From a candidate division Zixibacteria bacterium CG_4_9_14_3_um_filter_46_8 (GTDB lineage Bacteria; Zixibacteria; MSB-5A5; UM-FILTER-46-8): 55,148 nucleotides of DNA. The first letter of the stretch is position 1. Each line of letters starts with the position of its first letter. The stretch covers positions 1 through 55,148 of the forward strand of contig PFXJ01000119.1 of the NCBI GenBank assembly GCA_002791595.1. The letters run 5' to 3'. This document shows positions 1 to 55,148 of the stretch, piece after piece. The position numbers and the translations under genes were made by a program. The notes below the pieces were generated by a model, which saw nothing but the letters and a program-made list of their open reading frames with translations, was not told the origin of the DNA and ran no database searches.

Positions 1-1517
1 TAGTCGCCGCCCACACCGATAAATGTATATTCCTGACCAACCACTATCCCGCTCACATCAATTCCGGTGGTCGTCCATACCCTTACAGTTAGCTCCCCGG
101 AGCCATCATTTACCAGCACATTCCTTCCACCGCCCGATTCGCTCCCCACCGAGATTACATCGCCGGTCACCAGAACCCGTGTCCCATCCCAATTCTGCTC
201 CGCGGCCTGTCCGGTTGATAATACTTGAGGGGCAGGCAATGTTTGCGATGAATCGATAAAAGTTATTACCGGGTCCTCCAATTCCGTCCTCCCCTGATAC
301 ACCGTTATGGTGCCGGTAGCCAGTATCTCGATTCCCCTCTGGATATAGGCCGCATAATCCGGCTCCGGATTAAATGAAAATAAATTTAGGCCCCTTCCGG
401 AATTATCCTGAAAATAGGCATTCAAACGGCCTGTCTGAATTACATCGATCCCGATTGTTACTACTCCCTGGCAAGTTACCGTTTGCCCTTCCCACTCGGT
501 CGGATTGTCTTGAATATCAGCCATACTGGTTACGCCGGTAACTTGCACCGAATCCAATTCGGTGGTGCTGGAGGCCGCGGAATCATCGGTGGCGCTAACC
601 CGATAAAATAACCATCCCGCGCTATCGGTCGGTGGGATAATGGCAGTATAGGTTGAGTCGATATTGCTCATCGTCAATACTGTCGGGGTTGTATTATCAT
701 TCAATCCGTATAAAACCTGCGCCGTGGCAATTTGCGATTCATCGGTTATTGTCGCAGTTATGGTAATCTCATCATCACTCGTAGGCGCGGATGGAGCCAG
801 CGAGACATTTGATATGCGCGGGCGACGGTTGCCGGCCGGTAATTGCAAATCACCGGCGTCCCTCGGAATTATCACATATCGAATACCTCCCGTTCCTTCA
901 AAAGCGCCGACAACACCGGTAATCGAAAGGATGGTATCTTCAACGAGCGCATTGTAAATATAATAATCATTTCCGATATACATCGCCCCGCTCCCATCAT
1001 CCACTTTCCAACGCCCATCTTCATCCAGCACTTGAGTAACGGTTAAAGCCGATATTTTTACCAGCATCCCCTCGTATGCCTCCGCGCTGTCGTTGCATGT
1101 CTGCGAAAGCATTCCCGTCGTTATCGCCTTCGGCTCATATATCACCGCCCCTGCGCTATGTATTGTCAATCCGGATATACCGGTTAAATAAGTATATCCC
1201 CCAAAATCGTCCTCCGACACTTGGCCATTTAACGAAACTGAATCGCCTCGCGACACTGCCTGGCCCGAATTAGTAACGAAAATCCCGCTCCAGAGCGAAT
1301 CGGCATCTTGAATGTAGAACTGTTTCGAATTTGAGGGATTAACCGCCATTACCACCCCAGTAATATTGACATTTTGAAGCAGAAGAGGAGATGGATAACA
1401 ACCGATAATGCCCTGGGTGGTTTCATTGTGTTGAATTTCATAGATCGACTCGGCATTCGCCATGCCCGCCAGCAGAAACGGCAGACCCGCCGCTAATAAT
1501 ATTATATATCTTTTCAT
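1..1517 (-). CDS. Secreted multidomain protein, N-terminal part only (C-terminus runs off the left edge). Signal peptide followed by repeated OB-fold-like modules resembling the N-terminal modules of ExeM/NucH-type extracellular nucleases.
   Basis: Absent from the ORF track because it has no stop in the window. The reverse complement from 1517 reads ATG AAA AGA TAT... = MKRYIILLAAGLPFLLAGMANA/ESIYEIQHNETTQG..NITGVVMAV..FYIQDADSLWSGIFV. I hand-checked the frame at 1261-1517 and at 3-59 (..GIVVGQEYTFIGVGGD). A second module (DIQDN..GQTVTCQGVVT..AYFQDNSGRGLNLF) repeats the pattern. No complete minus-strand ORF is listed here, which fits one open frame. Confidence 0.6.
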   Translation of the reverse strand, partial: MKRYIILLAAGLPFLLAGMANAESIYEIQHNETTQGIIGCYPSPLLLQNVNITGVVMAVNPSNSKQFYIQDADSLWSGIFVTNSGQAVSRGDSVSLNGQVSEDDFGGYTYLTGISGLTIHSAGAVIYEPKAITTGMLSQTCNDSAEAYEGMLVKISALTVTQVLDEDGRWKVDDGSGAMYIGNDYYIYNALVEDTILSITGVVGAFEGTGGIRYVIIPRDAGDLQLPAGNRRPRISNVSLAPSAPTSDDEITITATITDESQIATAQVLYGLNDNTTPTVLTMSNIDSTYTAIIPPTDSAGWLFYRVSATDDSAASSTTELDSVQVTGVTSMADIQDNPTEWEGQTVTCQGVVTIGIDVIQTGRLNAYFQDNSGRGLNLFSFNPEPDYAAYIQRGIEILATGTITVYQGRTELEDPVITFIDSSQTLPAPQVLSTGQAAEQNWDGTRVLVTGDVISVGSESGGGRNVLVNDGSGELTVRVWTTTGIDVSGIVVGQEYTFIGVGGD

Positions 1518-1556
1518 CCTTCGCAGTTGTCCTGTTTGAAGTGATTTGTTATCATT

Positions 1557-2144
1557 TTATGTTACCCTGATGCCTTCCAGCACCATCTTGTCGTATATCA
1601 TCTTGGCGGCTTCAACCGCGTTCACCTGGTTGGAATCAATCTTCAGCAGTGGATTCTTCTCTTCGTCATACGGATAACCCACCCCCGCAATCCGTATCTG
1701 CCCCATCATCGCCCGTTCATACAGATTCTCGATTTCCGCCTTATCTGTACGGAACTTCTCCCTCTCTACGCATACTTCCAACGGACAATCGATAGAAATC
1801 ACTTCAAAATTGTGAATCAACTTTCGCGCCGCCTTCCGTCCCTCGCCCTTGCCATCCACTGAATCTAAAATGACATTCACCCCATGCTTATTCAAAAGAT
1901 TAGCCACAAACGCACAGCTGAAATAAACCAACTCCTTCTCTTTGTCCGAAAATGTAGGATTGGGGGTGATGATCTGACGCACCTCATCGAGTCGAAGAAT
2001 CTCAAATCTTATTCCGGCCTCTTCAAAGAGACTCTTCAGTTCCTTGCAGATAGTGGTTTTGCCGGCTCCGGATAGACCCGTTATCCAGATGGTCCAAGGG
2101 GGGCAAAGCATCAATTCCTCATCAGGCCAAGAATTAATTTTCAA
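1557..2144 (-). CDS. P-loop kinase, adenylyl-sulfate (APS) kinase-like but divergent
   Basis: Walker A 'ITGLSGAGKTT' is the APS-kinase-type P-loop, and the length (195 aa) fits. The downstream LDGD and FISP-type motifs are not conserved (LRLDEVRQ, ILDSVDGKG). Confidence 0.55.
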   Translation of the reverse strand: MKINSWPDEELMLCPPWTIWITGLSGAGKTTICKELKSLFEEAGIRFEILRLDEVRQIITPNPTFSDKEKELVYFSCAFVANLLNKHGVNVILDSVDGKGEGRKAARKLIHNFEVISIDCPLEVCVEREKFRTDKAEIENLYERAMMGQIRIAGVGYPYDEEKNPLLKIDSNQVNAVEAAKMIYDKMVLEGIRVT

Positions 2145-2430
2145 AGCGCAACGATATATAACCTCGCACTCGATGTCAATATATTTATCCTTAAATATCT
2201 TCTCAGCCCACAGGGGATTCGCAGACCTTAGTAAGAATCTGAAATGATAAGTACGAACTTATCAAACCAGTAGATCCCTTCCGATCATCTCGTTGTATGC
2301 TTGCCAGAGGGAGTCGGGGTTTTTGTGATTTATCGGGACTCGAAACCGGACCTATTACTCTCGATTATTCTGTAACAAAATTGCGAAATTGCCGTATGAA
2401 AAGGGGAAAGCGAAAATTCCCGGAGGTTAT

Positions 2431-2850
2431 ATGGCGAAAGAGCTGCGTAAATCAGAAAAGAAGATGATCGCGGGTGTGTGCGGCGGGGTGGCGGAGTATT
2501 TTGGAATCGACCCAACCATCGTCAGGTTGGCATTCGTGGCGCTTACATTTGCAGGCGGCTTTATGATAATAGTCTATATATTAGGGTGGATAATAATGCC
2601 ATCACGCAAGCGTGATGAGAATCAACGGCATCCGACTGATGCAACAACTCAACCATCGAATTCTTCCGGGAATCGCGTTATGTGGCTTGGCATAATTCTC
2701 CTGATCGTGGGCGCCGGATTTTTGCTGGGGAATTTTAATTATTTTTGTTGGTGGAATTTTGCCAGATTCTGGCCGGTTTTGCTGATAGCAATTGGCATTA
2801 TGATATTATTCAAGTCGTTTTCGGTAAGGGAGAAATCAAATGAATGCTAA
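2431..2850 (+). CDS. pspC: PspC domain-containing membrane protein
   Basis: 'KKMIAGVCGGVAEYFGIDPTIVRLAFVALTFAGGFMIIVYILGWIIMP' is the PspC domain signature. I prefer the ATG at 2431, which is preceded by GGAGG (2422-2426), over the ORF-track start at 2389. A C-terminal TM pair is present. Confidence 0.8.
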   Translation: MAKELRKSEKKMIAGVCGGVAEYFGIDPTIVRLAFVALTFAGGFMIIVYILGWIIMPSRKRDENQRHPTDATTQPSNSSGNRVMWLGIILLIVGAGFLLGNFNYFCWWNFARFWPVLLIAIGIMILFKSFSVREKSNEC

Positions 2851-3772
2851 CAGATTGCGAACGGGAATATTTTTGATCGGCATTGGCGTCATCTTTCTTG
2901 GCAATACATTGGGATACTTGGAATGGTTTGTCTGGAGTGATCTTTTGAGACTTTGGCCTATGATTCTAATCGCTATCGGGATCGAGATGGTTTTCAAAAG
3001 AAGCAGTTTGTCGTTTTTTTCCTATCTGTCTCCCCTGCTGATTGCGGCTTGCTTTATTTATGTTATTTATGACGGAGGAGCAGTGGCAGAGAAGGGGATT
3101 TCAACGGAAATCAGGCAGGCAACGTTTTCAGTTTCCAACGAAGAAGCTTCTGGTTTGGATTCATTGAAAATTGATTTGGATTTATCGTTAGGGGACTTTG
3201 ATATCGAATCGACCAATGAAGCCGCATTCACCGGCGAGATTGAATTTTACAATAAGGAACCGAAATTCAAATTTTCCAAAGAAGAGGGAATCGGGAAGAT
3301 TAGCTTGGACTATGACCATAATAGTCGGAAATTCAGGATGCGCCAAGGGAAGGGATGCCATTCAACTATTTTCATTACGGACAAAGTCCCATTGGAACTG
3401 TCGATTGACGCTGGAGTCGTTGATCTGGCTGTCGATCTCAGCAATATTCAACTCGCAAGGTTGGATATGGATTCCGGGGTCTCAGATGTAATGATTCGAT
3501 TTGGGGATAAATCCGACCATATTAAAGCCAATTTCGATATCGGTGTCAGCGATTTATCTGTTTACATTCCGGAAGGCACCGCAGTCAGGCTTCATAGGGA
3601 CACCGGTCTGGCATCGGTTTCGTACCGCGATCTTGGTTTGGTCAAAGTGAGCAAGGAAACTTATGAATCCCCCAATTATGGGACCGCCGAGCGCACCATC
3701 GATATCGAAGTCGATGCCGGCATAAGCGACATTAATTTGGAATACTACGACAGCGGACGAGGAAAAATATAG
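2840..3772 (+). CDS. LiaF-like membrane protein with C-terminal toastrack (DUF2154/DUF4097-type) domain
   Basis: N-terminal TM hairpins (GIFLIGIGVIFLGN..LWPMILIAIGIEMVFKR) resemble LiaI/LiaF-type TM regions. The C-terminus has repetitive beta-strand segments (LDLDLSLGDFDI.., DLAVDLSNI.., DIGVSDLSVYIP.., DAGISDINLEY) typical of toastrack domains. It overlaps the pspC-like gene by 11 nt, and the pairing is a known one. Confidence 0.7.
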   Translation: MNANRLRTGIFLIGIGVIFLGNTLGYLEWFVWSDLLRLWPMILIAIGIEMVFKRSSLSFFSYLSPLLIAACFIYVIYDGGAVAEKGISTEIRQATFSVSNEEASGLDSLKIDLDLSLGDFDIESTNEAAFTGEIEFYNKEPKFKFSKEEGIGKISLDYDHNSRKFRMRQGKGCHSTIFITDKVPLELSIDAGVVDLAVDLSNIQLARLDMDSGVSDVMIRFGDKSDHIKANFDIGVSDLSVYIPEGTAVRLHRDTGLASVSYRDLGLVKVSKETYESPNYGTAERTIDIEVDAGISDINLEYYDSGRGKI

Positions 3773-3920
3773 GGATTTTGATAAAGGAGGATGAGGATTA
3801 TGAATAATTATCTGGATCCATTTCAAGCCCTTCTCCATTACAGCATAAGGATGGATTACCTGGTGATATAGGGTTACCTGATAAACCGACATTCGGTTCG
3901 CGGAGACAATTACCATTTAG

Positions 3921-3960
3921 AAGGGTCGTTCCGATAAGGGATGACCCTTTAGATTTTTTA
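3921..3960 (+). terminator. Possible intrinsic terminator after the PspC/toastrack pair
   Basis: AAGGGTC(3921-3927)...GACCCTT(3943-3949) forms a 7-bp stem with a 15-nt loop, followed by TAGATTTTTTA. The loop is long, so this is weak. Confidence 0.3.
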
Positions 3961-4040
3961 GCTTCCAAGCTGATTTGATTCCGGTATTCACCAGCGAATT
4001 TGTGATTGGTGGACCAAGCGGCCGAATCCTACCAATTTTA

Positions 4041-4069
4041 TTGACTTGCGTGGGCCAAGCTATTAACTT
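4041..4069 (+). promoter_or_regulatory. Sigma70-like promoter candidate for comM
   Basis: TTGACT (4041-4046), a 17-nt spacer, then TAACTT (4064-4069), about 50 nt upstream of the ATG at 4118. The promoter consensus for this lineage is unknown. Confidence 0.3.
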
Positions 4070-4117
4070 TCGGCTTTGCCGTATTAATGGAAAGCTATCT
4101 GGGATCCCTGTAAGCGA

Positions 4118-5653
4118 ATGTTAGCGAAAATATTATCATCAGCCGTCGTTGGAATCGATGCCTATCTTGTGGGCGTGGAGACTGATATTTCTCCACAATT
4201 GCCGTCCTTTACTACTGTAGGCCTGCCCGAAGCGGCGGTGAAAGAGTCAAAGGACAGGGTGAAAGCGGCAATTAGAAATTCTGGGTTTCATTTTCCTGCC
4301 AAGAAGATTACCGTTAATCTGGCGCCTGCTGATATCAGGAAAATAGGAACCGCATTTGACCTGCCAATGGCGATAGGAATACTTGCGGCGACCGGGCAAA
4401 TCCGTCGCGAGGATTTTTCGGATACCATCTGCCTGGGTGAGCTTTCATTGGACGGGGCTCTTCGACCCGTGAATGGCATTTTGCCAATGGCGCTCAAGTT
4501 GCGGGAATTGGGCGATAAAAAAATGCTGGTGCCAAGGGAGAATGCCCCGGAGGCAGCTATTGCTGAAGGCTTGCCAGTTTTCCCGGTGGAAAATCTGGCC
4601 GAAGCCGTGAAGTTTCTTGAAGATGGCAATTCGCAGATACCATTCACGGTTGACATCAACGCAATGTTTGAAAGAGCCAGCGATTATATTGAGGATTTTG
4701 CAGATGTTAAGGGGCAGGAGCACGCCAAACGGGCGTTGGAAGTAGCCGCGGCCGGTGGTCATAATATAATTATGATCGGCCCCCCCGGTTCCGGAAAAAC
4801 CATGCTCGCGCGCAGGATGCCGACCATTATGCCCCAATTATCGTTAGAAGAGGCTTTAGAAACCACCAAGATCCATTCTGTGGCTGGTCTGCTTCCTGAG
4901 AATGTGGCCTTGCTGGCCACTCGTCCTTTTCGCGCGCCGCATCACACTATTTCCGATGCCGGCCTCATCGGTGGAGGAGCTTACCCCAAACCGGGAGAAG
5001 TCTCACTGGCGCATCACGGAGTCTTATTCCTAGATGAAATGGCAGAATACAAGCGCACTGTTCTGGATATGATGAGACAACCATTGGAGGACGGGCAAGT
5101 GACCATCTCCAGAGCCGCGACAACATTAACATATCCTTCGAGATTTATGCTGGCGGCGGCTATTAATCCCTGTCCATGCGGTTATTTCGGAGATGAATCC
5201 CACGAGTGCAAGTGTTCCACCGGCACGATAATGAAATACCGTTCCAGAATCTCAGGTCCGCTATTGGATCGTATCGATATCCATATTGAAATGCCTGCGG
5301 TAAAGTTGAGGGATTTGACCGCGGCGCCTTCTGGAGAGAAATCAGAATTTGTTCGCCAGAGAGTGAATCAGGCCCGGGCCATTCAGCTAAAGCGCTTTGA
5401 TGATCGGGCGGAAATATTCTGCAACGCTCATATGACTTCAAGGGACCTGCAGAAATTCTGCCCGATTGATGAGAAGTCCAGCAATCTTCTAAGGGTTGCC
5501 ATAAATCGTCTTAATCTCTCGGCGCGCGCCTATGACCGGATATTGAAAGTCAGCCGCACCATTGCAGACTTAGCTGGCATGGAGCACATCCTCTCCGAGC
5601 ATATTTCCGAAGCCATTCAGTACCGCGCCCTTGACCGAAATCTCTGGAGTTGA
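4118..5653 (+). CDS. comM: YifB/ComM family Mg-chelatase-like AAA+ ATPase
   Basis: N-terminal Lon-protease-like domain (VGIDAYLVGVETDIS..GLPEAAVKESKDRV). Walker A 'MIGPPGSGKTM', 'GVLFLDEMAEY', a Cys cluster 'NPCPCGYFGDESHECKCS', and the C-terminal 'SARAYDRILKVSRTIADLAG'. Confidence 0.9.
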   Translation: MLAKILSSAVVGIDAYLVGVETDISPQLPSFTTVGLPEAAVKESKDRVKAAIRNSGFHFPAKKITVNLAPADIRKIGTAFDLPMAIGILAATGQIRREDFSDTICLGELSLDGALRPVNGILPMALKLRELGDKKMLVPRENAPEAAIAEGLPVFPVENLAEAVKFLEDGNSQIPFTVDINAMFERASDYIEDFADVKGQEHAKRALEVAAAGGHNIIMIGPPGSGKTMLARRMPTIMPQLSLEEALETTKIHSVAGLLPENVALLATRPFRAPHHTISDAGLIGGGAYPKPGEVSLAHHGVLFLDEMAEYKRTVLDMMRQPLEDGQVTISRAATTLTYPSRFMLAAAINPCPCGYFGDESHECKCSTGTIMKYRSRISGPLLDRIDIHIEMPAVKLRDLTAAPSGEKSEFVRQRVNQARAIQLKRFDDRAEIFCNAHMTSRDLQKFCPIDEKSSNLLRVAINRLNLSARAYDRILKVSRTIADLAGMEHILSEHISEAIQYRALDRNLWS

Positions 5654-5674
5654 TGTCTTACGCAGAAGAATTAT

Positions 5675-7069
5675 ATGAACCTAATGCAACGCACCATAAA
5701 GAAATCGGCATCTCTATCAGGCATCGGGCTGCATACCGGCAATCAATGCACGGTTACCTTTAAACCCGCGCCTATCAATCACGGCATAATTTTTGTGCGT
5801 GAGGACCTTGAGAATAGGCCGGAGATTCCGGCAAATATCGATTATGTGGTTGATATCACAAGGGGGACAACGCTGGCCATCAACGGTGTCAAAGTTCATA
5901 CCGTCGAGCATGTTTTGGCCGCGTTAGCCGGGCTGCAGATCGATAATGCTATCGTGGCATTGAATTCCAGTGAACCACCGGTAATTGATGGTTCCTCCAA
6001 GCCGTTTGTGGATGTCCTTCTCGATGCCGGCATAACGGAGCAGGATTACCCCAAGAATTACCTTATAATTGAAAAGCCGATCAGTTATTCTGAAAAGGAT
6101 CGGGGAGTGGATCTGGTGGTGGTTCCGTCCGATGAGTTTCGCATCACATTCTTAGTCGATTATCGCTCACGGGTTCTTGGCACCCAATACACATCCTTAG
6201 TTGATCTGGACAAGGAATTTATTGATGAATTTGCTCCGGCACGCACTTTTTGTTTCCTTCACGAGGTCGAAGAGCTTCGAGAACATGGGATTATTAAAGG
6301 GGGGAGCTTAGGGAATGCCATCATAGTCTGCGACGATCCAGCCACCACGGATTTGACGAGATTGAAACATCTGTTCGATATAAAAGAGGATGTTTTTATC
6401 GGCAAGAATGGCATAATAAATGATATAAAATTGAGATTTCCGAATGAACATGTGCGGCATAAGGTTGTGGACTTAATTGGCGATTTGGCACTCCTTGGCG
6501 CTCCTCTCAAGGCCCACGTTCTGGCGGCGAGATCTGGGCATGCGGCCAACGTGGCTCTCGCAAAGATTCTCAAGAAGGAATATGACAAGAAAAGAATAAC
6601 AGCCCGTTACCAGCAAACTCCAGTGAGAGGCAAATACCTTCTCGATATCGAGGCGATTCTAAAATTCCTTCCGCATAGATTTCCCTTTCTGCTGGTGGAT
6701 CGGGTCTTGGATATGGTGGCTGGGGAGAGGATTATAACTCTAAAGAATGTCACCATCAACGAGCAATTTTTTCAGGGGCATTTTCCAGCCAGACCGGTGA
6801 TGCCCGGGGTCCTGATTATCGAAGCCATGGGGCAGGCCGGCGCGCTCCTGTTATTGAATATGTATGAAAATCCAGATACGAAGCTGGCTTATTTCACTAC
6901 TCTGGAAAAGGTCAAGTTCCGTCGGGCAGTGGTTCCCGGCGATACGTTGATTTGTGATTTGCAAATGACCGCATTCCGCCATAGCACATGCCAATTTATC
7001 GGGAAGGCCTTTGTTGATGGCGAGCTTGCCGCAGAGGCCATTCTAAAAGCCGTGATTGTGGACAGGTGA
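5675..7069 (+). CDS. lpxC/fabZ: Bifunctional UDP-3-O-acyl-GlcNAc deacetylase / 3-hydroxyacyl-ACP dehydratase (LpxC-FabZ fusion)
   Basis: The N-terminal ~300 aa are LpxC-like (QRTIKKSASLSGIGLHTGN.., HTVEHVLAALAGLQIDN, HKVVDLIGDLALLG, SGHAANVALAK). The C-terminal ~150 aa are FabZ-like (LPHRFPFLLVDRV.., INEQFFQGHFPARPVMPGVLIIEAMGQ). Confidence 0.92.
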   Translation: MNLMQRTIKKSASLSGIGLHTGNQCTVTFKPAPINHGIIFVREDLENRPEIPANIDYVVDITRGTTLAINGVKVHTVEHVLAALAGLQIDNAIVALNSSEPPVIDGSSKPFVDVLLDAGITEQDYPKNYLIIEKPISYSEKDRGVDLVVVPSDEFRITFLVDYRSRVLGTQYTSLVDLDKEFIDEFAPARTFCFLHEVEELREHGIIKGGSLGNAIIVCDDPATTDLTRLKHLFDIKEDVFIGKNGIINDIKLRFPNEHVRHKVVDLIGDLALLGAPLKAHVLAARSGHAANVALAKILKKEYDKKRITARYQQTPVRGKYLLDIEAILKFLPHRFPFLLVDRVLDMVAGERIITLKNVTINEQFFQGHFPARPVMPGVLIIEAMGQAGALLLLNMYENPDTKLAYFTTLEKVKFRRAVVPGDTLICDLQMTAFRHSTCQFIGKAFVDGELAAEAILKAVIVDR

Positions 7070-7843
7070 ATGGCTGAAATCCATCAAACAGCCATCGTCA
7101 GCAGCGAATCCCAACTGGCAGACGATGTCACTATAGGTCCTTATTCCATCATTGAAGGCCCGGTGAGAATTGGCAGTGGATCTCGAATCGCCTCACATGT
7201 TTTGATTACCGGCACTACTTTTATCGGGGAAGGATGCAAAATACATCACGGCGCGGTCATAGGAACCAACCCTCAAGACTTAAAATTCGCCGGTGAGGAA
7301 TCCGAAGTCAGAATTGGAAACAAAGTTACTATTAGGGAATATGCCACTGTAAACCGTGCCACCAAGGAAAGCCGGATCACAAGTATTGGAGATAATTGCT
7401 TTTTGATGGCTTATACCCACCTTGCTCATGATTGTCATTTGGGAAAGAATGTAATTTTAGCTAACAGTGTCCACCTTGGCGGCCATGTGCATATTGATGA
7501 TTTTGCGATCGTCGGCGGGATAGTGGCCCTTCATCAATTCGTGAGCGTAGGCGCCCATAGTATGGTCGGAGGGGGTTACCGAGTCCCCAAAGATATTTGT
7601 CCCTATGCAATTGCGGAGGGCTATCCATTATCCATCAAAACCATCAATCGCATCGGACTCCAACGACGAGGTTTCTTGCCGGAGTCAATAGAGATTATCA
7701 AATCGGCTTTCAAGATACTTTTTAATTCCCCTTACAACACTACCGATGCCGTCGCCAAGATCAAAGCCGAATTGCCTCAAACCAGTGAAATCCTAAACAT
7801 CCTCAATTTCATATCCGCCTCCAGACGAGGCCTGACCAAATAA
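7070..7843 (+). CDS. lpxA: Acyl-ACP--UDP-GlcNAc O-acyltransferase
   Basis: Starts 'IHQTAIVSSESQLADDVTIGPYSII', with left-handed beta-helix hexapeptide repeats and 'AYTHLAHDCHLGKNVILAN..LGGHVHIDDFAIVGG'. The ATG directly abuts the lpxC-fabZ stop. Confidence 0.92.
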   Translation: MAEIHQTAIVSSESQLADDVTIGPYSIIEGPVRIGSGSRIASHVLITGTTFIGEGCKIHHGAVIGTNPQDLKFAGEESEVRIGNKVTIREYATVNRATKESRITSIGDNCFLMAYTHLAHDCHLGKNVILANSVHLGGHVHIDDFAIVGGIVALHQFVSVGAHSMVGGGYRVPKDICPYAIAEGYPLSIKTINRIGLQRRGFLPESIEIIKSAFKILFNSPYNTTDAVAKIKAELPQTSEILNILNFISASRRGLTK

Positions 7844-8838
7844 TGATTCGAACCGCGGTAATAGGGGTGGGACATCTGGGCGGCAGTCACGCCCGAACCT
7901 ACAAAAAAATTGATGATTGTAAATTAGTTGGGCTTTTTGATACCGATAAAGAAAAATCAAAAGAGATTGGCCGCCAGAATGGAGTGAGGACCTTCGATAG
8001 CCTCGGGGAACTGCTTGATGAATGTGATGCGGTTTCCATTGCTACCCCGACGCCTACGCATTTCGAAATCGGAATGGAGGTTATCAAGGCCGGGAAGCAT
8101 CTACTCATCGAAAAACCAATTTCCGCCAATGTAGATCAGGCTCAGAAATTGGTGGATTTGGCCGTTGCCAAAGGGGTCATATTGCAGGTCGGACATATCG
8201 AGAGGTTCAATCCGGCATTTTCGGCGTCGCGGAAGTATATCGGCAGACCGCTTTTCATCGAATCGCACCGCTTGACTCAATTTGCTGGGAGAGGAACTGA
8301 AGTTGATGTTATTCTGGACTTGATGATTCACGACATTGACATCATTCTGGAATTGACCGGAGAGGAACCGTCGGAAATTCGAGGTGCGGGAGCGCCGGTA
8401 CTTACTGAAACATCGGATATCGCCAATGTTCGTCTGGAATTTCCCTCAGGGTGCACCGCCAATATCACTGCTTCCCGCATTTCAGCGCACCCGATGCGCA
8501 AGATGAGGATCTTCCAGAAGGCAGGGTATATTTCCATTGATTTCGCGGAGCGCAAATCCGAAGTATATCTTTTGGGAGGAAACGATGAAATTATTGGCGA
8601 CATCGCTCCCATATTCAGAATACCATCCGGCATCGAGGGAAAGTCAATCCAAATCATACATCCCGAGGTTAGGAAAGTGGATATGCTGGAGGAAGAAATT
8701 AGAGATTTCATCACCTCAATGCAGAAAAATATTACTCCTAAAGTAGATGGCTACGCCGGTCTGCGAGCGCTGAAAGTCGCCGCTATGATTATGAATACTA
8801 TGCCGAAACTGCCAATGGAAATGGAGAAAGATGGATAA
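7843..8838 (+). CDS. Gfo/Idh/MocA family NAD-dependent oxidoreductase (possible UDP-GlcNAc 3-dehydrogenase, GnnA-like)
   Basis: Rossmann N-terminus 'IRTAVIGVGHLGGSHA', plus 'AVSIATPTPTHFE', 'GKHLLIEKPIS' and 'LQVGHIERFNPAF'. It overlaps the lpxA stop (TAATG). The family call is firm. The GnnA function rests on position only. Confidence 0.8.
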   Translation: MIRTAVIGVGHLGGSHARTYKKIDDCKLVGLFDTDKEKSKEIGRQNGVRTFDSLGELLDECDAVSIATPTPTHFEIGMEVIKAGKHLLIEKPISANVDQAQKLVDLAVAKGVILQVGHIERFNPAFSASRKYIGRPLFIESHRLTQFAGRGTEVDVILDLMIHDIDIILELTGEEPSEIRGAGAPVLTETSDIANVRLEFPSGCTANITASRISAHPMRKMRIFQKAGYISIDFAERKSEVYLLGGNDEIIGDIAPIFRIPSGIEGKSIQIIHPEVRKVDMLEEEIRDFITSMQKNITPKVDGYAGLRALKVAAMIMNTMPKLPMEMEKDG

Positions 8839-8873
8839 TTGATGACAAATGCAAGCCCCAATTTAGGATAAGT

Positions 8874-9392
8874 ATGACGGAGAGAAGTTTACAACCGATT
8901 ATCAGAATAGAGACTTTGATTCTGAGGTTTCGAGACCAAAACGTATTATTAGATAGCGATCTTGCTCATTTATATGATATTGAAACTAAGCAATTGAAAA
9001 GAGCCGTAAGAAGGAACATTAATCGTTTCCCGAGTGATTTTATGTTTCAATTGACCGCGGAGGAATTCAATAATTTGAGGTGTCAATTTGGCACCTCAAG
9101 ATGGGGCGGTGTTAGATATTTACCTTATGCTTTTACAGAGCAAGGCGTCGCCATGCTATCAAGTGTGTTGAATAGCCCGAGAGCAATCCAAGTCAATATC
9201 GCCATTATGAGGACCTTTGTGAAGCTCCGCCAGATAATTTACTCTCACAAGGAGTTTGAGGAGCGTTTGGCGAAATTGGAAAAAAAATACGGCCATCATG
9301 ACCAGAACTTCAAGATTATATTCGATGCCATTCGACAATTGATGGAGCCGCCGAAAATAAAGAAACGTAGTATCGGATTCCAAAAGGGCTGA
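8874..9392 (+). CDS. ORF6N-domain (KilA-N-related) DNA-binding protein
   Basis: 'FRDQNVLLDSDLAHLYDIETKQLKRAVRRNINRFPSDFMFQLTAEE..SRWGGVRYLPYAFTEQGVAMLSSVLNSPRAIQVNIAIMRTFVKLRQ' matches the ORF6N signature closely. Confidence 0.85.
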   Translation: MTERSLQPIIRIETLILRFRDQNVLLDSDLAHLYDIETKQLKRAVRRNINRFPSDFMFQLTAEEFNNLRCQFGTSRWGGVRYLPYAFTEQGVAMLSSVLNSPRAIQVNIAIMRTFVKLRQIIYSHKEFEERLAKLEKKYGHHDQNFKIIFDAIRQLMEPPKIKKRSIGFQKG

Positions 9393-9414
9393 TAAATCGT
9401 TTTTTAAGAATAGT

Positions 9415-10572
9415 ATGCCTTATAGAATTTACATTAGCGCCGGAGAGGCATCTGGAGATATGCACGGCGGCGGGCTGGCAGGCGCCTTAAGAGGTGCATT
9501 TCCTGATTTGGTCATTTCCGGCATGGGAGGGGATCGTATGAGGAGCGCGGGGGTGGAAGTCATTGAGGACTACCGCCAATATGCTATAATGGGTTTTGTG
9601 GGAGTTATCGCCAATTTGCATCGTTTCAGTCGATTACTCAAGAGGGTAGTCAAACATATCAGGGAAGAGAGAGTAAACCTTGTTGTCCTAATCGATTATT
9701 CCGGATTCAATTTGCGGCTTGCCAGAGCAGCGAATCGGCTCGGAGTAAAAGTTGTTTATTTTATCAGCCCACAGGTATGGGCATGGCGGACCGGAAGGGT
9801 GAAAGATATCAAAAGATATGTGGATCGAATGATAACCATCTTTCCTTTCGAAAAGGAATTCTATAGGCGGTATGGAATCGACGCCGATTATATCGGACAT
9901 CCCTTATTGGATGAAATTCCATCGTTAGATGAGGAGCAACGGAAAGCCGAAGTTCAGCGATTTCGCTTGGCGCATCAAATCAATGGGAAGAGCCCAATTT
10001 TGGGGTTATTTCCCGGATCACGGGCCAAGGAAATAGAAAAGATGCTGCCCACTATGCTTTGCACTGCCGCTATGCTTCGCAGGGATATTCCAACACTCAA
10101 TATACTAATAGCGCGGGCGCCTAATATTGATCTGGGGAGGCATATGTCGCTTGCGGAATTTGGTTGGATTCAATCGTTGGTTGTCGATAATGATACCGCA
10201 GGTGTGCTTCTTGCTTCCGACGCGGTTTTGGTCAGCAGCGGCACGACCACGGTTGAAGCCGCCTTGCATGGCACCCCGCAGGTGGTGATGTATAAGACCA
10301 GTTGGCTTACCTATAGAATAGCTCGGGCATGTGTGAAGGTGGATTATATCGCTATGGTTAATTTGATCGCCGCAAAGCGCATAGTACCTGAATTCATCCA
10401 GGACGAAGCCCAACCCGAGAGACTTCGAGATGAATTGTACCCATTATTGACAGACAATGGCGCTCGGAGAGCGGCGCGACAGGCTTCGCTTGAAATCCGC
10501 AAGCTGCTCGGAGAAAAAGGGGCATACCAGAGAGCGGCGGATATAGCCGCTCATTATATAGGAAATTGTTGA
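9415..10572 (+). CDS. lpxB: Lipid-A-disaccharide synthase
   Basis: 'IYISAGEASGDMHGGGLAGAL', 'DYSGFNLRLA', 'YFISPQVWAWRTGR' and 'VSSGTTTVEAAL' are LpxB hallmarks. Length is 385 aa. Confidence 0.9.
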   Translation: MPYRIYISAGEASGDMHGGGLAGALRGAFPDLVISGMGGDRMRSAGVEVIEDYRQYAIMGFVGVIANLHRFSRLLKRVVKHIREERVNLVVLIDYSGFNLRLARAANRLGVKVVYFISPQVWAWRTGRVKDIKRYVDRMITIFPFEKEFYRRYGIDADYIGHPLLDEIPSLDEEQRKAEVQRFRLAHQINGKSPILGLFPGSRAKEIEKMLPTMLCTAAMLRRDIPTLNILIARAPNIDLGRHMSLAEFGWIQSLVVDNDTAGVLLASDAVLVSSGTTTVEAALHGTPQVVMYKTSWLTYRIARACVKVDYIAMVNLIAAKRIVPEFIQDEAQPERLRDELYPLLTDNGARRAARQASLEIRKLLGEKGAYQRAADIAAHYIGNC

Positions 10573-10607
10573 CTATATTGAGATAATTGATTATAATATA
10601 AGGCTAT

Positions 10608-11282
10608 ATGGCCGGTCCCAAGCAGAGATTCTCTCTCAGAAGAATCATCCTAATCCGGCTTGTTTCGCTTTTGGGTCCATTGCTGGTAAAGCTGATTGGC
10701 CTTACCTGGAAAATAGACCACAGAGGCGAAGAGGAGTTAGACAAGCTGCGTAATAATGGCGAAAGGGTACTTTACGCATTTTGGCATAATCGTATTCTGC
10801 CGCTGGCTTATGTTTATCGAAATAGGGGAGCGATGATAATGATCAGTCAGCATGGCGATGGGGAGTTGATTGCGTCAGTAGTGAGCCGCATGGGGTATTT
10901 GCCAATTAGAGGCTCATCGACCATCGGTGGAATGAAGGCGGCGCGCGAATTGATGATGGACGGTTCGATGAGAGATGTCGCTATCACGCCCGATGGACCT
11001 CGTGGGCCTTGCCAGGTAGCGCAACCAGGTGCGGTCTATATCGCTTCCCGGGGTGGATTTGTCTTAACACCTTTGGCAGTGGAAGCTTCTTCCAAATGGG
11101 TTCTAAATTCCTGGGATCGCTTTATGATACCTAAACCCTTTTGCCATTTACGAATAGATGTCGGTAAACCGATCAGATTTAGGGACAAACTGGATAATAA
11201 TGAAATTGAAGAATACTCGCGGATTCTGGGTGATACTTTGAACAAAATGACGAATAACCTAACGAATACTTTTCAGGGATGA
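10608..11282 (+). CDS. DUF374-domain (lysophospholipid acyltransferase-like) protein, the usual WaaA neighbour
   Basis: 'FWHNRILPL..MISQHGDGELIA..IRGSSTIGGMKAAREL..ITPDGPRGP' matches DUF374. Sits immediately upstream of waaA. Confidence 0.8.
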   Translation: MAGPKQRFSLRRIILIRLVSLLGPLLVKLIGLTWKIDHRGEEELDKLRNNGERVLYAFWHNRILPLAYVYRNRGAMIMISQHGDGELIASVVSRMGYLPIRGSSTIGGMKAARELMMDGSMRDVAITPDGPRGPCQVAQPGAVYIASRGGFVLTPLAVEASSKWVLNSWDRFMIPKPFCHLRIDVGKPIRFRDKLDNNEIEEYSRILGDTLNKMTNNLTNTFQG

Positions 11283-11288
11283 GATATT

Positions 11289-12617
11289 ATGGTAATGCGT
11301 TTGTATAACATCTTGATGATGGTAGGAATAGTCGTTGCCTCGCCGGTGTTGCTATGGCTTGGCTGGGCCAGGGGCCACAGTGTTCGTGAAAGGGTTGGAA
11401 TCTACAATGGACCGATTGAAAATTTCCTGAATGGGAAGCGTCCGATATGGTTTCATGCCGCATCGGTGGGTGAGGTGAGAGTTTTAGCCGCTTTAATACC
11501 TGCTTATTTGCATGTGTCGCATGAGAAGAAGATAATCGTTTCCACAGTAACCCGCAGTGGCAGGTTGACCGCGGAGAAAATACTTCCCAAAGAATGCCTG
11601 ACAGTGTATTCGCCCTTGGACTTGAGGGTATTTGTCAAACGTGCTTTCAAGATGATTAACCCGAGGGCCTTGGTATTAACCGAAACAGAATTTTGGCCAA
11701 ACCTTATGGAATATGCTCATCAGAGCGGGGTGCGGATGTTCTGTGTGAATGGGCGAATTTCAAAAAAATCATTTCCCCGCTATAGATTAGTAAAGCCGCT
11801 TCTGCAAAAGCTTCTTGCCTATGTGGAAGTTTTCATTATGCAAAGTGATGCTGATGCCGAGCGCCTTATACGACTTGGAGTCGCTGAAAAGAATGTCATT
11901 GTTTCCGGGAATATCAAATTCGACCTGGGCGATACGGATGAGCGATTGCGCAAAACTTTCAGCGCCTCGAAACGTCCCACATGGGTAAATGGCGAGCGGA
12001 TTCTGGTGGCGGGTTCAACCCATCGAGGGGAGGAATTGGTTATTCTCAAGGCTTTCTCCAGAATTAAGGATTTATATGACGGCGCGATCTTGATTCTTGC
12101 TCCTCGCCATCTAAACCGCATCGATGAATTGAAATTGACCGTTATGGGTTTTAGGCTGTCCCCTATTCTGAAAAGCGAATTAGATAAGCTCAATGGCAAT
12201 TCCAAACTGGAGGCAGGCAGTGTAGTGATTCTGGATACGATGGGGGAGCTTCAATATGTCTATAACTGGGGTGAAGCCGCTTTCGTGGGCGGGAGTCTGA
12301 ATAGGACCGGTGGCCATAATCCGTTGGAACCGGCGGCGTGGTCGAAACCGATAGCTTTTGGCCCCAATATGCAGAATTGTCAAGAGATATCCCAATCGCT
12401 GGTCGATTGCGGGGGCGCGCGTATCGTTCGCAACGCCGATGAGCTTTTCCAGTTTTTCAATGACATACTTTCTGATCCGGATAAGAGAGACGAGATGGGC
12501 AACCGTGCCGCACTGGTCTCCCAGAAAAACAGCGGCGTTTCGATATCCGTCGCCGAACGGTTGTTTGGCTTGATATCTCATAAGAAAGCCGAGAACCAAC
12601 CGACTGTGGCGGCTTGA
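11289..12617 (+). CDS. waaA: 3-deoxy-D-manno-octulosonic acid (Kdo) transferase
   Basis: 'IWFHAASVGEV', 'ETEFWPNL', 'VAGSTHRGEE', 'GGSL..GGHNPLEPAA' and a 442-aa length. Confidence 0.9.
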   Translation: MVMRLYNILMMVGIVVASPVLLWLGWARGHSVRERVGIYNGPIENFLNGKRPIWFHAASVGEVRVLAALIPAYLHVSHEKKIIVSTVTRSGRLTAEKILPKECLTVYSPLDLRVFVKRAFKMINPRALVLTETEFWPNLMEYAHQSGVRMFCVNGRISKKSFPRYRLVKPLLQKLLAYVEVFIMQSDADAERLIRLGVAEKNVIVSGNIKFDLGDTDERLRKTFSASKRPTWVNGERILVAGSTHRGEELVILKAFSRIKDLYDGAILILAPRHLNRIDELKLTVMGFRLSPILKSELDKLNGNSKLEAGSVVILDTMGELQYVYNWGEAAFVGGSLNRTGGHNPLEPAAWSKPIAFGPNMQNCQEISQSLVDCGGARIVRNADELFQFFNDILSDPDKRDEMGNRAALVSQKNSGVSISVAERLFGLISHKKAENQPTVAA

Positions 12618-13723
12618 ACATTCACCATCACCAGCCAGCCGATTCAAACCAGCCCTTGCCCGATTCCGATTTGCGCTCTATCATTTTAAGACCTTTATCA
12701 TATCTATACAGCGGCGCCATATATCTGCGGAATCACGGATATGATTGGGGCTATTGCGACATAACAAAACTTGCCAAACCGGTAATCTCGGTAGGCAATA
12801 TCACCGCGGGCGGCTCGGGGAAAACGCCGCTGGTGCGCTTTATTTGCGAAGAATTGCTCAAGAAGAACCTAAAGCTGGCCGTATTAACGCGCGGCTACAG
12901 GCGCAAATCAAAGGACAACATTTTCTTCGAATCTCCTCCGGCAAAACATCTCATCCCCGATGATATCGGCGATGAACCGCTGATGCTGGCTCGGCAACTC
13001 CCCGGAGTGATCTTTGGCATATCCGCCGACCGAAAGCTAATGGCGGAAAGAATCATCAGGGCTTACAATCCCGATGTTTTCATTCTTGATGACGGCTTTC
13101 AGCATCGAAAAGTTCATCGGGACATTGATATTGTTGTCCTCGATGCGGCGCGTCCGTTCAATAATGGACATTGCCTTCCCGCTGGACTACTGCGCGAACC
13201 GATAACGAGTTTATCCCGCGCGGGCATAATCATAATCAGGACTCAGAAAGGAACAACGCCCCAGGCGGGTTTGCCGGAGCGCATAAAATCTATCGCACCG
13301 AAAGCCGAAATTATCGAGGCGAGCATCGTCCCCAAAAAGCTAGAGTCGCTATCCGGCATCGATACGAAACCGATTGAGTTCTTGCGGGGAAGAAAGGTGA
13401 TCGCCTTCTGCGGGATAGGCAATCCTGATGGTTTTCGAATGATGCTTAGAGAGCTTGGCGCGGATATCCGAGGTTTCAGAGCTTTTCGGGACCATCATCG
13501 GTATTCGGAAAAAAATTTGCATGAAATTGGGAGACAATTCTCAAAAGCTGACGCGGAGATTTGTGTTACCACGATGAAGGATGGGGTTAAATTGACCAAT
13601 GATAAATTTGACTTTCCATTGTTTTTATTGGATATTGGGTATGAGATTGGTGCCGGGGACAGGGAACGGTTTTTATCTTTTGTGATTGGAGTAATAAGTG
13701 CAGATATGGCGATCATACTATAA
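12614..13723 (+). CDS. lpxK: Tetraacyldisaccharide 4'-kinase
   Basis: 'VISVGNITAGGSGKTPL', 'LTRGY', 'DEPLML' and 'ILDDGFQH'. TTG start overlaps the waaA TGA by 4 nt (TTGA). Confidence 0.9.
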   Translation: MNIHHHQPADSNQPLPDSDLRSIILRPLSYLYSGAIYLRNHGYDWGYCDITKLAKPVISVGNITAGGSGKTPLVRFICEELLKKNLKLAVLTRGYRRKSKDNIFFESPPAKHLIPDDIGDEPLMLARQLPGVIFGISADRKLMAERIIRAYNPDVFILDDGFQHRKVHRDIDIVVLDAARPFNNGHCLPAGLLREPITSLSRAGIIIIRTQKGTTPQAGLPERIKSIAPKAEIIEASIVPKKLESLSGIDTKPIEFLRGRKVIAFCGIGNPDGFRMMLRELGADIRGFRAFRDHHRYSEKNLHEIGRQFSKADAEICVTTMKDGVKLTNDKFDFPLFLLDIGYEIGAGDRERFLSFVIGVISADMAIIL

Positions 13724-13771
13724 GCTGTCCAGAAAGGCGTACGCGGAGCTATTTATCGGGAGGAGTATGAA

Positions 13772-15214
13772 ATGATAATCACGCAGACGGGGCCACAAAA
13801 CGTTGGAGACATCGCGATACACTTCGAGCATGGGAATCTGTATCTTTCTCCAGAAGAATACCAAAGAGAAAATGTGTGGAATCTGGAGCAAAAAAGACTT
13901 CTAATTGACTCAATATTTCGCGAAATGGATATTCCTAAATTTTATTTATGGAAGATTGACCAAGAAACATTGTCAGGGGGATATCCCGATGGAGAGATGA
14001 AGAAACATTACAAAGACATTCTTGAGAAAAAGCGAAGGGAAGATGATGAACCAAATCCATTTGTATATGAAGTCGTTGACGGACAGCAACGGATCAGAAC
14101 AATACTGGAATACATGGGTGTTGGGGCGAAAAGTTCCGAATACTACCGTGGAGTATGGGGGAAACAGTTCCCCGCACCTGATGATACACCATTAGCTAAG
14201 GGCAAGTGTTTTGCGCAACTTACTGCAAATCAGCAGATCAAATTCAAGGGTGGCCGCCTGACGGTAATGGTTTTGGAAAAAGCAGGAATCGATGACATTC
14301 GAGATATGTTTACACGGCTCCAAAACGGGACGCCTTTGAATGCGCAGGAAAAGCGCGATGCTATGGGGTCATCGGTAGGGCGAATAGCTCGAGATATGGC
14401 TCTTTTGCCTTTCTTCAGTAAGTCCGTAAGTTTTGGGGCAGAGCGTTCAACTCATAAGCTTGTGGCATCTCAGATGCTTCAATTGGAGCGGAAAGAAAAG
14501 ATAGTGAGCTGCACTTCCAGACAACTGGACAAACTATATGAGTTCTATAGGAAGGCACAATTTGAGAAAAGTGTTGGAGATAGAACACGAACGATCTTGA
14601 CAGTCTTGGGCAAGATATTCCCTAACAAGAACCCCCATCTTAATCAAAACTATGCCTTGAGTCTTTATTGGGCGTTATCCAGAATTACGCAATCATACAA
14701 GATCCCGGAGAACGAGTACGCGAGAATTAAGGATAATTTCGAACGATTGGACATCAACCGTCTGGAGGCAATGGGTAGGGACTTTAAAGAAGCGCCACAG
14801 GACAAGATTTATGAGGAACTGACTTTGGCAATGTCCCGCGGGAATACCGGAACTGACGGTATTTCAACTCGCCACGATATACTGTGCCAATACCTTTTCC
14901 AAGATGTTGGCCTAGAGTCCTTACCTAAACTTGACCCTCAGAGAATTTTCACACACGAGGAGAAACTAATCCTTTACCACAGGGCTAATGGATGTTGCCA
15001 ATTGTCTTTTGCCGGAAAGGTCTGCGCTCGTCAGCTAGATTTCGATGAGTCTGCTGTCGATCACATCTCTCCACATAGCAAGGGTGGTCAAACAACACTC
15101 GAGAACGGTCGCATAGCACATAAATCGTGTAACATAGCACGTGGAACGCGAGATGACTTTGATCCTGCTATTGAATGCAGTTTATTGGCCGGCAAATCGG
15201 CTTCCGAGTCCTGA
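13772..15214 (+). CDS. DUF262 (ParB/GmrSD N-terminal-like) domain fused to a C-terminal HNH endonuclease. Candidate type IV (modification-dependent) restriction/defence nuclease.
   Basis: DUF262 motifs are 'YQRENVWNLEQKRLLIDSIFREMDIPKFYLW', 'VVDGQQRIRTILEYM' and 'FTRLQNGTPLNAQEKRDA'. The C-terminal HNH is 'CCQLSF..VDHISPHSKGGQTTLENGRIAHKSCNIARG'. RBS GGGAGGAG precedes the ATG. Confidence 0.85.
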   Translation: MIITQTGPQNVGDIAIHFEHGNLYLSPEEYQRENVWNLEQKRLLIDSIFREMDIPKFYLWKIDQETLSGGYPDGEMKKHYKDILEKKRREDDEPNPFVYEVVDGQQRIRTILEYMGVGAKSSEYYRGVWGKQFPAPDDTPLAKGKCFAQLTANQQIKFKGGRLTVMVLEKAGIDDIRDMFTRLQNGTPLNAQEKRDAMGSSVGRIARDMALLPFFSKSVSFGAERSTHKLVASQMLQLERKEKIVSCTSRQLDKLYEFYRKAQFEKSVGDRTRTILTVLGKIFPNKNPHLNQNYALSLYWALSRITQSYKIPENEYARIKDNFERLDINRLEAMGRDFKEAPQDKIYEELTLAMSRGNTGTDGISTRHDILCQYLFQDVGLESLPKLDPQRIFTHEEKLILYHRANGCCQLSFAGKVCARQLDFDESAVDHISPHSKGGQTTLENGRIAHKSCNIARGTRDDFDPAIECSLLAGKSASES

Positions 15215-15266
15215 GCAATCATCTTCGTATCTTGACATTATCATTTCCCTCGGTTATAATGATGGC

Positions 15267-15431
15267 ATGAAGGATCAAAGATTCACTATTATATATACCA
15301 AAGAAAAACACTGGATAGTCGCCAGATGTGTCGAAATCGACGTGGTCTCTCAGGGAAAGACGATGAAGTCCGCCGAGAAGAATATAAAAGAAGCAATCTC
15401 CCTCTTTATAGAAAGCTTTGGATTGCCGTAA
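15267..15431 (+). CDS. hicB: HicB-family antitoxin-like protein (N-terminal HicB fold only, no DNA-binding domain)
   Basis: 'FTIIYTKEKHWIVARCVEIDVVSQGKTMKSAEKNIKEAISLFIESF' matches the HicB/UPF0150 pattern (..PG..(S/T)QG.T.eEA..n.kEAi.l..e). I chose the ATG at 15267 rather than the ORF-track start at 15141, which overlaps the upstream gene. Confidence 0.7.
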   Translation: MKDQRFTIIYTKEKHWIVARCVEIDVVSQGKTMKSAEKNIKEAISLFIESFGLP

Positions 15432-15468
15432 ACGAGGAGAACCCCGGGAAGGTCGCGGAGGCAGACTC

Positions 15469-15587
15469 GTAGGTCGGGTTCTGAGTCCCGATGGAATCGG
15501 AATGAAAAGCCCGACATGCACCAGTGTAGAATCGCATTTTGTCGGGTTTCTCACCCTGTCAGAGACGGGGTTCGGAACCCGACCTAC
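15469..15587. repeat. Palindromic (REP-like) element with nested hairpin
   Basis: Perfect 13-bp inverted repeat, GTAGGTCGGGTTC (15469-15481) and GAACCCGACCTAC (15575-15587). An inner inverted pair ..GCCCGACATGC.. / ..GCATTTTGTCGGGT.. lies between them. The ORFs across it on both strands are low-complexity artefacts. Confidence 0.6.
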
Positions 15588-15638
15588 TTCGGGTCATAGG
15601 CACATGAGATGATCGAAAAAGTCATAAGAATACGAAAG

Positions 15639-15791
15639 ATGGCCAAATATTCTTCCATCCGCGAAGACCTCGAATTTTGGCTGAGCAAAACCCCGGAAGA
15701 GCGGATAGCCACAGTGGAATTTTTAAGAAAGCAATTTGGTGGAAGTACAGCAAGACTTCAGAGAACTGCTCGAGTTATTCAACGCTCATAA
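15639..15791 (+). CDS. Small conserved protein commonly found upstream of minimal nucleotidyltransferases (putative TA partner)
   Basis: 'MAKYSSIREDLEFWLSKTPEERIATVEFLRKQFGGSTARLQRTARVIQRS'. I recognise the '..TPEERI..L....ARLQRV.RVIQR' pattern from such pairs. The start could be 15609 or 15639. Confidence 0.5.
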   Translation: MAKYSSIREDLEFWLSKTPEERIATVEFLRKQFGGSTARLQRTARVIQRS

Positions 15792-16185
15792 AGTTGAATA
15801 CCTTATAGTCGGAGCTTACGCGTTGGCGCTTCATGGCGCCCCCCGATTCACCGGCGACCTCGACATCCTTATCAAGCCGGAAGAGGGTAATGCTTTGCGG
15901 ATTATCGCGGCTCTCGATAAATTCGGTTTTTCATCATTAAATCTATCAACTACCGATCTTGAGAAACCGGATACAATCATACAACTTGGAATACCGCCTG
16001 TCCGAATCGATATCATTACATCGCTCACAGCCGTTTCCTGGGATGAAGCTTTTCGAGGGAAGGTAGAAGGACTTTTGGGAGATGTCTGCGTTTATTATCT
16101 TGGCAGAGACCAGTATGTAACTAATAAGAAGGCGATAGGGAGGAATAAGGATATGGCTGATTTGGAGGCATTAGGAGAGGATTGA
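15736..16185 (+). CDS. Minimal nucleotidyltransferase-fold protein (putative TA/defence component)
   Basis: 'DFRELLELFNAHKVEYLIVGAYALALHGAPRFTGDLDILI' matches the NTase G-x..D-x-D pattern. The only candidate starts are TTG 15736 and GTG 15739, so it overlaps the upstream small ORF by 53-56 nt in the +1 frame. Confidence 0.65.
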   Translation: MVEVQQDFRELLELFNAHKVEYLIVGAYALALHGAPRFTGDLDILIKPEEGNALRIIAALDKFGFSSLNLSTTDLEKPDTIIQLGIPPVRIDIITSLTAVSWDEAFRGKVEGLLGDVCVYYLGRDQYVTNKKAIGRNKDMADLEALGED

Positions 16186-16236
16186 TATTTATGGCCATCG
16201 GGGGGAAGCCGAAGGCAGATAAATACGTATAATTCT

Positions 16237-17889
16237 ATGACTGACAACACTACTCACTATTTCGATTTTCTGATTATCGGATCCGGCATGGCCGGATTAT
16301 CGTTGGCGCTGGAGCTTTCCGAAATCGGCACAGTGGCGGTTTTGACCAAAAAACGCGATTCGGACAGCAACACAAATTATGCCCAAGGGGGAATAGCGGC
16401 TGTTACATCCTCCAATGATTCATTCGAATCGCACATCAATGACACGCTTCGAGTAGGATGCGGCCTATCCAACCCGGAGGTGGTTGAGAAAATTGTGCGC
16501 TCGGGACCGGATAATGTCCGTTGGCTGACCAATTTGGGCGTGAATTTTGCCGCCCAAGACTCAAAGGGAAGCAACAGTGAGGATTTCGACCGCGGCAAGG
16601 AAGGTGGACATACTCACAGCCGCGTCCTACACGTGGCGGATTACACCGGACGGGAAATTGAGCACCGCCTTCTGATGGCAGTCCGCGCGCATAAAAATGT
16701 GGAGCTGTTCGAAAATCATTTGGCTATTGACCTGCTTATGGGAATACACAACGTTCCTCCAGCTACCAAGGGCAGCGACATCAGAGTAAGTTATGGCGCC
16801 TATGCGCTTGATATAGTGCAAGGGACTGTAAAGATTTTCAAGGCAAGCCGCACGATTCTTGCATCCGGCGGCGCGGGAAGGGTCTATTTGCATACTACCA
16901 ACCCTGATATCACTACCGGCGATGGAATAGCGATGGCCTACCGCGCCGGTGCGGTCATTAAAAATATGGAGTTCGTTCAATTTCATCCTACAAGTCTTTA
17001 CACTCCAGAGGGAAAGACCTTTCTGATATCCGAAACAGTTCGCGGCGAGGGCGGCAAGTTAATGACCATAAGCGGCCATCATTTCATGTCAGATTACCAT
17101 CCTGACCGTGAATTGGCGCCGCGCGATATTGTGGCCCGTGCTATCGATGCCGAGCTCAAGAAAAGCGGAGATAAATTTGTATATTTGGATGTGAGGCATC
17201 TCGGCTCGCGGTATCTGCAAAGCCGCTTTCCAAATATCTATCAGAATTGCCTTAAACACGGTATTGATATTACCACCGACCTCATTCCCGTAGTTCCGGC
17301 GGCACATTATTTCTGCGGAGGGGCGGCTATCGACGCTGAGGGCCGAACAAATATCGCGAATCTCTTCGCCTGTGGGGAAACCTCCTGTAGCGGCATGCAT
17401 GGCGCCAATCGTCTGGCTTCGAACTCCCTATTGGAAGCGCTGGCCACGGCCCGCATGGTCGCCAATAGCATAAGGAATACTTTCTCTGGAACCGAAGTTC
17501 GGACTTATCCTCAGATACGGCCATGGATTGAGGAGGGTGTTTTTGACCATCAGGAATGGGTAATGATTTCCCACGATGAAGATACCATCCGCCGCCTGAT
17601 GTCTGATTACGTAGGCATTGTTCGTTCCAACAAACGGCTTAATCGCGCCAATGAACGGATGAGTGTGTTGGCCAGGGATATCGAAGAGTTTTACCAACTA
17701 AATCCGGTGCGGGCTGATGTCATCGAATTGCGGAACCTCTCCACTATCGCCATGCTGGTTATCCGATCGGCATTGATGCGCCTGGAATCGAGGGGATTGC
17801 ATTACACAACGGACTACCCTCTGACCGACGACATTCATTGCAAACATGATACAGAAATTCGGCGAGTTGATTTCACAAAACTATGGTGA
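16237..17889 (+). CDS. nadB: L-aspartate oxidase
   Basis: FAD motif 'DFLIIGSGMAGLSLAL', plus 'NYAQGGIAA', 'HTTNPDITTGDGIAMAYRAG', 'EFVQFHPT', 'RGEGG' and 'HGANRLASNSLLEA'. Confidence 0.92.
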   Translation: MTDNTTHYFDFLIIGSGMAGLSLALELSEIGTVAVLTKKRDSDSNTNYAQGGIAAVTSSNDSFESHINDTLRVGCGLSNPEVVEKIVRSGPDNVRWLTNLGVNFAAQDSKGSNSEDFDRGKEGGHTHSRVLHVADYTGREIEHRLLMAVRAHKNVELFENHLAIDLLMGIHNVPPATKGSDIRVSYGAYALDIVQGTVKIFKASRTILASGGAGRVYLHTTNPDITTGDGIAMAYRAGAVIKNMEFVQFHPTSLYTPEGKTFLISETVRGEGGKLMTISGHHFMSDYHPDRELAPRDIVARAIDAELKKSGDKFVYLDVRHLGSRYLQSRFPNIYQNCLKHGIDITTDLIPVVPAAHYFCGGAAIDAEGRTNIANLFACGETSCSGMHGANRLASNSLLEALATARMVANSIRNTFSGTEVRTYPQIRPWIEEGVFDHQEWVMISHDEDTIRRLMSDYVGIVRSNKRLNRANERMSVLARDIEEFYQLNPVRADVIELRNLSTIAMLVIRSALMRLESRGLHYTTDYPLTDDIHCKHDTEIRRVDFTKLW

Positions 17890-19418
17890 GAATGGATTGG
17901 ATTCTTATAATCGATTTTGGTTCGCAATATACCCAACTCATAGCCCGCAGGATTAGAGAACAGAGAGTTTATTGCCGGATCCAATCCTGTCTTGAATCGG
18001 GTTTAGAGAGCCCTGAAAATCTTAGGGGGATAATCCTATCAGGTGGACCGGCATCGGTGGCCGATGTTGGGGCTCCTATGATTCCCGATTTTGTGTTTGA
18101 CCTCAATTTGCCGGTATTGGGAATATGCTATGGCCTTCAAGCGGCTGTAAAGCAATTCGGGGGAACGGTAAAGAAATCATCGAGAAGAGAATACGGTCCG
18201 GCATCCTTAAAGATTCTGCGCGAAAATCCCCTCTTTGCCGGAATCACAAATACTTCCCGCGTCTGGATGAGTCATGGCGACCATGCCCTGCGTCTGCCGA
18301 AGGAGTTCAGGGCCATCGGATCAACACCATCTCTTAAGAATGCGGCTGTTTATTGTGGAGAGAAACAGTTTTATGGGTTGCAGTTTCATCCTGAAGTCTA
18401 TCATACCGATTATGGTAGGGAAATACTTGGGAATTTTGCGATCCAAATATGCAGGTGCCACCCTGGATGGACCCCGGAGCATTTTATCAATCAGACGGTC
18501 ACGGAGATAAAGGGAACCTCGGACAAATCGAAGGTGATTTGCGCTCTCTCCGGCGGCGTCGATTCGGCGGTCTGCGCGGCTTTGCTCTCCAAAGCGATAG
18601 GCAAGCGGACCATAGCGGTCTTTGTTGATAATGGTCTGTTGCGCAAGAATGAATCTTCCGAGGTGAAAGAAGCCTTTCGAAAATACCCTCAATTAGATTT
18701 CCGTTTTGTGGATGCTTCGGCAATTTTCTTGAAACGGTTGAGAAATGTAAGAGATCCAGAACGGAAACGAAAAATTATCGGGCGAGCTTTCATTGAGGTC
18801 TTCAGCGATTTTGCCAAAAAAGAAAAAGCGGATTTTCTGGCGCAGGGAACTCTTTATCCTGATCTGATCGAGAGCGTTTCTTTTAAAGGTCCTTCCGCGC
18901 TGATAAAATCTCATCATAATGTTGGTGGTCTTCCCAAAAGAATGAAACTTAAAATAATAGAGCCCTTAAAGGAACTTTTCAAAGATGAGGTCCGCGAGGT
19001 TGGCAAAGCTCTCGGTTTGCCGAAATCGTTTCTCAAGCGGCATCCATTCCCCGGACCAGGGTTGGCAGTGAGAATAATCGGTTCCGTTTCGACGGAAAAG
19101 TTAGAAATGCTGCGGGAAGCGGATTACATCTTCATTTCGGAGCTTAAGCAAGCCGGACTGTATGACAAAGTCTGGCAGGCGTTTTGTGTATTGTTGCCGG
19201 TAAAGTCGGTGGGCATCATGGGGGATGAACGCACTTATGAAAATACTCTGGCGTTGCGGGCCGTTACCGGGGTTGATGGCATGACTGCCGACTGGGCGCG
19301 GATTCCTGAAAATGTTCTGGAGACAGTCTCCTCGCGAATCACCAGAGAAGTAAAGGGCATAAACCGCGTGGTTTACGATATCAGCAGCAAACCCCCAGCC
19401 ACTATTGAATGGGAATGA
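17883..19418 (+). CDS. guaA: Glutamine-hydrolysing GMP synthase
   Basis: 'ILIIDFGSQYTQLIARRIRE', 'GICYGLQ', the PP-loop 'ALSGGVDSAV', 'SHHNVGGLP' and the C-terminal 'PPATIEWE'. The start is 17883 (overlapping the nadB stop) or the ATG at 17892. Confidence 0.95.
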   Translation: MVRMDWILIIDFGSQYTQLIARRIREQRVYCRIQSCLESGLESPENLRGIILSGGPASVADVGAPMIPDFVFDLNLPVLGICYGLQAAVKQFGGTVKKSSRREYGPASLKILRENPLFAGITNTSRVWMSHGDHALRLPKEFRAIGSTPSLKNAAVYCGEKQFYGLQFHPEVYHTDYGREILGNFAIQICRCHPGWTPEHFINQTVTEIKGTSDKSKVICALSGGVDSAVCAALLSKAIGKRTIAVFVDNGLLRKNESSEVKEAFRKYPQLDFRFVDASAIFLKRLRNVRDPERKRKIIGRAFIEVFSDFAKKEKADFLAQGTLYPDLIESVSFKGPSALIKSHHNVGGLPKRMKLKIIEPLKELFKDEVREVGKALGLPKSFLKRHPFPGPGLAVRIIGSVSTEKLEMLREADYIFISELKQAGLYDKVWQAFCVLLPVKSVGIMGDERTYENTLALRAVTGVDGMTADWARIPENVLETVSSRITREVKGINRVVYDISSKPPATIEWE

Positions 19419-19428
19419 ATATCCGTGG

Positions 19429-20328
19429 TTAGAGATACTCAGCTATCCCATCTTCAAATCGGATCATCTTTATGCCAAAGTTATCTGCATAAGATAGGTT
19501 CTCGCAGAGATTCTCTGATTTCAGCATCAAGAGCTGCTCACTGGTGAGTGGAATAGGAATCCCGATGAGCTCAGCTATTTTTATCGGGGGAGTTATCAAC
19601 CCGAATGGAATTCGAGGCATTATTATCTTCTTACCAAGTTTATCCGCAATCTTTTTGATTATATCAATATAGGCGAGTTTTTCAGGCCCGCAGACCGAAT
19701 AGATTTCGTTATCCCAAATGCCATGGTTGAAGGCTTTCACTACTGCTTCAGTTAGATTGTAAATTGAGACGGGTTGAAGGCGATAGCGGCCATAACCGAA
19801 TATCGGGAATATCGGAGATCTTCGCATAATCCCGGCCAGCATATTGACAAATCCGTCGCCTGGACCAAACAAAACCGAGGGCCGGAATATTACATATTCC
19901 AGCCCTGAAGATATGATGGCTTGCTCCGCTTTGTGCTTGGTAGCGAAATATGGCGTAGTCTGGCCCTCAGAAACTCCCAAAGCGCTTATCTGAATCACCC
20001 GCTTGACCTTGGCCTTCCGGCAAGCCTCAATTATATTCAATACGCCTTGATGATGCACCGCTTCGAAAGTATTGTCACCTTTCTCCTTAATGATTCCGAC
20101 GGCATTGACCACCACTTCGACTCCATCAATGGATTGGTTCAGCCCTTTGCCACTGATGAGGTCACTTTCAAATAATTCCTCTCCATGTATTTTCGATTTT
20201 GGGTGACGAGAAACAAGGCGCACTTCGCAACCCGCGTTGAGCGCGCACTGGCCAATATGGCTCCCCACAAATCCACTGCCTATAATGGCGATTATTTTTG
20301 CCCCTGGTTTGGGATTTACTGAAGTCAT
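19429..20328 (-). CDS. NAD(P)-binding atypical SDR (NDUFA9/NmrA-like epimerase/dehydratase family)
   Basis: 'IIAIIGSGFVGSHIGQ' Rossmann motif, plus 'VVNAVGI', 'RVIQISALG', 'YFATKHKAEQ' and 'IFRPSVLFGPGD'. Confidence 0.8.
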   Translation of the reverse strand: MTSVNPKPGAKIIAIIGSGFVGSHIGQCALNAGCEVRLVSRHPKSKIHGEELFESDLISGKGLNQSIDGVEVVVNAVGIIKEKGDNTFEAVHHQGVLNIIEACRKAKVKRVIQISALGVSEGQTTPYFATKHKAEQAIISSGLEYVIFRPSVLFGPGDGFVNMLAGIMRRSPIFPIFGYGRYRLQPVSIYNLTEAVVKAFNHGIWDNEIYSVCGPEKLAYIDIIKKIADKLGKKIIMPRIPFGLITPPIKIAELIGIPIPLTSEQLLMLKSENLCENLSYADNFGIKMIRFEDGIAEYL

Positions 20329-20422
20329 TTTTCACCTAACCCAGCTATTTGGAAACACAACAAAATTTAATATCCTGAATTTAAGCGCAGTACGTGAAAT
20401 TAATGTAAACGCCTAAGGAAGA

Positions 20423-21079
20423 TCAAGAGATAGATATGCCGCAACGTTCCCAATCCGGCTGACTAAAGATATGAGTAGTGTAATAGAATGCCGCCCGGAC
20501 AAAATAGGTGAGGTAGGAATTTTCGATCTGGGGAGCATTGGGGTCTGGTTTCCAGGAGTAAACAATCAAAGAGGTTTTGCCAATGATCTCGGATACATTG
20601 ATGAAACCCCAAATCCTGCTGTCAGGATACATATCGCGGTCATCGCATAGGATAAACACTGTGCCGGATGGAACTTGAATCGGACCATAATTATCCCGAG
20701 CAGAGATTGCGGAAGAGAAAATTCTGTAATCGACAAATCTGATCCCTTTGGTATCTTCAACCGGTTTGTCATTTACAAATAGCTTCTTGTCCCTTATTTC
20801 GACAATTTGCCCTTCGACTGCGGCGACACGTCTTATTAGGGATTCCTCCATTATCAAGGGATGCTTAAGGAGAACAATATCTCCGGGCAATGGATTGGAA
20901 TAGGCATAAGATAAAACGTTGACTCCGACCACATCTCCTGGCAAAAGGGTATTAGCCATAGAATCATCATCGATCTCGACAAACTTGAAAATAAACAACC
21001 TGACCGCGATAATAAGCAATATTAAGACTACAATGGATTTTAGGATTTCAGCCGACCTGCTTGGCCTTTTGGCTCCCAT
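20423..21079 (-). CDS. lepB: Signal peptidase I (S26) homologue with Arg at the catalytic-Lys position
   Basis: N-terminal TM segment. Box B 'DDDSMANTLLPGD', box C 'GDIVLLKHP', box D 'LIRRVAAVEGQ' (E. coli has [11 protein letters not shown]), box E 'CDDRDMYPDSRIWGFI'. Confidence 0.85.
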   Translation of the reverse strand: MGAKRPSRSAEILKSIVVLILLIIAVRLFIFKFVEIDDDSMANTLLPGDVVGVNVLSYAYSNPLPGDIVLLKHPLIMEESLIRRVAAVEGQIVEIRDKKLFVNDKPVEDTKGIRFVDYRIFSSAISARDNYGPIQVPSGTVFILCDDRDMYPDSRIWGFINVSEIIGKTSLIVYSWKPDPNAPQIENSYLTYFVRAAFYYTTHIFSQPDWERCGISIS

Positions 21080-21164
21080 AATAACTCCATTTTGATTAAG
21101 GTAATAGGGCTACAATAGTTATCGACATCTAAGCAGGCAATTTAGTATTGAGAAAATTATTGTT

Positions 21165-21200
21165 CAAAATATAAACCCCCGCTTCGGAACGAAGCAGGGG
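21165..21200 (-). terminator. Intrinsic terminator downstream of the 21234-22493 gene
   Basis: CCCC-GCTTCG-GAA-CGAAGC-A-GGGG hairpin (21177-21200). On the minus strand it is followed by TTTATATTTTG. Confidence 0.55.
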
Positions 21201-21233
21201 TCTCATGGTAAACTGCAAGATATTAAACCACTA

Positions 21234-22493
21234 TCATTTAACCAAAACCATTTTTCTGGTTATGGTATTGATGTCAGTGGTTAGACTATAGAAATAGGCG
21301 CCAGATGACATAGAGGCGGCGTCCCAGACAATTGAATGCTGGCCGGCAACTTGCACCCCATCAATCAATGTCGCCACTTTCTGGCCAAGCAGATTGAATA
21401 CTTCCAATCTGACTTTCGCTTCTGCGGGAAGACTGTATCTGATTTCCGTGGACGCGTTAAATGGGTTGGGATAATTGGCCAGCAATGCCAATTGAGTTGG
21501 GATTTCCGAATTATCATTAAACCATCCTAACAGATTCCAATTATCGGCATCGCCGGTTTTGCCGGCAGTCACCGTGAATTCAAATGAGGCATCATCGATA
21601 ATCGTCGATGGATAATCGCCACAGTAGGCGATATAATTATATGTCCCTAGGGGGGCATAGCTGGGCACTGGTTGCGTTGCTCCGGCAGCCACCAGGGCGG
21701 TATATGGGCCAAGCGGAATGTTATTAAATCTCTGAAGCGGGCCAAATGTTCCATAACCAGGGACTTCCAGCATTATCCAGACATCGCTGGTCCGTGGCAG
21801 GGCTGTGCTGTTGCCGATGGAGCCGGTGAATGAAAATGAACCGCCAGGAGGAGTCGAGACCGGGAAAATTGCGGGTATCATTTCGATATAAACCTCGGGC
21901 AAGGTGGGTTCCGGCACACCGGTTACGTGGGCCCAGCTTATGCTGGATTGGTCAGAATTCTCTATGCGAAAGCAGGGATAACCCAGATGCGCCTCATAGG
22001 CCACCACCGCGGATCTCCCTCCATTGCTATTCTGCCACCAGTTGCCGACAGCCACCGGATCATAACCATAGCCTCCCACGATGTGATAATCCTGCAGAAG
22101 CGTTTCGCCACTTGAAGACGTGAATTTCACCCGTCCGACCCCCTCGGCGTTATACCAATAGACAGTTTCATCGTAAAGGGGCCAGAAGTATATCCTCATT
22201 CTGAATTTGGCGCAATTATAAAAAGTGCCAGCGGGACAGACCACGGTCTCACTCATCGATTCAACCGCGAACTGAAGCGATACATTAAATCCATTCACAT
22301 TGACCGTCTCATTCCATTGATCGCCCAATACTGGATATACCTCGCCAAAATGCTTATGGCCGGTAAAGTCGAATGGCTGAGCAGGATTGCTTCGAACCTC
22401 CACTAAATAGATCGGTGCACTTGCCAAGGCACTGCCCTCTACGCCCCACACGAGAATCGATGCCATCAGAATCGCCAGGAATTTTGTTTTCAT
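21234..22493 (-). CDS. Secreted protein with T9SS (Por) C-terminal sorting domain
   Basis: Signal peptide 'MKTKFLAILMASILVWGVEGSALA'. The ATG at 22493 has GGAGG upstream, whereas the track start at 22514 is a TTG. C-terminal 'NYPNPFNASTEIRYSLP..VFNLLGQKVATL..SGAYFYSL..RKMVLVK'. Confidence 0.8.
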   Translation of the reverse strand: MKTKFLAILMASILVWGVEGSALASAPIYLVEVRSNPAQPFDFTGHKHFGEVYPVLGDQWNETVNVNGFNVSLQFAVESMSETVVCPAGTFYNCAKFRMRIYFWPLYDETVYWYNAEGVGRVKFTSSSGETLLQDYHIVGGYGYDPVAVGNWWQNSNGGRSAVVAYEAHLGYPCFRIENSDQSSISWAHVTGVPEPTLPEVYIEMIPAIFPVSTPPGGSFSFTGSIGNSTALPRTSDVWIMLEVPGYGTFGPLQRFNNIPLGPYTALVAAGATQPVPSYAPLGTYNYIAYCGDYPSTIIDDASFEFTVTAGKTGDADNWNLLGWFNDNSEIPTQLALLANYPNPFNASTEIRYSLPAEAKVRLEVFNLLGQKVATLIDGVQVAGQHSIVWDAASMSSGAYFYSLTTDINTITRKMVLVK

Positions 22494-22614
22494 TTTGAAT
22501 CCTCCAATTTCCAAAGATGCCGTTAATTTAATCTAAATTGATGCTCTCAAAAAACTCTTATCATCTAATCCGAGAAGAATCTGGGATAATTTTTTTTAAC
22601 CTCGCCAATTAATA

Positions 22615-22991
22615 GGGCATGTTGAAAAGGTGGTTTCCGGACTTCCTCCACATGTCATTCCCGCGAAAGCGGGAATCTATCTCTTTGGCAAATATGGATT
22701 CCCACTTTCGGGCTTGTTGAAAAAGCCAGGAAACTCGAAAAATGATCTTAACCTTCTCCCGCGTTGTCGGGAGAAGGTGGCCCCGCCTAAAGCGGGGACG
22801 GATGAGGGCGTAACCCCATAAGCTCCCTCATCCTCCGACTCCTTCTCCCAATTAATGGGAGAAGGAGAGAAAGAAAAGAACTTTTTGAAGCACTTTCTTT
22901 TTCATGGCAGCGCAGCTTTTTCAACAAGCCCTTTCGTGGGAATGACAACTAAGTAACTTTTCCTTGCCCAATATGGTTTTTCAACACTCCC
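22615..22991. repeat. MITE-like composite palindromic element (hairpin array bounded by inverted 14-mers and flanked by TAATA)
   Basis: Four copies of GGG[C/A]NTGTTGAAAA: forward at 22615-22628 and 22710-22723, reverse at 22918-22931 and 22978-22991. Five GC-rich hairpins: ATTCCCGC-GAAA-GCGGGAAT (22657-22676), CCTTCTCCC..GGGAGAAGG (22752-22777 and again 22841-22865), CCCCGC-CTAAA-GCGGGG (22781-22797), GGATGAGGG..CCCTCATCC (22800-22833). TAATA directly flanks both ends (22610-22614 and 22992-22996). Confidence 0.6.
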
Positions 22992-23158
22992 TAATATGCT
23001 TCCCCTTCATTCAGATGATATACTTTTGAAATAGCGCGATCTTGATGCGCAAGATCGATTTTGTTTAATATAATCAATCATTCTCATAAATCAATCTAAA
23101 TTTGGTATATGTAAGGTTCCCTTTCGAAAAATCCTGAAAACTCCGGATAAAAAATTTA

Positions 23159-23186
23159 TTGCGAAATATGGTATGCTGAATATAAT
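23159..23186 (+). promoter_or_regulatory. Sigma70-like promoter candidate
   Basis: TTGCGA (23159-23164), a 16-nt spacer, then a perfect TATAAT (23181-23186). This lies 35 nt upstream of the ATG at 23221, which itself has GGAGG upstream. Confidence 0.4.
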
Positions 23187-23220
23187 TTCATCAGGAATAA
23201 TCACAATTTGGAGGCATTTT

Positions 23221-23778
23221 ATGAAACATTGGACCGTAATTGTGCTCTGTGGAATGACTATCGGAGCGCTACTCATATCCTGCGGAGGGGGCAAGGAGGA
23301 ATTTAATGTTCCCGGGATGGATATTGCCATCAAAAATGTGCCTTCCCAGAAAATCGCCTATGCCGAGATAATCGGGCCTTATTCGGAAATCGGCGATAAC
23401 CTTAACGCGCTATCTTTCTGGGGTGAGCAGAATGGCTTAGCCACAAGCACGGTGTTGATGGGGATATTCTATGATGATCCCGGTGTCGTGCCCGCATTTA
23501 AATTAAAATCTGAAGTTGCTATGACAGTCCCGATGAATACCCAACCTGATTCGGTCTATCCGGTGAGGGAGTTGCCCGAAATGACGGTGGCCTCGGTGGT
23601 TCTCAAAGGCCCCCATGATGATATTACTAAACGGTATGGCGAAGTTTTTGGCTGGGTCGCGCAAAATAATTATTCTGTGGAGGGACCGCTCTTTGAGATT
23701 TATCTCAAATGTGGCAAGGACATTCCTGAAACCGAGTATGAAACTGAGATAAGAATACCGGTGAAGAAGATTTCTTAA
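23221..23778 (+). CDS. Lipoprotein with GyrI-like (AraC effector-binding/SOUL-like) small-molecule-binding domain
   Basis: Lipobox 'GALLISCGGG'. The rest follows the GyrI-like duplicated pattern: 'IKNVPSQKIAYAEIIGPYSEI..', 'GIFYDDP', 'VRELPEMTVASVVLKGPHDDI', 'EGPLFEIYL' and 'TEIRIPVKK'. Confidence 0.65.
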   Translation: MKHWTVIVLCGMTIGALLISCGGGKEEFNVPGMDIAIKNVPSQKIAYAEIIGPYSEIGDNLNALSFWGEQNGLATSTVLMGIFYDDPGVVPAFKLKSEVAMTVPMNTQPDSVYPVRELPEMTVASVVLKGPHDDITKRYGEVFGWVAQNNYSVEGPLFEIYLKCGKDIPETEYETEIRIPVKKIS

Positions 23779-23894
23779 TTGGCGATTCTTGGGGGAACCA
23801 TTGATTTGAAGGCCAGGACTGATGCATTAGAGCATCCCCATTCTGCAAATAGATATCTATTTGAATTTGCTGAAATGGCGGTCTATTTCCGGCC

Positions 23895-24116
23895 CTAACT
23901 CAATTCCGATGAATGATGGATTTTGACTGCCTCGTCAATGGCAGCTGAAAATATTGTCTCGATATCCGTGACCAATCCGGCCTGAATCATTTTCTTGGCG
24001 CTATTCACTTCATCGAATTTCAGTTCCCTTCCAAGGCGTGTCATGGCTTCCTGTTGAAGTTCACCCAGTGCAATCAGAAAAACAATATCATCCTCTTTGA
24101 CTATGACAACACTCAT
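23895..24116 (-). CDS. Hypothetical small protein (73 aa)
   Basis: ORF only. It starts 9 nt after the stop of the preceding small ORF, in the same orientation as gatDE. I recognise no motif. Confidence 0.4.
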   Translation of the reverse strand: MSVVIVKEDDIVFLIALGELQQEAMTRLGRELKFDEVNSAKKMIQAGLVTDIETIFSAAIDEAVKIHHSSELS

Positions 24117-24125
24117 CGAAAAATC

Positions 24126-24326
24126 CTAAAGGTCAAATGCCTCTCGCAGTTTGATCGGGTTCATTTCAGATGAATAGAGTAACCCGATTTGGTCTGGTAA
24201 GACATTGATGTATCGTCGATCTAATTCCGGGAAACTATTCAATACTTGCCGAAACTTCTTCTCTTCATTTGTAATTATGTACATTAATGGGATATAATAT
24301 CTTCTGGCATCAACATCCTTGCCCAT
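24126..24326 (-). CDS. Hypothetical small protein (66 aa), possibly the 3' part of a frameshifted ~90-aa gene
   Basis: ORF only. A 35-codon ORF (24391 down to 24284, MADTQNQIFEDPDLFTVKQASRWARMLMPEDIISH) begins 9 nt after the gatE stop and overlaps this ORF in another frame. Confidence 0.4.
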   Translation of the reverse strand: MGKDVDARRYYIPLMYIITNEEKKFRQVLNSFPELDRRYINVLPDQIGLLYSSEMNPIKLREAFDL

Positions 24327-24400
24327 CTACTTGCTTGCTTGACAGTGAATAAATCAGGGTCTTCGAATATTTGATTCTGCGTGTCTGCCATGTGTACTTC

Positions 24401-26335
24401 TTATTCCCTCGGTTCGGAAGTGGCCTTATCTTTCCTCGAAGTCATCGCTGAAACCTTATCCCATAACCTCTTCCCCGGGATTGCGCCGCGGTATTTGCGC
24501 ATCACCTGGCCCATCAGATAACGCTTTTGTTTGAATGGGTCGGCGGGGAGGTTGGCGGTATCCGACAAGTCCTCGAAAATTAATTCCGCTTCTTCATCCG
24601 TGATTTTGAATATAATTTCATCAATAGCTTCACTTACTTTTCTATTCCGCTTGCATATAACTTTGAGTATGTCGAGAGTGCCTTCGCGATAGAATTCTTT
24701 TTCCCGATACGATTCCGCCAAATCCAGAAGGCGTTTATCGGTCAAATTCGCGGTTTCGAATCCTCTTCGTTGCAAGTGCTTAATTGTTTCCGCAACTAAT
24801 CTGGCCGCCCACCTGATATCTCCTGAAATTTCGACCATCTTCTGAAAAATCTCAAATCGCGGATGAACTATCAACTGGCTGACAAGTTGTTGTGAAAGCC
24901 CCGCTTCAGATAGTTTTCGACGCCGTTCCCAGGGAAATTCGGGAATCGAGGCTCTGGCATTTGAAACTCGTTTCATCTCGATAGGAATTGGGGGATGATC
25001 GGTATCAGGATACATTCGATCCGGACCCGGAAGGATTCGCTCAAAATCGGTATAGCGTCCATTCGATAGCACCTGACGTGTTTCCTGCGGCACTCCACTG
25101 ATAGCTTCCCGGCATCGGGCGGCAATTTCTTCGAGGGCGGTTACGACATCGCGTTGTGGACCCCAAGTAACTATGAGGGCATCATTGGTATTGGCATTCA
25201 ATCCCTTCCCAATGCTTTCCCATTCTCTTTCGGGGATTCCCAAGGCGGCCCGGTTGAGGCGATGAGCCAAATTAGGCGTTTTGTCAAGGCAGGCGATTAC
25301 CCGAACTCGTCCTCCAAGCTCATCGGCGAATGTCCGTTCCGGAAAAACATACCACCCAATCAAGCCGCCAAAACCCCTGATGCAGATTGCGCCGATGACG
25401 CCTCCCTGATCAACTGCCCAATGTCCCACAAATTCCGGGGTCTTAAGGAGGTGACGGGTAGCATCAGAAATGTTATAGGCGAAATTGTCGAGAGAAATAT
25501 CACGGTTGCAGAGCTCATCGCGAAGTTCGAGAAGCGATTTCTGCCGCAGGGCTTCGAAATGGGTCAGCCCGGGGATAAGGCCTATTCTCTCAACACCCTT
25601 GATTTCCACCCGATCCCCGCCGGTTATCGAGACATTGACATCCTGACGGGCGGCGCCGATTCCCCGACGCACCAATCCGGAGATACGGTTGGTCTCCGCC
25701 AGCAACTTGGTAACCTCTCCCGCCTCAATAGGGTTTCGCATATCGGGGGCGGTTATCACTTCCACCAATGGGGTTGAAAGACGGTCGGTGCGAAAAACTA
25801 TACGGTGACCGACATCACTGACCTCACGGCAGGCGTCCTCTTCGACATTAATCTGACGAATGGTAATCCTGCGATCCTTATAGGGCATCCAGCCATCGGT
25901 GCCCAGCACCGTTGTGCGCTGGAAGCCGGTAGGGATGGAACCATCAAGATATTGTTTGCGCGATATGTGAGCTTCATCGACTATTTTGCATTGAAATAAT
26001 AATGCCAATTTTATTCCAATGTCAACGGCCTGTTGATTGATAAGAAAAGGCGGGGTGTCATCCATCTCATAAGTACAAACCCGATCATTCAAGATTTCAT
26101 AGATTATTTCTTTTCGGGTCTTTTTCTCCATCAGGGCGGTGCCATCGTATTCTCCCATCTCCGAAAGCGTGGGCCGCATATGGCGAAACAGACGGGCATT
26201 GGCAGGACCTTCGACCAGGCCAACCGGACAATGGCAGAAAAGTTTTTGATGAGTATCAAGTTGCTGATGTATTTCAATCCCGCACCTGAAACCCAACCCA
26301 GCATAGTCAATTTCATTGGTATCCCAGAGGTTCAT
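24401..26335 (-). CDS. gatE: Archaeal-type Glu-tRNA(Gln) amidotransferase subunit E
   Basis: The 644-aa length fits GatE rather than GatB (~480 aa). N-terminus 'IDYAGLGFRCGIEIHQQLDTHQKLFCHCP' matches the GatE start (..LGLKVGLEIHQQLDT..KLFC.CP). Also 'DGSIPTGFQRTTVLG', 'INVEEDACRE', 'FRTDRLSTPLVEVITAPD', 'RRGIGAARQDVNVSI' and 'RVEIKGV'. Confidence 0.9.
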   Translation of the reverse strand: MNLWDTNEIDYAGLGFRCGIEIHQQLDTHQKLFCHCPVGLVEGPANARLFRHMRPTLSEMGEYDGTALMEKKTRKEIIYEILNDRVCTYEMDDTPPFLINQQAVDIGIKLALLFQCKIVDEAHISRKQYLDGSIPTGFQRTTVLGTDGWMPYKDRRITIRQINVEEDACREVSDVGHRIVFRTDRLSTPLVEVITAPDMRNPIEAGEVTKLLAETNRISGLVRRGIGAARQDVNVSITGGDRVEIKGVERIGLIPGLTHFEALRQKSLLELRDELCNRDISLDNFAYNISDATRHLLKTPEFVGHWAVDQGGVIGAICIRGFGGLIGWYVFPERTFADELGGRVRVIACLDKTPNLAHRLNRAALGIPEREWESIGKGLNANTNDALIVTWGPQRDVVTALEEIAARCREAISGVPQETRQVLSNGRYTDFERILPGPDRMYPDTDHPPIPIEMKRVSNARASIPEFPWERRRKLSEAGLSQQLVSQLIVHPRFEIFQKMVEISGDIRWAARLVAETIKHLQRRGFETANLTDKRLLDLAESYREKEFYREGTLDILKVICKRNRKVSEAIDEIIFKITDEEAELIFEDLSDTANLPADPFKQKRYLMGQVMRKYRGAIPGKRLWDKVSAMTSRKDKATSEPRE

Positions 26336-27726
26336 AACAAATAATCCCTCATAAATTGCTCCACTTCCGGCAGTCCCCCTTGAAAAACAAGATAGCCGTC
26401 CGGCCTTTCCCTCTCCGTAATCTCACCATTTATCGGGGTCAGCATTATTTTTTTGACCTCCTCACGGTCGTTGGTTTGGCCCAGGACCCAGGAGAGCTTC
26501 ATATATGCCACTTCTGGCAACATATTGGCGAGCGGCACAATCCCGCAATCCATCAAATAGCGGCCATTATCATAAACGAACATTTGCACAAAACCCCATA
26601 GAGTTTGCACGGTCATATATATATGCACGCCCTGGCCAGTCGCCCAGCGGATTACATTGTAAAGAGGGCGGTTGATATGGCCAAGACCTGTTCCAGCTAT
26701 GACTATGCCCTCGTAGCCGGCCCCAACAATCGCCCGAATGAGGTTTTCCTGCATATTGGGGTAATAATAAAGGATGGTGACTTTCTCGTTAAAAGTTGGG
26801 ACCAATTTGAACTCCTTACCGGATCCTCCGCGAGGATTAAAATCCCTTCTAAGAGGTTTAACTCCATTTTCCCGGTCAACAGTGGCCAGCGGGATATCTC
26901 CTATGGTTCTAAAAGCGCTTCGGTATGATGAATGCATTTTACGGACGCGGGTTCCGCGATGCAAAAGTCCATATTTATCGGAAGTAGGCCCAAACATACA
27001 TACCATTATTTCTGCAATCGGTCCGGTGGCGGCCATAGCGGCGTTAATCAGATTTCGGGCGGCATCGGATGATGGCCTATCGCTGGAACGCTGTGAACCC
27101 ACCAGGATAATCGGCACCGGCGGATTTTGCACCATAAACGTCAGTATGGCCGCTGTGTGGTGCATAGTGTCGGTTCCATGTCCTATGATGATCCCTTCCG
27201 CACCGTCGTTGATTTCCTTGTAAATCCTTTGGGCAAGCGGAATATATTGTGCCGGACCCATATCCTCTGAGAATATCCCGAAAACTTTATGAGTCTGCAA
27301 ATTGCAGATATCTGCCAATTCAGGCACCGCGCCGAAAAGCTCGCCTGGGGAAAAGGCGGGGATGACCGCCCCGGTGGTATAGTCCAATCGAGAAGCGATG
27401 GTGCCTCCCGTTCCCAACAATACAACATTGTGCTTCTCGGGATCGTAAGGGAATTCCTTTTCAGGAACTTTGTAATGCCCTTCGCTTCGGCCTGTGTTCT
27501 CGATGGCGCTGATTCGTTCCGCACGAACCCCGACATTGTAGCCAGTGTCCAGCTTCAATACGATGTGGAAGGTATCCGCCATTTCATTACGGGGTAGAAG
27601 CACTCCTTCAAATGTGCCGGATTCGGATAGAACCTTCACTCGATCCCAAACCCGGACATCAAATTTCTTCAGTGTCTCCAATCCGCTATTGCGGTAACCT
27701 TTATATGGATCATCAACTGTTGCCAA
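26332..27726 (-). CDS. gatD: Archaeal-type Glu-tRNA(Gln) amidotransferase subunit D (asparaginase-like)
   Basis: N-terminal GatD-specific beta domain (VRVWDRVKVLSESGTFEGVLLPRNE..HIVLKLDTGYNVGV). Asparaginase core 'VVLLGTGGTIASRLDYTTGAV', 'IIIGHGTDTMHHTA' and 'ILVGSQRSSDRPSSDA'. The stop overlaps the gatE start (ATGA). Confidence 0.9.
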   Translation of the reverse strand: MATVDDPYKGYRNSGLETLKKFDVRVWDRVKVLSESGTFEGVLLPRNEMADTFHIVLKLDTGYNVGVRAERISAIENTGRSEGHYKVPEKEFPYDPEKHNVVLLGTGGTIASRLDYTTGAVIPAFSPGELFGAVPELADICNLQTHKVFGIFSEDMGPAQYIPLAQRIYKEINDGAEGIIIGHGTDTMHHTAAILTFMVQNPPVPIILVGSQRSSDRPSSDAARNLINAAMAATGPIAEIMVCMFGPTSDKYGLLHRGTRVRKMHSSYRSAFRTIGDIPLATVDRENGVKPLRRDFNPRGGSGKEFKLVPTFNEKVTILYYYPNMQENLIRAIVGAGYEGIVIAGTGLGHINRPLYNVIRWATGQGVHIYMTVQTLWGFVQMFVYDNGRYLMDCGIVPLANMLPEVAYMKLSWVLGQTNDREEVKKIMLTPINGEITERERPDGYLVFQGGLPEVEQFMRDYLL

Positions 27727-27933
27727 TATTACTCCAGAAAGTAACGGATTTCATAAATCAAATTCTGAATAGTCTGCTTTGCAAAAGATATGGATTCATA
27801 GCAAATAAAAGCATCGGTCCAATTTATCAGGTGAGCATAATCAATTATTGAGCGGGAAGATGTTCCGGAGCGACTCTATTATTCGGGTGTCTCATTTGCC
27901 ATAAGGGGGAATTTTCACTCCAAGCAACCCGAG

Positions 27934-28899
27934 TTATAGCCTCTTAATCAATGCCGGAATTACTTCCAGCGCATTCCCCACTATCCCCCAGGTAGCAACT
28001 TTGAAAATGGGCGCGTCGGCATCCCTATTGATAGCCACAATATATTTAGAGGATTGCATCCCAGCCAAATGCTGGATTGCCCCGGATATCCCACAGGCGA
28101 TATAAAGCTTGGGATTCACCGTCTTTCCGGTTTGTCCTACCTGGTTTTTGTATGGCACCCAGCCGGCATCGACTATGGCTCGCGACGCCCCAGCGGCCGC
28201 ACCTAATTTAGCGGCTAATTCCTCAATCAATTTATAGTTAGCGGCTTCTTTCAAGCCTCTCCCGCCCGAAACGATGATATCGGCTTCGGTCAAAGGCACC
28301 TGGCCCCCCCCCTCGACGATTGATTCTCTGACCGAAGAGCCGGAGCTATGTTTCGCCGCATCAAAAGCATATTCAACAATCTGGGCATTTCTTGGGTTGT
28401 CGCCGGTTACTCCGAATGCTTTGGGGCGTAGGGTAATGATTTTCGGTCTCTGAGTGCCGAAGCCGAATTTCAGAAGAGCATTCCCGCCATATCCCGGATG
28501 TTCCACTATCAAATTGCCGGCATCGAATTCGATGGCCGTAGCATCTGGAATCAAACCGGTCTTCAATACAGCCGCCAGACGGCTAAATAGAGCTTTGCCA
28601 TAGAAAGTTGCGCTTCCCAAAATGAACCCTGCCGATTCGGTCTTGGCAATATCCACCAGAATACTGCAGTAAATCTGGTCATTAAAATATTTCAAAGTGC
28701 TGTGCTGGCAGATAATGACTTTATCAGCGCCCCCCAGGGCACATTCAGAAGCCGACTCAGAAACCGAATCGCCAATCAAAACAGCAGTCAGCTTAACACT
28801 AAACTTATCTGCAATCTTGTGGCCCTCAGACAGAACTTCAAATGAGATAGGGGAAGGTTTTCCAGCTTTGGAATCGCAATAAACTAAGACATCAGACAC
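27934..28899 (-). CDS. etfA: Electron transfer flavoprotein alpha subunit (EtfA/FixB-like)
   Basis: 'VSGGRGL', 'LGAAAGASRAIVDAGW', 'QVGQTGKTVNPKLYIACGISGAIQHLAGM' and 'IVAINRDADAPIF' are EtfA hallmarks. Confidence 0.88.
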   Translation of the reverse strand: MSDVLVYCDSKAGKPSPISFEVLSEGHKIADKFSVKLTAVLIGDSVSESASECALGGADKVIICQHSTLKYFNDQIYCSILVDIAKTESAGFILGSATFYGKALFSRLAAVLKTGLIPDATAIEFDAGNLIVEHPGYGGNALLKFGFGTQRPKIITLRPKAFGVTGDNPRNAQIVEYAFDAAKHSSGSSVRESIVEGGGQVPLTEADIIVSGGRGLKEAANYKLIEELAAKLGAAAGASRAIVDAGWVPYKNQVGQTGKTVNPKLYIACGISGAIQHLAGMQSSKYIVAINRDADAPIFKVATWGIVGNALEVIPALIKRL

Positions 28900-28957
28900 A
28901 AGGTTTTCTCCTGCTAATTTTTAATCAAGGCCAAATATACGGAATCCATAGATGATG

Positions 28958-29947
28958 TCAAAGGGTTTTAGCCATTTTCTGATTTGTGAAGTTTTCTCGA
29001 TAAGCGCTCAATTTACTTAATATGCTATCGTAATTATCAAGATGGAAAACTTCCTGCCTTAGCTGTGAATTACCTGATAGACCTCGAGTGTACCAGACTA
29101 TGAATTTGCGCATAATTTTTATTCCCTTCAACGCGCCATAGAAATCAATGGTAAGATGGAAATAATCGAGCATCATATCTAATTTCTGGAGAGGCGACGG
29201 TTCGGCAAGTAAATTGCCATCCTGAAGATAGGATTTTATTCTTCTGAAGATATGAGGGTCACCCATGGCGGCGCGGCCTATCATCAGGCCTGAAGCGCCG
29301 GTTTCGTCAAGGGATTTGCGGGCATCCTCGGCAGACCAGATATCGCCGCTATATATCAGAGGGATACTTAAAAACCGTACGGTATCGCCAACCAATTTTC
29401 GATCCGGCCTGGACGAGAAACCCTGAATTACAGTTCGCGGATGAATCACAATTGCGGCGACACCTACATCCTGAAGACGGCGGGAAAGCTCCGGGAATAT
29501 AATCGAATCCGAATCCCAGCCGGAACGAAGCTTAGCCGTTACCGGAATGGGCGAGTTCTTGACCAAAACCGCCATTATCCGGGTGGCGAGTTGGGGTTGG
29601 CGCAATAAAGCGCCGCCCGCGCCCTGTTTGACCACTTTCTTCACCGGGCACCCCAGGTTGAAATCTATAAAGTCTGGCTGCACCCTTAGAGCGGTCTCCA
29701 AACCCTTCAGCACAAGTTCAGGATCAGAACCAAACAGCTGAATCCCGATAGGCCTCTCCTCTTCGCCAAATTTAATGTATTTCATGGTTTTATTATCCGA
29801 ATGGCCCAGCCCCGCTACAGAAACCATTTCTGAAAATGTTGCCGAGGCCCCATACCGTCGGCAAACACGCCGGAATATCGAATCTGATATTCCCGCCAGG
29901 GGCGCTGAAAATAGAAAACCATTGATGTTTAAGTTGCCAATTTTCAT
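28958..29947 (-). CDS. dusB: tRNA-dihydrouridine synthase
   Basis: 'LFSAPLAGISDSIFRRVCRRYGA', 'IQLFGSDP', 'IDFNLGCPVKKVV', 'GAGGALL', 'VTAKLRSGWD' and 'VIHPRT'. Confidence 0.9.
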   Translation of the reverse strand: MKIGNLNINGFLFSAPLAGISDSIFRRVCRRYGASATFSEMVSVAGLGHSDNKTMKYIKFGEEERPIGIQLFGSDPELVLKGLETALRVQPDFIDFNLGCPVKKVVKQGAGGALLRQPQLATRIMAVLVKNSPIPVTAKLRSGWDSDSIIFPELSRRLQDVGVAAIVIHPRTVIQGFSSRPDRKLVGDTVRFLSIPLIYSGDIWSAEDARKSLDETGASGLMIGRAAMGDPHIFRRIKSYLQDGNLLAEPSPLQKLDMMLDYFHLTIDFYGALKGIKIMRKFIVWYTRGLSGNSQLRQEVFHLDNYDSILSKLSAYRENFTNQKMAKTL

Positions 29948-30059
29948 TCCGACAATATATTAAAACTGTAGGAAATGCGCAATATTCGAGCTTCTGGGAA
30001 TAAAATTTAAAGCATCTATAGTTAATTTTGGCTCGAATTTCCTTTGAATGGAGGGTAAA

Positions 30060-30755
30060 ATGCCGGAGATTATCGTAAAATTCGGAGATAAAATTCTTGA
30101 GAAGTTTGTGACTGAAAAAGGACGCATTTCAATCGGGCGTTCTGCCGACAATGATGTTGTTCTGGATAACAAGGGGGTTTCTCGAAGGCATTTGATAATC
30201 GAATTCAAGGGGCAAACGGCGGTGGCCATTGACAATGAATCCCTGAATGGAACTTTCATCAATAATAGGCGGATTTCTGAAGAGATAATTAATGACTCGG
30301 ATGTTATCACTGTGGGGAAATTCGATCTTATCTTCCACGCCCAATCGGCTTCGACCTCTCTGGCCTCCGGCGAGGTTGTTTTGGATGGGACTATGGTCTT
30401 GCAGACCAAACGTCAGAAGGAATTAATCGAACGAGATCGGGCGGATAAAAAAATCACCGCTGATTCGGGCGGCCCGCTTCTGGTGGAAGAATCGGGAAGT
30501 GAGAATGCCAAGTATCTTGTGGATGGCATAATCACCATAGGGAAATCCAAATTAGCAACAATCAAAGCTAAAGGATTCCTTTTATCGGGCCTGCAAGCCA
30601 AAATTGTTCCCGATGGTGAGCGTAATATGATTGTAAATCTCGGCAAGAAAGGCAAAGTCAAAATAAATGGCGACGGGATTGAAAAACATATTTTGAAAAA
30701 TGGTGATATTATTAATGTAGGCAAATCAACCTTCAGGTACCTTCAGGGGCAATAA
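30060..30755 (+). CDS. FHA domain protein (N-terminal canonical FHA plus C-terminal FHA-like module)
   Basis: 'ISIGRSADNDVVLDNKGVSRRHLIIEF..NESLNGTFINNRRI..DSDVITVGKFDLIF'. The C-terminal 'ITIGKS..VNLGKKGKVKINGDGI..LKNGDIINVGKSTFRY' is FHA-like. The ATG at 30060 is preceded by GGAGGG. Confidence 0.85.
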   Translation: MPEIIVKFGDKILEKFVTEKGRISIGRSADNDVVLDNKGVSRRHLIIEFKGQTAVAIDNESLNGTFINNRRISEEIINDSDVITVGKFDLIFHAQSASTSLASGEVVLDGTMVLQTKRQKELIERDRADKKITADSGGPLLVEESGSENAKYLVDGIITIGKSKLATIKAKGFLLSGLQAKIVPDGERNMIVNLGKKGKVKINGDGIEKHILKNGDIINVGKSTFRYLQGQ

Positions 30756-30767
30756 GGAATTGGACTG

Positions 30768-31496
30768 ATGAAGATCGGCTTTTTCTCTGACGTGCATGCA
30801 AATTTGGAAGCGCTTACGGCAGTATTGGAAAATGCCCGCTCTGAGAAGGTAGATAAACTATTTTTCCTGGGAGATGCGGTTGGTTATGGTCCTAATCCTA
30901 ATGAATGCGTGGAATTGATTTGTGCCAATGCTTCAGCCTGCCTTATGGGGAATCACGACTATGCGGCGCTGGGAATGCTTGATACTTCAAGCTTTAACCG
31001 TTATGCCAAAGAGGCCATTGACTTCACTCAAGCAGTCCTGACCAAACAGAATAGAAACTGCCTGATGGAATTTGAGAGGGAATACCTGTTTGAGGATTTC
31101 CATATGGTCCATTCCACTCCAACCAAGCCCAACCAATGGGATTATATTATCACTTTGGATGACGCTGAGCAAAATTTTCCTACTCTCAAGAGGCGAATCG
31201 GCCTGATCGGCCATTCGCATTTTCCCGCCATAGTGTGTAAAGCAAATGGCAGTTTTCCTGTTTTAGTCCGCAGTGATAGTATCAAGATAGAGAAAGACCA
31301 GCAGTTCATTATAAATATAGGCAGTGTGGGGCAACCCCGTGATAATAACCCGGACAGTTGCTATATGTTGTATGATTCCCCGAGCAATATGGCGCGTCTT
31401 AAGCGCGTAAAATACGACATAAAAATAACCCAGGATAAAATGCGCAAAGCCGGTTTATCCGAATATTTGATCAACAGGCTGGAGAAAGGAAGATAA
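30768..31496 (+). CDS. Calcineurin-like metallophosphoesterase (candidate protein phosphatase of the module)
   Basis: All five MPE motifs are present: 'SDVHAN', 'FLGDAVGYGP', 'GNHD', 'MVHSTP' and 'IGHSHFP'. Confidence 0.85.
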   Translation: MKIGFFSDVHANLEALTAVLENARSEKVDKLFFLGDAVGYGPNPNECVELICANASACLMGNHDYAALGMLDTSSFNRYAKEAIDFTQAVLTKQNRNCLMEFEREYLFEDFHMVHSTPTKPNQWDYIITLDDAEQNFPTLKRRIGLIGHSHFPAIVCKANGSFPVLVRSDSIKIEKDQQFIINIGSVGQPRDNNPDSCYMLYDSPSNMARLKRVKYDIKITQDKMRKAGLSEYLINRLEKGR

Positions 31497-31500
31497 AATA

Positions 31501-32457
31501 ATGGGGCCCAGAATCGTGACCACATTCATGGCGACCGTTATCCTGCTGACATTTATTTTGGGAGATTCTCTTTCCAGCAACGAAGCGATGGTCAGGACTA
31601 TCTCGAAAGGAGAGACCATCAGTTTCCTGGCAATCAAGATTTATGGATTCTATAACGAGGAAATTGCTTTATTAATAGCAGATGCCAATCCCAAAATTGG
31701 GGATTTGAATCGGGTTCAAGCAGGGGATAAAATCGTTTTTCCGCAACTTGTGGATTCCAAGGACAAGCCATATTGCCTTCGGACATCGGCATCTTTGGCG
31801 GTAGTCACCTATCTATCAGGAAAGTCATTTCTCTTGAAAAGTAAGGAAAAGGAATGGAAGAGCCTGGATGCCAACACCATTCTGACTCCGGGCGACAAAT
31901 TAAAAACAGGGAAAGGCGCATTGGTGGAATTGGTTGTCAATCATACTGATGTGATGCGGCTTTCCTCTAATACAGAACTTTTGATTGAAAGGTTGGCTGA
32001 CAAAACGGGAGGGCCTGAATCATCATTTAGGATAAGCGTGGGAAAATTCTGGGCGAAAATAAAATCCTATGTGGAGAGAAGCGGCAAATTCGAAGTTGGA
32101 TTTCCCACTGCGGTGGCGGCAGTGCAGGGCACTGTTTATCAAGCCGAACTTATGGCAGATAGCACCGCCAATATCAAGGTTTATCGTGGAGAGGTGAAGG
32201 TAGCGGCAAAACCGGTGGAGGGACAGGAATCGGCGACAACAGGGTCCAAGATCGGTCCTCCTCGGCAGGTTAGTGGCCCAAAGCAAGTTTCGATGCAGCA
32301 ATGGGTGAAAATTGTGCGCGAGATGCAGCAATTTAGTTTCGGGCCCGGGAAGCCGCCCGGCGATCCCGAAAGCTTCACCGAGCAATGGCTGGGGAACTGG
32401 GAAAAATTCAATCAAGAGAGAGATGCACTATTCAATGATGGAAGTGCTAATCGTTAG
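31501..32457 (+). CDS. Exported LysM + FecR domain protein
   Basis: N-terminal hydrophobic signal/anchor. LysM 'ISKGETISFLAIKIYG..ADANP..NRVQAGDKIVFP'. FecR-like 'WKSLDANTILTPGDKLKTGKGALVELVV..VMRLSSNTELLI' and 'GFPTAVAAVQGTVYQAE'. Confidence 0.75.
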   Translation: MGPRIVTTFMATVILLTFILGDSLSSNEAMVRTISKGETISFLAIKIYGFYNEEIALLIADANPKIGDLNRVQAGDKIVFPQLVDSKDKPYCLRTSASLAVVTYLSGKSFLLKSKEKEWKSLDANTILTPGDKLKTGKGALVELVVNHTDVMRLSSNTELLIERLADKTGGPESSFRISVGKFWAKIKSYVERSGKFEVGFPTAVAAVQGTVYQAELMADSTANIKVYRGEVKVAAKPVEGQESATTGSKIGPPRQVSGPKQVSMQQWVKIVREMQQFSFGPGKPPGDPESFTEQWLGNWEKFNQERDALFNDGSANR

Positions 32458-32468
32458 CATTGATAGTT

Positions 32469-34712
32469 ATGGCAGACGTTAGACGAAAACAAATCACTAT
32501 CTTATTATCCATTCTGATTACAGTTTTCATCATTTCGATGGCGCTGGAGAGGCCAAAGCATATCGAGAAATTCGAACTGGCGATCGATGATATTATTTAC
32601 AGCCTGGGGATTCAAAAAGGGAAATTAGACGATATTGTTATCGTTGCCATTGATAATCAGACAGTGAATGCGATCGGTCGCTGGCCATGGCACAGAGATC
32701 GTTTGGCGGAATTGATCTCCGGAATCGCACTGCGGAATCCGAAAGTCATCGGCCTGGATATTCTACTTCAGCGCGATTTCGAGGAAGACACTCTGGGAAA
32801 TACAGACCGTCTCGCATCCGCCATTGAAGCGGCCGGCAACGTGGTCGTGCCATCTTATTTTACACTATCAAAAGGCGGGAAAATCGTTGATGATTCCCCT
32901 CCCGACTTTATCTATTACAATTCCTTTGTGTTATTCGATAACCCGATGACCATTGGCCTATATCCGATTCCTCGGGCAATCGAAGTTTATTCTCCCGCCG
33001 AGCAAATCGGCAGGGCTTCAGCCGCCATAGGCCACGTCAACCTGATTCCGGATTCCGATGGAAAGATTCGTTGGGAGCCGTTGGTCGTCTCTTTCAATTC
33101 GCATTATTTCCCATCATTCGCCATGCAAGTTGCCCGCCTGTACCGAAACGCAAGTCCGGGAGGAATCAAACTCGTGAGCGGGAAGGGTATCCAGCTGGGA
33201 ACACAAGAGATCCGAACTGATGCCGCTATGCGGATACCGATTAGTTATTCCGGCGGCTATAATACTTTCAAATATATTTCAGCCAGCGATATCTTTGAGG
33301 GGGATCTGCCGGAGGATGCGTTCGAAAACAAAATTGTGCTCGTTGGATACGTTGCGGCAGACAATCGGGATGTCGTTGCTACTCCTCTCACCGAAGTGTT
33401 GCCTGGCGTCGAAAAGCAAGCCTCCGTTGTGGAGAACCTGATCAACGGCAATATTTTGAAGGGAATAAAATCAAGCGCATGGCTCAACTTACTAATCCTG
33501 ATACTGTTCGGAGTCTTAGGGCCGATTATCCTGCCGCGTCTGGCGCTGCAATATCGAGTGATTTCGATCGTGGGCAGCCTCTTCCTTTTATTTAACATCG
33601 AATATTATATGTTTGTCAATTATGAGATTATGCTCCAATTCTTTTACCCCGCATTCGAGTTGGTGCTTTTTCTTGGCATTAGTCCGCTTCTGGCAAACGA
33701 CAGAACCGGAATGGGCTCGAAGATGCGGGCGGCACCGCTTAAAGATACTATGTTTGGAGGCAGGGATTTGAGGGGGGCAACCCAGAATATGGGGAATCTC
33801 GAACAGACCATTGTAACTTCGACTGCGGACAAAATTGAATACATGGGCAGATATAAAATCGAGAGGGTGCTGGGAAAAGGAGCGATGGGGACAGTATATA
33901 AGGGAGTTGACCCAGCCATAGGCCGTCCCGTGGCGATCAAGACCATACGTATTGATCGACTTGATTCTGACGCCGAGGCCGCCGAAATGCTCAAGCGGCT
34001 GAGCCAGGAAGCACATTCCGCTGGCAAGCTTTCTCACCCGAATATAATTATCATTTATGATGTTGGCCAGGAAAGGAATCTTCAATACATTGCTATGGAA
34101 TATCTTGAAGGTATGACCTTGGAGGAACTGCTGAAACAGCGCAAAGTGCTTGATTTCTATAAATCGGCGCTGATACTCAAACAAACCGCCGATGCTCTTG
34201 CTTACGCCCATAAACAAAATGTTGTGCATCGCGATATCAAGCCGGCAAATATAATGGTTCTTCCTGATGATACTGTCAAGGTTATGGATTTCGGAATTGC
34301 GCGTGCTGATAATATGCACATGACTCAAACCGGCATTACCGTAGGGACTCCCAACTATATCTCACCGGAACAGCTTCAAGGTGGCGATGTCGACGGGCGT
34401 GCCGATATATTTTCCGCCGGTGTGGTTCTTTATGAGGCTATCACGGGCGTCAAACCATTCCGTGGCGATAATATATCGTCATTAGTCGTCAATATTCTGA
34501 ATACGGTTCCTGCAAAACCATCTCAGGTAAATCCTGAAATCCCCGGTGAACTTGATATTATAACTATGAAGGCTCTCGAGAAGAATCGCGAGGTCCGCTT
34601 CCAGGACGCCGCTGATTTCGCAAATGACCTGCGGACTTTTCTTGGTGAAAAAGTGCAGACAAGCGAGCGCAACAACCTGAATGATTCCGCGCCAAACAAA
34701 GTCATCATCTGA
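32469..34712 (+). CDS. CHASE2 sensor domain Ser/Thr protein kinase
   Basis: CHASE2 motifs 'IVIVAIDNQTVNAIGRWPWHRDRLAELI', 'IGLDILL' and 'DSDGKIRW', followed by 3 TM segments. Hanks kinase motifs 'LGKGAMGTVYKG', 'VAIKTI', 'HRDIKPANIMV', 'DFGIA' and 'GTPNYISPEQ'. The ATG is at 32469 (the track start at 32460 is a TTG). Confidence 0.9.
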   Translation: MADVRRKQITILLSILITVFIISMALERPKHIEKFELAIDDIIYSLGIQKGKLDDIVIVAIDNQTVNAIGRWPWHRDRLAELISGIALRNPKVIGLDILLQRDFEEDTLGNTDRLASAIEAAGNVVVPSYFTLSKGGKIVDDSPPDFIYYNSFVLFDNPMTIGLYPIPRAIEVYSPAEQIGRASAAIGHVNLIPDSDGKIRWEPLVVSFNSHYFPSFAMQVARLYRNASPGGIKLVSGKGIQLGTQEIRTDAAMRIPISYSGGYNTFKYISASDIFEGDLPEDAFENKIVLVGYVAADNRDVVATPLTEVLPGVEKQASVVENLINGNILKGIKSSAWLNLLILILFGVLGPIILPRLALQYRVISIVGSLFLLFNIEYYMFVNYEIMLQFFYPAFELVLFLGISPLLANDRTGMGSKMRAAPLKDTMFGGRDLRGATQNMGNLEQTIVTSTADKIEYMGRYKIERVLGKGAMGTVYKGVDPAIGRPVAIKTIRIDRLDSDAEAAEMLKRLSQEAHSAGKLSHPNIIIIYDVGQERNLQYIAMEYLEGMTLEELLKQRKVLDFYKSALILKQTADALAYAHKQNVVHRDIKPANIMVLPDDTVKVMDFGIARADNMHMTQTGITVGTPNYISPEQLQGGDVDGRADIFSAGVVLYEAITGVKPFRGDNISSLVVNILNTVPAKPSQVNPEIPGELDIITMKALEKNREVRFQDAADFANDLRTFLGEKVQTSERNNLNDSAPNKVII

Positions 34713-34955
34713 TAGAAATCAAATTTCCTCCAAAAGGCAGTTGATCAATCGCTTTGTAAATATTATATCTAATGAGTGATTCCGCAGGATTTTTCTTGAA
34801 AAGGTCGCGCGATTTATGTTTATTATAGCGGGGCTTGTCGAGTCTGATTCAAGTTCTGCCAGCAATGACTGAATTAGCCGGAATCATTCGCTGGCATATA
34901 TGAACGATCAAGTTAAGTCTCAGAAGGCTAAATTTAGTGAGGAGAGAAAATTCAA

Positions 34956-36077
34956 ATGCCTGATAACCCTTTACAAAACCTCCTTCAATATGGACAAAGC
35001 ACCTGGCTGGATTACATTACCAGAAGCATGATTGAATCTGGTGAATTGGATCAATTAATAAGAGATTATGCAATTCATGGTATGACCTCCAACCCCACTA
35101 TTTTTCATCAGGCGATGGTGAAGAGTGATGATTATAAATCAGCGATTGAGAAGCTGGCGCATTCGGGAATGACAACCTCTGGGATATATGAATCGCTGGC
35201 GGTCGAAGATATTCAATCCGCTGCCGATAATCTTCGCTTCATCTACGATTCCTCGAAGGGCCGAGATGGCTACATTTCGCTGGAGGTTTCTCCTGAATTA
35301 GCCAATGATACGGATGCCACCATCCAGGAGGCCAGGCGTCTGTGGAAAAAAGTAAATCGTCCTAATTTGATGATAAAAGTACCCGGTACTCGTGAGGGCA
35401 TTCCCGCCATCGAACAGCTCTTGATTTCTGGTATTAACGTTAACATTACCCTGCTTTTTTCCCTTGAAGATTATGAAGTGGTGCGTCACACATATATAGG
35501 CGCCTTGGAAAATCGCCTTGAGAATGGTAAACCGATTGATCATTTGGCATCAGTAGCAAGTTTCTTTCTTAGCCGCATCGACACTTTGATTGATGATTTG
35601 CTCGAAGAGAATGAAAGGGCTGACAATAGTGAGGCTAAGGCCTTAAAGGGAAAAGCCGCCATTGCCTCTGCCAAGATTGCTTATCAGCATTATCTCAACG
35701 ATTTCCATTCGGAACGATTCATGAGGCTGAAAACCAAAGGCGGCAAAGTGCAACGGCCCCTCTGGGCAAGCACCAGCACCAAAAATCCAAATTACTCTGA
35801 TGTTATTTATGTGGAGCCTTTAATCGGACAGGATGTAATAAATACTCTGCCTTTGCCAACAGTGAAGGCGTTTAACGACCACGGAGTTGCCCGGGACACT
35901 ATCGGGATTGACCTTAATGAATCATATAAGGTTGTTGAGAGGCTGGAGGAAATTGGTATCAGTATGAGGAAAGTTACCAGTCAACTTCAAGATGAGGGTG
36001 TTCAGAAATTCAAGAATTCTTTCCGTGAATTGATGACGGGCTTGGAAGCAAAGCGTAAGCAATTGATCCGCTATTAA
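34956..36077 (+). CDS. tal: Transaldolase (long form)
   Basis: 'GQSTWLDYI', 'GMTSNPTIF', 'DGYISLEVSP', 'MIKVPGT..GIPAIE', 'INVNITLLFS' and 'SVASFFLSRID'. Confidence 0.9.
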   Translation: MPDNPLQNLLQYGQSTWLDYITRSMIESGELDQLIRDYAIHGMTSNPTIFHQAMVKSDDYKSAIEKLAHSGMTTSGIYESLAVEDIQSAADNLRFIYDSSKGRDGYISLEVSPELANDTDATIQEARRLWKKVNRPNLMIKVPGTREGIPAIEQLLISGINVNITLLFSLEDYEVVRHTYIGALENRLENGKPIDHLASVASFFLSRIDTLIDDLLEENERADNSEAKALKGKAAIASAKIAYQHYLNDFHSERFMRLKTKGGKVQRPLWASTSTKNPNYSDVIYVEPLIGQDVINTLPLPTVKAFNDHGVARDTIGIDLNESYKVVERLEEIGISMRKVTSQLQDEGVQKFKNSFRELMTGLEAKRKQLIRY

Positions 36078-36101
36078 TCATCGATTACCGGGGCAAGAGG
36101 T

Positions 36102-36135
36102 GAAGCGGGGTGGACTACCCCGCTTCCATTATTTT
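36102..36135 (+). terminator. Intrinsic terminator between convergent tal and the T9SS cargo gene
   Basis: GAAGCGGGG-TGGACTA-CCCCGCTTC (36102-36126), a 9-bp stem, followed by CATTATTTT. Confidence 0.6.
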
Positions 36136-36142
36136 GTCAACG

Positions 36143-37774
36143 CTATTTTAGCAAGGTCAGTTTTCTTGTAAATGCTTCTCCTCCAGAAGTAAGTCTGGCG
36201 TAATAAATGCCGGATGCTAACCCTTCGGCATTCAGGTTGACCAGATGATGACCCGTTGGCTTGAGCTCATTCACCAAATTTTTCACTACTTGACCTCTGA
36301 GGTTGAACAGGTCGATGCGTACCGGACCTTCGCGCACAATTTCGTAGCCCAGATTGGTAAAGCCGTTAAAGGGATTCGGATACGCGGGCGAAAGATAAAA
36401 CCTGCCGGGAACATATTTATTGCCACCATCATCGACCCCCACGGATATAGTATGACGCAAATACATTTGCGGATTGTTGGTCTCCTCGCCTTCCCCACCG
36501 GAAGACATACCGGCGTCTTTATCGTTAATGTAAAATAGATGCAATGCATTATTTACGAATTCGGCGGTGGAAAGCTGGAAATCATTATCGCAATTCCCGG
36601 GTTGGCATCCATCGCTATGAGAATTGGTGAGGTTTTCATCCGGAAACCAAAAAACACCATCATCTATGGAAAAGGTATAGAATATATCTCCATTAGAAAA
36701 CCCGCCGCTGGACATATCCAAGTCGTCAAACCTGCTATAAGTTACATATAGCTCGCCGGCATCGTTCACCGAAATGTTGCAGCTTGATATGGAAAGGTCC
36801 CAGGCTCCGGGAACTGAGTGATTCAAACCCTCTGTGATAATTGCCGCACCGGTGGCTTCACTCCAATGCCACAGCAGGCACGAATCGGAAGTGGCCTCAC
36901 GCGATATCTCATCATAAAATGGAGTCGTCCAGACAATATGCAGGTCCCCTTGCGGATCATAAACCGCATCGAGGCTATTGAAGCACCGCACAGTATCGTT
37001 CGTAGTATAATTGGTGATATTGATTTTATTATCGAAATCCCAGGTAACGCCATCGGGACTCTCAATATAAACAACATCATTATTATAGAAATCGGCATCA
37101 AAAATCTGGCGTGGTTTGGCATACACAATGGCAACTTTGCTGTCGTATTTGGAGCCAATCACCAGGTAGGCTTGCACCGCGATCGTATCGATTAGATTTG
37201 GGCCAACCCATTGCTGTCCATCGTTTTCAGAATGGGAATAGATCATCGGCACTGTTATTTCCTCCATTCCGTGAGCTATAGAAATGATATGATAATTCCC
37301 GCTATTATCAATGGCTACCCGCGGCCAAAAGGTTATATCTCCGGCAGGGAGATTATCCGGCGGATCGTACGTTGTGAAAATTCCCATTCCCCTACCGGCA
37401 TCAACCGCCAGCATCAAGTTTAGGTCGCTGAAATTATGGTAGGCGATAACGGCCGCATCATTGGCATCAGTGACCACCGTAGGGAAACCGCCGCCAGCCA
37501 CAGCGTTCACCGGCTGGCCCACATCGAATATGATGGTGCCATTCTCATCCACGAAATTATAATAGACATAGCGATTGGAGACATCCCCCGCTGTCCAGGA
37601 TAGGTGAGCTCCGGCTTGATCATCGAGGGCGCATCGGTTAATGGTGGCGCCAACTGTCTGCTGATCCCTGGTACTGTAGCCCACTATTTGTCCAGGTGAA
37701 TCGGCAAAAACCTTAAGTGGAACAAACATTGATGCGACTGACAGGATTGTCAACGCAATTCGGAATTTTGACAT
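36143..37774 (-). CDS. Secreted BNR-repeat (sialidase-like beta-propeller) protein with T9SS C-terminal sorting domain
   Basis: Signal peptide 'MSKFRIALTILSVASMFVPLKVFA'. BNR-like S-x-D-x-G-x-x-W motifs 'SENDGQQW', 'SPDGVTW' and 'SIDDGVFW'. C-terminal 'AYPNPFNGFTNLGYEI..LFNLRGQVV..SGIYYARL..RKLTLLK'. Confidence 0.8.
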   Translation of the reverse strand: MSKFRIALTILSVASMFVPLKVFADSPGQIVGYSTRDQQTVGATINRCALDDQAGAHLSWTAGDVSNRYVYYNFVDENGTIIFDVGQPVNAVAGGGFPTVVTDANDAAVIAYHNFSDLNLMLAVDAGRGMGIFTTYDPPDNLPAGDITFWPRVAIDNSGNYHIISIAHGMEEITVPMIYSHSENDGQQWVGPNLIDTIAVQAYLVIGSKYDSKVAIVYAKPRQIFDADFYNNDVVYIESPDGVTWDFDNKINITNYTTNDTVRCFNSLDAVYDPQGDLHIVWTTPFYDEISREATSDSCLLWHWSEATGAAIITEGLNHSVPGAWDLSISSCNISVNDAGELYVTYSRFDDLDMSSGGFSNGDIFYTFSIDDGVFWFPDENLTNSHSDGCQPGNCDNDFQLSTAEFVNNALHLFYINDKDAGMSSGGEGEETNNPQMYLRHTISVGVDDGGNKYVPGRFYLSPAYPNPFNGFTNLGYEIVREGPVRIDLFNLRGQVVKNLVNELKPTGHHLVNLNAEGLASGIYYARLTSGGEAFTRKLTLLK

Positions 37775-38049
37775 ATTACCTCCTTAGTTTTTGAATTACT
37801 CCAATGCCAATATAATAGTTCTTTTATTCTTGGCCATAGTGTTTTTTTCACTTAGGGATCATTTCCCAATTATCATAGCTTTCAGAAGCCTGGCGGCAAC
37901 AACTACTTCCTATCTAATAAATTATCCCCTGATATGCTAAATAATTTTCAGCAAAATGTCGATACAATTAATTGAGTATATATGGTAGGAATCAATGGCA
38001 CCCCTCATCTTTGCGGAAAGCATACTGCGAGACACACGGGTTTTTTTGC

Positions 38050-38078
38050 TTGACAACATTCGCAGAAGCAAATAAGTT
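38050..38078 (+). promoter_or_regulatory. Sigma70-like promoter candidate for the pil operon
   Basis: TTGACA (38050-38055), a 17-nt spacer, then TAAGTT (38073-38078), 27 nt before the pilM ATG at 38105. Confidence 0.3.
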
Positions 38079-38104
38079 TGCGAAAGCTCAAGAATGGATT
38101 CAGA

Positions 38105-39154
38105 ATGAGGTTTCTAGGAAAGAAGAAAGAAGCGCTGGGATTGGATATTGGTTCCAATTCCCTTAAACTCATTAGGCTGGGGCGCAGAGGAAATAGCTAT
38201 CAACTTAAAGCCATTGGTTATCGGGAAATATCTCCGGATGCATTTATTGCTTCGGAAGTAAAAGACCGAGAGACCATCATATTCGAAATTCAAAACTTGA
38301 TGGACCAATATGCTCCGGGCATCAAGGATGTTGCGGTTTCCATTGAGGGGCATAGCATAATCACTGATAAAATAACCATCGAGAAAAAATCGGGCGCTGA
38401 AGCCGAGCAAGCCATTCTTTTTGAAGCTGAGCAGCGTTCGCCTTTTGATGTTGAGGATGTCACTATGGATTATCACATCATCCACATCAACGAAGAGACT
38501 AATAAGATGGACGTCTTGCTGGTGGCGGCCCGCAATGAATATCTTCGATCATATCTCAGTCTGATTATCGATGCCGGATTAAATCCGGTTCTTGTTGATG
38601 CTGACTCCTTGACGATTTTGAATTCGTTTGAGATAAATTATGAAATAGATCCCAATAGGATCATAGCTCTGGCCAATGTCGGCTTTGACACCACCAATGT
38701 GACCTTCCTGAAAGATGGTTTCTACCATTCCACCCGTGACGTTACCGGTGGGGGACGTCTCATTTTCGATGCCATACAGAGGGAGTTTCATTTGAATCAG
38801 GAATCGGCCGCCAGGGTTATCAGGGGAGAAACTTCCGGCGCCCTCGACGAGGATCTTTATAAGGCCACTCTGGTAACTTCAACCGATGAATTGCTATCGG
38901 GTCTCGATGTTGCTTTTTCCTATTTCAAATCATCTGCGAGGGTCTCGGAAGTGGACTGGGTATTGCTATCAGGTGGAGGGGCGTTGATACCGAATTTTGC
39001 AGACCTTTGCCAGTCAAGATTGGGAACGCCGGTGGAGATTGCCAACCCCTTGCGAAACATCGAATACGACCCGTCGCTCTTCGAGGGAATTCATATTGAG
39101 CAGATAGCCCCCATTTTTTCGGTGGCGGTAGGATTGGCTGCGAGGAAGGTTTAG
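38105..39154 (+). CDS. pilM: Type IV pilus assembly ATPase-fold protein PilM
   Basis: 'ALGLDIGSNSLKLIRL', actin-like fold motifs, 'VLVDADSLTILN', 'ANVGFDTTNVTF', 'GGG..F' and 'LSGGGALIPN'. Confidence 0.9.
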   Translation: MRFLGKKKEALGLDIGSNSLKLIRLGRRGNSYQLKAIGYREISPDAFIASEVKDRETIIFEIQNLMDQYAPGIKDVAVSIEGHSIITDKITIEKKSGAEAEQAILFEAEQRSPFDVEDVTMDYHIIHINEETNKMDVLLVAARNEYLRSYLSLIIDAGLNPVLVDADSLTILNSFEINYEIDPNRIIALANVGFDTTNVTFLKDGFYHSTRDVTGGGRLIFDAIQREFHLNQESAARVIRGETSGALDEDLYKATLVTSTDELLSGLDVAFSYFKSSARVSEVDWVLLSGGGALIPNFADLCQSRLGTPVEIANPLRNIEYDPSLFEGIHIEQIAPIFSVAVGLAARKV

Positions 39155-39160
39155 ATTAGT

Positions 39161-39850
39161 ATGATTGAGATTAATCTGCTTCCCAAGGAATTTCAGAAGA
39201 AAGCGATTTCAATCTCGTTTGACCGGAGTTTGATCTATGCTTTGGCAGGAGCAGTCGCATTAATATTGCTGATGGTGATCTATTCGATTTATCAGAAATA
39301 CGAGATTTCCGGGATCAAGGAGAAAATTGTAGAAGCGCGGTCGCAGACCGACGCTTACAATGATGAGATCACCCAGATCGATGAGCTTAATAGGCTTAAA
39401 AACGATTTGATGGCCAGAATCTCGGCTATTGAGATATTGGACGAGAACCGCGCCTACTGGGTAGATCTTTTTGGTGACCTTGCTGTGAGAGTTCCTGCCC
39501 ATGTTTGGCTTACGGGCTTGAAACAGGCCGGCGCCGGCGAAAAGCAGGAGATCGGCAAAATAAAAGGTCAGCCGATTGAACCGTCCGAAGGCAAATCCAG
39601 CATTGAAGGTCGGGCATTCTCGCTGAATTCCCTGGCCGCCTTTCTCATCCAGTTGCATGATTCCGGTTTCTTCAAGGATATTAGCGTTTCTCAGATCAAA
39701 CTGGAAGATTTCGACGGCAAGGCGATATATACTTTCGTGATTAATTGCGACTTGGCGGGATCTACGGTAGAAAAGACAACGGAGACTATGGCCACAGATG
39801 GTGCTAATGCCGGCAAAACCCCAGGCGACACAACGGCATCAAAATCATAA
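39161..39850 (+). CDS. pilN: Type IV pilus assembly protein PilN
   Basis: Classic start 'MIEINLLPKEF', a single TM segment, then a coiled coil. Position follows pilM. Confidence 0.85.
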   Translation: MIEINLLPKEFQKKAISISFDRSLIYALAGAVALILLMVIYSIYQKYEISGIKEKIVEARSQTDAYNDEITQIDELNRLKNDLMARISAIEILDENRAYWVDLFGDLAVRVPAHVWLTGLKQAGAGEKQEIGKIKGQPIEPSEGKSSIEGRAFSLNSLAAFLIQLHDSGFFKDISVSQIKLEDFDGKAIYTFVINCDLAGSTVEKTTETMATDGANAGKTPGDTTASKS

Positions 39851-39889
39851 CCAAATCGCAGATTAGCTTTGATGCTTAATTGAAAAGAT

Positions 39890-40495
39890 ATGATAGATAT
39901 TAAGGATCCGAAAAATCAAAAACTTATCCTGGTCATCATTGGATTTTTGCTGATCGCCTATGGCTGGTATTCTCAATTTTGCACAAAAAGCCAGGATGAA
40001 ATTAATCAATTCAATTCCGAATATGAAGGACTGCTTGCAAAGTTGAGCCAGGTGGAACAGAAGGCTAAAAGCCTTGAGGCATTGAAAGCCGAATATAATG
40101 ATTTATTGATTTCCTACAGGCCAATGAAGCAGCTACTCCCTGATTCGTTAGAATTCTCAACTCTCCTTAATCAGCTTCACGTAGCGGCGCAGAATAATAG
40201 ATCGATTGTGTTCGAGATTACTCCCAAAGGTGAGGAGCAGAAGGAATATTATAACTCAGTCTTCTACGCAGTCAAAATGGCAACTACCTTCCATGATATG
40301 GGCAGCTTTTTGGCCGAGGTTGCCAATTTTCCATTTATCGTCAATGTCTCTAAGGTAATCTCTAAAACCTATGAGGATTTGCCAAAGGCTCCTAAGGTCA
40401 AGGAAAAAAGTATGATAACAGAATTCGTGCTGACCGCCTATACTGCCAAGCCATCGGCAAATGTGAACGTGAAACCGGCAAACCCGCAGAATTGA
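39890..40495 (+). CDS. pilO: Type IV pilus assembly protein PilO
   Basis: TM segment, coiled coil (LAKLSQVEQKAKSLEALKAEY), then a C-terminal alpha/beta domain 'FHDMGSFLAEVANFPFIVNVSKV'. Position lies between pilN and the PilP-like gene. Confidence 0.7.
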   Translation: MIDIKDPKNQKLILVIIGFLLIAYGWYSQFCTKSQDEINQFNSEYEGLLAKLSQVEQKAKSLEALKAEYNDLLISYRPMKQLLPDSLEFSTLLNQLHVAAQNNRSIVFEITPKGEEQKEYYNSVFYAVKMATTFHDMGSFLAEVANFPFIVNVSKVISKTYEDLPKAPKVKEKSMITEFVLTAYTAKPSANVNVKPANPQN

Positions 40496-40499
40496 TGGT

Positions 40500-41444
40500 A
40501 TGAATAAGATTCCCAAAATAATTGGCGCTGTTTTCTTAGTGATCCTCATCTGGGCTTCCTACACAGGGGCGTACGAGATAAAGAACATCGATCTATCGAA
40601 GATCGGGAATATGACCATAGCCACCATATATGCGGATGGCAAAATCGATTTCACCCATAAAATCATCAGTGAAGCTCCAATCAGGGTCGTTGTGGATTTC
40701 AGAAATGCCCGGCATGCGCTTCCTAATAAGGATTATTTCTCGCTCCCTTCGGCCACCCTGAAATCGATCCGTACCAGTCAATTCTCTCTGGATCCCCTGA
40801 TCACGAGGGTTGTCTTTGATATCGGGAAACCGATAACTTATACAGTGAGAGATGAAGGTGACAAGCTGGTTTTAAGTTTTCCTACTCCCAATGATCCGGA
40901 ATTTTCTCCATGGGCGGCGACGGTTCCGATGATCGAGCGGCACGCAAAAGCCCCGGCTGATACCGCTGAACGAAAGACGGAAATCAAGAGGGTGGTCAGG
41001 AAGGAAGGTAAGCCAGCTCCAGAGCCAACAGCAGAGGAAGCGTCGGATCAAGTGGAAAAATTGGCAACTCCCACACCTTCTATAAGCAGCAAATGGATCG
41101 AGTTGGAAACAGCGTATCAGCGCGAGCTGATTGCCTACAGGAGTGGCGAGACTCGTGACCCATTTGCCTCCCTGATTGAAACCAAAAAAGCAGGCAAAGC
41201 ATTTGGTGAAACTGTTCTGCCCGCGGTGGAGGAGTTAATCCTAGTAGGCGTACTCCAGGGAGACGATGTCAATATCGCCCTTTGCCAGGACGGTCATGGT
41301 AACGGATTTATGTTCAAGCCCGGCGACAAAATAAAGAACGGTTGGGTTTCAGAAGTCACGAAGGAAACCGCTTACTTTAGAGTATCCGAATTCGGGTGGA
41401 CCCGAACCGTCGGCATCAGACTGCAAAATACAATAACCGAATGA
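40500..41444 (+). CDS. AMIN domain fused to a PilP-like C-terminal domain
   Basis: AMIN-like region 'IKNIDLSKIGNMTIATIYADGKIDF..IRVVVDFRNARHAL..LITRVVFDIGKPITYTV..KLVLSF'. PilP-like region 'RDPFASL..VEELILVGVLQGDDVNIALCQDGHGNGFMFKPGDKIKNGWVSEVTKETAYF'. Confidence 0.7.
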   Translation: MNKIPKIIGAVFLVILIWASYTGAYEIKNIDLSKIGNMTIATIYADGKIDFTHKIISEAPIRVVVDFRNARHALPNKDYFSLPSATLKSIRTSQFSLDPLITRVVFDIGKPITYTVRDEGDKLVLSFPTPNDPEFSPWAATVPMIERHAKAPADTAERKTEIKRVVRKEGKPAPEPTAEEASDQVEKLATPTPSISSKWIELETAYQRELIAYRSGETRDPFASLIETKKAGKAFGETVLPAVEELILVGVLQGDDVNIALCQDGHGNGFMFKPGDKIKNGWVSEVTKETAYFRVSEFGWTRTVGIRLQNTITE

Positions 41445-41454
41445 GGTGATAAAT

Positions 41455-42801
41455 ATGATGAGAAACAGAAAAATAATAACCCTATTCGGCGGCACGATGC
41501 TGTTTCTCGCGATTGCTTCTCTTATGGTCGCCGAATTGGCTAGCAGTCAATCTAAAAACGGTGGCGACCGCATCATTGAATCCTTGTCTCTTTCCAATGC
41601 CAATATCCAGGCGGTTCTGACTTATATTGGCGATTATGGGGGCAAAAATATTATTGCCGCCCCAACGGTGGACGGAAATATCACCATGAAAATCCGTGAC
41701 GTCACCTGGCGGCAGGCCCTCGATATTATTATGGAGACCTATGGGTACACAGCCGTGGAAAGCGCCGACCATATCACTGTCCTGCCAACCGCCGAATATC
41801 AGAAGAAATTGGCGCAGGAAGATCAGTTCCAGTTTGATCGCCGCCTGCGGAAGGATGTCGGCACTAAGGTCGTAAATATCAGATATGCTTCGGCCAAAGA
41901 CCTGGAAAAACCGGTAAAGACCATGCTATCGGAGCGGGGAAACATTGATACTGATCAAAGAACAAATTCCCTAATCATCCGTGATATTCCAGAATATATC
42001 GAACGCGCCGAATCCCTGATTGCGCAGCTTGATACCGAGACCAAGCAGGTTAGAATATCGGCGCAATTGTTGGAAGTCGAAAGCCATTATTTCAGGGAAA
42101 TCGGTTTCGACTGGTCCATGATGAGCCGTACTTCTATTGACCATCCTAACATCGAATTGGATGGCGGCGCAACCAACTCTTATACTCCAGAGGGGGAAGG
42201 TTCGCAAACTACGACTGACAACATCATCCAATCGACCGCAAAATTCAAAATCAGCAAGATCGTTAATGACAAGTTCAATGTTGACGCTATCGTGGATGCC
42301 ATTGTCTCTTCCAACAAAGGACGAATCCTCGGACATCCGGAAGTTATCACTGTCGATAACCTGCAAGCTAAAATCCAAATGGGACAGAAAATCCCTATCA
42401 AGCAGTTTGACGAGGCGGGCAATGTGGTAACCAAATTCTACGATGTGGGTATCCAGTTGAAGGTTACCCCTCACATCACCGCACAAGATAGAATCCTGAT
42501 GAATCTTGAACCCGAGCGGTCAGATTATTCCTTCGATGCGAATGGCATTATAATCAATACCCAAAATGCCACTACCAATGTCGTTGTAAATGATGGGCAG
42601 ACAGTGGTGATCGGCGGTCTGACATCGCAGGAAGACCGCGACATCGAAATAGGCGTCCCCCTCCTCAAGGATATTCCGCTTTTAGGCGCTTTGTTCCGCT
42701 ATACCAAGAAGGAAGTCAAGAGCCGCGACCTGGTGATATTTGTCACTCCCACGATCATTTCTCACGAGATTGCGGCCAACGAAGTTCAAGAGGAAAAATA
42801 A
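41455..42801 (+). CDS. pilQ: Type IV pilus secretin PilQ (short form, no AMIN domain)
   Basis: N0/STN-like 'NANIQAVLTYIGDYGGKNIIA', then N1 domains. Secretin core 'VVNDGQTVVIGGL', 'GVPLLKDIPLLGALFR' and 'DLVIFVTPTII'. The ATG at 41455 follows GAGGTGA (the track start at 41446 is a GTG). Confidence 0.88.
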   Translation: MMRNRKIITLFGGTMLFLAIASLMVAELASSQSKNGGDRIIESLSLSNANIQAVLTYIGDYGGKNIIAAPTVDGNITMKIRDVTWRQALDIIMETYGYTAVESADHITVLPTAEYQKKLAQEDQFQFDRRLRKDVGTKVVNIRYASAKDLEKPVKTMLSERGNIDTDQRTNSLIIRDIPEYIERAESLIAQLDTETKQVRISAQLLEVESHYFREIGFDWSMMSRTSIDHPNIELDGGATNSYTPEGEGSQTTTDNIIQSTAKFKISKIVNDKFNVDAIVDAIVSSNKGRILGHPEVITVDNLQAKIQMGQKIPIKQFDEAGNVVTKFYDVGIQLKVTPHITAQDRILMNLEPERSDYSFDANGIIINTQNATTNVVVNDGQTVVIGGLTSQEDRDIEIGVPLLKDIPLLGALFRYTKKEVKSRDLVIFVTPTIISHEIAANEVQEEK

Positions 42802-42833
42802 TCATAGCCAAATTATCAATGGACAATATAAAA

Positions 42834-42861
42834 CCCGAGCCCATACGGGCTCGGGTTTTTT
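42834..42861 (+). terminator. Rho-independent terminator of the pil operon
   Basis: CCCGAGCCC-ATAC-GGGCTCGGG, a perfect 9-bp stem with a 4-nt loop, followed by TTTTTT. Confidence 0.85.
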
Positions 42862-43023
42862 GCCGCTTATATTCAAAAGAAGGGCAACATCCTGATTTAG
42901 AAATTGTATGATGGAGGTGCAATTCGGAATTATCCTAAAGGGATATTCAATCCCTTAAAGACTCCTTGCTTCCCGGATTGAATTCAATTATAAAAGATAG
43001 GTTTCTTCGGTAAACAACACTCT

Positions 43024-45381
43024 ATGGATGCGAGATCATTAAAGACATTAGAGTATCAGCGGATAAAGGAGATCCTGAAAGGCCGCTGTTATTCATCCAC
43101 CGGCGCCGCTTATGCCGAGGCTTTGATGCCATCTATCGATCGGTCAACTGTGGAGCATTGGCATAGAGAGACCCTGGAATTCTGTGAAATTAACAAGTAT
43201 GATGGAGGGGCGGCGCTGGAGAGATTTGACGATATCCTGTCTTTTCTTGCTTCAATCCAAGCAGAGGGCACTTTTCTATCGGGAAAGGACATTCTGAAAA
43301 TTGCAGAGCTGGCATTAGTTTCCACAAGAGTTTATCGTTCCATTTCCTCCAATCGGGTCAAATATCCTGCCATCTGGCGGATTGCGGCGACCCTTTGCGA
43401 TTTCACGGCATTGCTTGCGGAATTGAACCGCATAATAACTCCGGATGGCGAAGTATCTGACAATGCCTCGCGAGACCTAGTGAAAATTCGACATCAGATA
43501 GAACAGACACGTCTCCGGATTACAGATAAATTGGAGAAGATGATCTCTTCAAAATCAGCCTCGGATTATTTGTCGGATCGACTCATTACTTTGCGGGATG
43601 GGAGATATGTGATTCCGGTCAAGGACTCACATAAGTCCTCAGTCAAAGGAATTGTGCATGACCGGTCGTCATCAGGCGCAACTGTATTTATGGAACCCCT
43701 GGAGCTATTGCCGATGAATAACCAACTTCGCGAGTTGTATGCCGAAGAGAAACGGGAGATCGAACGTATAATGATCGCATTATGCGACAAAATCCGCGAA
43801 AAGAATGATTCGCTAATCCAGTCGCAAGATGCTTTATCCAAATTGGATTTCATCCACGCCCGGGCTTTGCTTTCCACGCAATATGATGGTGTTACTCCTG
43901 AATTGGCCGATGATGCCGTAATCAAGCTCAGAGGAGCGCGTCATCCATTGCTTTTCATTGACGGGGCAGTGCCATTAGAGAATGTGGTGCCATTGGATTT
44001 TCAGCTTGGAGAAACTGCGATTATGGTGATTGTCACTGGTCCCAATACCGGAGGCAAAACCGTAGCTTTGAAGACTGTGGGCATGGCTGTTTTATTGGCG
44101 CAGTCGGGATTGCAGGTCCCCGCTCAATATGCGCGTTTGGGTATTTTTAGAAATGTTTTCGCCGACATTGGCGATGAACAGTCGATTGCGATGAGCCTTT
44201 CCACATTTTCCGGACATATGAAACAGATTTGTACTGCTCTGGAGTCTGCGGGTATAGGCACTTTGGTTTTGCTGGATGAACTGGGAAGCGGCACCGATCC
44301 AGTAGAGGGCGCCGCCTTAGGCGAAGCAATCATTGAATGCCTCGTCAGGAACGGAACGCTGGCAGTGATTACCACCCATCTGGGAGCGCTAAAGACATTG
44401 GCGGGCGAGGACCATCGAATCCGCAACGCCTCAATGGAATTTGACCGCCAAAATCTGTCCCCAACCTATCGTTTCCGACCCGACCTGCCAGGTTCTTCTT
44501 ACGCGATTGAAGTAGCCGAAAAACTGGGGATATCTAAGGATGTTTTGAAACGAGCGAAAGAGTTGGTGCATTCCGGACATCGGGATTTGACAAGATTAAT
44601 AACACAGATCGAGGAAAACCTGGCCAGAGTTCAGAAGGAAAGGGATGAATTGGCTCGGAGCAGACGCGCCACCGCCGACCTCGAGGAGTTATATCTTGGC
44701 AAAATGGACAAAATGAAAAAATGGGAGAAAGACTCCGAGCGGTTGGCATTGAAAAAATTGGAAGCCACCGTTTCAGAGGGGGAGAAAGAGATCGAGGACC
44801 TGGTGGCCTCTATTAAAAAGAGCAATGCCGATCGTGAGGTGACCAGAATGGCCCGTCGCCGCATCCAAGAAAAAAAACAGGCGATTCAGAAGAAAACAGA
44901 GAAACTCCACGAGAAACCGGTTTCGGCTCTATCAGCAGTCTTCCCCGGAATGAGGGTTTTGCTGGGAAATATGAAAACCGAGGCTGAGGTTTTGACAATG
45001 CCTGATGGGCGGGGGCGCCTTAAGATTCGTGCCGGAAATCTGATTATCGAAGCCAAACTCTCCGATCTCTCGAAAGTTGAATCCGCCGGCAATGATGTCA
45101 AATCCATGGGTGTAAAATATGAACCAGTAGAATCCATAAATCCGGAACTTGATTTGCGGGGACTAACCTTTGATGAAGCCCAACCCAAATTGGAGCGTTA
45201 TCTTGAAGACGCCTATCTGGCCGGTTTGGGCTTAGTCAGAATTATCCATGGCAAAGGCACTGGAGCGCTTCGCCAGAAAGTTACGGAATATCTTCGTTCC
45301 CATCATTGGGTTGAAACCACACAATTAGGCAATTACAACGAGGGTGGGGCTGGCGTGACCGTAGTGAAATTGAAGAGCTGA
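43024..45381 (+). CDS. mutS2: Endonuclease MutS2 (MutS-family ATPase with C-terminal Smr domain)
   Basis: Walker A 'VTGPNTGGKTV', plus 'SLSTFSGHM', 'LLDELGSGTDP' and 'TTHLG'. Long coiled coil. C-terminal Smr 'LDLRGLTFDEA..VRIIHGKGTGALR'. Confidence 0.93.
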   Translation: MDARSLKTLEYQRIKEILKGRCYSSTGAAYAEALMPSIDRSTVEHWHRETLEFCEINKYDGGAALERFDDILSFLASIQAEGTFLSGKDILKIAELALVSTRVYRSISSNRVKYPAIWRIAATLCDFTALLAELNRIITPDGEVSDNASRDLVKIRHQIEQTRLRITDKLEKMISSKSASDYLSDRLITLRDGRYVIPVKDSHKSSVKGIVHDRSSSGATVFMEPLELLPMNNQLRELYAEEKREIERIMIALCDKIREKNDSLIQSQDALSKLDFIHARALLSTQYDGVTPELADDAVIKLRGARHPLLFIDGAVPLENVVPLDFQLGETAIMVIVTGPNTGGKTVALKTVGMAVLLAQSGLQVPAQYARLGIFRNVFADIGDEQSIAMSLSTFSGHMKQICTALESAGIGTLVLLDELGSGTDPVEGAALGEAIIECLVRNGTLAVITTHLGALKTLAGEDHRIRNASMEFDRQNLSPTYRFRPDLPGSSYAIEVAEKLGISKDVLKRAKELVHSGHRDLTRLITQIEENLARVQKERDELARSRRATADLEELYLGKMDKMKKWEKDSERLALKKLEATVSEGEKEIEDLVASIKKSNADREVTRMARRRIQEKKQAIQKKTEKLHEKPVSALSAVFPGMRVLLGNMKTEAEVLTMPDGRGRLKIRAGNLIIEAKLSDLSKVESAGNDVKSMGVKYEPVESINPELDLRGLTFDEAQPKLERYLEDAYLAGLGLVRIIHGKGTGALRQKVTEYLRSHHWVETTQLGNYNEGGAGVTVVKLKS

Positions 45382-45389
45382 TTCCTCTC

Positions 45390-46553
45390 TCAGCGAGGCT
45401 TTGATTTTTGCTTCGCTCTGGCGCGATTTTCATTTTGCTCCTCATTAGTCATCGCAAAGAGATGCCCTCCCTCCCCCGAGGCCACAAAATAAAGATAAGG
45501 AACTTTCGCCGGATTTAACGCCGCATCCAACGAGCTTTTCCCCGGATTAGCGATCGGCCCTGGCGGTAGAGAATAATTCAGATAAGTATTATAGGGTGAT
45601 TTTAATTCCAGGTCCTTCATTAACAAGGGACGGCTTAGTGGCGGGAGCGCATATATCACTGTTGGATCACATTGCAGGGGCATACCGAGTTTTAGACGAT
45701 TCTGAAAAACTGCGCTTATCAAATACCGTTCATCCATCAACGCCGTTTCCTTTTCAATCAAAGATGCCAGAGTCACAACTTGATGGATCGAGAAATTCAC
45801 CTTCCGAGCTTTGGCTTTCATTGAGTCATCAAAAATATCAAAAAAGCGGTCCACCATTGCATTGATGATCAATTTCGCATCAGCGCCGAAATAGAAATAA
45901 TAAGTGTCAGGAAAGAGATAACCCTCCAGATCCTCCGATTTAATATCGTGGGCGGCGATGATAGACTTATCCCTGCAGGCCTGCGAAAACTCAAATGAGT
46001 CAACTGCTAGCTCCCTCTGTGCAAGTCCCGCCATCTGGCGATAGTTTAGGCCCTCGGGAAAGGTAACCTTTATAGGCGCATTGCTCCCTTGCAAAAGAAG
46101 CCTCGCGATGGCGACATAACTGCGATTATTAGTAAAATCATAATGGCCGGCTTTCACATTATTGGCTGAGCCGATTAAGGAGACCAGCTGTACCAGTAGA
46201 GAGCGGTTGCCGATGATAGCTTTTTCCTCAAGCTCATCTGCCGCTGATGCCAAGGTCTGTCCATTCTTTATTGTCAAAGATGCATCCCGGCAGGCGTTCA
46301 AGCCGCCAGCAGGCATCGAGGTAACATAATAATATCCCCCCATTGCGATTATGACCGCCACAAAGCCAAGGAGCATTATGTTCTTACCTTTGGCGGTAAT
46401 GAGTCGATAGGTCATAATCGGCGCTTCTATTATAATCCTCAGCAATCCACAGAGCAAAATGAATATCGAACTTACGATATATACTAATATATCGGAAATA
46501 AGTCCCGGATAACCACCCGGGTAATTTGCTGGCCGCCGGCGTTTTCTGGTCAT
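45390..46553 (-). CDS. mltG: Endolytic murein transglycosylase MltG (YceG-like)
   Basis: N-terminal TM segment. 'FPEGLNYRQMA', 'LEGYLFPDTYYF', 'LASLIEKET', 'ISAVFQNRLKLGMPLQCDPTVIY', 'SPYNTYL..LPPGPIANPG' and 'YLYFVA'. Confidence 0.9.
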   Translation of the reverse strand: MTRKRRRPANYPGGYPGLISDILVYIVSSIFILLCGLLRIIIEAPIMTYRLITAKGKNIMLLGFVAVIIAMGGYYYVTSMPAGGLNACRDASLTIKNGQTLASAADELEEKAIIGNRSLLVQLVSLIGSANNVKAGHYDFTNNRSYVAIARLLLQGSNAPIKVTFPEGLNYRQMAGLAQRELAVDSFEFSQACRDKSIIAAHDIKSEDLEGYLFPDTYYFYFGADAKLIINAMVDRFFDIFDDSMKAKARKVNFSIHQVVTLASLIEKETALMDERYLISAVFQNRLKLGMPLQCDPTVIYALPPLSRPLLMKDLELKSPYNTYLNYSLPPGPIANPGKSSLDAALNPAKVPYLYFVASGEGGHLFAMTNEEQNENRARAKQKSKPR

Positions 46554-46966
46554 ACAATTTTCTTTGAATCAAGATAACATTGCAGGATGTCGGCGGCTGC
46601 CAGTTGATCCAGGGCCGCCTTATCCCTTCTGATCTTGAGTCCGGCCTGATGGAATTTCTTCATAGCAGTGGCTGTGGAATAATATTCATCATATAACTGG
46701 ACTCTCACCTTGATTTCTATCCTTATCCTCTCCGCAATTTGTGATATTTCTCCGGCGAGATCCGCCAGTTTGCCATCGTCCCGAATCGGATTTCCAATGA
46801 TGATCAAGTCGATGGCCTCATCAGTGACTATTTTCCGAACGGCCTCGATCAGCTCGTTTTGATTATTAGTTATAATGGCTCTCAAAGGGACGGCAAGATT
46901 TCCGGCAGGGTCGGATATCGCAATTCCGACCCTCTTGCGGCCATAGTCGATTCCTAATGCACGCAT
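46550..46966 (-). CDS. ruvX: Holliday junction resolvase-like RuvX/YqgF
   Basis: 'ALGIDYGRKRVGIAISD', 'IIIGNP' and 'DEYYSTATA'. ATGA overlap with mltG. Confidence 0.9.
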   Translation of the reverse strand: MRALGIDYGRKRVGIAISDPAGNLAVPLRAIITNNQNELIEAVRKIVTDEAIDLIIIGNPIRDDGKLADLAGEISQIAERIRIEIKVRVQLYDEYYSTATAMKKFHQAGLKIRRDKAALDQLAAADILQCYLDSKKIV

Positions 46967-47478
46967 GGTTTATGGTGATTCTCACGATAATCGGCAATCG
47001 CCCGGACATGAGCCCTGAAAGCGATATTACTCGGTAATTCGTTTAGATCGAAATATCCAAGTTCGGAAGCATCATCGCCCGGTTCCAATTTCCCGGAAAC
47101 AACTTCTGCCAGATAAATAATCAATACTACCTTGGTTCGGGGATCATCGCCGCCCTTATATGCATTAAGAATCCCCTTAAGCTTGACTGCCAAACCCGTT
47201 TCCTCTAGTGTCTCCCGAATGGCGCATTCCTCAGGGCCCTCGTGCGATTCCATAAAGCCGGCTGGCAGGGTCCAATCGCCCTCTTTCGGTGGATATTTTC
47301 TCCTTGCCAACAATACCCTTCCATCCTTGTCGGTTATCAAAACTCCGCAGGCGGGAACCGGATTGTTATACCAGATAAATCCGCAACTGGCGCAAACCAG
47401 CCTTTCATCGACCCCCTCGGCCGGGATTCGTTTGACCATTCTCTCAGAGCATAAAGGGCAAAATTTATAATGATACAT
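46954..47478 (-). CDS. NUDIX hydrolase with N-terminal zinc ribbon
   Basis: 'CPLCSERM..CASCGF' zinc ribbon. Nudix box 'GFMESHEGPEECAIRETLEETGL'. Confidence 0.85.
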   Translation of the reverse strand: MYHYKFCPLCSERMVKRIPAEGVDERLVCASCGFIWYNNPVPACGVLITDKDGRVLLARRKYPPKEGDWTLPAGFMESHEGPEECAIRETLEETGLAVKLKGILNAYKGGDDPRTKVVLIIYLAEVVSGKLEPGDDASELGYFDLNELPSNIAFRAHVRAIADYRENHHKPCVH

Positions 47479-47609
47479 TTGTCATCCTTCAGTCACCTGG
47501 CGTTAATATATAATTTTGTGAACCATTATCAACGAATTATTAATTCCCAATTTCATTTCGTAGCCGGTTTCGAAGTGAAAAATCACCTTCAAGTCGAAAT
47601 CTGGGGGGA

Positions 47610-49826
47610 TTATATTACCCTGAACATCATCATCGTGCAGTCATCCTGGAAGGGACGGCCCCGACAATGATCCTTAATACTATCCAATACTTTTTCCTGA
47701 AGTCGATCCAACGGGAGACATCGATTATTTGATAACAATTCCACCAATCTCTTTTCGCCAAACTCAATCTCATCATCATCCATCGCTTCCGTCACCCCAT
47801 CTGTATAGCATGTCAAAAGATCCCCCGGACGCAACTGAACCAGGTTGGATGAATACTCCACTCCCCCGAAAGCGCCCAATAATAATCCACCTTCTATGAG
47901 GAACTCGCATCCACCATCCCCATGAAGCAGGATGGGGTAGTTGTGGCCGGCATTGCAGTATCTAAAAGTCATCATCCCCGTGTCTATCTCCCCATAGAAA
48001 AAGGTGACATAATTCTCAGGCATACCACTGGACGAAAGCACGTTGTTGATATGGGCTATTTTGGAATGCACTTCAAATTGCGATCGGGTCACTGAATGCA
48101 ATATAGCCTGCATACGGGCAATCAAGAGCGCGGCCGGTATGCCTTTTCCCGAAGCGTCCCCGATACAGACCGCCAGATGCTCCGAAGGCATCACGATAAA
48201 ATCATAGAAATCCCCACCGACCTCCCGCGATGGTTCAGAATAAACACTGAACTGAAAACGATCGTGTGAGGGAAGTTGCTTGGGCAGTAATTGCAGTTGT
48301 ATCTGGCGCGCCAGCGCCAATTCCTCTTCCATCCTCTGTTTTTCCAGCGATTCCAGATATAGCCGGGCGTTGCTGATGGCGATCACAAGTTGATTCGCAA
48401 GAACCTGAAATATAGTAAAGTCCTCTGCATTGTACCCCAGTCCCGAAGCTTTCTTGCCCAATCCGATGTATCCTATCAACTTGTGAGTCGAATTTAAGGG
48501 TATCAGGAGCTCGGTGTCATGTTCATGGAATAACTCTCTTGTTGATGGAGATAATGCTGGGACGGGGATGTCGTCCCGTGGCACCGGCAGATCTCTGACA
48601 AGCAAGAACGACTCCAAAACCCGATCTTGCTTGCTGGTTTGGATATTACCGCTTTGCGCCGAATAGACGGAGTACTGCCCCTTGGATGATGGAATTGCCA
48701 GAAAAGCATTCTCTATGAGCAGTTCTTCATTAAATGTCCTGAGCACTTCAGTAATTAACTCATCTAAATCCAAAAGGGTGATCACCTTATGGGAAAAACC
48801 CTCCAATATCACCTTAAAATCGGCCCCGCCCTTGATGAATAGCCTTCGAAGTATCCCATCAATGAAATTCAATACCGGCTGGAAGAAAATCACTGCCACG
48901 ATCATCGTTACTATTTCCAGGACCGCGACCCCGCCGCCAAAAATAGACTTTAGAATTTCCCGGAATTGCCCCATTATTAGCAGGTAACCGCCGACTACCA
49001 CGATAGATGATACTGAATAAACAAGCGATTGTCTGACGATCAGCCTGATATCCAGGAACCGATGTCTCATTATCGCCCAAGCGATGAATCCCGGACCAAC
49101 CAAAAGCCCGATAATTATCGCCAGGTACTTTATTTGAGGGTTGATGTTTATGCCAAATATCGTGGGAACGATATAGGCGGATATGTATAATCCTACTGCG
49201 GTGCGAATTCCATAGGTTATGACCTTCACCTGACGCTGAATGCGCGGGTTCACAACGGAGCGGTAACCTTGATGCAGGAAAACCGAAGCTATTACCGCAT
49301 AGGCAAGATTGATGATGGAGAAGAAACGAACATGGACTTCCAGCGCCAGACCAAAAAGCATCACGATATATTTCAGGAAATAACCCACAAACTCAAGAAG
49401 TATGCCCAATACCGGAAAATCACTGGTAATGGTCAATTTAGATAGGATGGCATTTGGATCGGCAAGAAACATCACCAGAAGCAAATGCACAATATGCGGA
49501 ATATAGGCGGCATAAAAAGCCCTGTAATATCTCTTGTAATACTTGTGCTCAACAGGAAAAATGGCGGAGAAAAGAACAAAACTGGGGAAAAATAATTCCC
49601 AAATGTAAAAGATGTTGTATAACCATATAGGATATTCGCGCCCCGATGGCACCAGAACGGCATAGTAAATCGTTGCCAATATCGGAGCGGTGCCGGCGAA
49701 GAATAGCATAACCGATGTAACACGGTTTATCTTGCTCCGCGGGTTTTCGCGAAAGATGATTCCGCTCAGAAGAATAAGTATGGCGCCGCTTAGTGCGAAT
49801 ACTATTGAAAGAATGATATTAAGCAT
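47610..49826 (-). CDS. Membrane-bound PP2C-family (SpoIIE/RsbU-like) phosphatase: polytopic TM sensor + GAF + PP2C
   Basis: About 9 predicted TM helices at the N-terminus. A GAF-like middle region (LIGYIGLGKKASGLGYNAEDFTIFQVLANQLVIAISNARL). SpoIIE/PP2C motifs 'EVGGDFYDF', 'VCIGDASGKGIPAALL', 'CNAGHNYP', 'YTDGVTEA' and 'QDDCTMMMFRV'. Confidence 0.88.
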   Translation of the reverse strand: MLNIILSIVFALSGAILILLSGIIFRENPRSKINRVTSVMLFFAGTAPILATIYYAVLVPSGREYPIWLYNIFYIWELFFPSFVLFSAIFPVEHKYYKRYYRAFYAAYIPHIVHLLLVMFLADPNAILSKLTITSDFPVLGILLEFVGYFLKYIVMLFGLALEVHVRFFSIINLAYAVIASVFLHQGYRSVVNPRIQRQVKVITYGIRTAVGLYISAYIVPTIFGININPQIKYLAIIIGLLVGPGFIAWAIMRHRFLDIRLIVRQSLVYSVSSIVVVGGYLLIMGQFREILKSIFGGGVAVLEIVTMIVAVIFFQPVLNFIDGILRRLFIKGGADFKVILEGFSHKVITLLDLDELITEVLRTFNEELLIENAFLAIPSSKGQYSVYSAQSGNIQTSKQDRVLESFLLVRDLPVPRDDIPVPALSPSTRELFHEHDTELLIPLNSTHKLIGYIGLGKKASGLGYNAEDFTIFQVLANQLVIAISNARLYLESLEKQRMEEELALARQIQLQLLPKQLPSHDRFQFSVYSEPSREVGGDFYDFIVMPSEHLAVCIGDASGKGIPAALLIARMQAILHSVTRSQFEVHSKIAHINNVLSSSGMPENYVTFFYGEIDTGMMTFRYCNAGHNYPILLHGDGGCEFLIEGGLLLGAFGGVEYSSNLVQLRPGDLLTCYTDGVTEAMDDDEIEFGEKRLVELLSNNRCLPLDRLQEKVLDSIKDHCRGRPFQDDCTMMMFRVI

Positions 49827-49854
49827 CGGAATTCATCAATAATACCCAGAGAAT

Positions 49855-50292
49855 CTAACTTCGAGATGGCGAGAATCTTTTGACCAAGAAGACTGTTGTT
49901 CCTCTGTCCTTGCCCGTTGATATTTTCACCTTATCCATCAGCGAACGCACGATGAAAAATCCTCTGCCCGTTTCCTTGAGGATGTTCTCTTCGCTTAGGG
50001 GATCGGGGATAATTGAAAGATCAAATCCATCACCTTCGTCGATAACTGTTATTTCCACTTCCGATCGCTTCAAACTCAATCTCACTTCAACCCTTTTGTT
50101 GCGATTGTTCTTATTGCCGTGGACAATAGCGTTATTCACTATTTCGGTAACAGCGATGGCGACATCCGCGATTTCACCTTCTCCCATCGCAAAACCCCTG
50201 AGCGTATCCTCAAGAAACTCGACCAGCGCTTGCAGATATATCTGATCGCTCGGAATAATTATTTTCCCCGGTTTCTTGACAATTTCTTCCAT
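49855..50292 (-). CDS. Anti-sigma regulatory factor-type Ser kinase (RsbW/SpoIIAB-like HATPase)
   Basis: 'AVTEIVNNAIVHGN', 'VIDEGDGFD' and 'GRGFFIVRSLMDKV'. Confidence 0.85.
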   Translation of the reverse strand: MEEIVKKPGKIIIPSDQIYLQALVEFLEDTLRGFAMGEGEIADVAIAVTEIVNNAIVHGNKNNRNKRVEVRLSLKRSEVEITVIDEGDGFDLSIIPDPLSEENILKETGRGFFIVRSLMDKVKISTGKDRGTTVFLVKRFSPSRS

Positions 50293-50374
50293 CAGTCCCT
50301 TATGTTATCTTAACGTATCAATATAAAAAAAGGCAGGTTCACCACCCACCTTAGACTCACACGGGATAATGTAT

Positions 50375-50716
50375 TTACTTCTTAAAGCTCTTGACCGCTT
50401 CTTCAACAGATTCGTAATTCTCGAAAACCGTAATTAGCTTCGTTATGGTCAGCAGAGATTCAATTTTCTCAGTCACATTCGCCAGCTTAAGCTCGCCCCC
50501 ATTGTTGCGCATTGTAGTCAAACCGCTGATCAAGATCCCTAAGCCCGTGGAGTTCATCCAGTCAACCTTCGCCAGATCTATGATTACTTTCCTCTTATCT
50601 TCTTTAATGAATTCGTGGAGTTGGTCGTGAAGCGAGGCGGCATCAGGACCACCCATAATCTTTCCCTTTGGTTCTAATACAATAACTCCATCAACTTCCC
50701 GAAAGGTTAATTTCAT
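50375..50716 (-). CDS. STAS-domain anti-sigma-factor antagonist (RsbV/SpoIIAA-like)
   Basis: 'VIVLEPKGKIMGG', 'VIIDLAKVDWMNSTGLGILISG', 'GGELKLANV' and 'LLTITKLITVFENYESVEEAV'. The phosphorylatable Ser context 'NSTGLG' is present. Confidence 0.88.
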   Translation of the reverse strand: MKLTFREVDGVIVLEPKGKIMGGPDAASLHDQLHEFIKEDKRKVIIDLAKVDWMNSTGLGILISGLTTMRNNGGELKLANVTEKIESLLTITKLITVFENYESVEEAVKSFKK

Positions 50717-50770
50717 AAAACAATCCTCCTCAATGTGAAATGCTGCTTAGAATAAGAGCAGTTTATTATC

Positions 50771-51229
50771 TCAAAGCTGTTGACCTTGTTTGATGCCCGC
50801 AACCACACTATCCGCCCACAAGGGATCATTGCCGCTGGAAAGATGCCTTAATAGATCCTCATATTTAGCCGGAGTCAATTCGCTCTTTGTAAGAACATCA
50901 AGCTTCTCCTTCTTAGCCATCGCCACCAGTTTATTGTACTCATCTACCAGATCCGGGTTCGAAGCGATAAATACCGAATCCGCTACCAGACGATATTCGC
51001 CTTCAATATTGTACTTCTTTAGGAACGAGTCAAATACCCTGCCATATTTTCTTTCAATCCTTTCCAAATCCAAATATACTCTGGCGAAATCAGCACCAGA
51101 AACCGATGGTTTTGCCTGGTCTGTTGCCGGGAGCTTGCCCTTTTCAGTTGAACATCCCCAGAAAATCACCACAAAAAGCAAAACCACCAGCGTGCCGATT
51201 ACTTTACCGTTGGTGGACAATTTGCACAA
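50771..51229 (-). CDS. Hypothetical lipoprotein
   Basis: Signal/lipobox 'LVVLLFVVIFWGCS'. The rest is helical with no motif I recognise. Confidence 0.55.
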   Translation of the reverse strand: MCKLSTNGKVIGTLVVLLFVVIFWGCSTEKGKLPATDQAKPSVSGADFARVYLDLERIERKYGRVFDSFLKKYNIEGEYRLVADSVFIASNPDLVDEYNKLVAMAKKEKLDVLTKSELTPAKYEDLLRHLSSGNDPLWADSVVAGIKQGQQL

Positions 51230-51256
51230 TCCGATTATAATATGATGACCTTAAAT

Positions 51257-51676
51257 CTACCTAAATAGAGCTTTTATCTTGCCCCAGGTATCGAGCTTAA
51301 TATCCAATGTATTAACTTCAAGGTTGTGGCGTTCGCTCCCCGCAAAAGCCTGAAAACTCGGTGTGGCAATGCGGCCATTTATATGAATCGTGATAACATC
51401 ACCTGCTACCCAACCATCTTTCTCAACTGTCTCGGGATTGTCAGCAGGAATTGCCAGGGAATAGCCTCGGCCAATCGTTGCAGATTGGGCCACAATAATC
51501 TCACCGATAAATGCCTTAACCTCAAGACCGTCTGCCACCGGTTGACCTTCATAGGTCGCATCACCATAAGGTTGACACTCTCCGAGAACGGCATACGCCC
51601 CAGCAGAAGATATTATGATAACTGCCGCAATCCCCAAAATGATTCTTGCCATCCCGTTTCTTATCGAGCTCCTCAT
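51257..51676 (-). CDS. Hypothetical secreted protein
   Basis: Signal peptide 'MRSSIRNGMARIILGIAAVIIISSAGAYA'. The start is at 51676 or 51652, and the track start at 51751 looks too far upstream. The stop of rex is only 7 nt from the longest ORF version. Confidence 0.5.
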   Translation of the reverse strand: MRSSIRNGMARIILGIAAVIIISSAGAYAVLGECQPYGDATYEGQPVADGLEVKAFIGEIIVAQSATIGRGYSLAIPADNPETVEKDGWVAGDVITIHINGRIATPSFQAFAGSERHNLEVNTLDIKLDTWGKIKALFR

Positions 51677-51758
51677 ACCATTAAAGCATAGAAATAAACA
51701 ATTATTATACATTAACTCATTAATAATATCGCCTATTTTCCATTTAGTCAAGCTTTTT

Positions 51759-52409
51759 TTAGGCCGTATAGTAAAGATTTTCGTTAGTCAAGTGAAATGA
51801 AAGATGCTCCATCTCAATGGCCATATTTACTGTTCTCATCGTCACATTTGATGGCACCCTTAAATTGGTCGGAGCAAAAGATAGTAAGGCTTTCACTCCA
51901 GCATCAACTACTTCATCAACAATCCGTTGCGCAACCGAGGCCGGAACCGCAATTATAACCAGCTCTATATTATGCTTGTTCAGCATCTGCCGCAAATTTG
52001 TCACATCGTGAACCTCAATGCCCTTGTTAAAACTACCTATCTTTCGCTGGTCATTATCAAATATCAATTTGATAATAAATCCTTGCCTGATAAATTCCTT
52101 GAAGGATACTAAAGCCGATCCCACATTTCCGATCCCGATCAGAGCAACATTCCATTTTCTGTTAATTCCCAGTATTTCGGCGATCTGCTGACGAAGCTCC
52201 ACCACCGGATAGCCCAATCCCCTGGTGCCAAATTGGCCGAAAAACGACAGGTCCTTTCTAACCTGCGCTGGCGTAAGTTTTTCCCGCTGGGCAAGATCCT
52301 TTGAACTCACCGTCACATACCCCTCCTTTTCAAGAATTCCCAGCGACCTAAAATAAAGTGACAACCTATGAATTGTTGATTCCGATATCCTCTTGCCAGT
52401 GATTCTCAC
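51759..52409 (-). CDS. rex: Redox-sensing transcriptional repressor Rex
   Basis: Winged-helix 'TIHRLSLYFRSLGILEKEGYVTVSSKDLAQREKLTPAQVRKDLSFFGQFGTRGLGY' and Rossmann 'VALIGIGNVGSAL'. GTG start with AGGAAGG upstream. Confidence 0.9.
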   Translation of the reverse strand: MRITGKRISESTIHRLSLYFRSLGILEKEGYVTVSSKDLAQREKLTPAQVRKDLSFFGQFGTRGLGYPVVELRQQIAEILGINRKWNVALIGIGNVGSALVSFKEFIRQGFIIKLIFDNDQRKIGSFNKGIEVHDVTNLRQMLNKHNIELVIIAVPASVAQRIVDEVVDAGVKALLSFAPTNLRVPSNVTMRTVNMAIEMEHLSFHLTNENLYYTA

Positions 52410-52444
52410 TACTTTACCTTCCTGTGATGTAGTTCAATTATTAT

Positions 52445-52462
52445 TTGTGAAGTAGTTCACAA
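52445..52462. promoter_or_regulatory. Rex operator (ROP box)
   Basis: TTGTGAA-GTAG-TTCACAA is a perfect match to the 18-bp Rex consensus TTGTGAA-N4-TTCACAA. It lies 36 nt upstream of the rex GTG and just downstream of the candidate -10. Confidence 0.8.
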
Positions 52463-52473
52463 CAATTTGGCGA

Positions 52474-52502
52474 AAATTAAATCGAGCATGACTATTTGTC
52501 AA
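52474..52502 (-). promoter_or_regulatory. Sigma70-like promoter candidate for rex
   Basis: Read on the minus strand: TTGACA (52502-52497), a 17-nt spacer, then TAATTT (52479-52474). The Rex box lies between the -10 and the RBS. Confidence 0.4.
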
Positions 52503-52529
52503 GAATTTTCTTGAACGTTCATCGATTGA

Positions 52530-52871
52530 CCTAATCCCTTTATATCGTCTTGGTTATATATTAGTCAATCTCCAAGAATCCAGATAGCACGCCCATCATT
52601 TCCATTATACTCGAATGACCCAAGATTCCAAATGCCATTAATATATGTCGTGAGGCGATACACCGGCGCTCAACAAAATTCGCTACCTGAGTTGTTTCCC
52701 GTGGAAGAATTCATCATACAGCAACACCTCCCATCATTGGCCAATGGACATTATAATGCCGGGCGACATTTCGTAATATTCGATGGATCGCAATTGGCGT
52801 TAGGAATCTATTTCTCGAAACTCAAGACAGACAGAAACTCTTTTGCTCGGCGGATGATCCTGACTAAATAG
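52530..52871 (+). pseudogene. Relic of a T9SS C-terminal sorting domain (3' fragment of a decayed cargo gene)
   Basis: The open frame begins right after a TGA with 'PNPF..' and ends '..[44 protein letters not shown]'. This aligns with the intact CTDs in this window (e.g. ..VREPGSYTINWNADNYSSGVYFYRLASGNDITYKKMNLLK). There is no signal peptide or mature domain upstream. The ATG-bounded version is 52632-52871. Confidence 0.45.
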
Positions 52872-52991
52872 CCGTTAGTTTCAACGCGCAGAAGTCATAC
52901 CAAATAGGAACCCCGAAATCCTCTAAGGAATTCCGGGGTTCTGCTCATGGAGGTATCGCTATGTGGCCGACGGGCATGTCGGCATATTTAT

Positions 52992-54680
52992 CTACTTCAG
53001 AAGATTCATCTTCTTGTAAGTGATGTCATTACCAGAGGCCAGGCGATAGAAATACACGCCGCTGGAATAGTTGTCGGCGTTCCAGTTGATGGTATAGCTG
53101 CCGGGCTCGCGGACATCATTGACCAATGTTTCTACCAACTGACCAGCAAGATTATAAACACTCAGATTGACATTGGAAGTTTTGTCAACACTGAAGCTGA
53201 TATTGGTCGTGGCATTGAAAGGATTCGGGTAGTTCTGTTCGAGCGCAAAGCCATTGGGCATACTGCCGCCAAGCTCTTCAACTGATGTGGTGGAGGAATC
53301 ATATACAACCGCGCGGAGCATAAAGTCATTGGTGGCATCCGCATTCCAGGAACCGGAACGCCAGAAGGAGCGCCCATCAGGAGCAGTGGCATCGCCTGCG
53401 ACTCCGGGGTCAGCGGGAGTGCTCTGCAACCAGTTGAAGACCACGCAGAAATCACCGCTATTGACTTCATATTGGGCCCCTTCCGGAATTTCGAAATTAA
53501 CCCATTCCTGGGAAGTGGTGGCTGAAGTGCGCCATGGACCGGCCAGGACAGCGCCCGGGAAACCGCCGGTATAAGCATTGATGCTGAATTCGAATTCGTT
53601 AGTGCCATTCACAAAAGCCCTGAGCATAGTAACCTTAACCGGATAGGTAGAAGGGGTGCAACGGACTGCAAAAGCGTTGCTACTATAAGTAGTGTCGACA
53701 ATCCACCAGCCCTCAGGACCACCATCGTCATAGGCTATGCCCATTCCTTCAACAACAGTATAGCTTATCGGATCGGACTCGCCTCCGATCGGATAGTAAC
53801 CGGTATTGGCGTATATTGAACCATCGGTAGCTTGAATATAATAGTCAACTACGGTGCCAACTTCGAACTGAGGAAGCGTAACCTGATAATTGTTGCCGGA
53901 AGTATTGGTCATCTCGATTCCTGTAAAGTTACCACTAGTTCTATAATAGAGATAGGCATTATCAATACCGGAATCATCTGTAATTATGGCCTTGGCAACC
54001 TGTGGAGCCCCTTGGGAGAATCCCATATCGATAGCTGTGTGGACAATGGATGGTGCAACCAGGTCTTCCCCATAATATTGAACAAAAGCACGGATATTCA
54101 AATCGCCAGCATTAGAACCAGGCATAGAATACCATGAATCCCCAGGGTAAAATATCTTACTCCGATAAGTGGTGCTGCCATCGCCATCGGTTGTGAAGAA
54201 GGGAGCCGGAGTCTGTACATACTCCCACCCCGCGTGAAAATCGACTGCTCCGATATTGATGGCTGGGCTAATGTTTATATTCTGATAACTCGTATTGCCC
54301 TGTAAAGTCCTCTGGAAAGGGGTGACGATATCCGCATTGGGGAAACCGGTACCGTCATCGTCCCAAATATGAATCATGCCCGGGCCGGCGCCATTGTAGC
54401 TGACAATCTGAACCTTTTTAAGAGAACAAGGTTGCGCCGGAGTAAATCGAACAGCCACCATAGTCCCAACCTCGGTAATGGTGGGATAATAGGAGGTCGG
54501 GGCAGAATCATAAGCGATCATATCTTCCAGAGCATCGAAAGGCTCCTGGTAACGCTCAAAGGGAGTAAGAACGGATTGAACGGTCGGCCTTAATTCAACA
54601 AGAGGTCCTGTTACAGCATACGCTGAAACAGCCCAAAAGGTCAAAGCCATAAGTGAAAGAATTGTTAGATGCTTTTTCAT
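52992..54680 (-). CDS. Secreted protein with T9SS C-terminal sorting domain
   Basis: Signal peptide 'MKKHLTILSLMALTFWAVSAYA'. C-terminal 'LEQNYPNPFNATTNISFSV..VYNLAGQLVETL..SGVYFYRL..KKMNLLK'. Confidence 0.8.
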   Translation of the reverse strand: MKKHLTILSLMALTFWAVSAYAVTGPLVELRPTVQSVLTPFERYQEPFDALEDMIAYDSAPTSYYPTITEVGTMVAVRFTPAQPCSLKKVQIVSYNGAGPGMIHIWDDDGTGFPNADIVTPFQRTLQGNTSYQNINISPAINIGAVDFHAGWEYVQTPAPFFTTDGDGSTTYRSKIFYPGDSWYSMPGSNAGDLNIRAFVQYYGEDLVAPSIVHTAIDMGFSQGAPQVAKAIITDDSGIDNAYLYYRTSGNFTGIEMTNTSGNNYQVTLPQFEVGTVVDYYIQATDGSIYANTGYYPIGGESDPISYTVVEGMGIAYDDGGPEGWWIVDTTYSSNAFAVRCTPSTYPVKVTMLRAFVNGTNEFEFSINAYTGGFPGAVLAGPWRTSATTSQEWVNFEIPEGAQYEVNSGDFCVVFNWLQSTPADPGVAGDATAPDGRSFWRSGSWNADATNDFMLRAVVYDSSTTSVEELGGSMPNGFALEQNYPNPFNATTNISFSVDKTSNVNLSVYNLAGQLVETLVNDVREPGSYTINWNADNYSSGVYFYRLASGNDITYKKMNLLK

Positions 54681-55148
54681 TTTAACTCCAATCTCAAAAT
54701 TAATTGTTTAAATCGTTCTGACAGTTGTTGTTAGTTAGTTTCATCACCCCTTTAATTAGAATTTGAAATCAATGTTATATAATTAATCATTCTTAATTTC
54801 TATCTTTCCATTACGCAATCATTATGCCAGTAATCATTTTTCTCAATCAATCGCCAGACATATAATATTTCTTGGCATCTTTAAGACCAGAATCCATTAT
54901 TCCTGAACAGGCTATGAAATTAACCACATATATATTCCATTTCCATCCCCACTTTCCAAATCATTAATTCGACACTACCCTCTGATTAAAGCGATCCAAA
55001 TATGCAAAAGATTTCAGGAGTTTCGCAAGGAAATAATTAGGATTCTACCGAATCAGGATTGATTAGATGGTTATTGAGACAATTATCGACCCCATTGGCA
55101 TTGAATCTTCAAATCAATAACCGGCAATCATGTATTCTAATCTTGAGC

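Follow-up and report, generated by a model that had tools for sequence, protein, structure and literature searches.

Three apparently unrelated accessory modules, one of them a candidate nucleotidyltransferase toxin-antitoxin pair, between lpxK and nadB in a Zixibacteria genome

In this Zixibacteria genome, the patch of accessory genes located between lpxK and nadB (about 2.4-2.46 kb, at positions 13772-16185 of the window, by which we mean the whole stretch of 55,148 nucleotides that was analysed) is an insertion into a gene junction, and it probably represents three unrelated mobile modules that were acquired horizontally, became inserted in this lineage and are functionally independent of one another. 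These modules are a nuclease gene (A), which likely encodes a stand-alone type IV restriction enzyme; the remnant of an antitoxin gene (B), accompanied by a palindromic repeat; and two overlapping genes (C and D) that likely constitute a toxin-antitoxin pair. What the analysis shows is the insertion, the domains, the separateness of the three modules, the missing hicA and the linked, dual-coding arrangement of C and D, whereas all biochemical activities mentioned for the proteins of the islet are ones that we infer. The features concerned are as follows:

12614-13723, + strand: lpxK, left flank of the insertion (Pfam LpxK, 6e-87).
13772-15214, + strand: gene A, 480 aa, consisting of DUF262 (ParB-like NTPase sensor), a helical middle and a canonical HNH domain; putative stand-alone type IV restriction enzyme.
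15232-15260, + strand: promoter-like site, TTGACA-17-TATAAT, a 12/12 match that ends 6 nt upstream of the ATG of B.
15267-15431, + strand: gene B, 54 aa, truncated remnant of a HicB-type antitoxin, with the hicA partner lost.
15469-15587, no strand assigned: nested palindrome of 119 nt, which belongs as one copy to a dispersed MITE/REP-like repeat family.
15609-15791, + strand: gene C, helical protein of 60 aa and putative antitoxin, the obligate partner encoded upstream of D.
15739-15791, + strand: dual-coding overlap of C and D, 53 nt, with the C tail ...RLQRTARVIQRS and the D N-terminus MEVQQDFRELLELFNAH.
15739-16185, + strand: gene D, 148-aa minimal nucleotidyltransferase with a GTG start (149 aa from the alternative TTG at 15736); putative toxin.
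16237-17889, + strand: nadB, right flank, a NadB-type flavoprotein (Pfam FAD_binding_2, 1.1e-93, and Succ_DH_flav_C).

The four open reading frames, all in the same orientation, and the palindrome lie where an earlier note on this DNA had placed them, and the identities that it proposed (a DUF262-HNH nuclease, a HicB lacking its HicA, a REP-like repeat and a small ORF that overlaps a nucleotidyltransferase gene) were all upheld. The note had also described these genes as accessory ones lying between two housekeeping blocks and had recommended a comparison of the junction with relatives. In fact, the blocks adjoin in all four genomes of the same family that were searched (G001-G004, from three other genera): lpxK is followed by nadB, with approximately 8-60 nt between the two genes, and nuclease A was not found in these genomes. 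As the two genes are directly adjacent in 4/4 family relatives, where the gene after lpxK is 73-78% identical to nadB of the window, the patch is an insertion. The claim that the islet is variable stands between genera but not within the species, as it is identical across four same-species metagenome contigs or assemblies; consequently, recent mobility is not demonstrated. At 0.41-0.48, the islet has a slightly lower GC content than its flanks (0.49-0.52), an observation that is not counted as evidence because other parts of the window are equally low. An Rfam scan of positions 13000-17000 at E≤1 gave zero matches, and no intrinsic terminator was found when the + strand of the islet was scanned.

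Protein A exceeds the Pfam cut-offs for two domains: GmrSD_N/DUF262 (PF03235; residues 25-196, 2.8e-17, 63.9 bits with a cut-off of 33.2) and HNH (PF01844; residues 417-459, 2.4e-8, 34.4 bits with a cut-off of 21.4), the latter occupying the C-terminus instead of DUF1524 (PF07510), which was not matched in the Pfam search. The DUF262 motifs of the GmrSD family are QR(xxxW), DGQQR and FxxxN (PMC12137116, PMC12065111). In A, QRxxxW (31-36) and DGQQR (103-107) are invariant across 27 homologues, as are D430-H431...N445...N454 and the cysteines C409, C418, C453 and C469, while the third DUF262 motif, F180-LRLQ-N185, is one residue longer than FxxxN. The sole similarity to an entry of the PDB is a profile match to BrxU (7p9k, E 0.0026, residues 30-111), which is thus the nearest solved relative. 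The family comprises more than 120 clusters at 50-67% identity in Nitrospirales, Planctomycetia, Myxococcota, Alphaproteobacteria and Zixibacteria, and no neighbour is common to the nine close homologues, whose contexts all differ (for instance, one is found beside DUF1156/DUF499 genes, another beside helicases and resolvases, and another among ordinary genes). Among 80 loci encoding relatives of A, the largest conserved neighbour cluster accounts for 12. The family is, in short, well conserved, horizontally scattered and without a conserved neighbour.

As judged from its sequence, A is most likely a GmrSD-like, modification-dependent (type IV) restriction enzyme that works without a partner. 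The layout would be that of GmrSD, BrxU and SspE, with an N-terminal DUF262 ParB-type NTPase as the presumed sensor of modified foreign DNA, a helical middle and, at the C-terminus, a nuclease of the His-Me finger type, which in A is HNH and not DUF1524. Like the other members of the GmrSD family (Eco94GmrSD, BrxU, PDB 7P9K, SspE and GrwA/TgvB), A is a single polypeptide with QRxxxW and DGQQR in its DUF262 domain, and it is likewise solitary and sometimes located in defence islands. It differs, however, in its canonical HNH (PF01844) with a four-Cys zinc site, as DUF1524 (PF07510) is the defining nuclease of GmrSD, and in length, 480 aa compared with the 587 aa of BrxU. The PADLOC check recommended in the earlier note was productive for A, whose best match is NsnA (2.9e-21), but left B and C-D unmatched apart from AbiEii at 0.046. 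In the Menshen system (NsnABC), the NsnA-like DUF262 protein is followed by NsnB, an ABC-type ATPase, and a third gene, whereas A is followed by B and C-D, with lpxK and nadB as flanks. No experimental work on the DUF262 plus HNH architecture was found in the literature searched.

Gene B would be the leftover of a hicB-hicA operon, of which the promoter and the first 54 antitoxin codons were kept, while the last ~20 codons and the entire toxin gene were lost and a copy of the 119-nt palindrome now lies in the gap. A homologue (P0125, locus L215), 78% identical and 20 aa longer (74 aa), overlaps by 8 nt with a HicA_toxin gene (PF07927, 9.2e-19) directly downstream, and the nucleotide homology between the two loci stops at the TAA of the window, where the homologue has CAA. 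No HicA remnant was found in the window or downstream of the B paralogue on contig C127, and a tblastn search of the genome with the HicA of the homologue gave a sole match, elsewhere (C79:13958-14167). Additionally, hicA is frameshifted in two other loci. Among the 12 members of the B family, HicB_lk_antitox (PF15919) is matched in three, below threshold (best E 0.012), UPF0150 in one and DUF7387, below its cut-off, in 11; the putative HicB identity of B rests on these sub-threshold profile matches together with the gene neighbourhood of its homologue. As in HicAB, that homologue precedes a HicA toxin gene in a two-gene arrangement and has a consensus promoter, whereas the window is devoid of the toxin gene and of the last ~20 residues of the antitoxin, and even the full-length homologue has no recognisable DNA-binding domain. 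B homologues carry a comparable TTGAC(A/T)-17-TAxAxT box, yet have a leader of 20-30 nt as well as a Shine-Dalgarno sequence. B may still be produced, without a partner to neutralise.

The palindrome downstream of B has 22-nt outer arms (15469-15490 and 15566-15587) with inner hairpins between them, and its predicted RNA fold has a z-score of -4.3, none of 200 shuffled sequences folding as well. Copies occur on at least eight other contigs of the same genome (C65, C111, C100, C34, C108, C88, C35 and C66); in these copies, the GTAGGTCGGGTTC...GAACCCGACCTAC ends are conserved, and the stems of the inner hairpins differ in sequence with pairing kept. What the family shares with REP/MITE repeats is its small size (~115-125 nt), its non-coding nature, its location between genes, its terminal inverted repeats and its presence in several copies within one genome. 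It is distinguished by its nested structure, in which both arms contain a variable hairpin of their own, as well as by having no Rfam match and no identified target-site duplication or transposase partner. A link between the 3′ end of B and the repeat, suggested by ATTGCCGTAAA ahead of the copy on C35, was discarded, as the gene on C35 is not related and chance accounts for the 14-nt match (E 0.11).

C and D form the third module, and C lies upstream of D in all 80 metagenome loci that hold D. In every locus, even among paralogues that share just 34-42% identity, D is read in the +1 frame and the overlap measures 53 or 59 nt. Codons 1-42 of C show a coding signature, with a diversity of 0.38, 0.25 and 0.60 at codon positions 1, 2 and 3, while in the overlap all three positions are constrained (0.30, 0.16 and 0.15). 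From the side of D, the diversity of third codon positions is 0.30 in the overlap and 0.63 in the body of the gene. This extra constraint on D, together with the conserved stop codon and RLQR...R tail of C, points to translation of the C tail itself. In 77 of 79 loci, D begins at an ATG of its own, but the copy in the window starts with GTG and may, as a consequence, be weakly expressed. A strong internal Shine-Dalgarno sequence for D, which the loci of five relatives had suggested, was rejected, a GGAG-type site being present in just 9 of 79 loci. The pair is patchy and multi-copy, as it was found in 12 of 61 genomes of relatives, with two copies each in G002 and G040. In the Geminocystis plasmid pGM02, it lies inside a type I restriction-modification operon, next to vapBC. 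The largest cluster of shared neighbours covers 7 of 62 loci, and there is no conserved metabolic neighbour.

Both proteins belong to large families, with at least 3,426 clusters at 90% identity for D, nearly all of 148 aa, and 1,450 representatives at 50% clustering for the C profile. In D, the invariant residues include P35, R36, T38, G39, D40, D42, D91, K130, D138 and D141. Its Pfam matches (DUF6036, NTP_transf_5, ANT(2'') (Aminoglyc_resit) and AbiEii) are all sub-threshold; for instance, D obtains 19.6 bits against DUF6036 (PF19502; cut-off 23.6), which the fused relative P0367 passes at 26.1 bits, and 15.6 bits against AbiEii (PF08843; cut-off 22.5), for which a minority of homologues carry precomputed matches. 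A plasmid relative that is 29% identical to D is named "DUF6036 family nucleotidyltransferase" by NCBI. The D profile matches MenT1 (8an4, E 0.0026), and residues P35 to D42 of D (PRFTGDLD) align with the PRFTRDVD loop of that toxin, in which T39 is the phospho-acceptor and D41 a catalytic residue (PMC11375011). K130 and D138/D141 of D may be equivalent to K137 and D152 of MenT1. The structural model of D (pLDDT 79.5) matches TM1012, MenT1, LnuA and ANT(2'')-Ia with TM scores of 0.5-0.67, the best match being TM1012 (E 1.9e-5, TM 0.64-0.67). For C, the model consists of three helices (mean pLDDT 67), and this low-confidence model gave no meaningful match in the fold search (E>7). C had no Pfam or PDB match and no detectable similarity to MenA1 or any known antitoxin.

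C-D is probably a toxin-antitoxin pair. D, as a minimal nucleotidyltransferase whose catalytic loop is that of the tRNA-modifying toxin MenT1, would nucleotidylate an RNA, and C, a small helical protein with a basic tail encoded by the 53-59 nt that also encode the N-terminus of D, would block it. The overlap would fix translational coupling, so that D would never be made without C. A fuller proposal, in which C-D stands for a very large family, as yet without a name, of nucleotidyltransferase toxin-antitoxin pairs with an obligatorily dual-coded tail, a stoichiometry fixed by coupling, occasional +1 fusions and a toxin that is switched off by partner-induced auto-phosphorylation of Thr38, as in MenT1, is put forward tentatively, as a possibility that we would not presently favour in full.

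Among the closest known systems is MenAT1 (Rv0078B-Rv0078A) of Mycobacterium tuberculosis, in which a small upstream helical protein (MenA1, 68 aa; C, 60 aa) also accompanies a compact nucleotidyltransferase whose PRFTxDxD loop contains the Thr that is auto-phosphorylated in MenT1. By contrast, MenT1 has 196 aa and D has 148, and the term "overlap" does not lead to a dual-coding overlap of 53/59 nt in the searched text of the MenAT1 paper. Regarding the wider AbiE/MenAT DUF1814 family, D falls below the PF08843 cut-off, and C is not a COG5340/AbiEi antitoxin and resembles MenA1 in neither sequence nor fold. TM1012 (PDB 2EWR/2FCL/4HX0) and DUF6036, which provide the best structural and the best (sub-threshold) Pfam match of D, are both nucleotidyltransferases of unknown function. 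In HEPN-MNT (type VII) systems, a HEPN partner with Rx4-6H is expected, whereas C has 60 aa, zero histidines and no HEPN match. A literature search on toxin-antitoxin systems, nucleotidyltransferases and overlapping genes returned nothing on the C-D pair, and no mention of DUF6036 was found in the literature searched.

The earlier note had viewed the combination of genes as a possible single, unnamed system and had suggested examining whether DUF262-HNH genes co-occur with a downstream HicB-fold gene. They hardly do: a B-like gene is present in 2 of the 80 loci encoding relatives of nuclease A, on the opposite strand both times, and those loci gave no credible match to C or D (the best being D-like, E 0.003, in one locus). 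Conversely, nuclease A is present in none of the 80 loci that hold D, where a weak B-like match was seen once. Because the note had stated that genes which never co-occur elsewhere would be a random juxtaposition, the genes are regarded as juxtaposed. A new multi-gene defence system, with the nuclease as an effector under the control of the HicB-fold protein and the nucleotidyltransferase pair, would account for genes that are tightly packed, co-oriented, inserted as a block and identical in four same-species assemblies, but it is largely refuted already by these counts; moreover, intact relatives of B pair with HicA, C-D is complete by itself in 80/80 loci, and we regard such a system as hardly tenable. 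It is unlikely, too, that A has a role other than that of an autonomous restriction enzyme, be it that of an effector that depends, like SspE, on a separate modification system, or that of a selfish or homing HNH endonuclease. The replacement of DUF1524 by HNH, the homologues located beside DUF1156/DUF499 genes or helicases and resolvases, and the upstream partner of ~1,100 aa found in 12 of 80 loci in a distant subfamily would agree with such roles, whereas the close homologues share no neighbour, one of them sits among ordinary genes, and the set of NTPase and nuclease motifs is fully invariant.

With respect to the third module, it might be argued that C and D are one gene, either expressed as a fusion through programmed +1 ribosomal frameshifting in the overlap (e.g., at AGA-CUU-C, where CUU followed by C would let tRNA-Leu re-pair on UUC) or split as a pseudogene. 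The family-wide conservation of the length and frame of the overlap is compatible with this idea, as are three representatives in which C and D are naturally fused in frame inside the overlap (P0367, of 191 aa, P0348 and P0373). However, these fusions are joined at different nucleotides, as independent indels would give; D has its own ATG in nearly all loci, with "ME.Q.DF" invariant; the stop codon and tail of C are conserved and the third positions of D are additionally constrained; and an arrangement that is the same in 80/80 loci is not one of decay. We consequently regard the one-gene explanation as improbable. Also quite unlikely is that D modifies small molecules or antibiotics, in the manner of LnuA or ANT(2''), or is a housekeeping modifier, with C as an accessory or regulatory subunit, although LnuA (TM 0.62) and ANT(2'')-Ia (0.60-0.62) fit its model about as well as MenT1 (0.5-0.63), Aminoglyc_resit is among its sub-threshold matches, and neither a D homologue nor the pair was found in 50,697 phage records. 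The PRFTxDxD loop, including its Thr, is that of MenT1, and the pair is patchy, multi-copy and located among toxin-antitoxin and restriction-modification genes, without a conserved metabolic neighbour. No resistance nucleotidyltransferase is known to need a strictly coupled overlapping partner.

Read as three independent modules, the islet is an ordinary case of mobile genes for defence and addiction having accumulated at the junction of two genes, and it illustrates that tight packing and co-orientation of accessory genes need not mean a system. DUF262-HNH proteins emerge as a well-conserved, phylum-hopping variant of GmrSD. The part of the islet that merits follow-up is the C-D family, an abundant and uncharacterised two-gene module in which a long dual-coding overlap is deeply conserved and the nucleotidyltransferase has the catalytic loop known from a tRNA-modifying toxin. 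Tests of this module would add a minimal, 148-aa form to the MenT/AbiE toxin family and would supply a clear example from nature of two overlapping bacterial reading frames that are both under selection.

The accessory genes lie in a patch of the window (contig C57 of a genome of 2.73 Mb in 133 contigs, 94% complete) where the four ORFs and the palindrome reported in the earlier note are correct as written, according to ORF, Pfam and repeat-fold analyses:

12614-13723, left flank: lpxK (Pfam LpxK)
13772-15214, + strand: A, DUF262-HNH nuclease, 480 aa
15267-15431, + strand: B, truncated HicB-type antitoxin, 54 aa
15469-15587, between B and C: inverted repeat, a 119-nt nested palindrome
15609-15791, + strand: C, small protein, 60 aa
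15736/15739-16185, + strand: D, minimal nucleotidyltransferase, 149/148 aa
16237-17889, right flank: nadB (Pfam NadB-type flavoprotein)

The variability that had been claimed for this junction is seen among relatives. The gene order DUF374-waaA-lpxK-nadB-guaA is kept in all four same-family genomes compared (G001-G004, from three other genera; LpxK 45-48% identical to that of the window), where the islet is lacking and lpxK and nadB are adjacent, with a distance from lpxK to the nadB start of roughly 8-60 nt. No relative of A was found in any of these four genomes. The accessory islet is a genuine insertion. Additionally, lpxK-A-B-D-nadB is found with equal spacing in same-species contigs from four assemblies (ERZ17912254, ERZ27293413, ERZ27293414 and SRR6240790); as far as sampled, the islet is fixed at species level.

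It had also been suggested that the nuclease, the HicB-fold gene and the C-D pair might together be an unnamed system. This idea did not survive comparison with other loci: among 80 loci with relatives of A, a B-like gene was present in two, on the opposite strand, and no credible match to C or D was found. In 80 C-D loci the nuclease was absent, and a B-like match, a weak one, turned up once. The combination was seen in neither set, which is the outcome that the earlier note had named as refuting its reading. A, B and C-D do not form one system, and each module is complete, or recognizably broken, on its own terms.

A contains a GmrSD_N/DUF262 domain (residues 25-196, 2.8e-17) and an HNH domain (residues 417-459, 2.4e-8). 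The PADLOC search proposed in the earlier note did return a match, NsnA of Menshen being the top model for A (2.9e-21), but the system itself was ruled out, as NsnB and NsnC are absent. The family is tight (more than 120 clusters, 50-67% identity, all about 480 aa), and its occurrence in Nitrospirales, Planctomycetia, Myxococcota, Alphaproteobacteria, Zixibacteria, Syntrophomonas and others indicates horizontal transfer. Over 27 aligned members, QRxxxW (31-36), DGQQR (103-107), the F-LRLQ-N motif (180-185) and the HNH core (D430-H431...N445...N454 plus four cysteines) are invariant; such motifs are what defines a GmrSD-type enzyme's sensor NTPase (PMC12137116; PMC12065111). However, as its nuclease domain is a canonical HNH and not DUF1524, A fails one defining GmrSD feature yet keeps the GmrSD logic. 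Its sole solved sequence relative is BrxU (7P9K, E 0.0026). No conserved partner gene was found across the 80 loci, the largest neighbour cluster (12/80) lying entirely in a distant subfamily of 30% identity, and close homologues occur in unrelated contexts, such as adjoining DUF1156/DUF499 genes, amid helicases and resolvases, or amid ordinary genes. A most likely works alone, as a predicted modification-dependent restriction enzyme. One homologue, in an alphaproteobacterial MAG (L050, 6001-7461), is likely a pseudogene, since it is split over three successive ORFs.

By itself, B gives weak Pfam matches (DUF7387 at 4e-4, PHD_like at 0.07), and it is its relatives that indicate a hicBA remnant. 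Downstream of the 74-aa homologue P0125 (78% identical), and overlapping it by 8 nt, lies a 77-aa gene matching HicA_toxin at 9.2e-19, and on two further contigs a B-type antitoxin precedes a frameshifted hicA. Nucleotide homology between the window and the intact hicBA locus runs from the ATG up to the B stop codon (TAA in the window, CAA in the homologue) and then ends, which indicates the loss of some 20 residues from the C-terminus of B and of the entire toxin gene. Transcription of B may persist, and its message could be leaderless or almost so, because a perfect sigma-70 consensus (TTGACA-17-TATAAT, 15232-15260) ends only 6 nt ahead of its ATG; in the homologues the same promoter type is accompanied by a leader of 20-30 nt and a Shine-Dalgarno sequence. 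The same genome holds a second orphan copy (C127:8617-8772, 59 aa, 74% identical), with no hicA found downstream, and one intact hicB-hicA-like pair (C79:13752-14167).

The gap is filled by the palindrome, which begins 37 nt past the B stop and ends 21 nt ahead of the C start. Its outer arms, at 15469-15490 and 15566-15587, are 22 nt long, with hairpins inside them, and its predicted fold is stabler than 200/200 shuffles (z = -4.3). It belongs to a dispersed family of nested palindromes of about 115-125 nt, for which no Rfam match was found. Besides the window copy, members in this genome are:

C65:7014-7130
C111:606-719
C100:13109-13226
C34:19679-19809
C108:65-183
C88:572-627
C35:5466-5519
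C66:11677-11728

The copies share conserved outer ends (GTAGGTCGGGTTC...GAACCCGACCTAC) and inner arms (AAACCCGACA / TGTCGGGTTT); in the two small inner hairpins the stem sequence varies and pairing is kept.

The family of D is very large, with at least 3,426 clusters (nearly all 148 aa among the matches listed), and a C homologue lies immediately upstream in 80/80 metagenome loci fetched with D. Where both ORFs could be delimited (76 loci), D is shifted by +1 from the reading frame of C, and C ends 53 or 59 nt inside D; this geometry is unchanged in paralogues of related genomes that are only 34-42% identical. Nucleotide diversity at codon positions 1/2/3 is 0.38/0.25/0.60 in the non-overlapping codons 1-42 of C, matching the pattern of the D body (0.25/0.16/0.63); judging from these values, C is genuinely protein-coding. 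Within the overlap, constraint extends to every codon position (0.30/0.16/0.15), the pattern expected from translation of both frames. The C profile retrieved 1,450 representatives among 1.84 billion proteins, most of which measure 60-100 aa and carry the domain C-terminally. One protein, P0306 (481 aa), has seven tandem copies of the C core motif (...YILSQPPADRVAAVEAF...) ahead of a C-terminal part that is unrelated.

All Pfam matches of D are sub-threshold (DUF6036, NTP_transf_5, ANT(2'') and AbiEii), and its family profile matches MenT1 (8AN4, E 0.0026) and TM1012. The AlphaFold model of D (mean pLDDT 79.5) resembles TM1012 (E 1.9e-5, TM 0.64-0.67) and MenT1 (TM 0.5-0.63); LnuA and ANT(2'')-Ia were also matched. 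The PRFTRDVD loop of MenT1 aligns with the invariant loop P35-R-F-T38-G-D40-L-D42 of D. In MenT1 the loop Asp is catalytic and the Thr is auto-phosphorylated upon binding of MenA1, a 68-aa helical antitoxin (PMC10435456; PMC11375011). Three helices are predicted for C, with low confidence, and sequence and fold searches found no relative of it. Because profile, fold and loop of D match MenT1 and C would be a small helical partner like MenA1, we prefer to read C-D as a putative MenAT1-like toxin-antitoxin pair, in which the overlap would enforce translational coupling of antitoxin C and toxin D.

Alternatively, programmed +1 frameshifting could express the pair as a fusion, and three representatives (P0367, P0348 and P0373) are indeed natural in-frame fusions joined inside the normal overlap, with the first ~48 residues of C and D from residue ~6. 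We consider this improbable, however, as the joints differ slightly among the three proteins, the stop codon and tail of C are conserved, the overlap shows dual-coding constraint, and D has its own ATG in 77/79 loci. This ATG is embedded in the conserved Tyr-Gly codons of C (TAT GGA); the window reads GGT GGA there, and its D starts at a GTG (15739), which is rare in the family, so that this copy may be weakly expressed.

The putative toxin-antitoxin pair is patchy and at times duplicated among relatives (12/61 genomes). No third conserved partner was found (largest neighbour cluster, 7/62 loci), nor was C-D found among 50,697 phage records. It does occur on plasmids: in pGM02 of Geminocystis sp. 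NIES-3708 (L231, 2362-2935) it lies inside a type I R-M operon, flanked by hsdS/vapBC/HTH gene on one side and hsdR on the other. The label given there to the 60-aa C homologue, 'toxin secretion, membrane fusion protein', is apparently a mis-annotation. As a kind of islet this one is unremarkable: it combines a lone nuclease of the restriction type, the decayed remains of a TA locus together with a repeat element, and a TA-like nucleotidyltransferase pair that is uncharacterized. It is the C-D family, rather than the islet, that is worth experimental follow-up.

Follow-up and report, generated by a model that had tools for sequence, protein, structure and literature searches.

A GatDE-type amidotransferase operon, probably resident and of old archaeal ancestry, in a Zixibacteria-lineage bacterium

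Reviews up to 2022 have described the amidotransferase GatDE as confined to archaea (an 'archaeal signature protein') and have assigned GatCAB to bacteria. A gatD-gatE pair on a 55,148-nucleotide stretch of DNA from a candidate division Zixibacteria bacterium, the whole of which is called the window here, raises the question of how such an enzyme has come into a bacterial host and whether it does the same work there. We regard it as probable, at about four chances in five, that the pair is a resident and functional operon of a Zixibacteria-lineage chromosome, which encodes an alpha2-beta2 Glu-tRNA(Gln) amidotransferase of a subfamily with old, Thermoplasmatota-like archaeal origin and is neither a recent acquisition nor an artefact.

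Both genes are located on the minus strand. The predicted Glu-tRNA(Gln) amidotransferase glutaminase subunit is encoded by gatD (26332..27726, 464 aa, TTG start) and the predicted tRNA-dependent kinase/amidase subunit by gatE (24401..26335, 644 aa, ATG start), and the two overlap by 4 bases (26332..26335), in which the TGA stop of gatD and the ATG start of gatE can be read directly (ttgttATGAacc). The reading frames and their ATGA overlap are thus present as given in a preliminary description of this DNA, and the peptides quoted there (GTGGTIASRLDYTTGAV and GIEIHQQLDTHQKLFCHCP) have been found in the translations. GatD exceeds the cut-offs of the NCBIfam models NF003217 (494.7 bits, cut-off 310) and TIGR02153 gatD_arch (487.6 bits, cut-off 324), and its core also surpasses that of the asparaginase subfamily TIGR00519 (360 bits vs 260.5), as is to be expected from an asparaginase-type core. 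In Pfam, the GatD_N domain PF18195 (residues 25-76, 27499..27654, minus strand, 58.3 bits vs a cut-off of 25.7) is accompanied by a type I asparaginase-like core (residues 100-428, 26443..27429, minus strand) composed of PF00710 Asparaginase (residues 100-286, 183 bits) and PF17763 Asparaginase_C (residues 315-428, 105 bits), each of the three above its gathering score, so that both collections bear out the earlier assignment of an asparaginase core with a GatD-specific N-terminal domain. Of the PDB entries, 1ZQ1_A (E = 3.8e-115) and 2D6F_A (E = 2.3e-110), both GatD chains, match best. Catalysis by GatD employs a Thr nucleophile and a Thr-Lys-Asp triad (PMC2330236); the corresponding T109, T185, D186 and K263 are unvaried in all 55 aligned sequences and align to T101, T177, D178 and K254 of Methanothermobacter thermautotrophicus GatD (numbered by count along 2D6F).

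The assignment of GatE is equally clear in the HMM search that had been proposed, in which the protein passes NF003107 (512.9 bits, cut-off 456) and TIGR00134 gatE_arch (451.6 bits, cut-off 319.55), whereas all six NCBIfam GatB models stay below their cut-offs (best 161.1 bits vs 338). The Pfam domains GatB_N and GatB_Yqey have both been detected; the GatB_N match spans residues 18-456 yet uses just 275 model positions, and GatB models as well as GatB structures stop aligning at about residue 272-276. In the PDB, 2D6F_C (E = 1.2e-96) and 1ZQ1_C (E = 5.5e-94), both GatE chains, match best and align without a break over residues 6-624 and hence through the insertion stretch. This GatE-specific insertion domain is placed approximately at residues 275-400 (25136..25513, minus strand), with boundaries inferred from the alignments, and the YqeY-like helical tail domain at residues 496-624 (24464..24850, minus strand; PF02637, 29.8 bits vs a cut-off of 27), in agreement with the claim that a 644-residue length, an insertion and a tail set the protein apart from GatB. 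The essential Mg2+-binding residues His15, Glu157 and Glu184 of M. thermautotrophicus GatE (PMC2330236) map to H23, E165 and E192, which are unvaried in 83 of 83 aligned sequences. Neither gatA nor gatC has been found in the window.

The host can be placed among the diderm bacteria, in the Zixibacteria lineage. The contig carries an LpxC-FabZ fusion, LpxA, LpxB, WaaA, LpxK and signal peptidase I, further two T9SS sorting-domain proteins, PilM, the PilQ secretin, DusB and an EtfA-like protein; the lipid A, T9SS, pilus and signal peptidase genes sustain the earlier view of a Gram-negative-type bacterium, and the named relatives of its MutS2 are almost all from Zixibacteria, the nearest at 66% identity. 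The EtfA-like gene (27934..28899) and dusB (28958..29947; TIGR00737, 309.7 bits, cut-off 293.3) lie upstream of gatD on the same minus strand, as had been described. The former is directly adjacent at a gap of 207 bp, in which no convincing promoter or terminator has been seen, and it may be co-transcribed with gatDE; like dusB, it belongs to the surroundings and is no component of the enzyme. Although all NCBIfam ETF-alpha-type matches of the EtfA-like protein stay below cut-off, the identical protein in two related loci (L001 and L086) is matched by Pfam ETF and ETF_alpha, and an ortholog of 68% identity sits upstream of gatD in the Zixibacteria locus L004. DusB has been found neither in L004 nor among the recurrent neighbours; its association is not conserved in relatives.

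A scan with the subfamily-specific motifs KQYLDGSI and RHMRPTLSE, which are shared with Thermoplasmatota members, has detected the GatE subfamily of the window in at least 596 GTDB species representatives. Among the best 80 of these at least 596 species genomes, bacterial MAGs account for 76 and represent more than 15 labelled groups, and the member contigs reach up to a 3.8-Mb chromosome. With a bacterial host in the present case as well, the restriction to archaea, which describes the distribution in the literature and not a structural property, does not hold for this subfamily. The bacterial proteins examined already bear the name GatE in NCBI and JGI, and annotated clade members come also from Aminicenantes, Phycisphaerae, Ignavibacteria, Bacteroidota and others. 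In most related loci gatD adjoins gatE, in the order gatE-then-gatD in about 51 of 80 and in the reverse order in the window, L004 and L024, while in three further Zixibacteria loci gatD is missing over a distance of 3 kb or more from gatE. Recurrent neighbours in the bacterial loci are of bacterial types, e.g., sigma-54 activators, HPF and Wza-like exporters, and glnA recurs beside gatDE. The pair in the window belongs to a bacterial GatDE group that is known, though little discussed. The preliminary description had itself named a large, already annotated bacterial GatDE clade as an outcome that would count against its reading, and such a clade exists: of the inter-domain transfer that it proposed, the archaeal origin of the family stands, and the implied singularity and recency find no support.

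The enzymatic activity and the tRNA substrate of the window pair are predicted from sequence, and the mechanism is borrowed from the archaeal enzymes, with the conservation of residues as its support in this case. A non-discriminating GluRS would load Glu onto tRNA-Gln, which GatE would grip via its cradle, insertion and YqeY-like tail domains in order to phosphorylate the gamma-carboxyl with ATP and Mg2+ through H23, E165 and E192; GatD would split Gln or Asn with T109 as the nucleophile and the T185-D186-K263 triad, and the ammonia would travel through an intramolecular tunnel to GatE and yield Gln-tRNA(Gln). No report on the activity of a bacterial GatDE has been found in the literature. 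One may ask instead whether bacterial GatDE has changed its job, acting as a dual Glu/Asp amidotransferase in place of GatCAB or turning to some other acyl-tRNA or to a substrate outside translation, which we consider rather unlikely although the features for tRNA reading lend it some weight. Archaeal GatDE reads the pair A1-U72, and bacterial tRNA-Gln has U1-A72 (PMC2330236, PMC9499178). The short basic loop of GatE beside pair 1:72, which replaces the 3-10 turn of bacterial GatB (PMC2811023), has been found as RRGIG in the window and KRGLG in M. thermautotrophicus and Pyrococcus abyssi, and many bacterial members carry RTGxG, Thr standing in place of the second basic residue in roughly every other bacterial sequence. 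The tail domain of GatE binds the D-loop, and the archaeal GXXAXGX motif within it has been implicated in Gln/Asn tRNA discrimination (PMC2811023); it reads GMGAMGP in M. thermautotrophicus and GMGAMGL in P. abyssi, and the window shows PFKQKRY (residues 600-606) at this position. The motif is gone from the entire Thermoplasmatota-plus-bacteria subfamily, i.e., from the bacterial members and the three Thermoplasmatota members having the tail in the alignment, and a variable, often basic segment stands in its place. The loss is thus a trait of the subfamily and no argument against membership in GatDE. A changed job is opposed by its occurrence in bona fide archaea of the subfamily, whose enzyme presumably serves to make Gln-tRNA(Gln), by the complete conservation of the kinase and glutaminase residues, by the retained insertion domain, for which a clash with ND-AspRS has been predicted (PMC2330236), and by the recurrent neighbour glnA, which fits a glutamine-linked role. 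A tRNA-Gln gene has not been found in the window, the 80 related loci or the extended contig flanks. If both GatCAB and GlnRS were encoded in the host genome, GatDE might be redundant or otherwise employed.

As to the origin of the pair, a recent, lineage-specific transfer from archaea into this organism, as the preliminary description had implied, appears very improbable. It would agree with the archaeal origin of the family, and the segment at 25-26 kb has the highest GC of the contig (0.534), while in tetranucleotides the gatDE region correlates with the window as a whole at 0.855 (mean 0.902), a value at the 8th percentile, which is within range but rather low. Codon usage and GC3 are typical for the contig, with a codon distance of gatD and gatE of 0.076-0.077 vs a contig mean of 0.101 and a GC3 of 0.51-0.52 vs a mean of 0.50 +/- 0.03. 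The nearest GatE belongs to a Zixibacteria MAG at 66% identity, in contrast to 43-47% for Thermoplasmatota and 32-34% for other archaea, and this value equals that of MutS2, i.e., both proteins are equally diverged from the nearest Zixibacteria relative. Likewise against a recent arrival, the etfA-gatD-gatE synteny is shared with L004, where GatD has 80% identity, no mobile-element genes adjoin gatDE, and a search for plasmid or phage copies of the subfamily has yielded none.

[quoted passage not shown] It can refer to the proposal of Sheppard and Söll, as cited in PMC9499178, that LUCA had both amidotransferases, and the clade indeed extends across many bacterial groups and contains clusters that largely track taxonomy. 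The bacterial sequences are, however, nested in archaeal diversity, with an identity of 45-46% between bacteria and Thermoplasmatota vs 37% between Thermoplasmatota and other Euryarchaeota, and the assignment of GatCAB to bacteria and of GatDE to archaea alone in the reviews would be unexpected if GatDE were ancestral to bacteria. In our trees, which are of the neighbour-joining type only and comprise three distant outgroups (Methanothermobacter, Pyrococcus and Natrinema) and a sample picked by similarity to the query, the subfamily is separated from these outgroups with 100% bootstrap and holds two Thermoplasmatota lineages. One of them branches at the base, the pair L064/L070 lying outside the group of bacteria plus L035 in 85-93% of replicates; the other, the L035-type group, is large and truly archaeal because PriS and Orc1/Cdc6 adjoin gatD-glnA-gatE in L085. 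Thermoplasmatota inside the subfamily, with one lineage basal, support an old archaeal origin. Bacterial monophyly has received bootstrap values of 48-68% for GatE, 3-8% for GatD and 45-48% for the concatenated sequences, and a single transfer is accordingly not a supported conclusion. Most likely, the subfamily has entered bacteria long ago from a Thermoplasmatota-like archaeon, the direction of transfer being inferred, and would thereafter have been inherited largely vertically within lineages, Zixibacteria included.

An assembly or binning artefact, in which an archaeal gatDE fragment has been misjoined to bacterial DNA, can practically be dismissed in spite of the archaea-only verdict of the reviews and of L001, which parts from the window around position 22930, roughly 1.5 kb past gatE on its downstream side. 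This divergence lies inside an inverted repeat beyond the gene that follows, the order of the window is backed by three further assemblies, gatDE matches the contig in composition, and the contigs of relatives are bacterial and reach 3.8 Mb. The concern about a chimeric join has been settled by four independent assemblies from different samples, which place gatDE by dusB or by downstream bacterial genes: L001 matches the window at positions 22931-30975 with 99.95% identity, L086 (an 86.8-kb contig) and L087 repeat its order Dus-EtfA-GatD-GatE-GyrI-T9SS cargo-SPase I, which in L086 goes on to LpxK and WaaA, and L089 covers the stretch from GatE to GuaA. Bacterial genes thereby flank the pair on both sides in L001, L086 and L087 and downstream of gatE in L089.

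The resident operon may finally be compared with the systems to which it is related. Bacterial MAG proteins, e.g., MBD3234054.1 of a candidate division Zixibacteria bacterium, belong to the same clade, and the nearest Zixibacteria member has the same etfA-gatD-gatE order at identities of 66% for GatE, 80% for GatD and 68% for EtfA. The type I L-asparaginases of the AnsA family have their catalytic residues in common with GatD, which differs by the additional GatD_N and the translational coupling to GatE; with the GatD equivalog also scoring higher, a stand-alone asparaginase has been ruled out. GatB of bacterial GatCAB (S. aureus 3IP4/2F2A, Aquifex 3H0L) is a paralogue of GatE with a common cradle kinase/amidase core and YqeY-like tail. 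Its structures align only partially (residues 96-276, E = 2e-28), and it has about 480 residues, no insertion domain, the amidase-family GatA together with GatC as partners instead of the asparaginase-type GatD, and a 3-10 turn reading U1-A72 that GatE does not possess (PMC2811023). A GatB subunit has been rejected for the window on account of the length, the failing models and the partner.

The Thermoplasmatota GatDE (CP070751.1 'Thermoplasmata archaeon', CAZGOD010000001.1) are members of the same subfamily with 43-47% identity to the window and an equal loss of GXXAXGX. They differ in that their hosts are archaeal, PriS and Orc1/Cdc6 being encoded close by, and in their gatD and gatE, which adjoin glnA on opposite strands, whereas the pair in the window is overlapping and co-directional. 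The solved enzymes of M. thermautotrophicus (2D6F, with tRNA-Gln) and P. abyssi (1ZQ1) have the same two-subunit domain architecture and align over the full length (E = 1e-110 to 1e-115 for GatD, 1e-94 to 1e-96 for GatE). GatE is merely 32-34% identical to theirs, has a different tail segment and, in its bacterial host, would act on a substrate presumed to be U1-A72 tRNA-Gln instead of A1-U72, yet the Mg2+ ligands and the Thr and Thr-Asp-Lys residues are identical and the basic loop by pair 1:72 is of the same (K/R)RGxG type.

The gatD-gatE locus of the window is real, intact and bacterial, and as a member of a known enzyme family it is in itself no discovery; it belongs to an intact, catalytically conserved GatDE subfamily that several hundred bacterial species carry and that goes unmentioned in the accessible literature. 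Both genes lie on the minus strand, gatD (26332-27726) as an ORF of 464 aa with a TTG start and gatE (24401-26335) as an ORF of 644 aa, and in the window sequence they are coupled by an ATGA stop/start overlap. Location and overlap agree with the preliminary description, and both peptides quoted there have been recovered in the translations. Its assignment of the two ORFs to GatD and GatE has likewise held, as both proteins pass the curated NCBIfam equivalog cut-offs: GatD reaches 494.7 bits with NF003217 (cut-off 310) and 487.6 bits with TIGR02153 (cut-off 324), and GatE reaches 512.9 bits with NF003107 (cut-off 456) and 451.6 bits with TIGR00134 (cut-off 319.55), whereas the best model of the GatE paralogue GatB gives 161 bits, below its cut-off of 338. 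The Pfam domains GatD_N, Asparaginase and Asparaginase_C have been found in GatD, and GatB_N and GatB_Yqey in GatE, where the GatB_N match is stretched over residues 18-456 for just 275 model positions because of the GatE-specific insertion. The nearest solved structures are the archaeal GatDE complexes of Pyrococcus abyssi (1ZQ1) and Methanothermobacter thermautotrophicus (2D6F), which align over the full length (E = 1e-94 to 1e-115), whereas the match to GatB structures is confined to GatE residues 96-276.

In Methanothermobacter GatE, His15, Glu157 and Glu184 have been described as essential Mg2+ ligands, and the essential residues of GatD comprise a Thr nucleophile and a Thr-Lys-Asp triad (PMC2330236). 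By alignment, the former correspond to H23/E165/E192 of the window GatE, invariant in all 83 aligned GatE sequences, and the latter to T109/T185/D186/K263 of the window GatD, invariant in all 55 aligned GatD sequences. This invariance of the essential residues argues that the chemistry of the window enzyme, judged from sequence conservation, is almost certainly that of GatDE: GatE would phosphorylate the Glu carried on tRNA-Gln, GatD would release ammonia from Gln or Asn, and the ammonia would tunnel to GatE, where Gln-tRNA(Gln) would be formed.

The flanks of the pair are bacterial and diderm, with genes for YifB, an LpxC-FabZ fusion, LpxA, LpxB, WaaA, LpxK, NadB, GuaA and signal peptidase I; they further encode two T9SS sorting-domain proteins, DusB, an EtfA-like protein, an FHA/Ser-Thr kinase cluster, transaldolase, PilM, the PilQ secretin, MutS2 and MltG. 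The diderm bacterial host proposed earlier is thus borne out by lipid A, T9SS and type IV pilus genes on the same contig as gatDE. The named MutS2 relatives are almost all from Zixibacteria (nearest at 66% identity), and the nearest GatE is a Zixibacteria MAG protein (MBD3234054.1, 66% identity), which by protein similarity places the host in the Zixibacteria lineage. A chimeric join of gatDE to bacterial DNA has been ruled out by four independent assemblies in which the pair has bacterial neighbours. An identical GatE is present in three other samples. One of the other assemblies carrying the locus (L001) is 99.95% identical to window 22931-30975; two more (L086, from an 86.8-kb contig, and L087) show the order Dus-EtfA-GatD-GatE-GyrI-T9SS cargo-signal peptidase I as in the window, which in L086 runs on to LpxK and WaaA, again as in the window; and L089 spans GatE to GuaA. 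In codon usage and GC3, gatD and gatE are typical contig genes, and their tetranucleotide correlation is somewhat low (8th percentile) and within the contig range.

L001 diverges from the window near 22,930, 1.5 kb past gatE; the point falls in the right arm of an inverted repeat of 29 nt, and the divergence is a local variant or misjoin tied to the repeat and confined to this one assembly. The repeat (22698-22943; arms 22698-22726 and 22915-22943, 86% complementary) lies in the intergenic stretch that separates the T9SS cargo gene from the GyrI-like gene and is surrounded by further nested inverted and direct repeats; the region looks like a small repeat element causing rearrangement or misjoin. 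Past the divergence point L001 carries Band_7, NfeD, DsrC and ATP-sulfurylase genes, and the three other assemblies follow the window order. Several neighbouring features have been recorded besides. The EtfA-like gene (27934-28899, minus strand), flanked by dusB and gatD, has no EtfB partner close by; in L004, the nearest Zixibacteria relative, an ortholog (68% identity, 6351-7316) likewise lies upstream of gatD. Between lpxK and nadB, where the lipid A cluster ends, a gene at 13772-15214 (plus strand) encodes a 480-aa GmrSD_N and HNH protein resembling type IV restriction enzymes; it has no NCBIfam match, and its Pfam domains have been taken from the identical protein in L086. A signalling cluster at 30048-34712 (plus strand), divergent from dusB and kept in L086 and L087, comprises an FHA-domain protein, a metallophosphoesterase, a FecR/LipL45-like protein and a 750-aa CHASE2 Ser/Thr kinase. 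In the window, the tRNA scan has given no tRNA gene and the Rfam search no match, and the promoter/terminator scan has given neither a promoter between etfA and gatD nor a terminator on the minus strand.

The homology search with GatE has returned thousands of matches, with a top tier at 63-72% identity and a second tier at about 50%; NCBI proteins named GatE in these two tiers include ones from Zixibacteria, Aminicenantes, a Clostridiales MAG and Ca. Desulfaltia, and many homologues carry the same annotation at JGI. With the motifs KQYLDGSI and RHMRPTLSE, derived from the alignment of GatE homologues and different in Methanothermobacter and Pyrococcus GatE, at least 596 stretches encoding the GatE subfamily have been detected in a scan of one genome per GTDB species. 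Among the 80 closest loci (the best 80 of at least 596), 76 are bacterial and the other four are labelled Thermoplasmatota. The depositor labels of the 76 bacterial loci cover more than 15 groups, mostly uncultivated, including Zixibacteria, Aminicenantes/Acidobacteriota, Planctomycetota/Phycisphaerae, Ignavibacteria, Melioribacteraceae, Kapaibacterium, Chlorobiota, Bacteroidota, Cytophagia, Rhodothermaceae, Caldisericia, Fermentibacteria, Aegiribacteria, KSB1, Krumholzibacteriota, Cloacimonetes, Hatepunaea, Myxococcota and Fibrobacteraceae. Several of the loci reside on contigs of 1-3.8 Mb. Some labels conflict with the GatE tree, probably through mis-binning or automatic mislabelling: L030, deposited as 'Eubacteriales', falls inside Aminicenantes, and L049 and L083, deposited as 'Ignavibacteriaceae', are almost the same as the Zixibacteria sequences of L031 and L050. 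Doubtful labels have also been noted at L021, L043 and L071, and 'Patescibacteria group' and 'Rickettsiales' look unlikely. Searches of plasmids and phages have revealed no copy of this GatDE subfamily. The singularity implied by the preliminary description has therefore to be given up, since the pair falls in a large, already annotated bacterial GatDE clade (at least 596 species genomes), the outcome which that description had itself named as speaking against it; annotation pipelines already label the clade correctly.

Across the 80 loci, gatD adjoins gatE in most cases, with gatE preceding gatD in about 51 of the 80 and gatD preceding gatE in the window, L004 and L024. In nine loci (Zixibacteria L027, L031 and L050 and six others) no gatD lies within 3 kb or more of gatE, so the subunit genes, which overlap in the window, are unlinked in some lineages, other Zixibacteria included. 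Neighbour clustering over the 80 loci has identified no translation-related neighbour and none conserved beyond the gatD-gatE pairing: the most widespread neighbour family is common to at most 7 of the 80 loci, dusB is not conserved, and the recurrent neighbours are of bacterial types (sigma-54 activators, HPF, Wza-like exporters, PhoH) together with glutamine synthetase. The glutamine synthetase gene glnA adjoins gatD and gatE in the archaeal sister loci L035 (12008-13309), L084 (8239-9753, where it is placed between the two) and L085 (6962-8263), and it adjoins gatE in five bacterial loci, including L021 (1-1392); this neighbourhood suggests a link to amide-donor supply.

The relationship of the bacterial sequences to the archaeal ones has been analysed with neighbour-joining trees of GatE, GatD and the concatenated proteins under two distance measures, with sequences sampled for their similarity to the query, a further two sister sequences from archaea, and Methanothermobacter, Pyrococcus and a frameshift-joined, approximate Natrinema sequence as outgroups. 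In these trees, the subfamily of Thermoplasmatota plus bacteria is recovered with 100% bootstrap support, as is the monophyly of the L035-type Thermoplasmatota group, and L064 and L070 are placed outside bacteria plus the L035 group at 85-93%; monophyly of the bacteria alone receives 48-68% for GatE, 3-8% for GatD and 45-48% for the concatenation. The L035-type group is large (at least 120 clusters at 71% identity or more), and that it is genuinely archaeal is shown by L085, where PriS and Orc1/Cdc6 are encoded beside gatD-glnA-gatE; the NCBIfam-annotated flanks of the Thermoplasmatota-labelled loci (GlmS, an aminotransferase, GlnA) are not domain-diagnostic. The window GatE is 43-47% identical to Thermoplasmatota sequences and 32-34% to the outgroups, and an old, archaeal, Thermoplasmatota-like origin of bacterial gatDE, through one transfer or several, is supported by sequence comparison; the L035 group may itself have regained the genes from bacteria. 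The Natrinema gatE (L090, 2899-4862) is carried on a 987-kb replicon of Natrinema thermotolerans (CP031304.1); this haloarchaeal gene is split over two frames by a frameshift near residue 330 and has no CDS in the plasmid gene table, and it represents either a pseudogene or a sequencing error.

Regarding the role of GatDE beside the usual bacterial amidotransferase GatCAB, gatA/B/C, glnS, gltX and tRNA-Gln have not been found in the window, in the 80 related loci or in about 20 kb of extra flank, obtained by walking the 86.8-kb sister contig past both window ends. We tentatively consider, with a probability of about 35%, that GatDE is the working, perhaps the sole, Glu-tRNA(Gln) amidotransferase in Zixibacteria and the other bacterial groups that bear it, with re-tuned tRNA recognition. 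GatCAB would then be lost or limited to Asn-tRNA(Asn), as in archaea, and GatDE would be re-tuned to bacterial-type tRNA-Gln via a tail domain without the GXXAXGX motif and an altered loop at pair 1:72; alternatively, the host tRNA-Gln would have moved towards archaeal identity elements. If GatDE does act as the sole or main enzyme, either outcome would overturn its status as an 'archaeal signature protein' and would provide a natural experiment in how tRNA-Gln identity and its amidotransferase evolve together.

Two GatE-specific recognition features have been described, a short basic loop that replaces the 3-10 turn of bacterial GatB beside pair 1:72 and the tail motif GXXAXGX, implicated in the discrimination of Gln and Asn tRNAs (PMC2811023). 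The loop is kept, reading KRGLG in Methanothermobacter and Pyrococcus GatE and RRGIG in the window, and about half of the bacterial GatE sequences have RTGxG. The tail motif GXXAXGX is missing in the bacterial members and in the three Thermoplasmatota members with an aligned tail; Methanothermobacter has GMGAMGP, whereas the window has PFKQKRY at the same position. The pair read by archaeal GatDE is A1-U72; in bacterial tRNA-Gln it is U1-A72 (PMC2330236, PMC9499178). In tRNA scans, no tRNA-Gln has been detected in the window, the related loci or the extended flanks. In L010, a locus of an unclassified bacterial MAG, gatE is preceded at 165 bp by a tRNA-Glu(CUC) (9726-9802, an ARAGORN call that takes in one extra 5' base), which is ordinary, with G1-C72, U8, an 11-nt D-loop and no encoded CCA.

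All accessible reviews describe GatDE as archaeal: it has been called 'an archaeal signature protein' (2008, PMC2330236) that 'occurs exclusively in archaea' (2009, PMC2811023), and bacteria have been credited with GatCAB, archaea with GatDE (2020, PMC7373986). Why archaea employ two amidotransferases and bacteria GatCAB alone has been listed as an open question (2008 review, PMC2330236). The strict A1-U72 reading by GatDE has been invoked to account both for the divergence of tRNA-Gln between the domains and for the failure of archaea ever to gain GlnRS. The term 'bacterial GatDE' has no match in the searchable literature, which excludes most subscription journals, and an earlier report may exist; a genome paper on Melioribacter is silent on the enzyme. 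The locus is a clean Zixibacteria example, verified in four assemblies, of a distribution that reviews have yet to take up. It offers an entry point to two questions, namely how GatDE works on bacterial tRNA-Gln, and whether bacteria can take over the division of labour of archaea, in which GatDE serves Gln and GatCAB serves Asn.
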